From Oopsacas minuta (Eukaryota > Animalia > Porifera), in the NCBI GenBank assembly GCA_024704765.1, contig JAKMXF010000320.1, positions 62,001 through 126,000 on the forward strand: a stretch of DNA of 64,000 nucleotides, given 5' to 3'. The first letter of the stretch is position 1, and every line of letters begins with the position of its first letter. Shown here piece by piece: positions 1 through 64,000 of this stretch. The translations under genes were made by a program, and so were the position numbers. The notes below the pieces were generated by a model. It searched no databases. It was not told the origin of the DNA and worked only from the letters and a program-made list of their open reading frames with translations.

Positions 1-1904
1 GAGTTGTTTGTTCTGCCCTTGATACTGTTACCAATAAACAGGTTGCTATAAAGAAATTGCCTGACCCTTTCAGTCGATTGGCCTCCGCTAAGCGTGCTCT
101 TCGAGAGATTAATATCCTGACACATTTCGAGCATGAGAATATTATTTGTGCTCGCGATTTTTTACGACTAACTGGACGTGACATTTATATAAAACTTGAT
201 CTAATGCAGACAGACCTCCAGCAGGTAATCAATACAAACCAACTCACTGATGAACATATCAAGTATTTCTCCTATCAGATGCTGAAAGCACTTAAGTATA
301 TCCACTCTGGTAACATAGTACATAGAGACCTGAAACCATCGAACATTTTAGTTGACGAGAACTGTAATATCAAGATTGGAGACTTCTCGCTAGCTCGTGA
401 CGTAAAATCCCAGCGACCAGACTTTGTTTGTTCTCGAGCAGATAATACCCTCACAGAATACGTAGCTACTCGATGGTATCGAGCTCCTGAACTCATGATG
501 AATGTAGGTCCTCACACATGTGCTCTAGATATCTGGTCGCTGGGGTGTATCATGGCTGAGCTGATCAACGGCAAGACCCTCTTCCCAGGGACCTCATATC
601 TGAATGAACTTCAGCTTATTCTCAGTGTGACAGGCACTCCAAAGAAACCTCTTCTGGAGAGAATGCGACAAGATAAAGTCAGAGAGTATATTCAGTCTCT
701 GCCGGAGCAGAAACGCACGCGACTTTCTTCTCTCTTTCCTTCAGCTCCTGGTGAGTGTGTAAGTTTGGTAGACAAAATGCTCCTTCTAGACCCAGAAGAG
801 AGGTGTACAGCCGAAACAGCTCTAAAGCACAGATACTTACGTGTACATCACAATCCGCTTGTGGAAGCTGTATGTTTAAAACATTTCAATTTCTCCTTTG
901 AGAAAGACTTTACCTCTCCTGAGTTGATCAAACAAGCTGCCCTAGAAGAGATTAGAGGTTTCTACATGCGTAAGAACAAGAAAGGAAATATAAATGATAC
1001 TCTCAAGATTCTCACAGAAGTACTTAATCAGAGAGATTTTTCTACTTCGCAGCCTCCTCCTGACAGGCGATTTAAACCAAAGCGAGACAACTCATGTAAT
1101 CGAGTACTCTCTCCCAACCCTTCTACCCACATACCCTCACCCGAAACAAAGAGACACAAAATTGAACCACATCTTCGAAATGTGAATAATGCCTCCTCTC
1201 AGACATCTCTCTACCTGACTAATCAATCCAACTCCCCCTACTATCCTGATGACGTCATCCAAATGCCTCAAAAGAACACAAGAACGATTGGCACTCAGAC
1301 ATCTCCCCAGCTGGAGCGACGCTACGATCCAATATATGAATCTGCTCCATCTAATTCATATTCCATGTCACCTGCACCTAATTACCCTCCTTATACGCAA
1401 GAAGTATCCCACTTGAACTCTCCTTTCCTCGATCAAACATATCCTGAATTCTTCCCTCCTGTAGACTACTATGAAGAGGTTCCTAACCATGAGTGGATTG
1501 ACATTCCATACCAGCCTAGTTCTTGTAACCAAGGTTACGCTATTGGGTATGAGATATCTCCTTCTATCAACTCTTATATCCCTAGTAATAATAACTCTTC
1601 CTATTTTTTTGAGCCGAAGCTTCCTGACTTCCCTGTGCCTCCTCTTACTAACGTATCTTCTGAACACAGTTCTGACTGTGATCCCACCACTGGACAACCA
1701 GACATACTCTCTATGCCTCCTCCTACTCCGCCTCAATTCCAGATGGGACTACAACCTGTCCCTGTCCACATCCCTAAAGACACCTCAAACTCCCTTTTGA
1801 CTCATTGGCTTAACAGCGACCTTGCTTACCCACAAGATTTGCCAGATTTAGAGGATTGCTGTTATGACGTCATAAATGACTTATTCGCTGATATATTTCC
1901 ATAG
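1..1904 (+). CDS. MAPK7: Mitogen-activated protein kinase, ERK5/MAPK7-like; 5' end lies upstream of the window; no intron in the visible part
   Basis: Frame is open from base 3 (VVCSALDTVTNKQVAIKKLPDPF), so the TTG start at 57 in the ORF track is not the true start. Has VAIKK, HRDLKPSN, TEY activation motif (TLTEYVATRWYRAPE), a long Pro/Ser-rich tail and C-terminal SLLTHWL...DLPDLED resembling the ERK5 tail. Confidence 0.88.
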   Translation, partial: VVCSALDTVTNKQVAIKKLPDPFSRLASAKRALREINILTHFEHENIICARDFLRLTGRDIYIKLDLMQTDLQQVINTNQLTDEHIKYFSYQMLKALKYIHSGNIVHRDLKPSNILVDENCNIKIGDFSLARDVKSQRPDFVCSRADNTLTEYVATRWYRAPELMMNVGPHTCALDIWSLGCIMAELINGKTLFPGTSYLNELQLILSVTGTPKKPLLERMRQDKVREYIQSLPEQKRTRLSSLFPSAPGECVSLVDKMLLLDPEERCTAETALKHRYLRVHHNPLVEAVCLKHFNFSFEKDFTSPELIKQAALEEIRGFYMRKNKKGNINDTLKILTEVLNQRDFSTSQPPPDRRFKPKRDNSCNRVLSPNPSTHIPSPETKRHKIEPHLRNVNNASSQTSLYLTNQSNSPYYPDDVIQMPQKNTRTIGTQTSPQLERRYDPIYESAPSNSYSMSPAPNYPPYTQEVSHLNSPFLDQTYPEFFPPVDYYEEVPNHEWIDIPYQPSSCNQGYAIGYEISPSINSYIPSNNNSSYFFEPKLPDFPVPPLTNVSSEHSSDCDPTTGQPDILSMPPPTPPQFQMGLQPVPVHIPKDTSNSLLTHWLNSDLAYPQDLPDLEDCCYDVINDLFADIFP

Positions 1905-2871
1905 AAATGAATTCGTGTCTCACTCAATACTATTACATTAGATGTATACTTTTCTAATTCACTATTTCATAATTGTGTGTATTGTACAGTTTTACAACAG
2001 ATTTATTTGGTTTGCTATTCTTCCATCACATAGTTTCTGAGTCAAGCGGATGTAGTAGTCTATTAGTCATGTAGGACAATATGCACATGTCTGACCCATA
2101 GGGCGCGACGCTGGATGTTATCCGGGGGAGACCTTAAATTGGATAATTTGACAAGATTCAAACCATCTCGTGTATTTTCCTATGCCCACTTCCATGCCCC
2201 GGCCCTATTTGAGCTGGTACCGCAGGTTATCAAGTGAATTAGCAAACGAGGCGCGTTATCAAGTAGTTAATAATATAGTTAGAGGCCTTAATTTCCGAAC
2301 ATTCGTGTTTAGTGCAGCCCTATAGGAGTGACCTATTAGCATTGTTCCCTACAGGTTGAACCAATATCGATATCGAGAAAAACCTCAGGTATCGATACGA
2401 TATATCCTGAAAATGTTCGATATCGATAAATATCGCGAAATTTGTATATAATTTCGATGTCAATCGCATTCTTGACAATTTCGAGAGTCGAGTAATACTC
2501 GAGCTAAATTAAAAGTTCTAAGACAAGAGAAAAATATCGGGGAATTTTCCAATATTTTCGATGTTTTTTCCAACCCGAAATATTGATGTCAATCCTTTTC
2601 CCCTCCAAGCCATTTTATAGACCAGCGGATGGTCAACAGTCAACACTATTGCTTAGTTTGCGGTAGCTGGTGTGCAAGTTTACTAACTACCTTAATGTGT
2701 TTTCTGCATTAGAAAGTGGCCCTTGAATACTCGAAATTGATTTGAACACTGGCAAAGTTATAAGTGCCGTTCATTAGAAGCGATTTATAATAACCATTAA
2801 TGACGAGTCACTATTATCAAATGTGCCCGTCAGTCATTGATATTTTGTTCCTAGTTGTATAATACGCGTAT

Positions 2872-3307
2872 TAGAGATGCACCGGATATCCGGTTTCTAT
2901 CCAGTATCCGGCCAATTTTATTGATTCGTCGGATATCCCGTCCGGCCGGATAATACTATATATAGACAAAATGCATGATTTGATGTAATCTACTTACAAT
3001 AACTCAAATGTCTAGTCCTAGATATACTGTGCTATAACAAACCTATTGAGACACTAATAATGGAAATCTAATAATCTTACATTTTTCTGAATAAAGAGGA
3101 GATGCTCTCCATTTTCAGGTAACAATCTGTTCCGTCTTTCTTCAAATACAATTCCAGCACTACTAAATAATCTTTCATTATATACTGAGCTAGGTGGAGT
3201 ACCCAAATATTAACAAAAGTATCCGGTATCCAGCTGGCTAACCGGAAAATTAGAAGCCGGATAGCTTATCCGGCGGATGGGAAATTTTCATATCCGGTGC
3301 ATCTCTA
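2872..3307. mobile_element. hAT-type MITE (436 bp)
   Basis: TIR TAGAGATGCACCGGATAT / ATATCCGGTGCATCTCTA; perfect 8-bp TSD ACGCGTAT at 2864-2871 and 3308-3315; subterminal ATCCGG repeats. Confidence 0.9.
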
Positions 3308-4399
3308 ACGCGTATAACGTATAATACGTTATACGTGATCTATTTGAACGTATTATACGTCTAGGTTAACAACGAAATATGAGATTTTGACATTGTTAGA
3401 CTTGTATAAGTCACATTATTAATCATTGAGTTTAAAATATATGATTTGTATCTAGAAGGCATGGACAAACTTATATCTACTGTATTTTAGTATACTTATC
3501 AATTCAATGACAGCAATTAGGGAGATTACCAATTGAGGTTGTTGGGTTGGGGGTAAATGTTAAACATCAGAAGTTATTTATTTGCGCTTGTTTTGGTGCC
3601 CACGTATACAATTCCACCGGGTTGTACCATTAACTGAATATTGTCGGGAAAACTCCGACCGTAATAGGTTGAGTAATTTCCCATATTCAGTAATTGCCAA
3701 CTTAACACACTGCAGTGTATGTCATTCAAAATAGCTCGATGAAAGAAAATAGTAATATGTATTCATTGGTAATGAATTATTTAATTGATAAAATATGATA
3801 TTTATAATTTTAAAAGAGTTAAAGGAAGGCAGTGAGAGCTTGTTAAGTAGTCTCAATCAGTTCATCATATATAGGACATTAGTCGATCACCAATTTAAAT
3901 ATGCTTGGTAGATGAACAAAATTTGGATAAATATAGGCTAAATTTGGGATTAATATGGTCAAATCAATTCTATTTACTTGTGATTGTTATCAACATTGAT
4001 TCACGGAAGACACTAAACGATCCGAAAATTTCAAAGTTCGCACTTTGGATGGATATTACTAAACAATAGAGTAGTTAACTTGCTTTGGGGGACTCTGCTA
4101 CCGAAAAAATAGAAAACTGCTGTTTCTTCGTAACATTATTAGAAAACTCCGGATAATTGGGAACTCCACTTAATCGGGACAAAGAGGGCTGGAACCGATG
4201 TGTCCCGATTAAGCGGAGTTGACTGTCAATAAATATATAGCTTAATTGTGTTTAATATTATATTGTAGATGAATAATGATTGTATTAGCTCAGATTTATA
4301 ACTCTGTAATTGCAATTAATAATTAATTGGAGAGTAATTATAATATTTATTAATTAAATTTCGGAAATTTTGCCATTTGTAATTGTAATTGAAAATATA

Positions 4400-5330
4400 A
4401 TAAATAAAGAAGAGAGTTTATTGATAGAGCTAATGGAATTACCCGCTTCTTCTGGCTTGTCCATCTTTCCAGCACTTTATCTAAATCGAGTTTATTTACG
4501 ATATCCCTGTTCAGAGAAAGTCTCATCATGTCACTAGCTCTAGTGCTATTAAGACTAGATCTAGCCCAACTCAGTATTCCATTCATAGCACTGAAGTTTC
4601 TTTAAACTGTAGCAGTGCTAATAGGAATGGTTTTTCATATCAGAATTAACTTCTTTAGTTGAGGATAAACATTTGGCCAAGTGGATAGCTATCTTTTAGG
4701 ACAAGAAGAGCTCTTTCGCACTCATTTTCAAGAGTATAAAATCAAAACTGAATCAATCTTCGAAGTGAGACGCGGTACAATAATTGGGGGATATCTAAAT
4801 ACGCTTGCTTGGATGCATCTAAGGAATCTAATGAAGATAAAAGTTGTACGATATTTTTAGAAACGGCGATCAAATTCTTTTATGATATTTCCTGATTTTC
4901 TTTTAACTCCTGGCAAAATAACTGATATTACATCTTAGTGCATACAAAGGTTCTTCATAATTATAGTAATCCCAACCTCCAAGTATATGATACTTGCTCT
5001 TTCGATGATTTCTCCAGTATTCATGCTTTCTAATTGTTCTCTTATTGCATGAATCTCGGAAAGAATAATATTCCATTTTATGTTATTCTAATACATAAAT
5101 TCAGACTTTGAATTTTATCAAGGACTTCTTGTAAAAATACGAGAGAGATAATGAATTTACTAGAAAAATATTTATGGTAGAGGCCAACTGCCACTTCTGT
5201 ATAACTGGAATTGGTTGTAGATGCTGTTGTGATGAAATTCCTTTCAGTTTGCGATAAGCCATATCTATACTTGTGAACTTCCAGCAGAGACAATAGGTTT
5301 ATGGGAGTGGTATCAAAACCTAGCATTTTA
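4400..5330 (-). pseudogene. Degraded hAT transposase C-terminal half (dimerisation domain)
   Basis: Minus-strand translation YPQLKKLILI*KTIPISTATV*RNFSAMNGILSWARSSL...LDLDKVLERW matches the hAT P.STA..ER.FS motif, with the Glu replaced by TAA at 4602-4604. Upstream fragment KFIISLVFLQEVLDKIQSLN. Boundaries approximate. Confidence 0.7.
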
Positions 5331-5661
5331 GGGGTCTAAAACTAGTACTAGATTAGCCTCTATTTTGCTAGGTGATTACAGCTATTATGCTAGATAACTG
5401 CAGCAAATAAAATAAGTACATTTATCTAGTATCGTGTTTTGCAATTACCTAGTTACAATTCTACACTAGATAAAAGCCCCTAATTTGGGTGGATATATAT
5501 AGTACTAGAAATTAGTTAATAGTTTCTTATGATATAATTAAATTGCAGAAGATTGAGAGTGATTCAAAACGTTTGCTTGACGTCCATTCTGCATGCGCTG
5601 CCTATATTTACATTAAGCTTGACCCACACATGGTTAGCCAGATTATTGAAAACCTATGAAT

Positions 5662-6079
5662 CAGACCTGCAGCTGTCCGGTGATTTTACGAACCAAACCA
5701 CCATTGAGTTATTCTAAACCGTCCGGACCGGTCCAAACCGCATTTTGAACATCTTGGGCCGGTCCGGGCGATAACCAGTCCAGACCGAAAGACCGGTCCA
5801 CCTATTATGATACTGATCTAGATGATAAATGATTAAGAAATTTTACATTGTAGAGTGGTTAATTGAATCCACTTGTGTATATCCATTTCTAAATTTAGGT
5901 AACATGTGTATGTGCTTGTAATAGGCATGTAGCAGTTCGGAAATTTCGGTGACCGGTCAAGGCCGAGACCGATGGGCGGTCCGGGTCGTTAGATCCAATT
6001 TTCGGACATACCTCACTGAAAAACGCGGACTGAACTGAAACCGGTCGGTCCGGTCCAGGGATGGACTGCTGCGTATCTG
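5662..6079. mobile_element. hAT-type MITE (418 bp) with GACCG/CCGGT subterminal arrays
   Basis: Imperfect TIR (left CAGACCTGCAGCTGTCC; right end reverse-complemented CAGATACGCAGCAGTCC); perfect 8-bp TSD CTATGAAT at 5654-5661 and 6080-6087. Confidence 0.85.
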
Positions 6080-6437
6080 CTATGAATGAACCAGTTGTAA
6101 TTCGTAATTAAGTATGATACGAATGATTAATAATAAGAAGTAACGATGGTATTCGAAGCTACAAATATCATTAGAAGCATAGATATCAAAATAGGTGGCT
6201 ATGTGATAGTCTAATGTGTAGGAATAATGCATTATGTTAGAAGGAGTTAAAATCTAGCCTAAAGCTAGGTTTTAACCTCTAAAAGAGGTGTTTTACCTAG
6301 CAAGCTAACTTGGTAAAAGACATAAAATACTAGATTTTGACACTTATCCCTAGGTTTATTAGGATAGACCTCCTTTTGTGTTTCTTCTAAGATTTCTCCA
6401 TTTTGGCAACATTAAACATATTGTAAAGTGACTGGTA

Positions 6438-6735
6438 AGGGTCCGGATGGATTACGGATTTGCTGTCTAACGGATTGCGAATCCATCAAATCCGTAATGT
6501 ACGGATTTGGAAAATTCTCCCATCCCAAACTCGGTAATTTATGATTTTTCACTCATTTGGGTCTAAAATGTGCATTCATATGCAAATTCATACAGAATTG
6601 TAAACATAAGGATTCTTTGAAATCTCTATGGATTTTGGAATCATCTATGGGTTATGGATTGGGCATTGAACGGAAATTCTGGGTGAGATGGATTATAGAC
6701 TAGATTTGATATGAATTTCCATCAATCCTGACCCT
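6438..6735. mobile_element. Probable degraded MITE with CGGATT/AATCC subterminal repeats
   Basis: Ends AGGGTCCGGAT / ATCCTGACCCT are imperfectly inverted; flanks share CTGGT; TSD length ambiguous. Confidence 0.4.
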
Positions 6736-6992
6736 CTGGTCGCACTCGCACCACATTCCCCTATTTCATCTGCCAAAGCTGCCCACGCAACTGGTTTCAC
6801 TTTTGAAACTAGTCTGGTTCCATTTCCTGAAAAGTAGGCTGGAAAAACAGTGATAACATCTCTTCTTTTCAAGAAATGGGACCAGGCTATAGAATGATCG
6901 TGAGTACCAAGTTAGAGGTGGTAGATCATTAAATGACAATCCAACGCCATGTACAATTTCACGAATTATATTCATCGCTAAATATTATAAAA

Positions 6993-7549
6993 CGAGCAGC
7001 TTCGCTAGTTCGCGCTGCGGGGCTTACGAACACTTTGCGTTCGCATGGTCTCGGAACTTAGTGCCTCGAGTTTGCCGAAGTATAAAATTGCAAAATTGGA
7101 TTAATAAATTAATATTTCAACAATTTGTTTACTTTATATTCATAAAAACAACAAGAATTTACATAAGAGAAACTTGTATATGCAAAATTCGGATTCAGCA
7201 TCCTTTGATTTATAGCCGTTAAGAGCAAGCCTCCACGTATATCTTAAGATTACCCCTATTTGTCTGTAGAGAGCAAGTATCTAAGTATATATCGACATTT
7301 CAACTATTGTTTACTTTAAATTCATAAAAACAACAATAAATTTACATGTGATTAATTCGAAAGTGTAAAAATCGGAATCAGCATACTCGATTACCCCAAT
7401 GTAATTGTGTACTTTTCCTATACCGTCAACAGAAGGATATGTTATTCTCTTTATTATATACGCAGATAATCTTCCTCTATCATGATAATACAGAGTGGAC
7501 AAACAAACAAACATCCAACAATAATTGGATTTTAATAATATATATATAG
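6993..7549 (-). mobile_element. Non-autonomous Helitron-like element, variant 3' end
   Basis: Minus-strand 5' end (TA)n-TTATTAAAATCCAATT-(TTTG)n, two internal GCTGAATCCGA-type modules, GC-rich hairpin end finishing GCTCG followed by T. Confidence 0.6.
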
Positions 7550-7700
7550 CTATTGAGAATAACAGACATAGGTTTCAAGATAAAAAACAGGAAAAATATC
7601 AGAAAAGAACGAAATACGACGACTGATTCTAAGGGTACCCGATTCGAACTAAAGTAATTCTTCATAAAACCAAAACGAAGATGCAAGTCATGCGTACTAA

Positions 7701-9344
7701 CTAAGAACACATTTTAGTGGCACACAAGCAAGAGGCTCCAACCTTTATATCAGCTAATACGCTTGCTTTCTGATACTTCTCATAGACAGATTGAGCTTCA
7801 TCCAACTTGTTCTGTGCTTTCAATGATTGATGGAGACCCAATAATGACCACATGTTATCCTTGTACTGAATCAAATCTTCTCGATACACGGCTTCAGCTT
7901 CTTGAACGTCTCCATGTTCTAGCAATAGTGCACCCAGCACGTGTCTTGAAGGTATCATCCAAGACCAAGGTTCACCATAAACTAAGCTTGTATCACGTTT
8001 GACAGCAAGACGGAGATGGTCAAATGCTTGTTGATAATTCCCTTTCCGATATTCAATTTCACCATTTAATACGGAATCTGCAACATCCAAAATACATTTA
8101 CCAGGAGTTTCAGGATTATACATATATGAATTCAGGATTCGCCTCTTTGCCAGTGTTTTATCCTTCAGGGATTCATAGAATAAATCACGTTCCACTTCAG
8201 CTTCTGCTACTTTACCTAACGCAGCGTATGCAACACCTCGAGCATATCGTGCCATAGCAATATTGCTAGGATACAATTCTTTGTTTTGTTCAATTGGCCG
8301 TTTCAGAATGTCTTCCCATTTACCAAACCGAATCAAAACTTCCCAAATAATAACTCTCGTTGGTTCCAAAAAGATTAATCCTAAAGGCATATCTCCTAGC
8401 ATAGCAGTGACTCCTTCTAAATTCGAGTATTCTTGTAATTCTTCTGCGAACTCTAAAGATTTCCCCAATTGTCCATTAAACATTGCAGCCCAAATAACAA
8501 AATGAAAGTTGTGCATTCTATACATTTTGTAAAAGTTGTTCTCCACTTTGCTAGTTAGCATGTATCTCTTATCAGCTAGAATTGCTAGTTCATTCACTTC
8601 AGTAGCTTCTTTGTAGTGTCCTACCCACATGTCGATATGACTAGCCATGTGAAGCAAGTGTCCATGATCCTTTATAGTCTCGCGCAAAGCGTCCGCACAT
8701 GGTAACGCTTTCTCAGGTGTAGCAGAGAGTTCCATTGTGTGAATGTAGAAATGACACAAACCTGGATGCTGTGGAGATTGCTTAAGGGCATTTTCAAGCA
8801 CTTTCACTAACTCTCCTGTCTCTGGGATTCCTTCCTTGTATTCAGGATACGGAGTCCATAACTTCCAAGGAGCTAAATTCATTAATGATTCTGCAAACAA
8901 GGCTGCAACTACCACATTATTCTCTCCGAATTTACTATACACACTACGCATTGCATTAGCATAATTCTTATTCAATGTGCCTAATGGTACAGAACCTACT
9001 GGGGAACAGAATCTAAGGACTTGTGCCTCGATTAGTCCTTTTTCCCAATCAGTCAAGGTAATTCTCTTTGCAAGAGAGGATGCTATCTCTGCTTCTTCAT
9101 ATCCTTCCCTATAATCCATGCCATCTGGATTATTGTAGTGGCCTGCATTACTATATGCAATTAGATAATGTGCCATAATACAGTCCTTATCAATAGTGAG
9201 GGCTTTCTTACAATCGAGTATAGTTTGATCATGATTGAAATTGAATAACTGGAGTAATGCATCGTTGATCAACTGCAAACATTCACTAGAAGAGCATGTT
9301 ACTTGTACTTTCTCCATAATTCCTTTTGAACATTGTTCTGCCAT
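7701..9344 (-). CDS. TPR-like alpha-helical protein of bacterial/fungal type, copy A (547 aa, intronless)
   Basis: Uninterrupted ORF; first ATG at 9344 (the track start at 9353 is GTG). TPR-like helices (AFDHLRLAVKRD, LGALLLEHGDVQEAEAVY); motifs HPGLCHFYIH, HGHLLHMASHID, YGEPWSW. 516 of 533 aligned residues identical to copy B. Confidence 0.85.
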   Translation of the reverse strand: MAEQCSKGIMEKVQVTCSSSECLQLINDALLQLFNFNHDQTILDCKKALTIDKDCIMAHYLIAYSNAGHYNNPDGMDYREGYEEAEIASSLAKRITLTDWEKGLIEAQVLRFCSPVGSVPLGTLNKNYANAMRSVYSKFGENNVVVAALFAESLMNLAPWKLWTPYPEYKEGIPETGELVKVLENALKQSPQHPGLCHFYIHTMELSATPEKALPCADALRETIKDHGHLLHMASHIDMWVGHYKEATEVNELAILADKRYMLTSKVENNFYKMYRMHNFHFVIWAAMFNGQLGKSLEFAEELQEYSNLEGVTAMLGDMPLGLIFLEPTRVIIWEVLIRFGKWEDILKRPIEQNKELYPSNIAMARYARGVAYAALGKVAEAEVERDLFYESLKDKTLAKRRILNSYMYNPETPGKCILDVADSVLNGEIEYRKGNYQQAFDHLRLAVKRDTSLVYGEPWSWMIPSRHVLGALLLEHGDVQEAEAVYREDLIQYKDNMWSLLGLHQSLKAQNKLDEAQSVYEKYQKASVLADIKVGASCLCATKMCS

Positions 9345-9726
9345 TTTGTTCACAATTTAGCTGCTGAGACTAAAATATCTACTCTATGTATACGATATGT
9401 TATGAATCAGCTTCTATTCTAATCACGTATTATTATTGTAGTATTGTTCTACTGTAATTAAGGGCTGTTAACTATATGTTTACCACGCTAAATTTTTGTA
9501 TACGAGTTCCCCGCCGGCTGCACATCACAAATCCCAAAAATATTACTGTGAATATTATGAATTTCAAATTTGTATCCACATTTTTCCGAAAGGACAATTG
9601 TACTTAACCAATTTTTCACCTTTCAAAGACGTCTCCAATTTGTAGACATTTAGCGATTACAGAACAAATCTTAACTAAATACTAAATGTGATTGAAACTA
9701 ATATGTAAACAAAATTAATAAAACTA

Positions 9727-10139
9727 CAGTGCAACCTCTATAAGTGAGGAGTGGGGATGGAGGATACTTTAGAGATAATTATGCCTCACGCCATTGATAT
9801 TTACCTCCATAAGTGGTGAACTATACGGAAAAATTTCGTGAATAATCAATTTTTGTGCTAAATTTAGCAATAAATATGTATTTATAGCTTTGATGATTGA
9901 AATCTTTGGGTTTCTTTGAAGAAAATTTCGCACAAATTTGTATATTCAACCAACAACCTTAGGGCATTTATAATAATAATAAAATATCATTGAAAAAATA
10001 GTCATTGGAGGATGTGGCCTTACATATTGACTCAAAATCTCTGTTTAAAGGGCATTTCCATTTGAAATTATAAATGGCGAATGGGGGGTTATCAGGAGAT
10101 TCGCCGTCCCGACGTCTTCCACTTACAGAGGTTCTACTG
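9727..10139. mobile_element. pogo/Tigger-type MITE (413 bp)
   Basis: TIR CAGTGCAACCTCTATAAGT / ACTTACAGAGGTTCTACTG with TA on both sides; a second partial copy lies at about 48960-49254. Confidence 0.85.
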
Positions 10140-10474
10140 TATTAGTATATTCTCTTATATGGATATAGTTGTAGCGCGTATGATTATGAAGTTACAGCTG
10201 TTATTAATTTGAAATAACAAATTGGAAGATAGAAAAGAGTAATACATGTATTTAGAGTCATTTTAGTATTTATAATATATTGATTATATTATTAGTGACT
10301 AGTGGAATGTACATACAATGAAATTGAATCTCTTTGATTGCCAATTAGGTATAGTGTATGATTACATTATAATAAAATATGGTTGTCTCTTACGCTAAAA
10401 ATGGTCCCAGACCAATTTCTTCGTGACAGTCCCAATAGAAACATATATCACCTTGTTCGTTGTGAAGGAAGTAT

Positions 10475-10630
10475 TAGTGGAAACTGCATAAACCGACGCC
10501 TGTATAATCCGACAGTGTTTCTGATCTAAATAGCTTCTGCCAATACAAATTCACCTGCATAATCCGACTATTTGTTAAACCGACAAAAATTTTCATGCCC
10601 CAACGAGAGTCGGTTTTGCCGGTCCCACTG
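10475..10630. mobile_element. Short pogo/Tc1-type MITE
   Basis: Ends AGTGGAAACTGCATAAACCGAC / GTCGGTTTTGCCGGTCCCACTG-TA; homologous over its length to 30625-30775. Confidence 0.7.
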
Positions 10631-11167
10631 TACGTAATTATAATCAAATATAACTTGCCTGATTATAAATCGAATGTTGCGAATCCGAATTTCACACTTT
10701 TGAATGTAAATTATTGTTGTTTTAATTAATAAAAGTTAACAAATAAATGAAGTCTCAAATATATGCTCTCAACGGTCTATTAGCAAATCGTATTTTACAA
10801 GAATTTCCTTGCTAGTTTCCTATTATGCACGCTAATCACGATACAAGTATGCACTCTCTGTCTTGAAAAAAGTTGCAATAGGCGGTTTCCAAAGTATAGT
10901 TTATAGTAGAAGGTCAACATGGGTGATCAAGAATGCTGAATCTGAATGTCGCATTTTCAAGTTATCATCTGTAAAATTAACTAGAAACTATATAAATAGA
11001 GCATATGGATCAAACTTTCATTGGAACCGGGTGGTCTCTGAATTCCTCCCATCCCACCGACAAAGTTAGGCACTAATCCAAGGTAGAGTTCCAACCCTCA
11101 CTCCTAATCGTGTAGTAAATACACACGTAGGGACTTGAGTGTACTTCCGCACTCGACTTTCATTAGA

Positions 11168-11253
11168 CAGTAGAACTCGGATAAGACGTACCCCCTGGGG
11201 AAACAAAAATTAGTTCGTCATAACCGAATATAGGTCTTATCCGAGTTCTACTG
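11168..11253. mobile_element. 86-bp pogo-type MITE
   Basis: Perfect 20-bp TIR CAGTAGAACTCGGATAAGAC / GTCTTATCCGAGTTCTACTG; TA on the right, GA on the left. A degraded relative lies near 50518-50668. Confidence 0.8.
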
Positions 11254-13674
11254 TATGATTATAAATAGTCACCCGACCCGTGAGTATTAGAAAATAATGA
11301 AAATGCGTTCAGCCTAGGCCAAACGCAGTATTTCAGGACAAACGCATTTGGCCTAAGCTAAAAACACGTTTGGTCTGGAACATGTAGAATACTATGCAAC
11401 AACAAATTTACATATGACAAACCTGAAAAGCAATATTCGGATTCAGCGTACTTTGTTACCCCAGGCATTGAGAGCAAGTCTCTACCAAGAAAATAGGTAG
11501 CTTGTGTTTACATATCCATTGTACATCTCATGAGTTTTGGGAAAATATTATCAATCCATGGCGCTTATGGTAAGGGTGTGCTGGAATTTAGGTCAGAAAA
11601 ATTAACGCTCGGAAAATATTTTACCTATTGGGTTTGGAATATTCATTTTGCTTTCAATCTAGTGATTCGGAAACTTGTATCCAACTATCCGTAAAACTTA
11701 AATAATCACTGCCAAATAAGAGGTATGGAAAATTACTGAACATTTCTAAAGGAAAAGATGACTATAATATAATTCTATCACTTCGAATATTCAATATCTT
11801 GTTATTTTGGATACATATAGTACTTTAAGAATTCATAGAGATATTTAATATCTTTGAATTCAATTACGAGGGGCATGTATCTATGAACTTACTTGTTCTG
11901 ATCTATCCTTTTCCAGGATTAGTGGAGCGGGAGAATTTTAAGAATTCTGCCGCCTCCACTAAGACATGAACAAATATTTGCAAGAAATTCTATTGTGTCG
12001 GCCTTATTGATTCCAAGGATGTATTTACTATTTGTGACCTTTGTAGTTTGTATAGGAAACTAATGATCCAAAAAACATTTGCCTGACGCTCGAGTGATTT
12101 CCCGAGTGTCAGGCAGAAAAAGTAGTAGATACATTCTTGGACCGCTTTACTCATGGTCCAAAATCTATTTACCACACTAAAGTACGATTCCACAACATAC
12201 AGCTTACGAATCGCCTCCTGTAACAATAAGTCACACCTCCTTGTAGGAATCATCTAACCTCGACCAGAATACCATGGCAAAAGTAATGAGTAAATATATA
12301 GTAAAACATTGGATGAAATAATAAAGTAGCAAGTAAACCGATGGGAAAATAATATCCGCACGCCTTATTTTACTCAGAACGTATGGCAGAGTTCTGGATG
12401 ATTTGCGATACTTGTCCATATCCGCCCATAGTCATCTTCTCAGAAATACTACCAACAATCCGTCCTGGATTAAAAATCAATGACGGATGTAATCCGCTAT
12501 CTACCTCCCGTTATTTTTACTGTGCCGACTATACTTTAGTATAGTGGCCCAGTATTGATTAACGATTAAATCACTCAAAATATCGGCGCGGTTCCATAGG
12601 CCAATTTGTTCATAGAATCCATTTCATGAAAATATTAAACATAGTTACATATCTATTCCATTGGCATTTTAATAATATTACAAATTGGAACTAAAGTTGG
12701 ATTTAGGTTCACTTTTAGAACCCGACCGACCCGAAACCGAGTTTTTCCAATTTAAAGGCCTTCCCTCTCTCACGGAACGGAACTAAGTCATTATTTTAGG
12801 AAAACACATTTGTCGATTACTAAGCATTTGTTATGACATTTCACATCAATGATAATCAATGTCAAATTTGTATCCTTTGTGCGAAAATAAATTATTCCGC
12901 CAAGAAACCTTCCCTCTCTAATTTTCGATCTCTTATTCTTGGCTGGAGGGTGTTAGTTTTCCAGCCGAAAGGTGGTCCTGAGAATATTCAGATTTATTCA
13001 GGGGTTCTACGTACTATATATATTATATAAAAAGCAACAAATTTAACAAATTTATTACCACTACTCTGAAAAGTAAACACAAATGCTTAACGACCGTCGT
13101 TCTACGATATTCTGTGATTTACAAGGCCAAAAGAGTAGCAAACAATAATTTTGAAGTTTGTTCAAGTAGAACGTTGTCCGTTCCGTGAAATATTAAATAG
13201 GGAATCCCATCCAAAATTACAAACCAGTTTGCAATTGAACTCCGACCCCGATCCTGATCCGAAAAAGCTGAACCAAATCCAGGGGCGGTCCCAGGATTTA
13301 GCATACCCGGGCAAGGCCGGGGCTAAGATGGTTAAAGATGAAGCAAAATATTATCATACCAGTATAATAGGAAGTGATGGAATATCGGTTAATTAGGAAA
13401 GTTACACATTTGCTTGGAACCAAAGTGTCCCAATTAAGAGAAGTCAACTGATATCATAATGAGATACAGTTATGGAGTAGATAAAAATAAGAATTAATCT
13501 CAGCTAAGAGAGTACAAACTTCATGTGACTAAAACATTACAGACACTCTTATCTTAGCTCCCCAGTTCCAGCCCTATATTCTAAATATTGTATTTTCCTG
13601 AATCTATTTTATGCAGGAGAATACTCGCCACTTATTCAGGGAAATAATGTTATTTATAAAACTGTAGAGTGTAG

Positions 13675-15336
13675 ATGGCTGAAACAAAATTTATAGGAAA
13701 TATTCAGAAAGAATTAACTGGAAAGTACGATGAAGTAACTTGCTCTTCTAGTGAATGTTTGCAGTTGATCAACGATGCATTACTCCAGTTATTCAATTTC
13801 AATCATGATCAAACTATACTCGATTGTAAGAAAGCCCTCACTATTGATAAGGACTGTATTATGGCACATTATCTAATTGCATATAGTAATGCAGGCCACT
13901 ACAATAATCTAGATGGCATGGATTATAGGGAAGGATATGAAGAAGCAGAGATAGCATCCTCTCTTGCAAAGAGAATTACCTTGACTGATTGGGAAAAAGG
14001 ACTAATCGAGGCACAAGTCCATAGATTCTGTTCCCCAGTAGGTTCTGTACCATTAGGCACATTGAATAAGAATTATGCTAATGCAATGCGTAGTGTGTAT
14101 AGTAAATTCGGAGAGAATAATGTGGTAGTTGCAGCCTTGTTTGCAGAGTCATTAATGAATTTAGCTCCTTGGAAGTTATGGACTCCGTATCCTGAATACA
14201 AGGAAGGAATCCCAGAGACAGGAGAGTTAGTGAAGGTACTTGAAAATGCCCTTAAGCAATCTCCACAGCATCCAGGTTTGTGTCATTTCTACATTCACAC
14301 AATGGAACTCTCTGCTACACCTGAGAAAGCGTTACCATGTGCGGACGCTTTGCGCGAGACTATAAAGGATCATGGACACTTGCTTCACATGGCTAGCCAT
14401 ATCGACATGTGGGTAGGACACTACAAAGAAGCTACTGAAGTGAATGAACTAGCAATTCTAGCTGATAAGAGATACATGCTAACTAGCAAAGTGGAGAACA
14501 ACTTTTACAAAATGTATAGAATGCACAACTTTCATTTTATTGTATGGGCTGCAATGTTTAATGGACAATTGGGGAAATCTTTAGAGTTCGCAGAAGAATT
14601 ACAAGAATATTCGAATTTAGAAGGAGTCACTGCTATGCTAGGAAATATTCCATTTGGTATGACTTATTCAGAACCAACGAGAGTTATTATTTGGGAAGTT
14701 TTGATTCGGTTTGGTAAATGGGAAGACATTCTGAAACGGCCAATTGAACAAAACAAAGAATTGTATCCTAGCAATATTGCTATGGCACGATATGCTCGAG
14801 GTGTTGCATACGCTGCGTTAGGTAAAGTAGCAGAAGCTGAAGTGGAACGTGATTTATTCTATGAATCCCTGAAGAATAAAACACTGGCAAAGAGGCGAAT
14901 CATGAATTCATATATGTATAATCCTGAAACTCCTGGTAAATGTATTTTGGATGTTGCAGATTCCGTATTAAATGGTGAAATTGAATATCGGAAAGGGAAT
15001 TATCAACAAGCATTTGACCATCTCCGTCTTGCTGTCAAACGTGATACAAGCTTAGTTTATGGTGAACCTTGGTCCTGGCTGATGCCTACAAGGCACGTGC
15101 TGGGTGCACTATTGCTAGAACATGGAGACGTTCAAGAAGCTGAAGCCGTGTATCGAGATGATTTGATTCAGTACAAGGATAACATGTGGTCATTATTGGG
15201 TCTCCATCAATCATTGAAAGCACAGAACAAGTTGGATGAAGCTCAATCTGTCTATGAGAAGTATCAGAAAGCAAGCGTATTAGCTGATATAAAGGTTGGA
15301 GCCTCTTGCTTGTGTGCCACTAAAATGTGTTCTTAG
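13675..15336 (+). CDS. TPR-like alpha-helical protein of bacterial/fungal type, copy B (553 aa, intronless)
   Basis: Uninterrupted ATG-started ORF; inverted duplicate of 7701-9344 with a different 20-aa N-terminus. Confidence 0.87.
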   Translation: MAETKFIGNIQKELTGKYDEVTCSSSECLQLINDALLQLFNFNHDQTILDCKKALTIDKDCIMAHYLIAYSNAGHYNNLDGMDYREGYEEAEIASSLAKRITLTDWEKGLIEAQVHRFCSPVGSVPLGTLNKNYANAMRSVYSKFGENNVVVAALFAESLMNLAPWKLWTPYPEYKEGIPETGELVKVLENALKQSPQHPGLCHFYIHTMELSATPEKALPCADALRETIKDHGHLLHMASHIDMWVGHYKEATEVNELAILADKRYMLTSKVENNFYKMYRMHNFHFIVWAAMFNGQLGKSLEFAEELQEYSNLEGVTAMLGNIPFGMTYSEPTRVIIWEVLIRFGKWEDILKRPIEQNKELYPSNIAMARYARGVAYAALGKVAEAEVERDLFYESLKNKTLAKRRIMNSYMYNPETPGKCILDVADSVLNGEIEYRKGNYQQAFDHLRLAVKRDTSLVYGEPWSWLMPTRHVLGALLLEHGDVQEAEAVYRDDLIQYKDNMWSLLGLHQSLKAQNKLDEAQSVYEKYQKASVLADIKVGASCLCATKMCS

Positions 15337-15781
15337 TTCGTTCACATGGTTTCATCACCCTTTTTGTTTGAATATTTACTTTTGGTTGTTCAAATTGGCT
15401 TCTAATCCATTTGTTTTCTTAAGTTTGCTCGGGTTTTATGTTGATTTCATAATTTGTGTGCTTATTTCTTATTTACTTTTGTTCAATAGTTTTGATACCA
15501 TTGGGTCCTATAGAGCTTGTTGCCCAAATCCTAATTGCATAGGTACTGTTCTATCCGTATTTGCTTCCCGTCTCCCATGCGAAATTTAGCCCTCCGATCA
15601 GCTTGAAAATTAGTATTATAGATTTATACCTCAGATATGGATTTTCTAGTGCGAAATTTCACACTTTTGGTGATAAATCATATTTTCACATAATTTTTGC
15701 TTTTATCTCAAAGTTGTGCTAGAAATTTTCCTAATTCATGTCCATTTTCAATAAATTACTCAACTTAGATATTCACACATT

Positions 15782-18700
15782 CAGGGCCGGATTAGCAGCC
15801 TATTTGGCCTGGAGCTGAATAATTTTGATGGGCCTAAGTAGGCTCATCAAAATTATTAGGCCGCCTACCCCTACCTTACAATTCTATAAATAACAAAACA
15901 ACTTTAATGTATTTGGTAGCTAAAATATTTTAAATATTTTATAGTGTTACTTGACGTGCTTTTCGACTTGCGAAATCTCTAATCGTAGACTGCACATCGA
16001 TTTCTTGCAAAAGTTCATTTTCTATACACAGAAGAGAAAGTGCATTCAAACGATTCTGACCCATAGTGAACCGCAGTTCGTTCTTTGTCCTTTTCAATGT
16101 TGAAAAAGATCATTCCCCGCAGCAGTTAGTGACCATTAAAGATAAATATATTCGTAGTGTGGTTAACATATTCGGAAAGGTTGTGTCTAGTGCATTTCTC
16201 TTAATCAACTTGAACATTTGGAATTCTCTAATCTGCTTTGTCTTCAAACTTAGAAGAATCTGAAGAAATATAACTGTTCCAGAAAGCAGAAAACTGTACT
16301 ATTTCATCTACAAAGCCAGGTTCATTGTCATCTGAGTATATATTAATTAAATCATTAGCTTTGTCACGCATCTGATCAGAGACTAAAGAATTCAATTCTG
16401 ATAAAATCCAAACCTGTCTCTGATAACACGATATGCTGCCTGTCTTTGATTCAAAGCTGCCACTAGTTTATCAATAATTGGAATCAAATTTGTTACCATG
16501 AATTAATTTGATGGAGAAAGTTCAGCATCTTCAGTATCACCATAGTCAAATTTCTTATTTCGCTTACGCTTTCTTCGATGTTCTTTGGAGTACGTGGCAC
16601 AGTGATAAAGAACCTTACTTCGATGCTCAAATTCCATAAACTGAGAACGTAGTGAATGTACAAATTCTTTCAATGATTCTAACAACTTTGTGGCTGTATT
16701 CAAATCTAGACTTGCATCTTGAAGACATTTGCTAGTTTTATTAAACCTAATCAATATTGTAGACCAAATTTGTAACATTATTCCTGTTTCCAAACGATTC
16801 ATTATTGCAGCAAGTCCCTTTGCCTCCAAACGTGTCACAGGTTTCTCAGATTTATCTTCGCACATTAGTACAAGTACTTCTTCAATATTTGTATAACCTT
16901 TTAGTAAGGCATCTACCGCATTATGGTGTGCAGACCATCATGTGTCTGAAAGTCTTTTCAAAGTTGGTATTCCAAACTTCTTGAAGACATCAAGAAGGAG
17001 ATTCCATCTATGAGTAGAGGCAGAGAAAAACACATACAACTTTTGTACAAAATAGAAAATGAAACTGCAGCTGGACAACATTCTACAGCACTTTGTCCGA
17101 TAAGATTGAGAGAATGTGCACAACATGGAATGAATTCAGCCAACTTATTCTTTTCACGAATCAAAGCCTGCATGCCGTTATACTTTCCGCTCATGTTTGA
17201 TGCGTTGTCATATGTTTGACCTCGACAATCTTTAATGGAAACATTATTTTCTTCCAAAAAATTGAGAAGTACTTTTGCTAAATGTTCGCCAGTATGTTCA
17301 TATATTGGAATGAATCTAATAAATCGTTCTACTGGACCTCTTGGTAATACATAGCGAATTATTAGTGTTAGTTGGTCAGTGTGCGAAATGTCCGGTGTGG
17401 AGTCCACACTAATAGAATAGTACTTGGCAGTTTTGATTTCTAATATAATCTGCCTAAGAACCTGTTGTCCAATTACTTGGATAAATTAATCGCATATTGT
17501 TGATGATAAGTATGATATGTGGCCTCGCCCTTTGTTTGCATGTTTCTGAATGTGTTCTGCAAGGAATGTACCATACTCAGCTAATAACTCAAGACAACCC
17601 AAATAATTACCATTATGCACAGATCCTACTATCTCATCACTCCCACGAAATGAAAGACCTCTTGAAGAAAGCATCTTAATCAAACTTAAAATTCTCTGGA
17701 GAACTTGATGCCAATACTTATTTTTAGACTCATATTGCTCAATTAGACTTTCATCTATATGTCCACCAGTCATTCTTCGCAAAATAAGTGTTTCAATAGA
17801 TATTTTATGCAACTGACTGTCTTCATGGCGAAGTAAATCTCTGGCTGCATGCTTCCAATCTGAATAACAATTTGTTGCTAACTGTGAAGTTTCGTCTGGT
17901 GTTGAAAATAGCATGCAGATTGCGCAATACAACTTCCCAGATTCTACCGAATAGCAAAGCCAGTCACGTTGAAATTTCTCACCGTTTAACTGGTCACGAT
18001 AAAAGAGTGACTTGGTACATCGCCGCGCAAAGGTTTCACTAGGAAATGTCCTCTCGGAGGCACTAAAGTCGCTATCCATGTGCTGACAACCAGTAAACCC
18101 CTTTTGACAAAAAATACTCGCGTAAACCATCAGACATTTTCCATTTTCCTACATCACTAGAAAATGATTCTTCTTGAAGGTAATTAAAGTTCAAATTTTC
18201 AGTTTCACAAAGCATATTGCAATCAGATGGAACAGATAGAGATTCTGCTAATCCAAGGTAAAGAGGTTCATTATTCACGATTTCAATGCAATGTTTACCA
18301 TCTCCAGTTACATTAGCAATTGTGGATACTACTGCATTTTTATCAGGGGTTTTCGTAGAGCAAAACTCTGTCATTTTTCTGGTACATTCTAAAATTTTCT
18401 GTAGTTTTCTTTCTTCTTCAGACTTTGCCTTTGCTTGCCCCAACCACTGCGATATTTTTTCATCTTTCTTTTTCTTGATATATCAAAAATGAAATAGTAA
18501 GGAATGCTTCAAGCTGGGCAAACACAAATATAATCGAAAGCTGCATATAATGCAATGAAGTAAAAAGTAAGTTATAAATACAAGGTATGCTTGGGCTTAG
18601 CGGATATTATTAAATTGCTCTCTGTAATAATCTTAGAAGATATAATTTAATATAAGAAAACCTAAAGTAATGATTACTGGCAAAATTTAATTCACAATGA

Positions 18701-18980
18701 TAACATAGACTATTGGTTAACGAGCAAAATTAATATAACAATATTGAGTCATAAACACATCTATAAATCATTGCCATTCTCATAAAATAGTGAACTTAGC
18801 CTGCTATGAGATTCGCCATGGATCAACTTATAGCCTTCTTATGAAATCCGGGTGCTTCTAGGGTCAACAAAACTAACTCTTGGCTATGTCTACACGATCT
18901 ATGGCACCAACGAGGTGGGCCTATTTTTACGATGGGCCTGGGGCTGCAGCCCCATCAGCCCCCGCCTTAATCCGGCCCTG
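15782..18980 (-). mobile_element. Full-length hAT transposon (3199 bp; ZMYM1-like/Tip100-type transposase), inactivated
   Basis: TIR CAGGGCCGGATTA / TAATCCGGCCCTG; perfect 8-bp TSD CACACATT at 15774-15781 and 18981-18988. Transposase fragments on minus strand: WLCYS...LYCAICMLF, VDSTPD, GQTYDNASNM, PCCAHSLNL, KRLSDT*WSA. Confidence 0.93.
16100..18443 (-). pseudogene. hAT transposase pseudogene
   Basis: ORF pieces 18072-18443, 17486-18130, 16958-17407, 16938-17126 and 16503-16865 join into one transposase across an extra G in a G4 run (near 18100), a TAA at ICD*FIQ (17486-17488), a frameshift near 17055 and a TGA at SDT*WS (16938-16940). Lower boundary approximate. Confidence 0.88.
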
Positions 18981-19053
18981 CACACATTTCTTCTTTTTCC
19001 GCTTATAGTTCAGGTTTCGTGGGGTAAATTGTCTTTAGGTTTGTTATGTTATA

Positions 19054-19325
19054 TGCCAGAATCACGCAAGCCATGGATACATAGTATCCATGCTAGTTTC
19101 ACGCACTTGTATTTAGACAAAATGCGTACATGCTCCAACAGTGTGCCCAACTTCCATCCTGTTACGTAACCGGCCATCCCGTTACGTCATGCTAGAATCA
19201 CGCAAACAATAGATATTTCGATTCTATGGCTTCTATTCCACACACTATTATACTAGTTTCACACACTTCTATTTAGACAGAATATGTGTTTCCCCTCTCT
19301 CCATGACGTTACGCTACGTAACCTG
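19054..19325. repeat. Imperfect tandem duplication of about 130 bp
   Basis: Both units contain AGAATCACGCAA...CTAGTTTCAC(G/A)CACTT(G/C)TATTTAGACA...TACGTAACC. Confidence 0.65.
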
Positions 19326-19379
19326 ATGTCCTGGTGCATAATCGTCAGTTAAACATCATTTATTGCATTGACATAAAAA

Positions 19380-20460
19380 AGAATAGGTTATACATGGAAG
19401 TCGCAGTAGTCAAAATTTCCGAGTTGTCACAAGTCAGAATAGTTTTTTTGGACTGTTATCACCAGTCAGAATAGGAAGTAACAATATACCAGTTATTCAT
19501 TGCTTGTTGACCTCAAAGAAACAAGAGTTATTATACAAAGCTGTTTGGAGAGTCTGAAAGAAAATATCTCTATTTACACCGACCACATCCATGTCCGATT
19601 GGGAACCTGCATCAAGGAATGCTTTTAAAGAAATTCATCCTCAAATGAGGATTTTTGGATGTTGGTTCCATTATACCCTCGAATTTGGGGCAAAACTTAA
19701 AAGCTTGTTGGGCTTAGCCAAGAGGTAAAGACAATCCACAAGTTGAATATTATATCAGAAATCTAATGGTCTTACCTTTTCTGCCTGCGGCTCTCATTAA
19801 TTACACATTTTCTTCCTTGAGATGCCACCTTGGATAACAGTAAATGGAAAAAACTTGAAAATCTAACGAAATATTTTAAAAAGCATTGGCTAAACCAAGT
19901 TTCCTAGAAGAACTTTCTATTTTTGAATAGGATTTGACCATGAATAATGCAGCTTAAAGCTATCATTCCAAACTGTAGCATTGATAAACTTGCCACACAA
20001 GAATGTGTAGGTTTCTGGATACATTGAATGAGGTTATACAAGATACTGACAATGAAATAGATCGTTTACGCAATGGAAAGGAAATCACTAGGCAAAGAAA
20101 AAGAATCTATCAGAAATGATCATTGTAGGAGAATACTTAAACAAAAGTTAAGATAAGGGAATCTCACTCCAATGGAATATGCCGATGTAATCAGTCATGC
20201 AATTGGCAAAAATATCTATAGAGGACACTTACCATTCAAGCGATGATTCACAATTTTCTGATGTTGAAAGTCCTAACCAAGTTCAAAATCAAGTAAATAT
20301 TTGTATAGTTTGTCTGTCTCCTCGAGCAACAACTTGGATTTTTATGCCATATCGCAATGCAAGCTGTTGTTCAAGTTGTAGCCAACAAATTGTAGATTTG
20401 GGACAACCTTGTCCAATTTGTCGATCAAATATCGAAAGTCTATTTCTAATATTTACTTAA
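19380..20460 (+). pseudogene. Mutator-like (MULE) transposase remnant with C-terminal RING finger
   Basis: IPVIHCLLTSKKQE, DWEPASRNAFKEIHPQMRIFGCWFHY (19597-19674) and NNAA*SYHSKL (about 19943-19975) are MULE motifs. CIVC...PYRNASCCSSC...CPICR is a C3HC4-type RING with two ligands mutated. Start approximate. Confidence 0.75.
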
Positions 20461-20521
20461 TCAATGGTAATCAACTCACTATTTCATCTACTTCTTCAAT
20501 CTTACACGCCAAAATATCTTG

Positions 20522-21530
20522 TTAGTGCAGCTCCTATAGGGAGATGCCCTAATAGCATGGACGATGTGCGACTTATGTCCATCCGCGCGGCTGTGCGAAA
20601 TCTAGCTCTCCAATGAAGATGAAAATTGCCATTCACCTTTTTTGTGATTAATCATGTTTTCACAGCTTTCTATGTAAAATACAAAAGCAAGCTAGAGATT
20701 AGGTTTCAACATGTTGTCAGGGGTAATTGGGTCCAATTTTGAGATTTTAAGAGTCTGAAAGTAACTAATTCGCAGATTTATCATATGGTTAATTTTATTT
20801 TCAAACCTTTTGGTAATATTTCAAATTGATGCTAGAGATTTCGTTCAAATTCTTCTAGTCAGGGGTAGTTGAGTATGTGGATCCCAAATTTGGTCATATT
20901 TCACACCTAGCATTCTATGCAATTTTGATGACCATATATGGCATTATTGATAACTGCGCAAATATTCTTTCGAGATATCGTATCAAAATGTATTATCAGG
21001 GTATGGGAAGTGGAGTATATACCACATGTCTGTTTGATGATTTGGCCATAGTATTGGAAGTTGTCAAGTTATTGGTGAGTATTGTCAAAATATGCCATCC
21101 ATGGTCACTACTATAGCTCTGGAACACCGTAATTGTATTAATTTATTCTCTACGGAGTTTCAAAACTGCAACATTTTTCTGATACATTTGCTAAGTGAGC
21201 AATCAAATGACGTAATTTTGGCCTGCAAATAGTTTGTAGATGTAAACTCCGAGTGATGCCAAAATGTAAAATTTATCGCAACTAATATAATTCCTTAGCA
21301 CTGACTTAACGTATTCCTGGCCCAATTCCATCAATCAGTCCATTACTTTAGTGTATAGAATGCTATGTTCACACCTTTTGCATATTATTCAAAATTATGC
21401 TAGAGATATCGTTTTAACTGCTAGTCAGGGGGTAATTGAGTCTGTAGATTTTATTTTTCATTTAAAGTCATTATTTGCATGATTTATCACATGACAAATC
21501 ATATTTTCACACCTTTTTGCATTTTAAATA
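20522..21530 (+). repeat. Dispersed repeat family B: palindromic terminus plus internal tandem sub-repeats (class unassigned)
   Basis: Begins TTAGTGCAGCTCCTATAGGGAGATGCCCTAA (imperfect palindrome). Repeated GCTAGAGAT...CAGGGGTA(A/G)TTG and TTCACACCTTTT units. Inverted copy at about 58930-59374, partial copies at about 15575-15730 and 2307-2345. The 3' boundary is approximate. Confidence 0.7.
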
Positions 21531-21537
21531 TATCTAA

Positions 21538-21797
21538 CATGCTGAATCCGATTTTCACACTTTTGGATTAATCATGTGTAAATTTATTGTTGTTTTTTAT
21601 GAATATAAAGTAACAAATTATCCAAATCTCAAAATATGCGTGGATAGTTGCCCTTAACTGCTACAAAGGGAGTTAATCTTACAAAATACTTCAATAATAT
21701 TTATGCCATATACGTATATTTGTGAATTGCATTGTTTTAAATATATCTATACTCTAATACTCAAAGGGGCCGTCAATTTGGAGAAAAATGGATACCT
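21538..21797 (+). mobile_element. Fragment of the Helitron-like family lacking the usual 3' hairpins
   Basis: Aligns to the reverse complement of 54955-55205 from CATGCTGAATCCGA to AATGGATACCT, where homology stops abruptly. Confidence 0.7.
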
Positions 21798-21798
21798 A

Positions 21799-21921
21799 AT
21801 CTCTAAAGGTGTGAATAGCAGAGTTTTCGCTCTGCTGTTCACACCTTTAGAGATCATACGCCAAATTTGGCACAACTAGATGTCACTGCACTACGAGTGT
21901 AATCGTAGTGACATCTAGTTG
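21799..21921. repeat. Stack of three palindromes/hairpins
   Basis: 25-bp stem (21799-21823 / 21830-21854, one G.T pair, loop TTTTCG); GCCAAATTTGGC (21860-21871); 15-bp stem CAACTAGATGTCACT / AGTGACATCTAGTTG (21873-21887 / 21907-21921). Confidence 0.9.
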
Positions 21922-22643
21922 GCACCTGACATTTGAAATATTTCTAATGTGTACATTTTCACACCTTTTGACACCTCTGTTATTTAGCCCAACCAGAATG
22001 TAGGGTTTTACATTAGGCATAAATGCATAAAATTAGTTCTGGTGAAGCGTATGTATTAAATTAGCACTGTAATTATATTGATTGTAGACTGTGATTCTAT
22101 TGGTCAATACATTCTATTAAATATATTTGGACGGTAACATATGTACACATTTATCATATGATTAATCATATTTTCACACCATTTGGTGAACTTTTCAAAT
22201 TATCCTAGAGATTAGCTTCCATTTGTTCAATAGGCGTAAACAGGGATGTATAATTCGATTTTGACATTTTTAATTTCTATCAAGATTTGTAAAATTCAAA
22301 ATTATCTTTCTTTGATAAAATGGATATTTTGTAGAATAATATACCGTATATGTAGTTTCAATAATCCACTAGAATTAATTTGGGAAAATTTAAGTCGGCA
22401 CAGATGGTGGTTTGGTTTTAACAACTAATGATTTTGTTTATTGGGTAGAACACATCACATGACCCAGAGGCCCGAGCTTCACTACCATGTGTCGGCTGGA
22501 CATCTTTTTTGATGACCCAGGGGCCTAGACTCAACTAAACCTTGAGTATATTTAGCCAATTAATTCTAATTCGAATAGCTCAAAGAGTCTCGGCTACTAA
22601 GAAGCACATCAATGGTCATCATTTTATAGCTGATTTGGATGGA

Positions 22644-25600
22644 ATGGCTTCTGGATTTCAGTATACTTGTTCTCAGTTCATCTCCGCTCTCCAGTTTCCA
22701 TCTCTGAATTTGCAAGTTCAGGAAGTAGCTCACCATTTGAAAGAAACTAACTCTAACCTTGACTCTACTTCCTCCTCCTCCTCCTCCTCCTCACAAACCC
22801 TCAAATTGTTCTTGTCTGGCCTTGAGTGTGAAGAAGTAGGTGCTGTTGAATCTAGCTGTTGGGGGTTGAGACGGCTATGCGAGACTAACAACGTTACAGC
22901 TTCAGAACTGGTTGCACTCCTGCTCAGCAGGCTCACCTCATGTTTATATCCTCTGCCTGTAATATCCCTTATGGGAGATTTGTTATTGAAATCAGACATA
23001 TCTAATAATTACAATATACACACCAACCAACATCCACTAGCAGTAGCTTTCTCTTCCTGCTCTGATGCTGTACTATCTACTTTATTCTCTCTCTTCAGTC
23101 ATTCAGCTTCAAAAGCTCTGTATGTGCTATGGCCCTGTCTTGCTCAGATACTTAATGATCCTCAGCTTGCTGATCACAAATTCAACATAGTTTCTGCTAT
23201 GTTAGAGATAAATTCAATTCACGGAATTCCTGAGAATGTATCTTCCTCAATCACTCGTCTGCTGTTGCTATCTGTTATTTATGAATCTGAATTTTCTATC
23301 AAGATACAGCTTATTCACTCTCTGCTTGACTTCTCTCTTTCTCAACCTATCTTCATTCCTCTCTCTGAGATTAGTACTCTCTGCTACAACACACTGCTAA
23401 CCTCTACTTCCTGTTTTCTTATCTCCCCACTCCTCCACAAGCTGAAGAGATTGCTGCTGCTATACTCACATCTCCTAACCGATTACTATACGATAGTTTG
23501 GCTTAGTCTCTCTCTCTTACGTACAAATTTAACTCAGTTCTCTTCCCTGCTAGCAGACATCACTGAACTTGTATTAGATAAATGTAACAATGATTCTGTA
23601 TCTGATATAACGCGGGATTCTCTCTCTCTGCTGATATTCTCTATTCTAGGAGCTCAGCTGAATCTTGAGCGGCTGAGACCTGACACTAGTTCACGCTACT
23701 CACTACTTCTACACACTCTACTGAATACAGGAAAGAGAGTTAAGAGATATGTCAGATACCCTGACGATTCATTCAAGATTCCTGTACCAGTATTTTCAGA
23801 ATCAACTATTTATCACGGAGAACTCAACGTATTCGCCTCTCTCTCATCTCACTTGCTAGTATGTTCTAAATCTGTAATACTTAAATGGTGTGAATACACC
23901 TTACAAGCTCTATCCCAGTCAGAATATACGAACTCTCCTCTATCTATTTGCTGCATAGTTTCCTCTCTCTTGGTTGAATTCACTTCTTATCCTCCTGATC
24001 AGTTGACAGAGCACCAACTCATTATTCGTATCCTAATACAAATAGTTTCTCAGTTGGTACGAACTGCTACAAACTTTGCTCCACCCCTCATCGCCTTATT
24101 GTTATTAACCATGGATAGAAGCTCTCATCCAGAAGATGTAGCACAAACACTCCACACTATATCAACTCTCTCCACACATCCTGCCTGTGTTATAATTGTA
24201 CTCCGCTCCCTGCTCTCTCTAACAGACACATCTTCTCTTCTACCAGCTGTCCTGAGAGCTCTCATCTCTCTTTGGAAACTACACGACCCTATATATCCCC
24301 ACATCCAACAACTCATACAAATACAACACCTCTCTACACCTGAATGGAAGCTTGCTACGTCTTTCTCTGTGCTGGACATTTGCTCTACTCGTCCTGCTGT
24401 ACATGGAGAAGAGATGATACCACAAGTACAGAGTCTGATAAGGTCTAGAGAATGTAGCTTATTCGTTAGCATAGGACTATCTGCTCTAACTAGTCTGGTA
24501 TCAGCTGATACGATAGATTATACAGACTCACTAGACCTACTAGCTGTAGCAGTAGGTACTCAGTCTCCTACTCTATGGGAGTCTAGTGTAGCAGAGAGAG
24601 CTACCCAACTGCTCCGTCTCTCCCACAAGCTACTAGATGTGTCAGTAGCTAGAGATCAGGAGCTGTTGTCACGCTGTGTACAACAGCTGATAATACTATT
24701 GACACACACTAACCAACAGGTTAGAGCTACAGCAGTATCAGCTCTATCTGATTTTACTCCTAGGGACCTGATTATGATAGAACCGTTCGCTCTTAATCTC
24801 CGTAGAGAGCTTTCTATACCTGAATGTCTGGACCTACCGTCTGACCGCAGGGCTAGGTGTCAGTGTGGCTCTCTCTTCAGCTTTATACTACATATTGAAT
24901 ACTCATGTACTGAAGAGTGTACCTCTCTGAGAGAGCTGTTGTCTTGCTGGATGAGAGAAGAACTGAACTCTATTTCTACTGTATACCCGAGAGAGCACAA
25001 ACAGGAGGTAGAGAGAGGAGAGGCTGTTATAAGAAGTACCAGTAAAGTTTTGACAGAATGTCTCCCTAAGCTTAAACATATGACAGACATACCTGACAGC
25101 TTAAATGTGTCTCCTTACCAAGCTGCTGCTCTTCTGTTCACGGGTATAGAGCTATGGGTATATAGTGAGTCTCCACATAAACTAATGCAGCAATATCTCC
25201 ATCTATTATCTCGCTGTCTCAGCTACTCAATTGATACTTCTACATCATGCATCTCACAAATTAATGAATTCCTTGTGTTTATTAACGGTATTCAGTTATT
25301 CATGCGAGATGCTCTCTCTGTGTACCGTCCCCCCTCCTCCCCTTTAGAGTCTCTGTTCGGCCTACTGGATAAGATTAAGAGTGAAGATAATCCTCAGGGT
25401 AGTATGTGGCTTATGGTTGGTCTAGCTCTTAACGTGAGTGAGCTGTACTCAACTGGGATACAGACAGCAATACAATCTCTTGTTGATTCGTTATTGCTCG
25501 CTTCTTCTCACCTTCTCACCTCTACAGACTCCCACGAAACATTTGATGAACATGAAACTATATATTCATCGCGAAATTTAACACCCTTAAGTGGAGTATC

Positions 25601-27749
25601 CTTTCTAACCCTAGGAGTTCTAGGCGGAACTATATGTGCTCACTTGAATCAGAAGTTTAGCACAAATTATATTAGTTCAATAATCAAGATATGGCAAGCC
25701 TCGCGACACTCTCCTCAACTTGATGTTATGTATGCTCTAACTATATATTCCGTTATAAATGCGAATACTTCCTATCTCCTTCAGGAAGGACCTGCAGCTA
25801 GGAAGCTAACAGAGATTAGCAAGAGATGTATCCAACAGATACAAGACGGTATGTACCCCAGCCAGTATGCCTATCTCCTGCTGACTGATGACGTAACTCT
25901 TATCAGGAACAAACAACAGGAATCAATGAAAGCACTGACTTGTGAACAACAGCTGGAGAGTTCAGCTCTCACCTGCTCTGTCCTTACATGCAGACTATAC
26001 TCAATGTGTGAAATATCTTTACAGGACTGTGATGAAGTTATCTCTACCTTCCTCAAACTCTCAAGAGATCATCCTTACTCTTTCCCTCACACAGCAGTTG
26101 GAATGCTACTCTATCACACAGCTTGTTACGGACATGTAGCTTCACAACTACTCATAAGTAAAACTCTATCTCAGTTACGCTCTATCCTACAGCAATCTCG
26201 CAATGATGATGTCAGTTCCTTGTTGCTTGGAATTCTTGCTATTTTTGGTGCTTTTCAACCCATAATTGGTCCCACACCTCCTCCCACACCAGCTCACTAC
26301 TCTGTGCTGCAACAGGGCGTCAAGAGTTTTCTAGATTATGCCTCCCCTCGTGTAGATAAGCAGAACAAGTTCTCTCATATGTTAACACTACTCGGCTTCA
26401 TTCACTCTCAGTACTCACACTATTCTGATACTATTCGAACTCCTAGTTCTTCCGAATTTCTCTCTGACAACATTCTGCTCTCCCCTCTCTTCAAATTTTT
26501 GGAGGAGGCTCAACAGTCTGGTGCAATCTCACAGAACTCACAACAAGATAAGTTTGTAACTATTTTTGAAGTTATGTCTGAAACTAGCAAACCTTTACCT
26601 AATTATCCATGGTCTAATCTCGTTACATCTTTCCAGCGTAACTCAGAAAATGATTCTATTCACGCTTCACTCCTTAAATTATTATTCAAACTACAATCCC
26701 AGGCATCTGAGCAAGAGCTTGAGAGGATAACATTCCTTATTCACCATTGGTTGCTAGATCCTGCTCTTGATAGAAACAAAATTACAAATTTGTGTAGGCA
26801 AATATTGGCAGAGAATATTAATAATATTTTCAATTTATGTAAGGAAGAATATCTTTTCAATAATCTGCTTACTTTTCTGTGTGGAGATAAGGACTTAACA
26901 GTCCATGTACTGATAGGGCTGGTTAAATTAAAGGTAGAAAAGGAGACGACAGTTGTGCAAAAACACAAACAGACATTAGTATTCTCAGCTCTTAAAATCC
27001 TATTAAAAGACCCGATTACTGATCAGCTTTGTTGTGATAGAGCGATACCCTTACTTGCCAAATGTATGTCACATTTGTCACCAGGAGACCTGGATAAGTT
27101 GATCCCTAAAGAAGGAGAATTATTTATTTTAATCAGATCTCACCTCTTCAACAATACACTAGATTATCATTGGCTCAAACCTTGTATTATATATCTTATA
27201 CGTCTACCATCTCTTGTTTCTAAAGTAGAATCAAATCATTTTAATCTTATTTTATCCCAAATATCTCTGATACGGGCTTTGCCTAATAAATGCGTATCTG
27301 AAGTGTGTTTGGAATTGTTTAACCTTATCAGGCCAGAGCTTCAGATGAATTCTACTAGTTCTATTGAAGATATATCCAAACTTATGTTCAATTCTATGAT
27401 CATCCTATCCTTAGTAAGTCCTGAGATATCACGTATGTCTGCTGCGCTTCTCACCACTCAATTACACCCTGATACATTCTTGCTCTCAGAAATGACACAT
27501 TTCCTTTTAAGGATATGCTCATCCAGCTATAAGCAGAAAATATATGTTCCCATATTGAAGAAACTTTATGAATGTTTGTTGCTATTCTTTCAACTGCTCG
27601 ATACCAAAAATAGCCTAACATCAAACACATCTATACTCCTGTTTAGCTTACTAGCTCACCTCCGTCAGATAGACGATATAGTTAGTGGTAGGCCATGGGC
27701 TGCTATGGGTCAGGCTATCTTTACACATAGTAAACTTTTCTTAAAATAA
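22644..27749 (+). CDS. FOCAD: Focadhesin (FOCAD/RST1 family ARM-repeat protein), 1701 aa, single exon
   Basis: 5.1-kb open frame, first ATG at 22644. Segments YNIHTNQHPLAVAF, LRALISLWKLHDPIYPHIQQ and VLDICSTRPAVHGEEMI match recalled focadhesin segments (YTIRNHPHPLITV, LRLLTSLWEKQDRVYPELQ, IRDICKQRPYQHGADML). Confidence 0.85.
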   Translation: MASGFQYTCSQFISALQFPSLNLQVQEVAHHLKETNSNLDSTSSSSSSSSQTLKLFLSGLECEEVGAVESSCWGLRRLCETNNVTASELVALLLSRLTSCLYPLPVISLMGDLLLKSDISNNYNIHTNQHPLAVAFSSCSDAVLSTLFSLFSHSASKALYVLWPCLAQILNDPQLADHKFNIVSAMLEINSIHGIPENVSSSITRLLLLSVIYESEFSIKIQLIHSLLDFSLSQPIFIPLSEISTLCYNTLLTSTSCFLISPLLHKLKRLLLLYSHLLTDYYTIVWLSLSLLRTNLTQFSSLLADITELVLDKCNNDSVSDITRDSLSLLIFSILGAQLNLERLRPDTSSRYSLLLHTLLNTGKRVKRYVRYPDDSFKIPVPVFSESTIYHGELNVFASLSSHLLVCSKSVILKWCEYTLQALSQSEYTNSPLSICCIVSSLLVEFTSYPPDQLTEHQLIIRILIQIVSQLVRTATNFAPPLIALLLLTMDRSSHPEDVAQTLHTISTLSTHPACVIIVLRSLLSLTDTSSLLPAVLRALISLWKLHDPIYPHIQQLIQIQHLSTPEWKLATSFSVLDICSTRPAVHGEEMIPQVQSLIRSRECSLFVSIGLSALTSLVSADTIDYTDSLDLLAVAVGTQSPTLWESSVAERATQLLRLSHKLLDVSVARDQELLSRCVQQLIILLTHTNQQVRATAVSALSDFTPRDLIMIEPFALNLRRELSIPECLDLPSDRRARCQCGSLFSFILHIEYSCTEECTSLRELLSCWMREELNSISTVYPREHKQEVERGEAVIRSTSKVLTECLPKLKHMTDIPDSLNVSPYQAAALLFTGIELWVYSESPHKLMQQYLHLLSRCLSYSIDTSTSCISQINEFLVFINGIQLFMRDALSVYRPPSSPLESLFGLLDKIKSEDNPQGSMWLMVGLALNVSELYSTGIQTAIQSLVDSLLLASSHLLTSTDSHETFDEHETIYSSRNLTPLSGVSFLTLGVLGGTICAHLNQKFSTNYISSIIKIWQASRHSPQLDVMYALTIYSVINANTSYLLQEGPAARKLTEISKRCIQQIQDGMYPSQYAYLLLTDDVTLIRNKQQESMKALTCEQQLESSALTCSVLTCRLYSMCEISLQDCDEVISTFLKLSRDHPYSFPHTAVGMLLYHTACYGHVASQLLISKTLSQLRSILQQSRNDDVSSLLLGILAIFGAFQPIIGPTPPPTPAHYSVLQQGVKSFLDYASPRVDKQNKFSHMLTLLGFIHSQYSHYSDTIRTPSSSEFLSDNILLSPLFKFLEEAQQSGAISQNSQQDKFVTIFEVMSETSKPLPNYPWSNLVTSFQRNSENDSIHASLLKLLFKLQSQASEQELERITFLIHHWLLDPALDRNKITNLCRQILAENINNIFNLCKEEYLFNNLLTFLCGDKDLTVHVLIGLVKLKVEKETTVVQKHKQTLVFSALKILLKDPITDQLCCDRAIPLLAKCMSHLSPGDLDKLIPKEGELFILIRSHLFNNTLDYHWLKPCIIYLIRLPSLVSKVESNHFNLILSQISLIRALPNKCVSEVCLELFNLIRPELQMNSTSSIEDISKLMFNSMIILSLVSPEISRMSAALLTTQLHPDTFLLSEMTHFLLRICSSSYKQKIYVPILKKLYECLLLFFQLLDTKNSLTSNTSILLFSLLAHLRQIDDIVSGRPWAAMGQAIFTHSKLFLK

Positions 27750-28509
27750 TTGGATGGTAACAACGTGATGCAGAATTACCCTTCATTTATCTTATCGACA
27801 AAATTTGGTATTTTAACCTAGCGATCAGATTATATTTCTATGAGATCTTACATCATAGTTATTTCACGAGTTCTAGATGAGTTCTAACAAAATCATTGAA
27901 CCTACTCGCTTTTGTCGACTTGTCGTTCTTGTAATGCAATGCTGTGATGTGAAGGCTAAAGTAGAGCAACTGAGCTCTATGATTATGATGCGATTTATTC
28001 ACACAACAACAACTGACTCAATTAGTATTTTTATGATATAATATTTTGTAACAGGCTTTTAGCACGGTCCCTTCGTGACAGATTAATTCGAATTTTTGAC
28101 TACTTAATTCTCATTCTTGTACAAATTATTTTACCTTAGATCTTAGTAGTACTACAGGTGTAACACCTGCAATCTATAAATTTATAATATTCGGTAACTG
28201 AATCAAACAGATCTAGATTTCATATTATAGAATGGTTGTAGTATACTCCCGTTGATATGAGTACAGCTAATAGGGTACCCCGGATGAGAAACACAAATTA
28301 TAGTTCCCTTCAATGCTTTTTCAAATCACTTTGGTTAACACGAATTCCTTAAATAGAATACAATTTCTACGTTCTCTTGATGGTCATCTTAACTGGAGTC
28401 TAATGTCTACTTTACATACATATTCTGTTTATACTAGTTTTTCTTACGTCATATATCATTATATTAATGACATCTCAATTCTAGCAAACAGTTGAGACTA
28501 TTCCCTCAA

Positions 28510-28965
28510 ATGTTTATGAAAATAGCTTTGTTTTCTACACTGGGTATTGTCACCTCTTCTTTCATTGCTTACTGCTTCTACTTTGATTACCACAGAGTCC
28601 GAGCAAAGGACTACAAGAAGAAGCTCAGGGCAAAGAGGCTGAAGCAAGAAGCGGAGAGACAGACAACTCAACAACAAGTGGTATTAGACCTGTCCAGTCC
28701 AGCCGCGAGAGAGGCTCTTCTAAAAGCTGAGTATGAGAAGGGCATGTCTCTTCTAATGGAAGAAAACAACCACGAGGCTGTGACTCACTTCATGAATGTA
28801 GTACAATTGTCTCCAGACCCGCTCAAGATGATAAATATCTTCAGACAGATGTTACCACAGGAACTCTTCATCGACATGATGCAGCAGTTCCAGCAGTTGA
28901 GTGCACAGATGTCAGCTTCCGCCAATACACCCAGTAATGGCGGTGAGACAATCGCATTAGACTGA
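28510..28965 (+). CDS. TOMM20: Mitochondrial import receptor Tom20 (151 aa, single exon)
   Basis: N-terminal TM anchor followed by FIAYCFYFDYHRVRAKDYKKKLRAKR (MAS20 signature) and a TPR-like receptor helix; first ATG at 28510. Confidence 0.9.
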   Translation: MFMKIALFSTLGIVTSSFIAYCFYFDYHRVRAKDYKKKLRAKRLKQEAERQTTQQQVVLDLSSPAAREALLKAEYEKGMSLLMEENNHEAVTHFMNVVQLSPDPLKMINIFRQMLPQELFIDMMQQFQQLSAQMSASANTPSNGGETIALD

Positions 28966-30624
28966 ATTATTTAGAATTTATTAAATCGACCGATGACATT
29001 ATCCCCACCTTATTAGGAAATGCATATATACATGATGTTATTCGTAGATAATGTTCACCATATTTGATCTAATGACTGTTTATGTATGTTTCATCACACA
29101 GCATATTGCTGACACTATTTTTATTCATAAATACACGTAGCATACTTTTATCCTATTTTATTTTATTTTATTTTTCAATAAGATGAGTAGAGCGTGTCAA
29201 CAGGGTAATATCGGTAATGCTCTTGTTGCATTTCCCTCTTAGCTAGGTTATTCAATACGCACATGATACATAATATGTACTATAATACGTACGTATGTAT
29301 AGCCATGACCTGAGTTATACGTTATACACAAGGCATGTTCACTAATTGTTTACTTATCGTTGCAATGGATACATGAAGGGGCATACAAAAAATCTAAATC
29401 ATGTCTAGTAAGTGTTTCATAAACTATGCCTGGAAACACTTTAGAATCTATTACGTTAATTCTCTTCTTTTGAATTGTCAGATCGGAATAGCAATTGTCA
29501 ATATTTATATTACGATTTCAAGATACGAATCTATTGAATTCATTTTCGGTTAGATTGGAAGGGTCAGCAGACTACAGGGGCGTAACTAGCATTGAGGCAG
29601 ACGAGGAAGTTGCCTCATCACTGAGACAATTATCTACAAGACTAATATATATCTGATGAATGTTAGGGCGGCCGATCTTTGATTTCAGACGAAGAGACTG
29701 GTATATTGTTATAGAAAACGGTGCCAAAATATACATATACATCAAATTCTTTTTCACTATTACACAATTGATATGATTCAAATACCTGGCCAATCGGTTA
29801 ACTCTTTTTATGAGTGCTCTAGCTCTACTACTAGAATGTTTCCCTATCAACAGTCATGTCATTTGAAAAAAATTAAAGAAAGAAAGACTAACTGTGCATC
29901 ACTAAATAAACATTCATTATGTCATATATATGATTAATTATATTCTGCAACGTATAGCTACTGTGTACAATTTGTATGACATCTAGCATATGCACATATT
30001 ACACTAATTACAATTGTCTACACCCGTGTTTCCCAATCACACTTTTACTTCATGACTTCCTGACAATTCACGAATATTTTCTAAGCTCCCATAAAATCTA
30101 CATATAGCGGAATTATTGGATAGATTAAAACCTTATTCGACAGTGGAATATTTATTTTAATGATATAGAAATATCGCCCTCTAATGAAGCGAGTTTAAAA
30201 GGATATTGAATTTTGGAATTCAGGTTATTTAATTATTCCTATATAATTATTACGGTAACGGACACTGTCGCCGTCACTTGGTGGCTGGGCATTTAGTCCG
30301 GACATTTCAATGTATGTAGTATTATAGTAAGGGAATGGCAACGGCTCCAAAACTTTTTTTCTTAAAGTGCCGGTATTTAGATGTGGTTTATGGTATATTG
30401 AGTCAGGCATCGAGTTGTTGGAATGGCTATTTCCATTAGAGTAGTGACTATAACCTCTTTAGATGGAATGGAAAATTGTTTATCCCGTAGCCAGCACTTT
30501 AATTGGAAAATCTTGGGGCTGTAACGGCACCCAAACATTTAGACCCTTAACGGAGATTTGATGTTGACTGTAAAAGCTACGAAATGTCCCGCAACCATGT
30601 GTCCGCCATTCAATTAATATAATA

Positions 30625-30775
30625 CCGTGGAACCTGCATAACCCGACACCTGTATTAGAAGACCTCTATAATCCCTAATCGGATCTGAAATAGCTTCCGA
30701 CAATAAAATTTCACCTGTAATAATCCGACAAAATTTTCATATCCTAACGGGTGTCTGTTTATGCAGGTACCACTG
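30625..30775. mobile_element. Short pogo/Tc1-type MITE (same family as 10475-10630)
   Basis: TA-CCGTGGAACCTGCATAACCCGACACC ... GGTGTCTGTTTATGCAGGTACCACTG-TA. Confidence 0.75.
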
Positions 30776-31510
30776 TATTTGATAATCCGTTTTTGAGAAA
30801 AGTACGTACTAACTGGAGTAATCAAGTTTTCATTGACTATGGAATTCCATTAAATCAGCCGTGATGTTATTAATGGAATGTTCTGAAATAAGTCTGCCAT
30901 CTACATTGTCTCTTAGATGTACGAGATCTCACAAACAATCATATCATTCATATGAATGTGAGGTAGATTGCTTTGGCAATCTATCTCAATGAAGAAAATT
31001 TCTCGTGTACCTCTCGTGTGGATATTGTTCGAAAACATTTGTGTGGTATAATTTGATGGTATGTCATGAGCACACTCACCACAGTGGAAGTCCACCAGGA
31101 ATCCTGTAGCAAGGAGTCTAGGCCCTAGGGCAGGGGTTTTCAGGGGTATGCAAGCATGAATTAGAAATAAAATATTTGTTATGTGATTAGTGAATATGTA
31201 TATTTCAAGTTCATCAACCTGAAATGTAAAATATATAATTAGGTTTGAAATTGGGTCCAATTTGTTTGATGTTTCTAATCCACTCAATATAAAGTATACA
31301 GTTGAACCAGAGGTTTTGAATGCATTTCTGACTCGGCACTTTGTATTGTAGAGAATCTCCCAGGTGACACATTTTTGACCCCAATATATTGATTCTATAA
31401 AAATTAAAGTTTCAAGATCATCACTTTGTTTACTACATGTTTGCTGAACTGACACTTTTCGATGCCTGCTCGGCGCCCATATATAAATAAATCGATTCAT
31501 CCCCATTAGC

Positions 31511-31945
31511 CAACGTTTGTAGCATAGGGTTATATCACGTTTTTATATATTTCTACTATTCCTTGCAAATTGTGTAAGATTGCATATTCTCCTCTATGCA
31601 ATAGCCTTTTGTCTACTAAACTACCATCAGTAATACATCGGCTAAATTGTACAATAAACAATTTAATTTTGATCGCCAACATTTTGGGTATAATAGTTGG
31701 GATCTATGATAAATCCCGAGTTGAACCTTGTTCATACCATACCAAAGGACCAAGGCCGTGGCAAGCAGATTTCAGTAAATATATGGTGCCACAAAATTAA
31801 ATTGTTTATTGTACAATATAGAGATGTATTGATGAAGTTTAGTAGAATAAGGCTACTGCATAGAGGAGAATATGCAATCTTACACAATTTGGAAGAAATA
31901 GTAGAATATGTAAAAACGTGATATAACCTTTTGCTGCAGGCGCCG
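31511..31945. mobile_element. Foldback element with about 160-bp inverted arms
   Basis: 31511-31671 is the reverse complement of 31792-31945 (e.g. GGTTATATCACGTTTTT / AAAAACGTGATATAACC); 120-bp spacer; no TSD found. Confidence 0.8.
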
Positions 31946-32673
31946 TGTTCGTAGTATTTGATATAAATCTTTATTCTATTCGTATTTCCCTGAATAAGCG
32001 TCGGGGCGCTTATTCTTTTCATGTGCGTTTTCGTATAATTTTGTTTACAATACTTTGAGAATATAAACGATTTGAGAAACTAATTATGGTATCCTTATTT
32101 GTTACAGAGTCAAATGAATCATAAATTTCGTCAATAATTATTCTAGACTAAGAGGGTGGTGATGAAATTTTATTCACTATTATTATAACTTTTTCTTACC
32201 CCCTTGAAAATACGGTATCTCGAAATTTGTATTGCCATCGTTCTCCTTCTAAAGTTGTAATATGTATAAATAGCTTAATGTAATATATGGCGATTTTCTA
32301 AGGGGGTAGGCGGTTAGTGAATTTTTGCCAAAGTGGTAAATGGCCATACTTGCCAAAATACCTTAATTAACCCGGTTTTTAGTTGTCCTGTTTAATAAAT
32401 TTATGCTACGTCCTGCATTTTCCTTCACTCAGGTTGGCAAGTATACCCCTGCCCTAGGGTATCAACACCAACAGGCTTCAGGTTTTAGAAAAACAATTAC
32501 GTTCTACTAAGTGTCTTATCTCTTTAATACAAGCTCTATGGGTTATTCCAGCAATCTCAACCATGATGAATTTGTAGTTCTGTAGTCCCGATGGGAAAGG
32601 GCATCACTAGTGTTTTAGGGTCAGTGGTCCCGAAAAACTCTTGTTGTTGGCTGTAAGGTTGTAAAAGTACATG

Positions 32674-32866
32674 CAAGGCCGTAGCCACCGGTCCGGTTGG
32701 TCGACCACCACCACTTTTGCCTGCTTTTTTTCCAATATGTCACCAATCGGTCAGGTTGTACAGTTCAACCTGGCCGCTTGGTCAGGATATACGGTTTAAC
32801 CTGGCCACTTAGTCTTGTTTTGCTGTATCCAACAGGACCACTTTTATTTTCATGGCTTCGTTCCTG
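32674..32866. mobile_element. 193-bp TIR element with 5-bp TSD; deletion derivative of the 59727-60287 family, in opposite orientation
   Basis: Left end CAAGGCCGTAGCCA; right 60 bp match the reverse complement of 59727-59790; flanked by ACATG at 32669-32673 and 32867-32871. Confidence 0.75.
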
Positions 32867-33590
32867 ACATGTGTGCGGTATATACGTATTTCCTTTTTTG
32901 AGACTCCTGCGTATTATACAAGAATATAACTATATTGCCAAAGAAGTGCCTGACATGCTGAACAATAAATACATAGAAACTTCTTACAAGAAATCATTTC
33001 ATCAGATGACAATAAACAAACGTTAGACGGTTTCTAACAGTACTTTATGTAGCTAAAGTCATATGAATAATATATTTCAATTTTAGTTAATGTGTTTAGG
33101 AATAAGAAATGAATTCTGTTAACCTGCTGAGCTTATCTCTTTCAAAATTATACTTTAGAATAGCTCATTTACACAATTGATATGATTCTATGTACTCACT
33201 CATATCTATAGTAGTCTGAGCATGCAATGCCCCATTCTCATATTTACTAATTTATCAAATCATTTTACAACTTTTAATTACTTTCTACGAGTATCAAATG
33301 TACGAATTTGATTATTTGCATTTTCTATGTCCATTAGCTATTTGTACACCTTCCTTATCCTATTTATTGAATAGATTATAGGTAGGCTCAATAGAAATCT
33401 AGCTACAACTCCATCCAATCTACTTCTTTATTTAACTCTCAGCTAGGTATAAATATTAGATATTTCATAAGCCTGGTTATATGTCCAGCCACTGAATCTA
33501 CCCTGTCATTAACGAATTCAAAGTTTACATAACATACTTATCACAGATTCACTTATTATAAAATACTAACAAACTTTAAAATTCACTGAA

Positions 33591-36500
33591 ATGAGTGTGA
33601 AGATCGCCGTGAGAGTACGGCCATTCAATGACCGGGAGAAGGAGCGGGATGCCTTCAATGTTATTCAAATGCAGGACAAGTCTACATCCATAACCAATCC
33701 TGCCAAGAAGGGAAGTACTAAAGATTTTACTTTTGATTACTCTTACTGGAGTATGGATTCTACACAACCACAATTTGCCAGTCAAGACGACGTACAAAAT
33801 GATTTTGGGAAGGACATGCTGAATCATGCTTTTGATGGGTACAACACTTGCATCTTTGCATATGGTCAGACTGGTTCTGGGAAGTCATATACTATGCTAG
33901 GAGCACCGGGGCGGGATCAGCGAGGAATTATACCAAGAACTTGTGAAGAGTTGTTTGAGAGGATCGCTGAAAGTACAGATGAAACTCATAATTGTAGAGT
34001 TGAGGTAATTACCGCTATTGATAGTACAGCCGAAACCGATTTTTCTTACTTTATTTCCGTTCAAAGAAATAGCAGGAAAAAACCGGTTTCTACTTTACTA
34101 TTTTAATTTTCCTATACAAAAGGGTTAACTAATGAACGAATTATCTTAATATGCCATATAATTTATGGGAACTTTTGTCTATTCTACCAATTTAATTTTC
34201 TTATGTATATTGGTATTTGCATCATTTATAATACAATTGGATATTCTGATAATTCGGGCTAACTGTATTTAGGTGTATCTTTATCCCATTATCCAATATC
34301 TACTGTATTTAGGTGAGCTATTTCGAAATTTACTGTGAAAAAGTAAAAGATTTATTGAATCCACAAAACAAAGGAAACCTAAAAGTCCGAGAACACACTG
34401 CTCTGGGTCCTTATGTAGACGGTCTGAAGAAGATACCTGTTTTGGACTACAAACAGATTGATAATCTCATGGAGTTGGGTAATCAAGCAAGAACTGTAGC
34501 TAGTACTAACATGAATGCAACCAGCAGTCGTAGTCACGCTGTATTTACTCTAATATTCACTCAGAAAGAGAAAGCTGAAGATTCCGATATGTGGGGAGAG
34601 AAGGTTCGTATTATCTTGCTAACTTTAGTATTATTATTAATGAAGTTTGATTATTTATAATTTCTAGGTATCAAAGATCAGTCTTGTAGATCTAGCAGGT
34701 AGTGAGCGTGCAGAGAGTACAGGAGCGACTGGAGACAGATTGAAGGAAGGTGCACAAATTAATAAATCTCTCACTACTCTGGGCAGAGTTATCCATGCTC
34801 TCGCCGACATTGGAAAGCCTGGGGCTAAATTACCTCCATTCAGAGATTCTGTCCTCACATTCATATTGAAGGAGAGTCTGGGAGGAAACAGTAAGACTTC
34901 TATGGTAGCTGCACTGAGTCCAGCTGATATTAATTACGACGAAACTCTGAGTACACTAAGGTTTGCTGATAGAGCTAAGCAGATAGTTTGTAAAGCTATG
35001 GTTAATGAAGATCCTAATGCTCGTATGATTAGACTGCTGAAGGAAGAATTGTATAAGTTGAGACAAGTTATCATACAAGAGAATCTTGTTGACAAAGTGA
35101 GTAGGTTACAACTATATTCATATGTTATCTAAATTCGAATTAGAAAAGTTATTCCAGGAGCAATATGTTGATATTTGTAGTTAGTAGGTTAATTACTCAG
35201 GACTCTATGGATTAGTATAGAGAGTGTGAAATATACAACTTAAGTATATAGATAATATCCTTATTTGTACATAACGTAATTATTAATGAACCGATTGATT
35301 TCTATGCATTATACTACATAGTGTTCAGTCTACACTTTAAGTTGCCATACTATGGTATAATTGACATTGTAAGAGTTGCACTAAATGTAACAATTCTCTG
35401 AAAGGAATGGTAAGGAAATATCTGCCAATTTGTAGAATAACAACTCAAGTCTTTGAAAACGTAGGATTCTTGAATACATAGTTCACCTCGTTTAAGATTC
35501 TTTCACGGTTCTTCTCGCTATAAGTCAATTAATGCCTAGGGAAACATTAGACATAGTATTTAGCTTCCTATATGGAATTAGTTTAGTGTACTTAGTGTAT
35601 TGAAATCAGTTATTAGGTTGTCTTTGCGAATTCTTACACTTACCTGCATCCGTAATGTTACTCAACTCAATATTAAGGGAGTGAATTCAATTAATAAAAC
35701 ATGTAAAATTACAATCTGTGCCGACAGCTTAGTCAATTAATTAGATTTGTTTAAAGTGGCAGTGCATAATATAGTCAGTGATTTCGATACTAACCCACAA
35801 TAGTATAATCGTCACAGTAATTATATTAATTCCTTCAGGTAGAAGCAATGGGAATAAATATTAAGGGAGCTATTGGAGGTGCTGGGAGAGGAAAAAGTAT
35901 TGGCAACACTCCTTCCTCAACTCCTCTGAATCCTGACCAGAATTTGTCAGACGCTATTCAGTCTAATAAAAGAGAGGGAAAGGAGGACTCTGATTCTGAT
36001 TCTGATGATAATGAGGAAGCTAAATTGGTGAAGAGTCCTAGCATCACAGCTGAAGTAGCTTACCAGCAAATCAAGGAATCCGAGAAACTAATGCAAGAAC
36101 TCACACTGCCCTGGCAGGAGAAACTTGATGAGGTTTGTAACTGTAAAATTGTACCACTTATATATTATTCAAATGAATACGATTTGATTATTTATTAATT
36201 CATTATATAGGCTGAGAAGCACAAAATCGAAACGGAGGAATATATGAAGAAAATGGGTATTGCGATCACAGTGGGGGAGGATGGCGTAGAAACAACAGTG
36301 AAGGGTGTCTTCTCTCCTAAGAACACGCCCCATCTGGTTAATTTAAATGAAGACCCATTGATGAACGAATGTCTTATTTATTACATTAAAGAAGGATTAA
36401 CCCATGTAGGACGTAATGACAACTGTGATATCAACCTTCACGGCAACTATATTTTACCTCAACACTGTCATTTTGAGAATGATAAGAATATTGTCCGTTT

Positions 36501-39500
36501 GGTTCCTCAGCCAGGCTCGTATACCTTTGTTAACGGTACTAAAATAACAGAGACTGTAGACGTCAAACAAGGAGCACGTGTTATATTGGGAGTTAACCAT
36601 GTGTTTAGATTCAACAATCCACAAGTTAGTTACCTTAATAATATATATTTAAAGAATTTATTTATTTATTTATTTTTCTTTTATTAATCTTTAGGAAGTA
36701 AAGAAGGCTCGTTCTTCTGTACTTAACTTTCTGGATTCTAGTGCTAAGGCCGATTATTCTCTGAAACAGAGAAATCTTCCTAAAAAGAACAGAAACAATT
36801 CTCGACTATCTGGTAGCTGGAATCCCAATAAACCTAATGAAAATGTAAACACTCTTTATCCCTATGATTTTGAAGACGATCGAATACCTTCTCCCACCAG
36901 TGACTACCCTATGAGTGAGTACGCTGCCAGTGACTATTCCATGAGTGAGTATGATAGAGAACGCTCCTTCACACCAAATTCACAGATCGTTACGTATGAT
37001 TTTGATTACGCCCAAGATGAATTAATTAGAATTCAGAACATGGAAGGTGGTGACATAGTTGATAAACTCGTGGACCAGCGGACAACTCAAATTAAGACTG
37101 AACTGGAGGAAGCAAAAATAGAAATACAAGAGATGAACAGACAAGCAATGGATTATAAGAGGATGTATGATGAATTAATGGAGACACAGGTTTGTAAATT
37201 AATAATGTTTATTATGTATAAAAGTACTGATTCTACTGCTTTTTAGCAAATTAATGTATCTTACAATTAACAAAGTTTGCACTCTGTAAACTCTTGTTAT
37301 AGGAAACTTTATTGAGTGATTATGGCATCATATTGATATACCTTTCCAGTGTTATCATCTCTACATCTTGTGTAAGGTCTACTTTAAATTTATTGTCTAT
37401 CAGCATAGCAGACGTGTGTTGTGGTGATCCGTTGTGTGATCTGAATTCTGTCATATTATTTTATGGTTTATAGTTTGTCATATCACCGAAACGGATATAA
37501 TATCTTAATATGCAATAATAATGTTTTTATGTAATCAAGTTAGCCATGAATTTATTGCTCAATCTTATTCTCATAAATATCAGATTATTTAACTAAATTT
37601 CCTTTTTTTTAGAATTCATCAAAGTACAATTATTGCCTAATAATTTTGATAAATTAATTGTTATGTAACCGTAACCGTAACCGAGTTTGCTAACTTTTAT
37701 TATCAACTTTACATTGAAATCCATTACAGAGATGCAGCGATCTGGAATGGACCGCGGTCCAGACCAGTCCGCTTTTCTCAAGTGCGGTCTGGACAGGAGC
37801 GAATTAGCGATCTAACGCTCTGGACCGGCATATCGTCCAGAAAATTTAATGACGGTCCGGTCCATGAAATTGCCGGACGGCAGCACCACTGATCCATTAT
37901 AATGGTAGCTTATTGAGACTTTAACAAAGCATCATATTACTATTATAGTGTTACAAGCTAATTTAATATTTAATAGCATAGTTTGTTAAAACATATATTT
38001 TACTTAGAGAAGAACTCTGTTAGTTTGTCACATTGTTTGGGTTAATTTCCGCTCACGTGCGTACAAATATTTCCAACTCGAACAACTAACTACAGAATTT
38101 AAATTATTGTGAACTTTTGTGGCAAATACAAATGCTTAGTTATGCTATTCAACATATTAAAATACCTTCTGTAGAGGTTACGTTTATCGCTATGCAAAAC
38201 ATCATATGATCGTATAATCATTATACATTCTGTATTTGTAGATTAGTGGTAAGGCAGATGATATTATATCTCATTTATAATTCAGCTCATATTTACAGAA
38301 ATATTCTGAATAATTAATTTTGTCTTTGACTAAGTACACAAATACTTGTTTAATCCTGGACCGGATTTCATTGGGCAAAGATTGATTACCATATCTGTCA
38401 TGCTGGAACGACTCTGCTTGTACCTCTATTTCTGGATACTTTAGAAGATTATTTCAATTTTTGTGAATGACAACGTCATATTATTGTCTATTGAGAGCCT
38501 TTGTTCAGATTTCCACGAACTTTGACCTTCATATACATTAAATACGAGGTTGAAACCGTTCGTATGAATATTATATTAGTATTCATGAATAGCAACTTTA
38601 CCGAATATGCGAATATTGATTCGAATACATACTGCTGTTATTCGGTTTTGACCAACCGAATACTGAATACTGATATTCGTTAGGTAATCGAATAGCAACT
38701 ATTCGCCAAGCATTATTCGGTTGCACCTTGATTGAATATTATCCTGTTGAATCTAGTGTATCTCTATATTATATTATATTATCTTATAGTCTGTGGGTGG
38801 CCTCTCTGACCGTTACTCTCCTGAAGATATTGACGAAGAGGAAGAACCAAAATTATTAGATGGTCAGAAAGAACTTCTATCCAAATGTGTAGAAAAATGG
38901 AGAGATTATCGCTATAATGAAATACGAGATGCTCTATATGACAATACAGTATTGCTGAAGGAAGCAAACTCTATTTCCCTAGAGCTGAGACAGCAGGTAG
39001 CATTTCAGTTCGTACTACTGACTGATTGTCCATATGCACATCTCCCTGAGACACTAGCTCTGGGACAGGACTGTGAGTCAGATGAACCTGAAAGCTACTC
39101 TCAGTTTGACAACTCTTCCCTGAAGAAGACTATTGTAGCTGTAGAGGTTTCTGATGCTAGACATGGAGTGACTCATTTGTGGTCTCTTGAGAAACTCAAA
39201 CAAAGAATATATGCTATGCACGAGATGTACGAAGCTTGTGCTAAGTTAGAGACTATAAGTCCTCTAATTAAGGTAGCTTCATATACTGATATGTGAGATA
39301 TGTTGTCTGATTAAGTATACTTCTAGGCTTGTAATCCAGATGATCATAGCAGAGATCCTATAAGCGTAGGAAATGGCAACAATCCATTCTTTGATCGGAA
39401 TCCATGGTACAGTCTGATAGGACGTAGCTATGTGTATCTGACACACATACTCCTCCCCATGGCTCTAGAACAAACTATTGCTATAGTTACAGACAGAGGA

Positions 39501-42500
39501 GATGTAATGGGACATATTGATGTGTTATTACAGTTATGTGATGATGATGATGAAGAGGTAAGATACAAATTATTTAATTAACGATACCTCACCCAGGAAA
39601 ATTAACTTCTATGAGTAGAGCATTCTACACAATAAAGTACCATAAATCCCTGAATAAGCATGGATTCCTTTGTATTAATATTCGCTGGGACTTCGAGTTC
39701 GAATTTTTATTACAAATATTTTCGAATCTAATTATTTCTGTCCTTTTATTACAGCCTTATAGACCTAATGTAATATACTATTATTATTTACAGTATACGA
39801 GCCTTTGGCTCGTCGCTTCGCGATGAACTCGGTGCATTGCGCCTCGAGATATTCAACGGACAAACAAACAACAAACAACAATTGAGAATTAATAATATTG
39901 CTGTTGTTTACAATATTCAGACTCAGTATACACTCCCTGGCCAAAAGTATTGGAACACCATACCACTAATGACACATGTGGCATATGGAACTTTGTGAGA
40001 ATATATGTATTGAATAGTCCAGTGGATATATCAGAAAAGGCGATTGTAATGATAAAATTAATGATAGAATTAAGTTCACAAATGTTTGAAACTATCTTCA
40101 GCCTATACAACTAAAGCAAATACATATTTGTGCCAAGTGTCAATTGTGGCCGAGTGTTCCAATACTTTTGGCTAGGGAGTGTACTCGAGATACCAGTATA
40201 GTGGTTGAAAGTATGATTCTACCTCAATTTTCAAATTTGTTTACTTTATGCACCAAAAGTAAACAAATATTCACAATATGTTGTTTACAATATCATATTT
40301 GGACTCAGTATACTCGATTACCCCAGGATAGCCTTTGAAAGTATGATTCTACCTCGATTTTGAAATTTTGTTTACTTTATATTCATAAAAACAACAATAA
40401 ATTTACACATGATTAATCCAAAAGTGTGAAAATCGGATTCAGCATGTCCGATATATTTAGTGAAATTTTATTGAATTCTATTTACTTCCTTGATAAACAT
40501 GATAAATACATAGTTATGCGACAATTTCATAATTGCATACCATAAATCCTTTCCCTGACAGCGGACAAACAAACGGACAAACAACCAACCAACAATTGAG
40601 ATTTAGTAATATTGATTATCTCATAAGAGCAATTAATTATAGTATGTATCTTCAGCTGTTGTTACTCTTGCTGCTTCATCTGTTACCTTTATTCTATATT
40701 CTATAGACTAAAGATGTTAAAGCTACAACTGTAGCGTTTGATAAGACTGATTCTGATTGGTATCCGAAAGATATACCAGTATATCCATACAGACAGAACG
40801 AACTCATTGAACAGTGCTACTTAGGAACTGATAAGCTTACTGAGGTTATTGAGCGTCCCAGGAAAGTTAGCTCTCCTCCCAAGTTCTTAGGGAGATCAGT
40901 CTCTCACACCCAGAAAGATATCCCCACTACTCGTAGGAAGCGCAGTAGTCACCACAAAATTTTCAGTCATGGTGTCAGCCCATCTGACCTTGTTATCAGT
41001 CCCAGAGAAATGAGTGATATTAACAGAGCACTCGCTGGAGAGGGTTTGAGAGCTTCATCTGCTCGCGAAATTCGACAGCTGCAAGAAGAGGATAGGTTCT
41101 CTGCTAGCGAGAGTGGAGGGAGTAGAGGGTCTATTCGTTCTGAAGAAGCCGCTAGGAGTAAACCTATGTGTTCTTCTATGGAGGATCTAATCAATGGTAT
41201 AGGTTTGTAACAGCTTTACATTGTTGAATTCGGGTTTATCCATTTGGTTACACTGCCTTATGTATCATAGATTCACCAACTCATGAGAAAGATGAAATCA
41301 CTCCCCTTAACTCGGAAGCTTACAAAACCGGCAAGCAACGTCTCCAGCATTCTAGTACCCTCCTAACAGAACCAATGCCTTCCAAGGATAGTATAGGCTA
41401 CGTAGATCATGAGCCTACTCCAATGAACGAAGATAGACCCAGACCTGACCTTTCTATACAGTTAGATGATCTAGCGTCTCCTATGCATGTAAATCCTCCT
41501 ATCACAGAATCATTTTCATTACTTGGTAAAGAGTCTCTCCTACCAGGCTCACAACCGGGCGAGGATACTGGGAGGGAGTCAGAGACAATGTCCTCCTCTG
41601 ATTACTACTCGGAAACCTCTTCTCTCTTCGAGCCTAACAGGATATCTGCTCCTCATCTTAAGATAGGACGTTATATACGAATTAAGGTAAAGATTCTCAG
41701 AGTTAAGAATCTGGACAAGAACTGTGCTAATGTTCTCCTTCAGAACAGATTCTTGTACGAGAATCAGGAGCCTTACTCTTCTAATATTTACTCAAATGAT
41801 GGTCAATGTTGTGAGATAAACCATCTACACGTCTACAGAATTAAGGTATGTAATAATTACCCGTGTAATGACTCTGTATAAGTATTAATGTATTGTACGT
41901 ATCTCAGGTAACGCTACCATTCTTGGATTACATCTACAAGAGAGGGTTTATGATTGAAGTGTTCGGACATTACGAACAACACCCACTACATTTTGAGAGT
42001 CAATTCTCTGATCAGTATGAACATATTAATGAACGAAGGGCGAGTGATACGATCCCACCCGTTAAGTCCCCTGCCCCCTCCAGATCTGCTCTCACTATTC
42101 CTTACCAGAATCTTAGCACAGCTCAGCCTGTAGCTAGATATGACGTCATTATGAATCTACAAATCTGTGAACTCAATCCTCAGGGAGACTATATTCCAGT
42201 CCCTGTTACACATGTGAAGGAGACAAATGGAAGTTTCTTCCTGCTACAACAAGGCTTGCAGAGAAGACTTGTATTATCATTTGTGTATGACAGTAATATT
42301 GAGCTTAAAATGAAAAAGGTGAGTAACTTCTATTATAATTATTAACAATAGACAAATACAATACAAGTTTTTATGTGTTGTAATCTAGGTTAAAGAAGTA
42401 GTTGTAGGGAGGATACGTAATCAACTGAAACCTACTTCTGAGGATGAGGACTCCTCGTTAACCATAAACGTTTCGTCAGCTGATTTTATTGATCTTAATA

Positions 42501-43573
42501 ATGACAGTCGTACTGTGTTCCGCATTCAAGCTGCCTGGGACACTTCTCTCCACCACACTAAGCTACTCAACATGAGCACACCCGCTAACATTCTTGTTCA
42601 TGCTACTATGTCTGTGTACATAGAGATGGAGAAGTGCTCGCAGCCTGCCTGCTTCACGATTAACTTCAGTCTGCAGATAACTAACAGACAGCAGCAGAAG
42701 GGAGGGTTCCGCTTCTGGGATGTCCTGTTCCCTTCTCAACACCGTCCTGAGAACAACTGCGTGGTCGGACTGTATGAAGTAGCACTTCAGAGAATAACAG
42801 AGAGTAATTCACGGAAGAGGAATACTCTCTTCGATAACCAATCAGTATACGTACGAGGAGAGGAGAACCTCAAGGGCTGGCAGCCTAGAGGCATCTCTCT
42901 TATATACGAGCATCAGAATCAGGTGAGGAGACTGCGAGAGATTGAACAGGTGGAAAGAGTGAAGCACATGCTGTCTATTCGTGAGAAACGTAACCAGATG
43001 TCAGGAGATAATATAGTAGTCAGTCAATCTGTTGATACGCTACTCAACAAGTGTCTCTACCTTTGGAAGTTTCAGATTAGTCCCTTTCTGGAAGAGCATT
43101 TAACAGTAGAAGATATTCTCAAACACCCAGCTTCAATCGAGGGCGTGTACAACACAAGATGTGAAACGCCTCAGAGAAAGTGTGTCCCTCTAGTACACGA
43201 TATATCACATAAGAAAACTAGTCAATCTGCCAAACGAGGATACATACAACTCTCAGAGTATGAAGGGCTCTGGAGGAAGTTCTATGCTGTACTCAAACGT
43301 CCCTACATATATCTATACTATAACGATAAAGATCCCATAGAACGAGACTTCATTAACCTTGCTACTGCAAAGCTTCAGTTCAATCAAGACCAGCTGGACG
43401 CACAGACTGGTGCCTCAGTTTTCTCTCTATGCACTAAGTACCGCGGATTCCTGTGCAAAACACAAGATTTTGAAGGATGGATAAATGTTCTCGACCCTCT
43501 TACCTCTGGAGCGCTGGTCTCAAAGAAAAGTATTACTAGAAACAACATCAGTGGTAGTAGCAGTCCACCTTAA
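33591..43573 (+). CDS. KIF1A: Kinesin-3, KIF1A/KIF1B (unc-104)-like; 12 exons, about 1905 aa (motor, FHA, stalk, C-terminal PH)
   Basis: GT-AG exon model: 33591-34004, 34313-34603, 34668-35096, 35839-36132, 36211-36624, 36695-37189, 38790-39272, 39327-39557, 40707-41202, 41271-41845, 41908-42318, 42389-43573 (5718 nt, in frame). Motifs [86 protein letters not shown] and a PH domain. Symbol denotes the KIF1A/B co-orthologue. Confidence 0.92.
37727..37891. mobile_element. 165-bp hAT-type MITE in kinesin intron 6
   Basis: Imperfect TIR (CAGAGATGCAGCG; right end reverse-complemented CAGTGGTGCTGCCG); perfect 8-bp TSD ATCCATTA at 37719-37726 and 37892-37899; GGACC/GGTCC repeats like those in 5662-6079. 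Confidence 0.85.
39798..40615 (-). mobile_element. Non-autonomous Helitron-like element in kinesin intron 8
   Basis: Minus strand reads A|TCAATATTACTAAATCTCAATTG...GAGCCAAAGGCTCG|T; reverse-complement match to 44589-45113; interrupted by a Tc1-type MITE. Confidence 0.78.
39931..40181. mobile_element. Tc1/mariner-type MITE (251 bp) nested in the Helitron-like element
   Basis: 28-bp TIR CACTCCCTGGCCAAAAGTATTGGAACAC / GTGTTCCAATACTTTTGGCTAGGGAGTG (1 mismatch) with TA duplication at 39929-39930 and 40182-40183. Confidence 0.92.
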
Positions 43574-44083
43574 AATGCAATTCATCTCAGCAGGATAGGA
43601 AATAGGTTATTCCATTACATTCAAACTACACTCTAATACCTTGACTTTTTTAAATTTGTACAATTTTAATTGGTGTTAGTTAATTATAATTAGTACACAA
43701 AATGGTGTTGTAAATATGAGGAACTTATGTTTTCATGTCATGTGTATCTTGGTTTAAACATACACTATTTATTGGCCCAGTGCTTGTCTTGATTATGTCA
43801 TATTGCTAATATTGGCAATATTATTATTTGTTGTTTTATCTTTTGAGTTGGGTTGATATTTAATTAATACCATTACATTCTACTGGATAGTTATACACCA
43901 GAATTTGGTTAATTATTTGTTAAATGTTTATCTGATATAATTCTAACAGAGATTTTGCAAGAAATAATTTGTATTGGGCGGTAAGTGCAATCCTGACTTT
44001 TGAGCGTTTTATGATGCAAACTGCTGCCTTGAAGTAATCGTCGACATCGCCAGATATGTACAATACTAAATTAGAAATACGTA

Positions 44084-44576
44084 CCATATTTCCCTGAATA
44101 AGCGCCGGGGGACAGAAAAAGGCTACAAGACTTGTGAGTACAATTTTATCGACACCATATAAAATACTTATTTGATGAAATTTAAGCCTAATTTTATTAT
44201 TGCAACGAACGAGCTTTTGGCTGGTCCCTTCGCGATGAACTCGGCGCATTGCACCTTGAGGTATCTATTATTCTCCAAATTGACGGCCTTTTGGTATTAT
44301 AATATAGATATACTCATATGGCATATATGTTATTGAATTATTTTGTAAGATCAACCCCCTTTGAAGCGGTGAGAGCAAATACCTACGTAAATTTTGTGAA
44401 TTTGTTTACTTTATATTCATAAAAACAACAATAAATTTACATATGATTAATCCAAAAGTGTGAAAATCGGATTTCAGCATGTTTCGTATATTTAATGAAG
44501 TTTTATTGAATTCTATTCATACGATAAATGGCCACGAAAAGAATAAGCGCCCTAACTCTTATTCATGGAATTACTA
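44084..44576. mobile_element. Degraded pogo-type MITE containing a truncated Helitron-like copy (44210 to about 44520)
   Basis: Left end TA-CCATATTTCCCTGAATAAGCGCC; degenerate right end TTATTCATGGAATTACTA-TA. The same terminal motif also occurs near 13630, 31980 and 49365. Confidence 0.55.
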
Positions 44577-44588
44577 TACTACCATCAA

Positions 44589-45113
44589 TCTATATTATTA
44601 AATCTCAATTGTTGTTTGTTTGTTTGTCCGTTGTCAAGGAAAGGATTTATGGTATGCAATTATGAAATTGTAGCATAACTATGTATTTATCGTGTTTATC
44701 AAGGAAGTAAATAGAATTCAATAAAACTTCACTAAATATATCGAACATGCTGTATCCGATTTCACACTTTTCAAGTTTCTCATATGTAAATTTATTGTTG
44801 TTTTTATGAATATAAAATAAACAAATTTCAAAATTGAGGTAGAATCATACTTTCAACGACAATACTGAGGTAATCGAGCACGCTGAGTCCGAATATGGTA
44901 TTGTAAACAACATATTGTGAATATTGTTTACTTTTAGGTACATAATTTCAAAATTATTGTAGAAACATGCTTTCAATGGTTATACTGTGGTTTGCTGAAT
45001 CTGAATATTGTAAACAATATCAATATTATTAAATCTCAATTGTTGTTTGTCCGTTGAATACCCCGAGGCGCAATGCGCCGAGTTCATCGCGAAGCGACGA
45101 GCCAAAAGGCTCG
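44589..45113 (+). mobile_element. Non-autonomous Helitron-like element (525 bp)
   Basis: A|TCTATATTATTAAATCTCAATTG(TTTG)n at the 5' end, three internal GCTG(A/T)(A/G)TC(C/T)GA modules, three stacked GC-rich hairpins and GGCTCG|T at the 3' end; no TSD or TIR. Confidence 0.8.
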
Positions 45114-45204
45114 TATGGTATTATATTCATATTTGTTTGAAATGTATAAATCTACTCGAATTATTTCGGTATTTCCTTGTAGGAATACTGGATATAATAG
45201 ATAA

Positions 45205-46554
45205 ATGGAAGTAGAGAGTATAATCAAACTCTACACTGAACAGTTTGGTTCAACACCTGAGTATTTATCCCGTGCTCCTGGTAGAGTTAACATTATCGGA
45301 GAGCATATAGACTACTGCGGTTATGGTGTCCTGCCTATAGCAATTCAAAATTCAATAACTATAGTTGCAGGCCGTAACAAGACCTCAGAATTAAATATTC
45401 ACAATACAGAATTTCACAGGTATCCAGCTTTCAGCTGTAAGTTCAGTGCAGCAAGTGACATTAGTATAGATGGAGTTAGTTGGCATAATTACCTGCTGTG
45501 TGGTATCAAGGGTGTATTGGAGCATCTTCCACACACTACAGAGGTCACAGGCGTAAGCATGCTAGTATCTGGTACGATTCCACCTGGTGCAGGTCTCTCC
45601 AGTTCCTCAGCACTTGTCTGTTGTGCTGCCTTAGCTGTTAACGCTACACTTAAGTATGGACTCAGTATGCAAGATCTGGCAAGTACATGTGCTAAATCAG
45701 AGCATTATATTGGGACTGAAGGTGGAGGGATGGATCAAGCTATTTCCCTCCTGGCTACTGAGAACAAAGCAATGTATATCCAATTCGATCCACTGAGATT
45801 AGAGCCTGTTGAACTACCTATAGGAATCAGTTTTATTGTAGTGAATAGTTGTGTGGAGTCTAACAAGGCTGTAGGCAACCAGTTCAACACACGCGTAGCA
45901 GAGTGTAGGGTAGCAGCCCAACTCCTTGCTAAGCTAGAAGGGTTGGAGTGGAGAGAAATACGCACTCTAGGTCAGCTGCAGGAGATATTGAAATTGTCTC
46001 TAACTGAAATGATTAGCATTGTAGAAGCTAGGCTACATAAGGAACCGTTTTCACGGGAGGAGATACTAGCTATTTTGAAAACGAGTGAGAAAGACTTTAT
46101 ACAAATGTCTCTGAGCGCTAAAACGAAGGATAACATTTCGTTTTCACTTTACCAGAGAGCTAAACACGTATACTCAGAAGCTAGTAGGGTGTGTAGATTC
46201 AAGGAAGTATGCAAGTCAAGCGATGTGATTCTATTAGGGGCTTTAATGACAAATAGTCATAACAGCTGTAGATACGATTATGAATGTAGTTGTAAGGAAT
46301 TGGATGATATTTGTGAGATCAGCATTAAGGCCGGAGCATTGGGTGCTCGTCTCACTGGAGCTGGTTGGGGCGGGTGTGCAGTTGTGATGGTAAAACATGA
46401 ACATGCTGGAGAGGTGATGAAACAAATAAGGGATCAATTCTTTGTTGGAGAGAGAACTGGAAAAGAGGAGGGAATGTTTGTGACCGTTTCTAGTAGTGGA
46501 GCAATAGTCCTGGACTTAATGAATTCTCATAATTTAACTTCTGAAGAGAATTAG
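45205..46554 (+). CDS. GALK2: N-acetylgalactosamine kinase (GHMP kinase), 449 aa, single exon
   Basis: RAPGRVNIIGEHIDYCGY, PPGAGLSSSSA, GGGMDQ and GARLTGAGWGGC (GW form typical of GALK2), plus the long insertion characteristic of GALK2/Gal1. Confidence 0.92.
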   Translation: MEVESIIKLYTEQFGSTPEYLSRAPGRVNIIGEHIDYCGYGVLPIAIQNSITIVAGRNKTSELNIHNTEFHRYPAFSCKFSAASDISIDGVSWHNYLLCGIKGVLEHLPHTTEVTGVSMLVSGTIPPGAGLSSSSALVCCAALAVNATLKYGLSMQDLASTCAKSEHYIGTEGGGMDQAISLLATENKAMYIQFDPLRLEPVELPIGISFIVVNSCVESNKAVGNQFNTRVAECRVAAQLLAKLEGLEWREIRTLGQLQEILKLSLTEMISIVEARLHKEPFSREEILAILKTSEKDFIQMSLSAKTKDNISFSLYQRAKHVYSEASRVCRFKEVCKSSDVILLGALMTNSHNSCRYDYECSCKELDDICEISIKAGALGARLTGAGWGGCAVVMVKHEHAGEVMKQIRDQFFVGERTGKEEGMFVTVSSSGAIVLDLMNSHNLTSEEN

Positions 46555-46967
46555 TTCTATCATTGCAAGTTAATGAATTCTCAATACCTTACAAACTTGT
46601 ATTATTAGTCTGCATTTCTGTCCTATTAAAATTTGTATATAATTAATAATTATTTAATTATTTATTCATCTGAAAGCTAAATATACTATACAACAAAGTT
46701 AATTAGAATTTTTGGGAGGTTCCACCAATGGGATTATTATATATTACATATGCCACTTCCCTCATTCACAAGGGTTGCAGTGGTCCCAACTGGAACGGAC
46801 CGAATCGATGCAACACTACTACCGCTGATATATCTTATATTACAATTCGTTTCAACTCAGCCCCAGATTACCAGGACTATTCAGTATGTATTTTATTCAA
46901 TGTATTATACGTATAGCCTACAAAGGTTGGTGATGTAACTTTATTAGTTTAATTAATTGCACGATAA

Positions 46968-47450
46968 GGGGGTGCTGCATTAGGTCGAATTCGGTGTGTT
47001 GTGATAGATCGAATTTATTTTAGCTATGTTGTCGATAGATCGATATAGAAAATGGATTTATAGAAACGAGGACGTGATAGGATATTTTATTGTATTAATT
47101 ATAAACCCGTACCATTGAGAGGGGATTAGGGATTTTGTTCACTACCTTATCGGTCTGGGAGTTTTCACTTGTACTCGTTATAAGCTACCTAGAGACGGGG
47201 ATGTGGAGTCCATGTTAATTTTGTGTTTGGATGGACCTTTGTTGGATTAATTATTAGAAAAGTTTGCAAAATGGAGAATTGCTGAATTTTTTGCTTTTAA
47301 ACGTTTGTGCAGGTTTTTTAGAAATTTAAGGAAGCATTCAGTGTTTCTCAAAATATGAATTGGCCTTAAATATGAGATATTCATAGCTAATATATATTCG
47401 CTCTATCGACAACATAGCTAAAATAGAATTTGACCTAATGCAGGCGCCGC
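46968..47450. mobile_element. 483-bp TIR element with 8-bp TSD (MULE/Merlin-like, unassigned)
   Basis: Inverted ends sharing CTGCATTAGGTC(G/A)AATT and TATTTTAGCTATGTTGTCGATAGA; perfect TSD CACGATAA at 46960-46967 and 47451-47458. Confidence 0.8.
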
Positions 47451-47704
47451 CACGATAACAGTAGTATTAGAATAGTTTATCAGTTATCTCAGTATAATGA
47501 AGGAATTCGTATCTTGTATATAATCATTATTATATACTTACAAGACTCATGATGTCGGATTGTCCAATTCGAGATCATTTTGACGTAAAACATCAAATCT
47601 ACAAACGTATTAATTAAGAAGTGATTTAATGCTCGTTATCACTCCTCACATACAGTTTTTGTAAAATGTATTGTTTCGCAAAATTCTTATTTGAATATCA
47701 ATAA

Positions 47705-48910
47705 CACTGGGCAACATCAAATTTATTCCTCAAATGAAAATATATTACCTAGACTAACTTTGGGATGCTGATTCCAAATCTGAAATCAGAATTGGTCTAT
47801 CACGTCAGGATTTCAAGATATGAAAATTCACGAAATTCGGATTTTGAATTGATTGGCACTATATTATAAGGTACTATACAGTACAAGTTAGGCCTATTGT
47901 ACAATTTTCTTTCCCAGCGAATTGTTGGTCAACAATGCATATTATGTACGGTTAATATTAACATTATTTTGTAAATGTAATGTTCTAGCTTTTGACAATT
48001 AATGCATTCTTGAGTGTTCTTGGCCATGGCTATAAGGAGGGGTTATTTAGCCTACTTGCGGGTGGATTGTAGACTGTATCGATAAACCAACAACATTACT
48101 GTTTTGCAGAATTTTTAGTTTGTAACTGATTGTGTATTTAAGCTTTTTGTTTAAAATGAATACGAGCAGAAGACAATGCACGAACCACCCAGATAACTTC
48201 TGCTATATTTGTGGAAAATTTACGCCGAAGCCCCAGGGAAGAAATATTCCAATCGTGTCAAGATTGGCTACAAGTATTACTTTGGTTGCAAAGTTGGTGA
48301 CCAAGACAAGAACTGGGCACCTCACATCTGCTGTACCGTCTGCTATGCCAGTCTAATCCAATGGCTTAATGGAAAGAAGAAATCCATGCCATTTGCGGTA
48401 CCTATGATTTGGCGAGAACCTAAAAACCATACGTCGGATTGTTATTTTTGCACAACAAATATTGCTGGATTTTCGACCTCTATACCGTGATGGAATCGCG
48501 GTATAGAGGTCGATTTAACCCATACATGATGGGGGACTACTGCTGGTTTCTCCAGCGTGAAACTGACACTGAACATGCTCGAAAGAGCAAGTGTATAAAG
48601 CACTTTTGAGAGGATACAATGTTATTTTTGTCTGGTTTAATCATCCTGGGTTGTGTTAAACTGTGCAAAATGATAATTCTGTTGTTTTCACTAGCAATCA
48701 CTGTGTTTATTACATGTAATGTTTTGTTCTGCACAGCCAAAATTAGCCAAAATGACAATTACGGGTTGTTGTGTGCATATGTCATATCTCAAAAACGTGA
48801 CGTGTTAGAAAAAATCTAAGGCCAGATTTGGATTCAGCATGGCCATATTAGTCTAGGTAAACTTGAAACGAGCAAGGAATAAAAAATAAGTTGTAAAATG
48901 TTGTCCAGTG
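47705..48910 (+). mobile_element. Internally deleted Chapaev3-like (CMC superfamily) transposon
   Basis: TIR CACTGGGCAACA / TGTTGTCCAGTG; 3-bp TSD TAA at 47702-47704 and 48911-48913. Transposase N-terminus (ATG 48156, HPDNFCYICG, YFGCKVGDQDKNWAPHICC, WREPKNHTSDCYFC) is joined near 48480 directly to the C-terminus (MESRYRGRFNPYMMGDYCW). Confidence 0.8.
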
Positions 48911-48959
48911 TAATCAATACTCTAGGTCAGTATTTCTCAACCTTTGCGGCTTAGGATAA

Positions 48960-49254
48960 AATTTCTTGAATATTTAATTTAGATTTGGAAAAATAGACGT
49001 ATTTATCGCTATATTGAAATAAATCTTTGGGTTTCTAAGTAGAAAATTTCTTATAATTCTGTAATTTCAACCAACAATCTTAAGGCATATTAAAATAATC
49101 AAATATTGAAAAAATAATGGTTGGAGGAAGTGGCTATACGTATTGACTAAATAATCTCTGGTTAAAGAACATTTGAATTTGAAATTATAAATGGAAATGG
49201 GAGTTATCCGGAGATTCGCCGGCCTGACCTACCCCGCTTATAGAGGTTCTACTG
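48960..49254. mobile_element. Right-hand part of the 9727-10139 MITE family
   Basis: Homologous to about 9850-10139, ending CTTATAGAGGTTCTACTG-TA; start approximate. Confidence 0.75.
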
Positions 49255-51426
49255 TATCCTAATTTGTTGCCTAGTCAAATGTAGCACATATTTCATTAAA
49301 ACAATACTTCTATAGCGTGGTGATAAACTTTTTCACAAGTCTTGGAGAAAAAGTTCTAGCACCCGGCGCTTATTTAGGGAAATACGGTATATGTAATTAT
49401 TGGCATTAGGGTTTAGTTGTTCTTGACCTTTAGCACTTAGATATCCAGAGGCCCGACATTAAGAACCTTGAATCCATAAAACAAATATGTTTCATGTTAG
49501 TGACATTGGAGGCACACAAGTGTGCCGCGTCACACCGATTGAACACCACTCCTCTAGGTCTCTAGCTTCACACAGTTTAATATTTCGCACTAATAGCACG
49601 AAATATAGAAATATTAGTAATATGTAGCTATGGTTCAGGGGCAGGGTGTATTGTAGCTTAACCCAGCATTTAGCTGATAAGTGTGAAACAGATAACTTAT
49701 TGTACTTATTCTATACGTATATTGCGGAATACATGTGTTATACAACTTATCTTTACCATAATTATCTGTCTAGTAGGAAATATTTTATTTCACTATCAGT
49801 ATATGATCAATATTTTCACAAGGTTTGTTGTGATACATGTTGTATTACATGCGACTAAATATATTTGCAAGAAAAATTATATGTGAAGGTTAATATTTAC
49901 GTTCGTACAATTTTCACTTCCTATACAAGTAATCTAAAATATTAGTAACAGCTGATAGAGACGAAAATATTCTGCCCTTGAATTTACTATTGCATAATAA
50001 TTGTCTTTTCTGCATGCTTCAATACGAGTTTCTATTCCCAGTGGTTTACTGCAGATAAAATTTCCTGATTTTCTTCAATCTAGAAATTGTACGCATTAGT
50101 AGCTAGTATAGACCGCTCACTAATATCGCATTAGTATGAACAAAGCTAAGTAAATGGTATGTTTCTTGCCATTTTTGAAATCGCAGATTTATTCAAGTCA
50201 AGTTGAATTACCCTTCACTAATGTGTCTTGAAAAGTTTAGATGAAATATGTGTAGATACGTACCAAAATTAGAAAATGTTGTGAAACACAGGCCTATGGT
50301 TTGGCAAATATCGTTATCGGTTTATATTCTGATATCGATACGATAAATCGGAAAATTTCCGATACAATAGATACGGGAAGATATATCTAGAAATATAACA
50401 TAGTATACTAGTACTAGTACTATACACCTAGATATATAACATATATACTAGTGTTCCCAATGAAATCATCTCCATAGAATGTGTATTAAATAGATTTTCC
50501 TTATTATTAAATAAATATACAGTAGGACGTACTCCCTTGGGAAATAAAAAATTGTACGTATTAACCGAATTACGTCTTATCCTAATATTTTCCTATACAA
50601 TTAGTACAAATTGTTGATCCCTTTTTGAGAAAAGTACCTATTAAGCCGAGTACGTTATCCGAGTCCTATCGTAATTAAATAAATAAACCCATAGCATGCT
50701 ATTATAAACCATAATTGCATTCCCGACTATAATACTGTATTTACTGGAACCAAACCTCCCGATTTTTGGTCATTACGAGTTGGCAGCCCTGCGATTTAAT
50801 GTTTTATTGATTACAGGTTATCTATTTGCAGAATCCAATTTCCTCTTTTAAATGTTTGACATTCGTGAATGGATTCTATTTCAACGAATTCGATCCGCTT
50901 ACCTTGTAAACAACGAATCGTGAAGCAACTGAATAATCTAATGCTTTGTCTTTGCTATGGAAATCTATTATGAATATATTGGTGTTACAGTTATAAGCAT
51001 TTAAACATCTCTATTGAGTCTATTCAATCATCATTGAATCCCTCATGGATTGTATGATCATCCAAGATAGAACTATTCTGCTAATTATATCTTTATTAAT
51101 TAGAGATTAGAGGAGAGCTCCAGTTATCCCATCATAATATATACGTAGAATTTATCCTTATAAATTTAGGTATTTGTCATCTGTCCCTTTTCCGTGCAAG
51201 GGATATTATTCGTAGAAGCCAAATTGAAATATTGTGCATTGTTTCGCATCGCACAGAATTCCTACATGTTTTTCATGGGATCAAACCCAAGCCAACTCTG
51301 CTGCATTAATTGTTGAAGGCTTCTACTATGCTAATCTCTGCTCTGATACATTATTGAGAGTACATATGCATTTCAGCAACTCACTTGATCTTATTTGCAA
51401 TTTGTTTTATATTTTAGACAATTTCT

Positions 51427-54400
51427 ATGTATCGTATTTCTCCGAAAAAGAAATCCTCCGTCCATGGCTCAACCTCCAACAACCATCCTCCTGTCGCCCC
51501 CAAACCCAAACCTAAGCCCAGACGAATGAAGAGCAGCCAAATCTTCCAAGCAGGACTTCCAGATACAGAAGGGAAGTCTCTGGGCACACACGTCTGCTAC
51601 ATGAGACAGAAAGAGCTGTTGGATAAACAGCAACATTCTAACAACCATTCTTTGCCAGATTCCCGTGTCTCTCTCCCCTTATCGGCTGCTACTTCTGAGC
51701 TACCTGGAGAAACTGAAGATAGGTCATCTAACTCTCCCCCTCATGTAGCTCCTCCACCTCCTCCCTCCTCCACTATCCCCGACTGTCCTGACGACCCCAC
51801 CATCTCCTCTAATAGCCCAACTAACCACAATGATTCAAATGGCGAGCACACTATCTTAGATCAGCAAGGTATGATATTTATCAGCTCTTACGGTTAGTTA
51901 CGATCCTTCAGCTCATTAAACGGCGCTCCATTTAAGTTCCAGGAGCTAGAGTTGAAGCCCACTCAATTTTTGGAGGAGCGGCACACCTGAGCCCTGGATT
52001 GCAAACAAAATAAAAATTATCGCTATTCTGCCATAAAATTTCATATTATTGTAGAAAAAGTAGTTACTGGGACACTTTATCATAATAACATTTTGACTTT
52101 ACACAATTAGTAATATTCCTAAACTGCTATGATCCAATTCTGTACTGATTATCTATACGTAATACAAATCTGATGTACGTAATTACAATAATTGAGGAGC
52201 GCTTAATTAATTAATTAATTAATTAATAATTATTCTATAATGCTCTGCTATCCTCTATTATACTCACTGATTAATTAATTAACATTCCATGATTGTACAA
52301 GTTGTAATTGTCAATACATGTATACAGTTATTTGATATAATGTAAAATCGATGACGTGTTATTTATGGTCAGTAAGTGGCATGCTGCAATACAATCATAT
52401 CATACACTCCAAACTCAAAAGTAAATAAGATTTGTCAGCACTAGGCTAGTAATGAAATATATAGTAAAATGTACATTGCTGTAGTGGATATGATAATACG
52501 CCAATGTTTGATTATAATATGGATTAGACTAACACATAAATTTGGCTAAAATGATTAGTAAGAATAACCGGTGTACATAAATTCAAACAAGACAACACAA
52601 CATAGTATTACTTACTAGAACAAAAATTTGGTATAATCATGTCTTATAAGATATTCCGCTCAGGTCCTTTCACGCGCCAAAAGAGCTCAAAGAACCCTCC
52701 TCCCCCAATGAAGCGGGCAAAGAGTTTGATGAACAGAAGAAGTATTAACTCTCTTCTGTGTGTCCCCACTGTATCCCCTCCCATCGCTATTTCCGCCCCC
52801 CTCTTACAGACAGACTCTGTAGCAGAGAAGAGAGCCCTTTGGAGTAATAGTGGCTCTAGCACCAGAGACTCTATTTTCTCTACCAAGGATTCCATACAGA
52901 TAGACGAAGGCCTGGAGCCTCCACCTGACACCCCAGTTGAGAGGAAGAAGAAGATAGCCATGGAGCTGTTGGAGACAGAGGAGAGGTATGTGGAGAGGTT
53001 GGAGCTGCTGAATGTAAGATTCAGAGATGTTATTAATCGCGGTAACGAGCAGCAAGACAAGCCTGTACTGTCTGAGCTAGCTGTAAAACAGATATTCTCT
53101 AATGTGCATCAGATCCACCAGCTGAACATGACACTACTCGATCAGCTTAGAGACAGACTCAAGGACTGGGATGAAGAGCAACGACTAGGTGATATTATGA
53201 TACGAATAGCTCCGTTCCTGAAGCTATACTCTGACTACGTGGCTAACTTTGACGCAGCTAACTCAGTACTTAATGACTGTTTGAGCAAGGAGAAGAGGTT
53301 TGCTGCTCTTGTACAGGAGTTTGAGAAAGATCCTGTTTGTGAGAACCTCAAGATTTCTCACTTCATGCTGGAGCCTGTACAACGTCTTACTCGCTACAAG
53401 CTGCTCTTTGAGGATTATCTGAAGAGACTTCCTGAAGATGCTCTGGATAGGAAAGAAACAGAGAATGCTCTCAAGATTATATCTGAGGCAGCCAATCACG
53501 CTAATTCCAAGATTAAGAACATGGAAAACTTCAATGAGTTGCTTTGTATTCAGCGCTCCCTTACTGACTACTCAGGAGATTTGATACAGCCACATAGAGT
53601 ATTCATTAAGCGCGGGTCTCTTGGGAAAGTAAGCAGACGTAGTCTCCAGCAGAGAATGTTTTTCTTATTTTCTGACGTGCTATTACACACTCTACCTTTT
53701 GGCCTCTTCAATAAGGTACGTGATGAGATGGAGCTCTACTCCATGAGCATAGAAGAGCCAGTTATACAACCATTTCCTAACAGTTTTAATATTTTCTCCG
53801 TTAGTCGATCTCTCACAGTTTCTGCCTCTTCCGTAGAAGAAAAGGAGGATTGGATCAGAGCTCTGAGGAACGCTATAGGACGTATCAAGGAGAATAGAGA
53901 CTCCCGGAAGAAGTTTAGTTCCTCAGCTTCAACAGCTGGAGAAGGATCAATCTGTGAGGAGCCGGATGAGAAATTGAGCTTTGGTTTAAAAGCTCCTCTC
54001 TGGCTACAAGACAACTCTGTATCTATGTGTCAGGACTGTGCTGAGACCTTCAGTATGATGCGTCGTAGACATCACTGTAGAGGATGTGGTCAGATTATAT
54101 GTGCTGGTTGTTCTAAGCAAAGAGTATTCCTTCCGTATCTTAACCGAGAAGACAGGGTATGTAACCGATGTGTTGCTAGATATAAAGTTGCTGGAATGGT
54201 AGCAGACGAGAGACGGAGCTCAGAGCTGGATCCGATAGATCTGACTGAGTGTAACCTGGAGAAGTCTGTAGATAACACAGAAGATAAGGATTTAGCTGAT
54301 ACACTGGTAGATGATACCGTGTACCAAGGATATGTCAAGTTACGAGTGAAGTGGAATTTCGAGAAGAAATGGATGTTACTTAAGAGGGACTTCAATTTAT

Positions 54401-54648
54401 ACATATTCAATGCCCATGAAGATATCAAACCTACACACACCCTTGATCTACCAAGCTACTCTCTTACTACATCTGAGGATGAGAAGGATAAATTTAAATT
54501 TAAACTGAGCATGGAAGGTACACACTCTCCTGATAGTGTTAGCCCCAGAGATACGGTGGAAATACGACCTGATAATGAGGAGGAATATGATACTTGGTTT
54601 AGTTTAATCACAAAAGCTATCAATAGGGAACCTCATGCTAACTGTTAG
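51427..54648 (+). CDS. FGD-family Cdc42 GEF (DH-PH-FYVE-PH), two exons, 808 aa
   Basis: Exon 1 51427-51868 (Pro-rich; donor G|GTATGA) splices in phase 1 to exon 2 52664-54648 (CTCAG|GT). DH: ELLETEERYVERL, LEPVQRLTRYKLL. FYVE: WLQD, RRHHCRGCG, RVC. Second PH at the C-terminus. Further upstream exons cannot be excluded. Confidence 0.88.
52203..52225. repeat. (TTAA)n microsatellite in the FGD intron
   Basis: TTAATTAATTAATTAATTAATTA read directly. Confidence 0.8.
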
Positions 54649-54905
54649 ATTACATAATTATCCCTAACTCACTTGAACAATATCATAGCAACAGTTCACA
54701 GTCATTCAATTGTCGTACTTTTATTAAGTTTGAAAATCGTAACCATAGATATACAAATATCGTATCTCATCCGTTGGCAACAAATGATATGTTCTTTCTC
54801 TTTGAATTTTATGAAGATCATTTATTGTTCAGTTTATTTGTGTATAATTTGCTGAAAACTTTTGTAATTATTGTAATTTATTTTGTCATTTCTATTTAAT
54901 AATCA

Positions 54906-55351
54906 CGAGCCTTTGGCTCGTCGCTTAGCGATGAACTCGGCGCATTGCGCTTCGAGGTATCCATTATTCTCCAAATTGATGGCCCCTTTGAGTATTATAA
55001 TATAGATATATTTAGAACAATGCAATTCACAAATATACGTATATGGCATATATATTTTATTGAAATATTTTGTAAGATCAACTCCCTTTGTAGCCGTTTA
55101 GAGCAAGCCTGCACGTATATTTTGAGATTTGGTTTTACTCATAAAAACAACAATAAATTTACATATTATTAATCCAAATGTGTGATAATCGGATACAGCA
55201 TGTTCGATATATTTAGTGAAGTTTTATTGAATTCTTTTTACTTCCTTGATAAACACAATAAATACATAGTTATGCTACAATTTCAAAATTGCATATCTTA
55301 AATCCTTTCCTTGACAACAGACAGACAACAATTGAGATTTAATAATTTAGA
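54906..55351 (-). mobile_element. Non-autonomous Helitron-like element (446 bp), second subfamily
   Basis: Minus strand A|TCTAAATTATTAAATCTCAATTG...GCGACGAGCCAAAGGCTCG|T; middle section shared with 44210-44520 and 21538-21797. Confidence 0.78.
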
Positions 55352-57628
55352 TTTAAATTATTAATTTTCCTATGTCTTAACTGAAATTTGTGGAGAAATG
55401 AGAATTCAGTTTTGAGGTTGCTCAGATATGAAGGGTCTGCCTGCTAATACAGAGAAATCCTATCCTCTCGAGTGCAAATTTATATACTCCAATCGTACAT
55501 TTGTTGCCTCAAACCTCTACATCAAACGCTGGTACTATCAATATGGATATGCAGATTGTAGATGCTCTAAGTATAGTGATAAGAGCATTTGTGCAACAGA
55601 TTTTTGTTGGAAAGCACAATGAGTGGGAGTTTGAATAAATGGTGTGATATAACGTAGTGGCACTAATATAATAATCTGATTTAATAAGTATGATTGCTGA
55701 GCCGATTCAATCAGGTACAATTACCTTTTGGCACTGATAATTTTGCGACTAGCATATCAGTGGAGATAGTGGAAATCAGTAATTTGTATCAGGTAAGTAA
55801 GCATTGAGTAACACTTGTTAATACACAATTTCTATTATGATTGCAATTGATGTAGTGTGAAAGAAGGGAATTTATTGAATAGTATACTGGGACTCTTTGG
55901 TAATGAATAGTGGAATTTATCCTGAGAATTTGTGTGAATGGTTTATAAGTTACATGACCTGCGCCGCCTATTTAAGTGAGTGGGTTGTAAATAACCCATA
56001 CAATAGGAGGTGGGTGTCCGGACACCTACCCCTAGTTATTTATTATCGAATTGCTAAAAGTTTGATGCTGAACACGAACGAATATGGCCATAAAAGTTTA
56101 TCTGAAAGCAATTGAATTGAATTAGCTATACTATATTTTCAAAACTGGCAATTTTTACCTATAGCCTCCGGGTTTGAGGGATGTACAAAAAATCATTCTT
56201 CGCGGGGTTCGAGCTTGCAACTTTTATGATAATTGGGACCCAGGAGAAGACTCCTGTGTTAAATTTTTTGAGCTAACGTTCAATTAAATATATTGTTTCA
56301 ATCACCCGCTCGCATCGATTTCCTCATTATTTCATATTTCATTCATTATTTGACAATTTATCTAAAAAATTCCATTCGAACCTATTCCGCGTTATAATAA
56401 AACCTCTGAAAATAGTTTGGACAACTACAATTGAGGAATTTGTTTATTTTTACCTTGGCCGCTTTGTTTATAGGATAACACATGGGTTTCTTCCTTATGT
56501 AGATATTTCTAATTACCTTAATTATGTAACTTTTCATCCGAGAATATGCCAAATTCGAAATAATGAATAATGAACCGCTCGCCCGCATGCTATTTGGATT
56601 CCTCTATAATGGGAAACTATTTTTAAATTAGAGTGGCTAAAATTCCTTAACCTTAACTATCTAACTATTACATCTCTGTCACAACATATTAAAATAGACA
56701 CACCAAATATTTGTGTCATCTGCAACAACTGGAGAAGTACTTGGGTGTATCTATATTAAGAGGGTTCATGAAACATGAGAGAGGAATTCTTATCTATTTT
56801 GATTTAAATTATGACGACTAGACCTAACATACTTATATTGTTTGTATGTGGGTGTGACTCAAGGTTCAAATTTAATTTAATAAGGATAATAGCTGGAACA
56901 TGAGCTGTGAGTCTTCTCCATATTATGTTACATACTAAATGGGTGTGAGCTAGGTACAAATTCCTTCAAGGTACAGGTGTATCGGTGTGTTGCAATTATT
57001 AGAAACTTGTGTACAATGAACAAGTAATGTAACTAGAGAATCATTGAATACGATCCATAATATAATTAGATGCAATTAGTAAATTGGTAAATTGATATAG
57101 TCACTCTCAAATTTTAATCGAATGAGCTACTTTTCTATCTAATTATTATTGTATATCAAATATATTATTTTATATAAAATTAAATACTAATCGCAGTTGT
57201 TAATTAACACAGATTATGCGTAAAATATTAACAAAATGGAGGGGTTATCACTACTATAATAAATAAGATTGCTCGATAGGATTAGATTTCTCTAAATCAA
57301 TAATTAGAATTTCCCAATAATGCAAAATGGTAAGAAATATTAATTTTCAACCATGAATTAGAAGGGCAGAATAGTATTAAATTGCTAGATTGAATACATA
57401 ATATAGTTCAGACATCATGCTATTCGACTAATTGATATTATTTCAATAAATATCATATCTGTAAAAGTGTTTAATTAATAATAAATAATTACTAAATAAT
57501 ATATTCTATAATCACGATAAAGCGACGTATACTACTATACGTATATCTAGCCTGGACTAAATCATTTAATTGTTAAGCCTACCAACACGTAGCACATACA
57601 ACGAGGAAACATACGATGTTCATGTTGA

Positions 57629-57712
57629 CAATAACCTTCAGAAAGTGAACACCTTGGGGGCCAGCCAAAATGTTCACATATGAGAAGTGCTCATCTTTTG
57701 AAGGTTATACTG
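57629..57712. mobile_element. Short degraded pogo-type MITE
   Basis: ATAACCTTCAGAAAGTGAACAC / GTGCTCATCTTTTGAAGGTTATACTG-TA imperfect inverted ends. Confidence 0.5.
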
Positions 57713-57934
57713 TAACAATAAAATTCTTGTGTAACCGTTGTTTGCGCTAAATATAAAATAATGTAGGATCTTTAATCTACAGTCTCTTTATGTGTTGCTT
57801 AACTACTATTTACATAACACAGATAAAAAATTGAATTGCAACAAATCAGTACCATATTTGACTGTGTGATTAAGTATTCAATGATAATTAAACTTATAAA
57901 TTAAAATACCCAATAAACAAGAGAAAGATATTTA

Positions 57935-58534
57935 CTAATTCTTGTAAGCCGATTTCAAAAATAGTTTTAGTCTCCATGCATCTACAGCATTGAGATAGTA
58001 TCTATGCAGATACCTATCTTTTATAAATCCCATATTGCTGTAGAGTCTTAACGCACCCTTGTTTGTAACTTCTGCTTCAAGTATTACCTCCTCACAACCT
58101 AGCTCTATCATTTTCTGAATAGATTTATACACCAAAGTAGTACCAATACGTTGTTTCCTGAACTCTTCACGTACTGCTAACATAGCAATGTAACCTTTGC
58201 CAGTATCTACGTCATCTATTCGCATTTGTTCCAGCTGACAAACCACTGTACCTATAAGTTTACCTTCACAGCTAGCCATTATACACAGCTGAGGCCAGTT
58301 GTTAATGAAGTATCGGTATGTGTATATCGAGTACGGCTCTGACAGGTACTCTTGCATTAGTTGCATTATTCCTTCTAACTCTTCCTCTCCATGATACGAA
58401 TGATAAACAATCTCCTTTGATTGAACTATAGGATCGTTTGGAGGCTGTGTATTTGGTTGATCTTTACTGCTGCTATTCGTAGCCTCACTATTTTTAGAGT
58501 CTTCAATAAGGATATCTGAATTATTGATTGACAT
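57935..58534 (-). CDS. NAA30: N-alpha-acetyltransferase 30 (NatC catalytic subunit, Mak3), 199 aa, single exon
   Basis: LSEPYSIYTYRYFINNWPQLC, GYIAMLAV, EVILEAEVTNKGALRLY and LHRYYLNAVDAWRLKL; first ATG at 58534. Confidence 0.93.
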   Translation of the reverse strand: MSINNSDILIEDSKNSEATNSSSKDQPNTQPPNDPIVQSKEIVYHSYHGEEELEGIMQLMQEYLSEPYSIYTYRYFINNWPQLCIMASCEGKLIGTVVCQLEQMRIDDVDTGKGYIAMLAVREEFRKQRIGTTLVYKSIQKMIELGCEEVILEAEVTNKGALRLYSNMGFIKDRYLHRYYLNAVDAWRLKLFLKSAYKN

Positions 58535-58929
58535 TCTATGAAATACCAAGGATAAAGAGATTATTGCATAAATTCTGGAGAAAATTCAAAAATTTCTAAA
58601 CACGTAATCTCAAAGAGAACCATTCAACTACCATTTTTAAGTCAACTCATGCTGATTTAATAACTAGTGCATTCTATACACCAAGGCATGACACATGGCC
58701 TACTAAATACGACAATACATGCTGGCCGAATTATAATAAAAATGTCCAGCCGACAGACTGGTGGTGCAACTCAGGGTTATGTATTTTTGTTCTTTAAAGG
58801 GGGCATGCCCTCTACCCCCCGTGTAAATGCCGCAATTCACCGGACCCGATTGATTTTGGGCTCCTGGATCTGCTAAATATTTCAGGATATTCAATATCAT
58901 TCGTCTCCAAATGTTTTCCATGTTCTATC

Positions 58930-59374
58930 CCCAAATCCTATGGGTAAAATTCTGATTAATTATCTTACAATTATCTCCCCCCTCCCCCCCTGTCTAACTT
59001 TAGAAACGAAATCTCTAGCATCAATTTGAAATATATGCAAAAAGGTGTGAAAATATGATAAATATTGTAAATATAGATTTGAGAATGTCAAAAATTAAAT
59101 TGACATAGTCAATTACCTCTTACTAGCAGTTAAAACGAAACTTTAGCATGATTTTGAATAATATGCAAAAGGTGTGAGAATATAATTAATCACCAAAAAG
59201 GTGTGAAATTTTCAGTTTAGAAAAATTCATACCCGAAGTGCAAATCTCCGACCGAAAATGTTTAAGTATGCCAATTTCCATGTTAATTGGACTTCTAGAT
59301 TTCGCACGGCCCCGCGGACGGACATCACACATAGTCCATTCCATTAGGGCATCTTCCTATAGGAGCTGCACTAA
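58930..59374 (-). repeat. Dispersed repeat family B, inverted copy
   Basis: Ends TTAGGGCATCTTCCTATAGGAGCTGCACTAA (59344-59374), the reverse complement of the 20522 terminus, with shared internal sub-repeats; left boundary approximate. Confidence 0.7.
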
Positions 59375-59726
59375 AAATAAGATTCCAGTTCTATAAATTT
59401 CATAAAAGAAATGTAATACTCCAATGTTTTGCGAATTGAATCTTTTTAGGGTAGAAAAATCCAAGGAATCAATTTGGACTGGTTTAAAAGTTCAAAAGGT
59501 CAACCTTCATCTAATTTTGACACAATTTTGTGATGACGTTAGCATTTATATAATTCGCCTAGTTTCTAAACTTTTTTTGTAAATTGTTCAGTAAGCAATC
59601 TTGTGACGTCATTTGGTCCTGAAAATTTTGCAGATATTGATTATGTGTTTAGTTAAATATCACTACGTAATACATTTAGTCGGTATATCGCTTTCCCTGG
59701 TCCAAAATTTCAATGGACAATCATTG

Positions 59727-60287
59727 CAAGGCCGTAGTCATGAAAATATAAGTGGTCCTGCTGGATACAGCAAAACAAGACCAAGTGGTTAGGTAAAGCT
59801 ATATAATACAGGGGCGTTGGAAATGCCGCGATTGCCGAAACTTTTGTTAGCTTGCACTTTTCAGGGTTTCTTCCAGGGGGGCATTTGCCCCCCTTTAGAA
59901 ATGACATTTTAGTCATTTCTAAGGGGCCATGCCCCCCTATAGTTACTTTGGGACGAGTGGAAGGATTCTAAAATTGGTGTCCCACTGTATATTCAGTATC
60001 CCTTCTAAGAATCAGCCAGGAAAATAGCTAAATTTCCAGCTTTGGCGGGTGGCGATTGTTCAGCCTAATACATGACGGCAGACCCCTTAGCTAGAGAACT
60101 ATGTATTTCTATTAAGTATTTACAATTCCCTTATGGGTGGGGTAAACCTTACTTTTGATAATATTATCAATGAGCCGCTGTAATAAGGTTGAGCTGTACA
60201 ACCTGGCAGTTTGTGACATATTGGAAAATTGCAGGTAAATGTGGTCAGGTTGAAACCTGACTAACCGGACCGGTGACTACGGCCTTG
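59727..60287. mobile_element. 561-bp TIR element with 5-bp TSD
   Basis: Perfect 14-bp TIR CAAGGCCGTAGTCA / TGACTACGGCCTTG; CATTG at 59722-59726 and 60288-60292. Confidence 0.85.
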
Positions 60288-60913
60288 CATTGCCTTAGCG
60301 CATGAATGCTATGCTCCCACCATTGTGATGTACCAGCGTATTTTAACTCGAGTTATATATATCCGAGTTTTTCGAGCGTATTTACATTAGATTTAGTGGA
60401 AAAGAGGTCTTAGATGTTGCCCCAGGGTATTATAATTTTAACACACTATTCGAGTTCTTGTCTAGGGTATTTATCATGCGATCTAGATGTAAGGCGTGGA
60501 AATTACCACATGGGGGACAAGTAAGTTGCCCCTCGCGGGAGCATTTCCTCTGGGTAATAGGTTACTACATGACAGTATACTCTGGCGTAGAATGTAAGCA
60601 TCAGTACGAGTTGACTGACAATCTACTTAAATATACTCGACTAAATTCTAAATATACTCGAGCATATGTGCCCAAAGTTATATTTTATTATCAGAAATAT
60701 AACATAGTTTTTGAAGATATATACGTCATATACGTCAAGTATGATCTTTAATAATACGAGGGCTCCTCCTACTAGCTCTTACAGAGTCGATTAAATTACG
60801 GCTAATTAAGAGGAGCCTTCGCATTTTAGAGGCATTCGGAGATGTTGGTGATTTACTATATTTGACTCCACTATTTCATTATTTTCTAAAGCTTACTTCA
60901 AATACCTCCTAGA

Positions 60914-61376
60914 CAAGGGCGGCGCCAGGATTTTGCGAACGGAGGGCTGGGCCTGGCGACACGTTTTACCGCAGGGGCCAAGCTCGCTCGACATATCTAT
61001 TAAATTATTCAATATATTCGCCTTTAATGCCAGAAAATTCTATGACCTGTTGCTTTGGATGAAAAATATATGTAAAATCAGAAATGAAGACATAGATTAT
61101 TAAGGTAATATGGTACTAACAATAAAGCACAAAATTTTATGCAAACATGGCCTGTCATCAACTGAATGAGAAACAAGAGTTTCGGAGAAGGCGGAATATT
61201 AGCTAAATTATGCACCTATAAAAACAAACTTAAAAACACATGTACTTTTAAAACAAACAAATTTCGGAAAAAACAAAACAAAGACGAAGCAAGTTCGGTC
61301 AATAATTTCTAAATTTTTATCTCCTGAAAATTAAGGGGGGCTTGAGCCCCCCAAATTTGTCCTGGCGCCACTCCTA
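60914..61376. mobile_element. hAT-type MITE (463 bp)
   Basis: Imperfect TIR (CAAGGGCGGCGCCAGGA; right end reverse-complemented TAGGAGTGGCGCCAGGA); perfect 8-bp TSD CTCCTAGA at 60906-60913 and 61377-61384. Confidence 0.85.
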
Positions 61377-62642
61377 CTCCTAGATGTAGCTATAGGTGTT
61401 TTGAATCGATATTGTACTAGGTCATTTTGTGACACTCTGGCTATATTGGAGTAGGCATTTACCGTGGATTAACTGCTTGGATGTTGTTTGGGTTATTTTA
61501 AGACACTCCATTTCTGGCAGTGTTGGTGTGAGTGCGATCTTTAACAAATTAGCTAAGAATATCTCATCCGTTTGGGAATTTTTTTGAGTAGTAATGAGAT
61601 ATCATATCATCAGAGAAGGTGTAAAATTGAACAAACTTCAATCATTGAAGTCTGATCACTTTTTATTTCGTAATCAGCGTAAAATTCCCCGTCATTTAAG
61701 TGGCCACATGACCATATTTGGGAATATTTTTCAATAGCAACACAAGTCTCAGGAATGTATCAACATTCCATTCTCAAAACTTATCAAACCCTATCGAGTG
61801 ACCTCTTGTACGATGCCGCTCGACAAATTGAGTAGTTATGTACATATGTCATAGGAGATGTTGTCAATCGGGAGATGTTGTCGATCTGATGGTATATGGC
61901 TTCAATACAGTTTTTAAGTGAATTGTGTGACTTCAACAAATTATAACTGACATGCTTCAATCGTCGTACGATCGTACGATAGCAAGATTCCACAAATAAA
62001 TAGTAAACCTAAAATGTTTTTTATTTATTCATACTTAAAATTACTGAAAATTACCATCTAAAGTAAGATTATCACACTCTTATGTAAAATATGCAAGCAT
62101 CAAAATGAAGTTATACAATTAATAGGAGATTTTATCCAATTGTCTCCATTACTAATTTTAAAACTCCGGCACTTTAAGTTCCTTGGGTATACACTTCTTT
62201 TCGGTAATCATTTTACCCTAAAAACTGTTATTGGAAAAAATCATTACCATTACGATGGAATGAAAAACAAGAAAATAATATCTGAAGAAGATTCAAATCT
62301 ACCACGAAACATGAAAGTCAATTTTGCAGTATACTTGGCTATTCCTTGTTAGTTGACCTCAAACACAAGCATTGGGGGAGTTTAGTACGTATCATTCCTA
62401 AATAAGTACATTAGATATATCGTAATATACTTGGCTAAATTATCAGTTTGCTTACTAATGGTATTAGAAACTATAAAAGTACAGTATTGAAGCCATATAC
62501 TATCAAATCGCCAACATCTCCTATAACCATATAAGCCCTCTAAACGACCTTTAACATGATTTTACGATCTCGTCCCCCGAGCCCTCCAATTTTCTTGAAA
62601 ATACATGCTAGTTAAGAGAAAGCTTACTATAAATGTATAATA

Positions 62643-63666
62643 AAGTAGAACCTCCCAAGCGGGGTATCCGGGAAACACTAACAAAATTCTGCACCCCACT
62701 TAGGGAAATACTCCACTTCTGACATTATGTATTTCAGCGTTTTTACACATTTCAATAAGTATAGTTCTAGATTTTATTGATTATTACAGCCATTTTTGAA
62801 GGAGCCACACACTGGAGCGAGATTTGAATGCTATTAGAATATAACAGGTCCAATGTTACAAAATATTGCCTTAATGACTTCAAAGAACCTGCCCAATTTG
62901 GATGGTTTTAGCACTTCTAATGGCTAGCTAGAAAGGTTCCGAAGCCGCAATAGTATTATAAGTAAAGTTATACAAGGTAAAAGAGCGTCAGCTCCTCTGA
63001 ATGCTGTCGAGGATTTCAAGAAGATATTGTCTACTCTCCTTAACAAACTCCCGATATCCATACAATGGAAAGCTACTGCCAAAGATTGGATGAATTCTAC
63101 TTCTATAATTAAATGCTAGGATTGAGACACAGAAACAGAATGTCTCGCTCTATCTTGATAACTTTTCCGGGCATGAGCGTAGATTTGAATTAGCCAAGGA
63201 ACATTAACGGTTTAATCCATGTCCCTGTTGAACGGTTACTACCGAGTTGTACTTTTCTAGTACAACGTTGATCGAGGGATTGTTAACGCTTTGAAAATTA
63301 GATATCGTAATGAATTTTATCGAAAAACCTCCTATGGATGGTGTAGATATCCTATATGCATGCGTTTGGTTGGTAGGGCATGGTATTCGTTACACAATAC
63401 ATCCATCGTTTCTCTGAGAAAGCTGGTTTCTGCTTTGAATCAGATAATGAAATCATTCCTGATCTATATTCCATGATATTGTGAATCAAGATGAAAAGGA
63501 TATCCTTGATAAAGAAGCTTTGATAGCTGAAGACGCTGAGTTATAGAAATGATTGAGTTGTTCGACGCTAAGGAAGATCAAGTTGAAGGTGCCGTAGAAC
63601 TCAAAATTCCAGCAGTGCACCCCAATACCCTACTTCTGACATACCCCACTTTTGGAGGTTCTACTG
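62643..63666 (+). mobile_element. Degraded, internally deleted pogo/Tigger transposon
   Basis: TA-flanked ends AGTAGAACCTCCCAAGCGGGGTAT / ATACCCCACTTTTGGAGGTTCTACTG. CENP-B-type HTH remnant FSTSNG*LERFRSRN...QGKRASA (62907 onward) and DDE remnant VDRGIVNALKIRYRN. Confidence 0.8.
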
Positions 63667-64000
63667 TATGTGATTTAAACGTAGATAGGGATATTTGACT
63701 AGTGATTTATGCTAACTGCTAAGTTGAACAGAAAAATCGTCTCACTATGTGTTCGCTCTTCTGTAATTGAAATATCAAAATATACGTAGAGACTTGCTCT
63801 TAACGGCTATACATGGGTATTTGAGTACGCTGAATCCGAATTTCGCATTTTCAAGTTTATCATATGTAAATTATTGTTGAATTATGAATAGTAAGTAAAC
63901 AATTATCCAAATTTCTAAATATTGTTAGAGACTTTCTCTCAACAGGCATGTGGGGTACAAATTACGCTGGACCCGGTGGCCTAAGAGAAATTACGTCGGC

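Follow-up and report, generated by a model that had tools for sequence, protein, structure and literature searches.

The window, a stretch of 64,000 nt from an Oopsacas minuta contig, contains two intronless genes for TPR-like proteins in head-to-head orientation, named copy A and copy B in this study. A third linked paralog, C, lies about 14 kb away in direct orientation. The features of the locus, including three short patches in which A and B differ, are as follows.

57..1904, + strand: 3' part of a MAPK-like protein kinase gene (Pfam Pkinase, E=2.5e-52), synteny anchor on the 3' side of copy A.
7689..9304, no strand: inverted-repeat arm 1, the homogenised tract in A (repeat search, 1,616 nt, 98%).
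7701..9344, - strand: copy A, intronless CDS of a ~547-aa TPR-like protein (ORF); short N-terminus form, kinase-adjacent.
7944..7964, - strand: patch 3 in A, S-W-M-I-P-S-R.
8367..8393, - strand: patch 2 in A, DMPLGLIFL; resembles paralog C, to which it shows no synonymous difference.
8493..8498, - strand: patch 1 in A, GTT ATT, V-I.
9345..13674, no strand: spacer of 4.3 kb with both 5' ends and promoters inside and pieces of dispersed repeats.
13675..15336, + strand: copy B, intronless CDS of a 553-aa TPR-like protein (ORF, Pfam); long N-terminus form, focadhesin-adjacent.
13733..15348, no strand: inverted-repeat arm 2, the homogenised tract in B (repeat search).
14539..14544, + strand: patch 1 in B, ATT GTA, I-V; the codons are those of P0003 from another sample.
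14644..14670, + strand: patch 2 in B, NIPFGMTYS; unique in the genome, adjoining an A/B-specific block (aa 280-322).
15073..15093, + strand: patch 3 in B, S-W-L-M-P-T-R, within the invariant EPWxWxMPxRH motif.
22542..27749, + strand: focadhesin/DUF3730 gene (Pfam DUF3730), synteny anchor on the 3' side of B.

The gene order in the window is kinase(+) - A(-) - B(+) - focadhesin(+), and the order upstream was checked as RlaP - C - MatE - kinase. In the ORF listing copy A extends over 7701-9353(-); judged from the sequence, the ATG at 9344 is the likely start rather than the GTG at 9353. The kinase is 82% identical to a 694-aa kinase of related assemblies, which is there convergent to the TPR gene, and over 1,730 aa the focadhesin gene shares 59% identity with the gene that lies downstream from P0008 in one of the related assemblies. 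No long ORF is present in the 9345..13674 spacer. Orthologues elsewhere have PKC or HBD genes upstream; no remnant of either was detected in the spacer, and the orthologues of PKC and HBD are located on other contigs.

Both copies belong to a conserved, uncharacterised family of ~550-aa all-helical TPR-solenoid proteins. The Pfam TPR_12 match is above the gathering threshold (37.2 bits, cutoff 30.1), the AF2 model of copy B (pLDDT 90.6) is an all-helical solenoid of 27 helices arranged as helical hairpins, and TPR solenoids head both structure searches. The family has its own invariant set of His, Glu, Trp, Arg and Cys residues, including H204, H208, E211, H235, H238, H242, H284, W291, R473, H474, C545 and C547. 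Among PDB sequences, phmmer and profile searches returned only consensus or designed TPRs and CHIP (E>0.005), and Foldseek against the PDB and a VIA-wide structure search returned generic TPR solenoids alone. NCBIfam gave no match above threshold, and matches in the ESM Atlas were confined to 'TPR repeat protein' clusters of bacterial, archaeal and Ascomycota origin. With TPR-solenoid receptors and scaffolds such as APC/C Cut9/Cdc16, TTC7, LGN and Rap/PlcR/AimR, A and B share an all-helical TPR superhelix (VIA Z 12-16 over 200-340 residues). However, identity to these proteins is 7-14%, the query-normalised Foldseek TM-score is at most 0.39 and no family-specific motif is common to them, and we make no claim that A and B belong to any of them. 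The data do not support a recent bacterial origin by horizontal transfer: the best matches in bacterial genomes are 35-42% identical, and the 50-77% matches come from contigs that also carry genes of eukaryotes (PKC, MAPK-like kinase, focadhesin, FLYWCH/MULE). An ancient transfer from bacteria may have occurred. Among the 102 nearest neighbours of 80 bacterial loci, no Pfam family was present in more than three.

The two arms of the inverted repeat (1,616 nt each, 98% complementary) are confined to the coding body. The codon-by-codon comparison reproduced what had been read from the sequence earlier. A and B differ at 31 of 1,599 aligned nt without any indel and at 17 of 533 residues, 12 of which lie in the three patches (HFVIW/HFIVW, GDMPLGLIFLE/GNIPFGMTYSE and WMIPSR/WLMPTR, given as A/B). 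Patch 2 has 12 differences in 27 nt, including the synonymous changes CCT/CCA and GGA/GGT, and patch 3 is flanked by the synonymous changes TCT/TCC and AGA/AGG. A 27-nt window with 12 differences did not occur in 200,000 permutations, in which the maximum was 7, so the clustering of A-B differences is well beyond chance. Two details of the original prediction had to be changed. Similarity was said to end at the stop codon and instead runs about 12-15 nt further. The flanks are indeed unrelated, with no blastn similarity between A and B in 2 kb of either flank, but the N-termini are not: similarity stops at codon ~20, which places the N-terminal ~20 codons outside the homogenised tract, yet both proteins start with MAE... 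and match two N-terminus forms found in relatives.

Synonymous divergence along the genes was computed as a check and proved non-uniform, as anticipated. Outside the patches, dS is 0.019 and dN 0.004, and the 11 scattered differences there give a dN/dS of ~0.22; inside the 18 patch codons, pS is 0.63 and pN 0.30. Since synonymous sites are saturated in the patches, these are old sequence and not new mutations. Many B-specific codons, synonymous ones included, match D or the genes of other samples, and the B patch codons match other lineages. Thus, the patches are islands older than the sequence around them and represent stretches that homogenisation has not overwritten. An ectopic donor for patch 2 of B was rejected: a pattern search of the whole 61-Mb genome for a second copy with up to 3 mismatches returned B alone.

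Alternatively, the pair might be young, an inverted duplicate in which adaptive point mutations then accumulated in a burst in the three patches, or it might be an artefact of assembly or polishing. The 98% identity and the inverted arrangement superficially fit a young duplicate, and the assembly is a PacBio/Illumina hybrid polished with Pilon. However, similarity breaks off at codon ~20 and ~15 nt after the stop codon, the flanks are unrelated, the same two-gene layout is present in a genome with ~75% identical orthologues, and adaptive point mutations would not predict saturated synonymous sites. With respect to an artefact, the public data used were runs of one sample and a low-coverage relative. 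Contigs built per individual run, probably from the assembly's own sample, carry both the A and the B version. They span both junctions from unique flank into repeat arm, and they contain patches 1 and 2 of B in phase with zero mismatches (14484-14734). The depth of the shared unitig is ~2x that of the unique flanks in two runs. The results already contradict both the young duplicate and the artefact, and we regard their joint probability as very small.

Related assemblies allow the pair to be dated. In sample ERZ25766962, one contig carries kinase - P0010(-) ... P0008(+) - DUF3730/focadhesin, the same layout as in the window, and in ERZ25072740 a head-to-head pair lies beside the kinase. The genes flanking the pair are orthologous across assemblies (74-83% and 59% identity). 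Orthologues of the pair are ~75% identical between genomes, and pairs within a genome are 96-98% identical. In a tree without aa 301-345 every pair groups by species (support 100/100), and an AU test rejects a grouping by genomic position (p~6e-5, delta lnL ~410). Hence paralogs group by species though positional orthology dates the duplication before speciation, and the similar tract is limited to the CDS, with abrupt ends and unalignable flanks; both are hallmarks of gene conversion. A Sawyer-type test among the paralogs, run as a further check, found significant mosaics between A and C and between B and C, with longest concordant runs of 31 and 24 polymorphic sites, respectively (0/20,000 permutations, p<5e-5); for C-D, p=0.007. 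Outside the patches, blocks with strong divergence from C (25/60 nt) show complete A-B homogenisation. Because of the shared layout at ~75% identity, the grouping by species, the unrelated flanks and the saturated patch sites, we conclude with high confidence that the head-to-head pair of A and B is ancient and that its coding bodies are kept 98% identical by conversion, as the original prediction had proposed. Intrachromosomal conversion between the inverted coding bodies, and in addition with the linked paralog C, homogenises them.

Why the patches escaped is less certain. Conversion among A, B and C might suffice, with no role for selection. The C-like sequence of A begins at codon 324, that of B at codon 333, and patch 2 would then be the offset of two tract endpoints, while patches 1 and 3 would be small leftovers or mismatch-dense spots restored by heteroduplex repair. 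Patch 2 of A differs from C by 0 synonymous and 3 nonsynonymous changes and runs directly into a long stretch in which A, B and C are identical, whereas patch 2 of B continues the A/B-specific block. A 27-nt offset of tract ends could thus form patch 2 without selection. At codons 158, 187 and 188, A equals C while B equals D and type I, a sequence pattern that suggests a recent A-C exchange that did not reach B. Moreover, patches 1 and 3 are not divergence peaks in the pairs of other species. Against such an offset, the same segment peaks in independent pairs of other genomes: patch 2, defined from A and B alone, contains 15 of the 205 nt differences of three other pairs, against a background of 2.4% (p=0.00017). 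At the amino acid level the recurrence has p=0.022, and the signal comes mainly from one pair; in the ERZ25072740 pair, 36 of 72 differences lie within aa 301-340. Furthermore, the differences between A and C in the 9 codons of patch 2 are all nonsynonymous amid near-identical sequence, A and B have been homogenised in equally divergent blocks elsewhere, and all three head-to-head pairs retain one Phe331 and one Tyr331 copy. We therefore consider an origin of the patches without selection unlikely, though it deserves serious attention.

The reading that we slightly favour is that selection keeps the patches and that A and B are two functional variants. Selection would eliminate conversion tracts that overwrite the patches, or at any rate those that overwrite patch 2. 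This patch lies within a paralog-specific segment (aa ~280-341) that appears to resist homogenisation in the pairs of related species as well. The patches adjoin the invariant residues H284, W291, G328, W468, P471, R473 and H474, and patch 2 lies beside invariant residues of a probable ligand or metal site; A and B would be two variants of one putative binding groove. In the island tree the non-kinase copies of two samples are joined at 81/77, a weak grouping by position; species grouping of the island gives AU p=0.050 and 0.15, for groups that were named after the tree had been seen. A clean assignment of A-type and B-type states to the two lineages in other samples was tried and abandoned because of mixed signals. 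No positive-selection signal was detected in the patches (NG86 dN/dS about 0.27, with dS saturated). In an underpowered covariation analysis (MI/APC, 201 homologues, Neff about 120), the best inter-patch pair ranked ~1,500th of 150,000, giving no support for contacts between the patches. The original proposal that selection maintains two specificities at pocket-lining residues is plausible. The recurrence of patch 2 in other pairs is what speaks in favour; the lack of recurrence of patches 1 and 3, the dN/dS and the neutral reading based on C speak against.

At conserved positions of the family, copy B departs from the usual residues: of 59 sequences only B has S332, and L469 is present in 2 of 57. 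These could equally mean relaxed constraint. Together with D495, such rare or unique residues would be expected if B were a redundant, decaying copy whose frame is kept open solely by conversion from A and C, its patches being unconstrained relics with no second specificity. Among the listed sequencing runs, none is recorded as RNA. However, the unconverted N-terminus of B is intact and its form is conserved with P0003-P0006, the low dN/dS of the scattered A-B differences points to constraint, and orthologous second copies are intact in at least two other genomes. Decay of B is accordingly very unlikely.

Potentially, a crossover between the arms at some time flipped the spacer, whereby the two 5' ends would have changed places. 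Such a flip would explain why the focadhesin-adjacent B has the long N-terminus and M329/Y331, states that are kinase-adjacent elsewhere. We regard a past flip as possible but doubtful. Taken as a whole, the account of an ancient pair homogenised by conversion, with selection on the patches, two variants and a past spacer flip, has in our estimate a probability of about 0.58. It is tempting to speculate further that glass sponges possess a two-variant module, in which selection keeps one putative groove of the Phe331/LIF type and one of the Tyr331/MxY type per genome while spacer flips swap promoters and N-termini; this is distinctly speculative, and the odds are against it.

Several known systems resemble the pair. 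In catarrhine L/M opsin genes, introns are homogenised by conversion and spectral-tuning exons are kept apart by selection (Hiwatashi et al., 2011, PMC3213168). As in L/M opsin, A and B are linked paralogs with interlocus conversion, homogenised parts that tree by species and spared parts that point to an older duplication, and the residual divergence is concentrated in a short stretch presumed to determine specificity. In contrast to L/M opsin, the A and B genes lack introns and lie head-to-head in inverted orientation, the spared parts measure 6-27 nt and lie inside coding sequence, and the older genealogy of the island is borderline (AU p=0.05). Adjacent inverted and converted paralogs were also described in Caenorhabditis, namely the hsp16 modules and hsp70-7/8 (review PMC3966223). 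The Caenorhabditis pairs and sex-chromosome palindromes are likewise inverted repeats a few kb apart that are near-identical via intrachromosomal conversion, and a crossover between arms can invert the spacer. Sex-chromosome palindromes, too, reportedly undergo arm-to-arm conversion. Unlike in these systems, the repeat in A and B comprises only the coding body and not the whole duplicated module, each copy has a 5' end and promoter of its own, and a third paralog in direct orientation takes part. Models of the RHD/RHCE type are said to describe conversion opposed by selection. For selected sites in homogenised duplicates they predict sharp divergence peaks; their key test, divergence versus polymorphism along the gene, needs a population sample, and A and B come from one sample. 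The pair had been put forward as an undescribed system, a view that is not supported: the pattern is the known one of interlocus conversion with residual divergence peaks, as in L/M opsin, and no new type of genetic system but a clean case of a known evolutionary process.

In summary, this locus provides a compact and well-replicated natural example of conversion opposing divergence, in which the layout of an ancient inverted pair can be dated and in which at least three related genomes have the same gene homogenised save for one segment. It is a good case to study how short specificity-determining segments survive under concerted evolution. Judging from the sequence comparisons, residues ~280-341 and the loop 464-474 are likely functional determinants of a widespread TPR-like family without a solved structure.

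Codon comparison of A and B, the two head-to-head intronless genes of a TPR-like family, recovered all counts of differences and patches made in the original prediction. No indels were found, 31 of 1,599 nt differ, and 12 of the 17 differing residues (of 533) lie within three patches: patch 1 (HFVIW in A, HFIVW in B), patch 2 (GDMPLGLIFLE/GNIPFGMTYSE) and patch 3 (WMIPSR/WLMPTR). In patch 2, 12 of 27 nt differ, a density per 27-nt window that was reached in 0 of 200,000 permutations (highest value 7). Nothing alignable between A and B was found upstream of codon ~20 or more than ~15 nt past the stop codon.

Geometry of the A/B pair.
7701-9353, minus strand: copy A ORF, intronless, probable ATG at 9344
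13675-15336, plus strand: copy B ORF, intronless, head to head with A
7689-9304 and 13733-15348: inverted-repeat arms common to A and B, 1,616 nt, 98%

The published O. minuta assembly is a PacBio and Illumina hybrid of 365 scaffolds and ~61 Mb with 36% G+C (PMC10280926), in agreement with the composition of the window. Logan contigs from three runs of one sample, probably the source of the assembly, were compared over 12700-16300. Zero-mismatch run contigs joined the unique 5' flank to the B arm (12700-13770) and the B arm to the 3' flank (15309-15810), and a single one carried patches 1 and 2 of B in phase (14484-14734). A-type letters were seen at the diagnostic sites 14148, 14235, 14238, 14902, 15075-15093 and 15159, and C-type letters, from the further paralog C, at 14514-14544. 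In two runs the unitigs shared by A and B had ~2x the depth of B's unique flank. The run contigs argue against an assembly collapse or polishing artefact, in a sample that is not independent of that of the assembly. At 15725-16300, ~0.4 kb downstream of B, run-contig depths were in the thousands for a stretch with a single occurrence in the window; it probably belongs to a dispersed, high-copy repeat in the O. minuta genome. The 4.3-kb spacer between the genes contains repeat pieces at 12822-13311, with many differing loose ends in run contigs at 13280 and 13311; run-contig joints in this region skip 126-176 nt. Another piece, 9830-10142, recurs at 48958-49257 (77%). All of them look like remnants of small mobile elements.

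The 61.5-Mb genome (365 contigs) contains four paralogs, A, B, C and D, one of which is named LOD99_6698 [Oopsacas minuta] at NCBI.

Paralogs and gene order in O. minuta and in other samples (ERZ, ENA assemblies; P0008-P0010, homologous proteins).
Contig JAKMXF010000320.1, 54255-55862, plus strand (7.7-6.1 kb before the window start; L003/L103): paralog C, 86% identical to B
Contig C303: paralog D, 78%
Contig JAKMXF010000320.1: RlaP(+) - C(+) - MatE(-) - kinase(+) - A(-) - B(+) - focadhesin(+)
ERZ25071281, ERZ25069837, ERZ26869290: PKC - TPR(+) - kinase(-) - MatE - RlaP
ERZ25766962, one contig: kinase - P0010(-) ... HBD ... P0008(+) - DUF3730/focadhesin - MAS20
ERZ25072740: TPR(-) - 3.2 kb - P0009(+) - kinase(-)

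The flanking genes are orthologous between samples (kinase 74-83%; focadhesin 59% over 1,730 aa), and thus the head-to-head pair is older than the split of genomes with ~75%-identical orthologues. Within each genome the copies are 96-98% identical in DNA, with 65 of 1,644 nt differing between P0008 and P0010 and 72 of 1,599 between P0009 and its partner. In a tree on columns outside aa 301-345 every pair clusters by species (100/100), and trees by genomic position were rejected (delta lnL ~410, AU p~6e-5). The proposal of an old pair homogenised by conversion is strongly supported by this layout and clustering. Paralog C is a mosaic: numbered from VTCSSS, it is nearly identical to A/B in codons 101-260, 321-380 and 401-533 and differs by 20-40% over codons 1-80, 261-300 and 381-400, with C-A identical stretches of up to 240 nt between the divergent blocks. 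A Sawyer-type permutation gave p<5e-5; these alignments therefore give good support for conversion between the three paralogs A, B and C. In ERZ26695902, whose eukaryote-like genome is more distant (55% identity), two family copies lie in tandem ~4.5 kb apart on a 4-Mb contig (L007:1878-3494 and 8001-9611), so local duplication of the gene is common.

Synonymous divergence between A and B is non-uniform, as had been claimed: dS is 0.019 and dN 0.004 outside the patches, against pS 0.63 and pN 0.30 inside the 18 patch codons. Such saturation at synonymous sites indicates that the patches are old sequence and did not arise by recent adaptive point mutation. Many B-specific codons agree with D or with genes from other samples. 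Synonymous states at codons 158, 187 and 188 are among these matches, and so is ATT GTA, the exact codon pair of B's patch 1. A donor for B's patch 2 was not found elsewhere in the O. minuta genome.

We favour selection at patch 2, with a probability of roughly 0.55. Its limits were set from A/B alone and then tested in three other pairs, where it was enriched in nucleotide (15/205 vs 2.4% background, p=0.00017) and amino acid differences (7/88 vs 3.2%, p=0.022). The patches adjoin invariant residues, every head-to-head pair retains one Phe331 and one Tyr331 copy, and in the ERZ25072740 pair 36 of 72 differences fall in aa 301-340, including positions 324, 327 and 329-331. In two samples, residues 338-341 are GPWH in non-kinase copies vs VxLE in kinase-adjacent copies.

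Loci of the 338-341 dimorphism.
L100:1140-2741 (minus strand) and 6001-7647 (plus strand); L011, L101: ERZ25072740, ERZ25766962

The VxLE copies have lost the nearly invariant W340 of the family, which their partners retain. Against selection, the divergence peaks at patches 1 and 3 are not repeated in the other pairs. The island tree is weak (81/77), with AU p=0.050 and 0.15 for groups named post hoc. A neutral mosaic, in which the patches lack selective protection, is a serious but less likely alternative. It draws on the 0 synonymous differences between A's patch 2 and C and on the continuity of B's patch 2 with an A/B-specific block (aa 280-322), so that patch 2 can be read as a 27-nt offset of C-like starts in A vs B. 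In favour of selection, A and B have been completely homogenised even in blocks with 25 of 60 nt different from C, and thus divergence alone is no barrier to conversion. Relaxed constraint on B, which its S332, L469 and D495, rare at conserved positions, could signal, is the least probable reading. Covariation analysis, which had low power, did not support contacts among the three patches, which had been proposed to line one pocket.

Judged by the gene on its 3' side, A is orthologous by position to the kinase-adjacent genes, and B to the focadhesin-adjacent ones. Outside the tract, B has a long N-terminus with a 5-residue insert that is otherwise confined to the homologues P0003-P0006; in A, C, D and outgroups the N-terminus is short. 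B shares its long N-terminus and M329/Y331 with copies that elsewhere are kinase-adjacent, and L329-I330-F331 of A recurs in the non-kinase partner of ERZ25072740. If the inverted arms had crossed over 3' of codon ~472, the spacer would have been inverted and both 5' portions moved with it. From these few characters, such a flip is plausible but less likely than not.

Pfam covers only C-terminal TPR repeats (TPR_12, 37.2 bits vs cutoff 30.1) and no model covers residues 1-360. AlphaFold2, on a 59-sequence alignment, predicted an all-helical solenoid of 27 helices (pLDDT 90.6). All matches in structure searches were TPR superhelices of a generic kind (TM-score by query <=0.39 in Foldseek; Z up to 16 in VIA), and sequence or profile searches found no solved relative. 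The family has >2,000 matches in bacteria, archaea, fungi and animals. Its invariants are H204, Y206, H208, E211, H235, H238, H242, W246, H284, W291 and G328, together with E464-P465-W466, W468, P471, R473, H474 and C545/C547.

Invariant clusters in B.
14284-14400: residues 204-242
14524-14547: residues 284-291
15064-15096: residues 464-474
15307-15315: residues 545-547

The cluster comprises six His with Glu, Trp and Arg, plus a C-terminal Cys-x-Cys. This set suggests a metal or small-ligand site, and the proteins look like an undescribed TPR-like family with putative metal- or ligand-binding function. Bacterial homologues are only 35-42% identical, with no conservation of their gene neighbourhoods, and those at 50-77% identity lie among eukaryotic genes; a recent bacterial transfer is therefore not supported.

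Conversion opposed by selection has been modelled to give this pattern. It is documented in catarrhine L/M opsins (PMC3213168) and adjacent inverted paralogs of Caenorhabditis (PMC3966223), and the claim of an undescribed system is not supported. A fourth run (X5) contains over 13732-15301 a second organism, ~5-6% diverged, with A-like and C-like contigs; the 5' end of its gene (Q-T-S-K-G-I-W-D-K-V) resembles the N-terminus of A. This organism would be a useful close outgroup to date the conversions. The conversion pattern of A and B is thus already known, and what is new here is its occurrence in a glass sponge, in a protein family not yet characterised, and its unusually clear replication across species.
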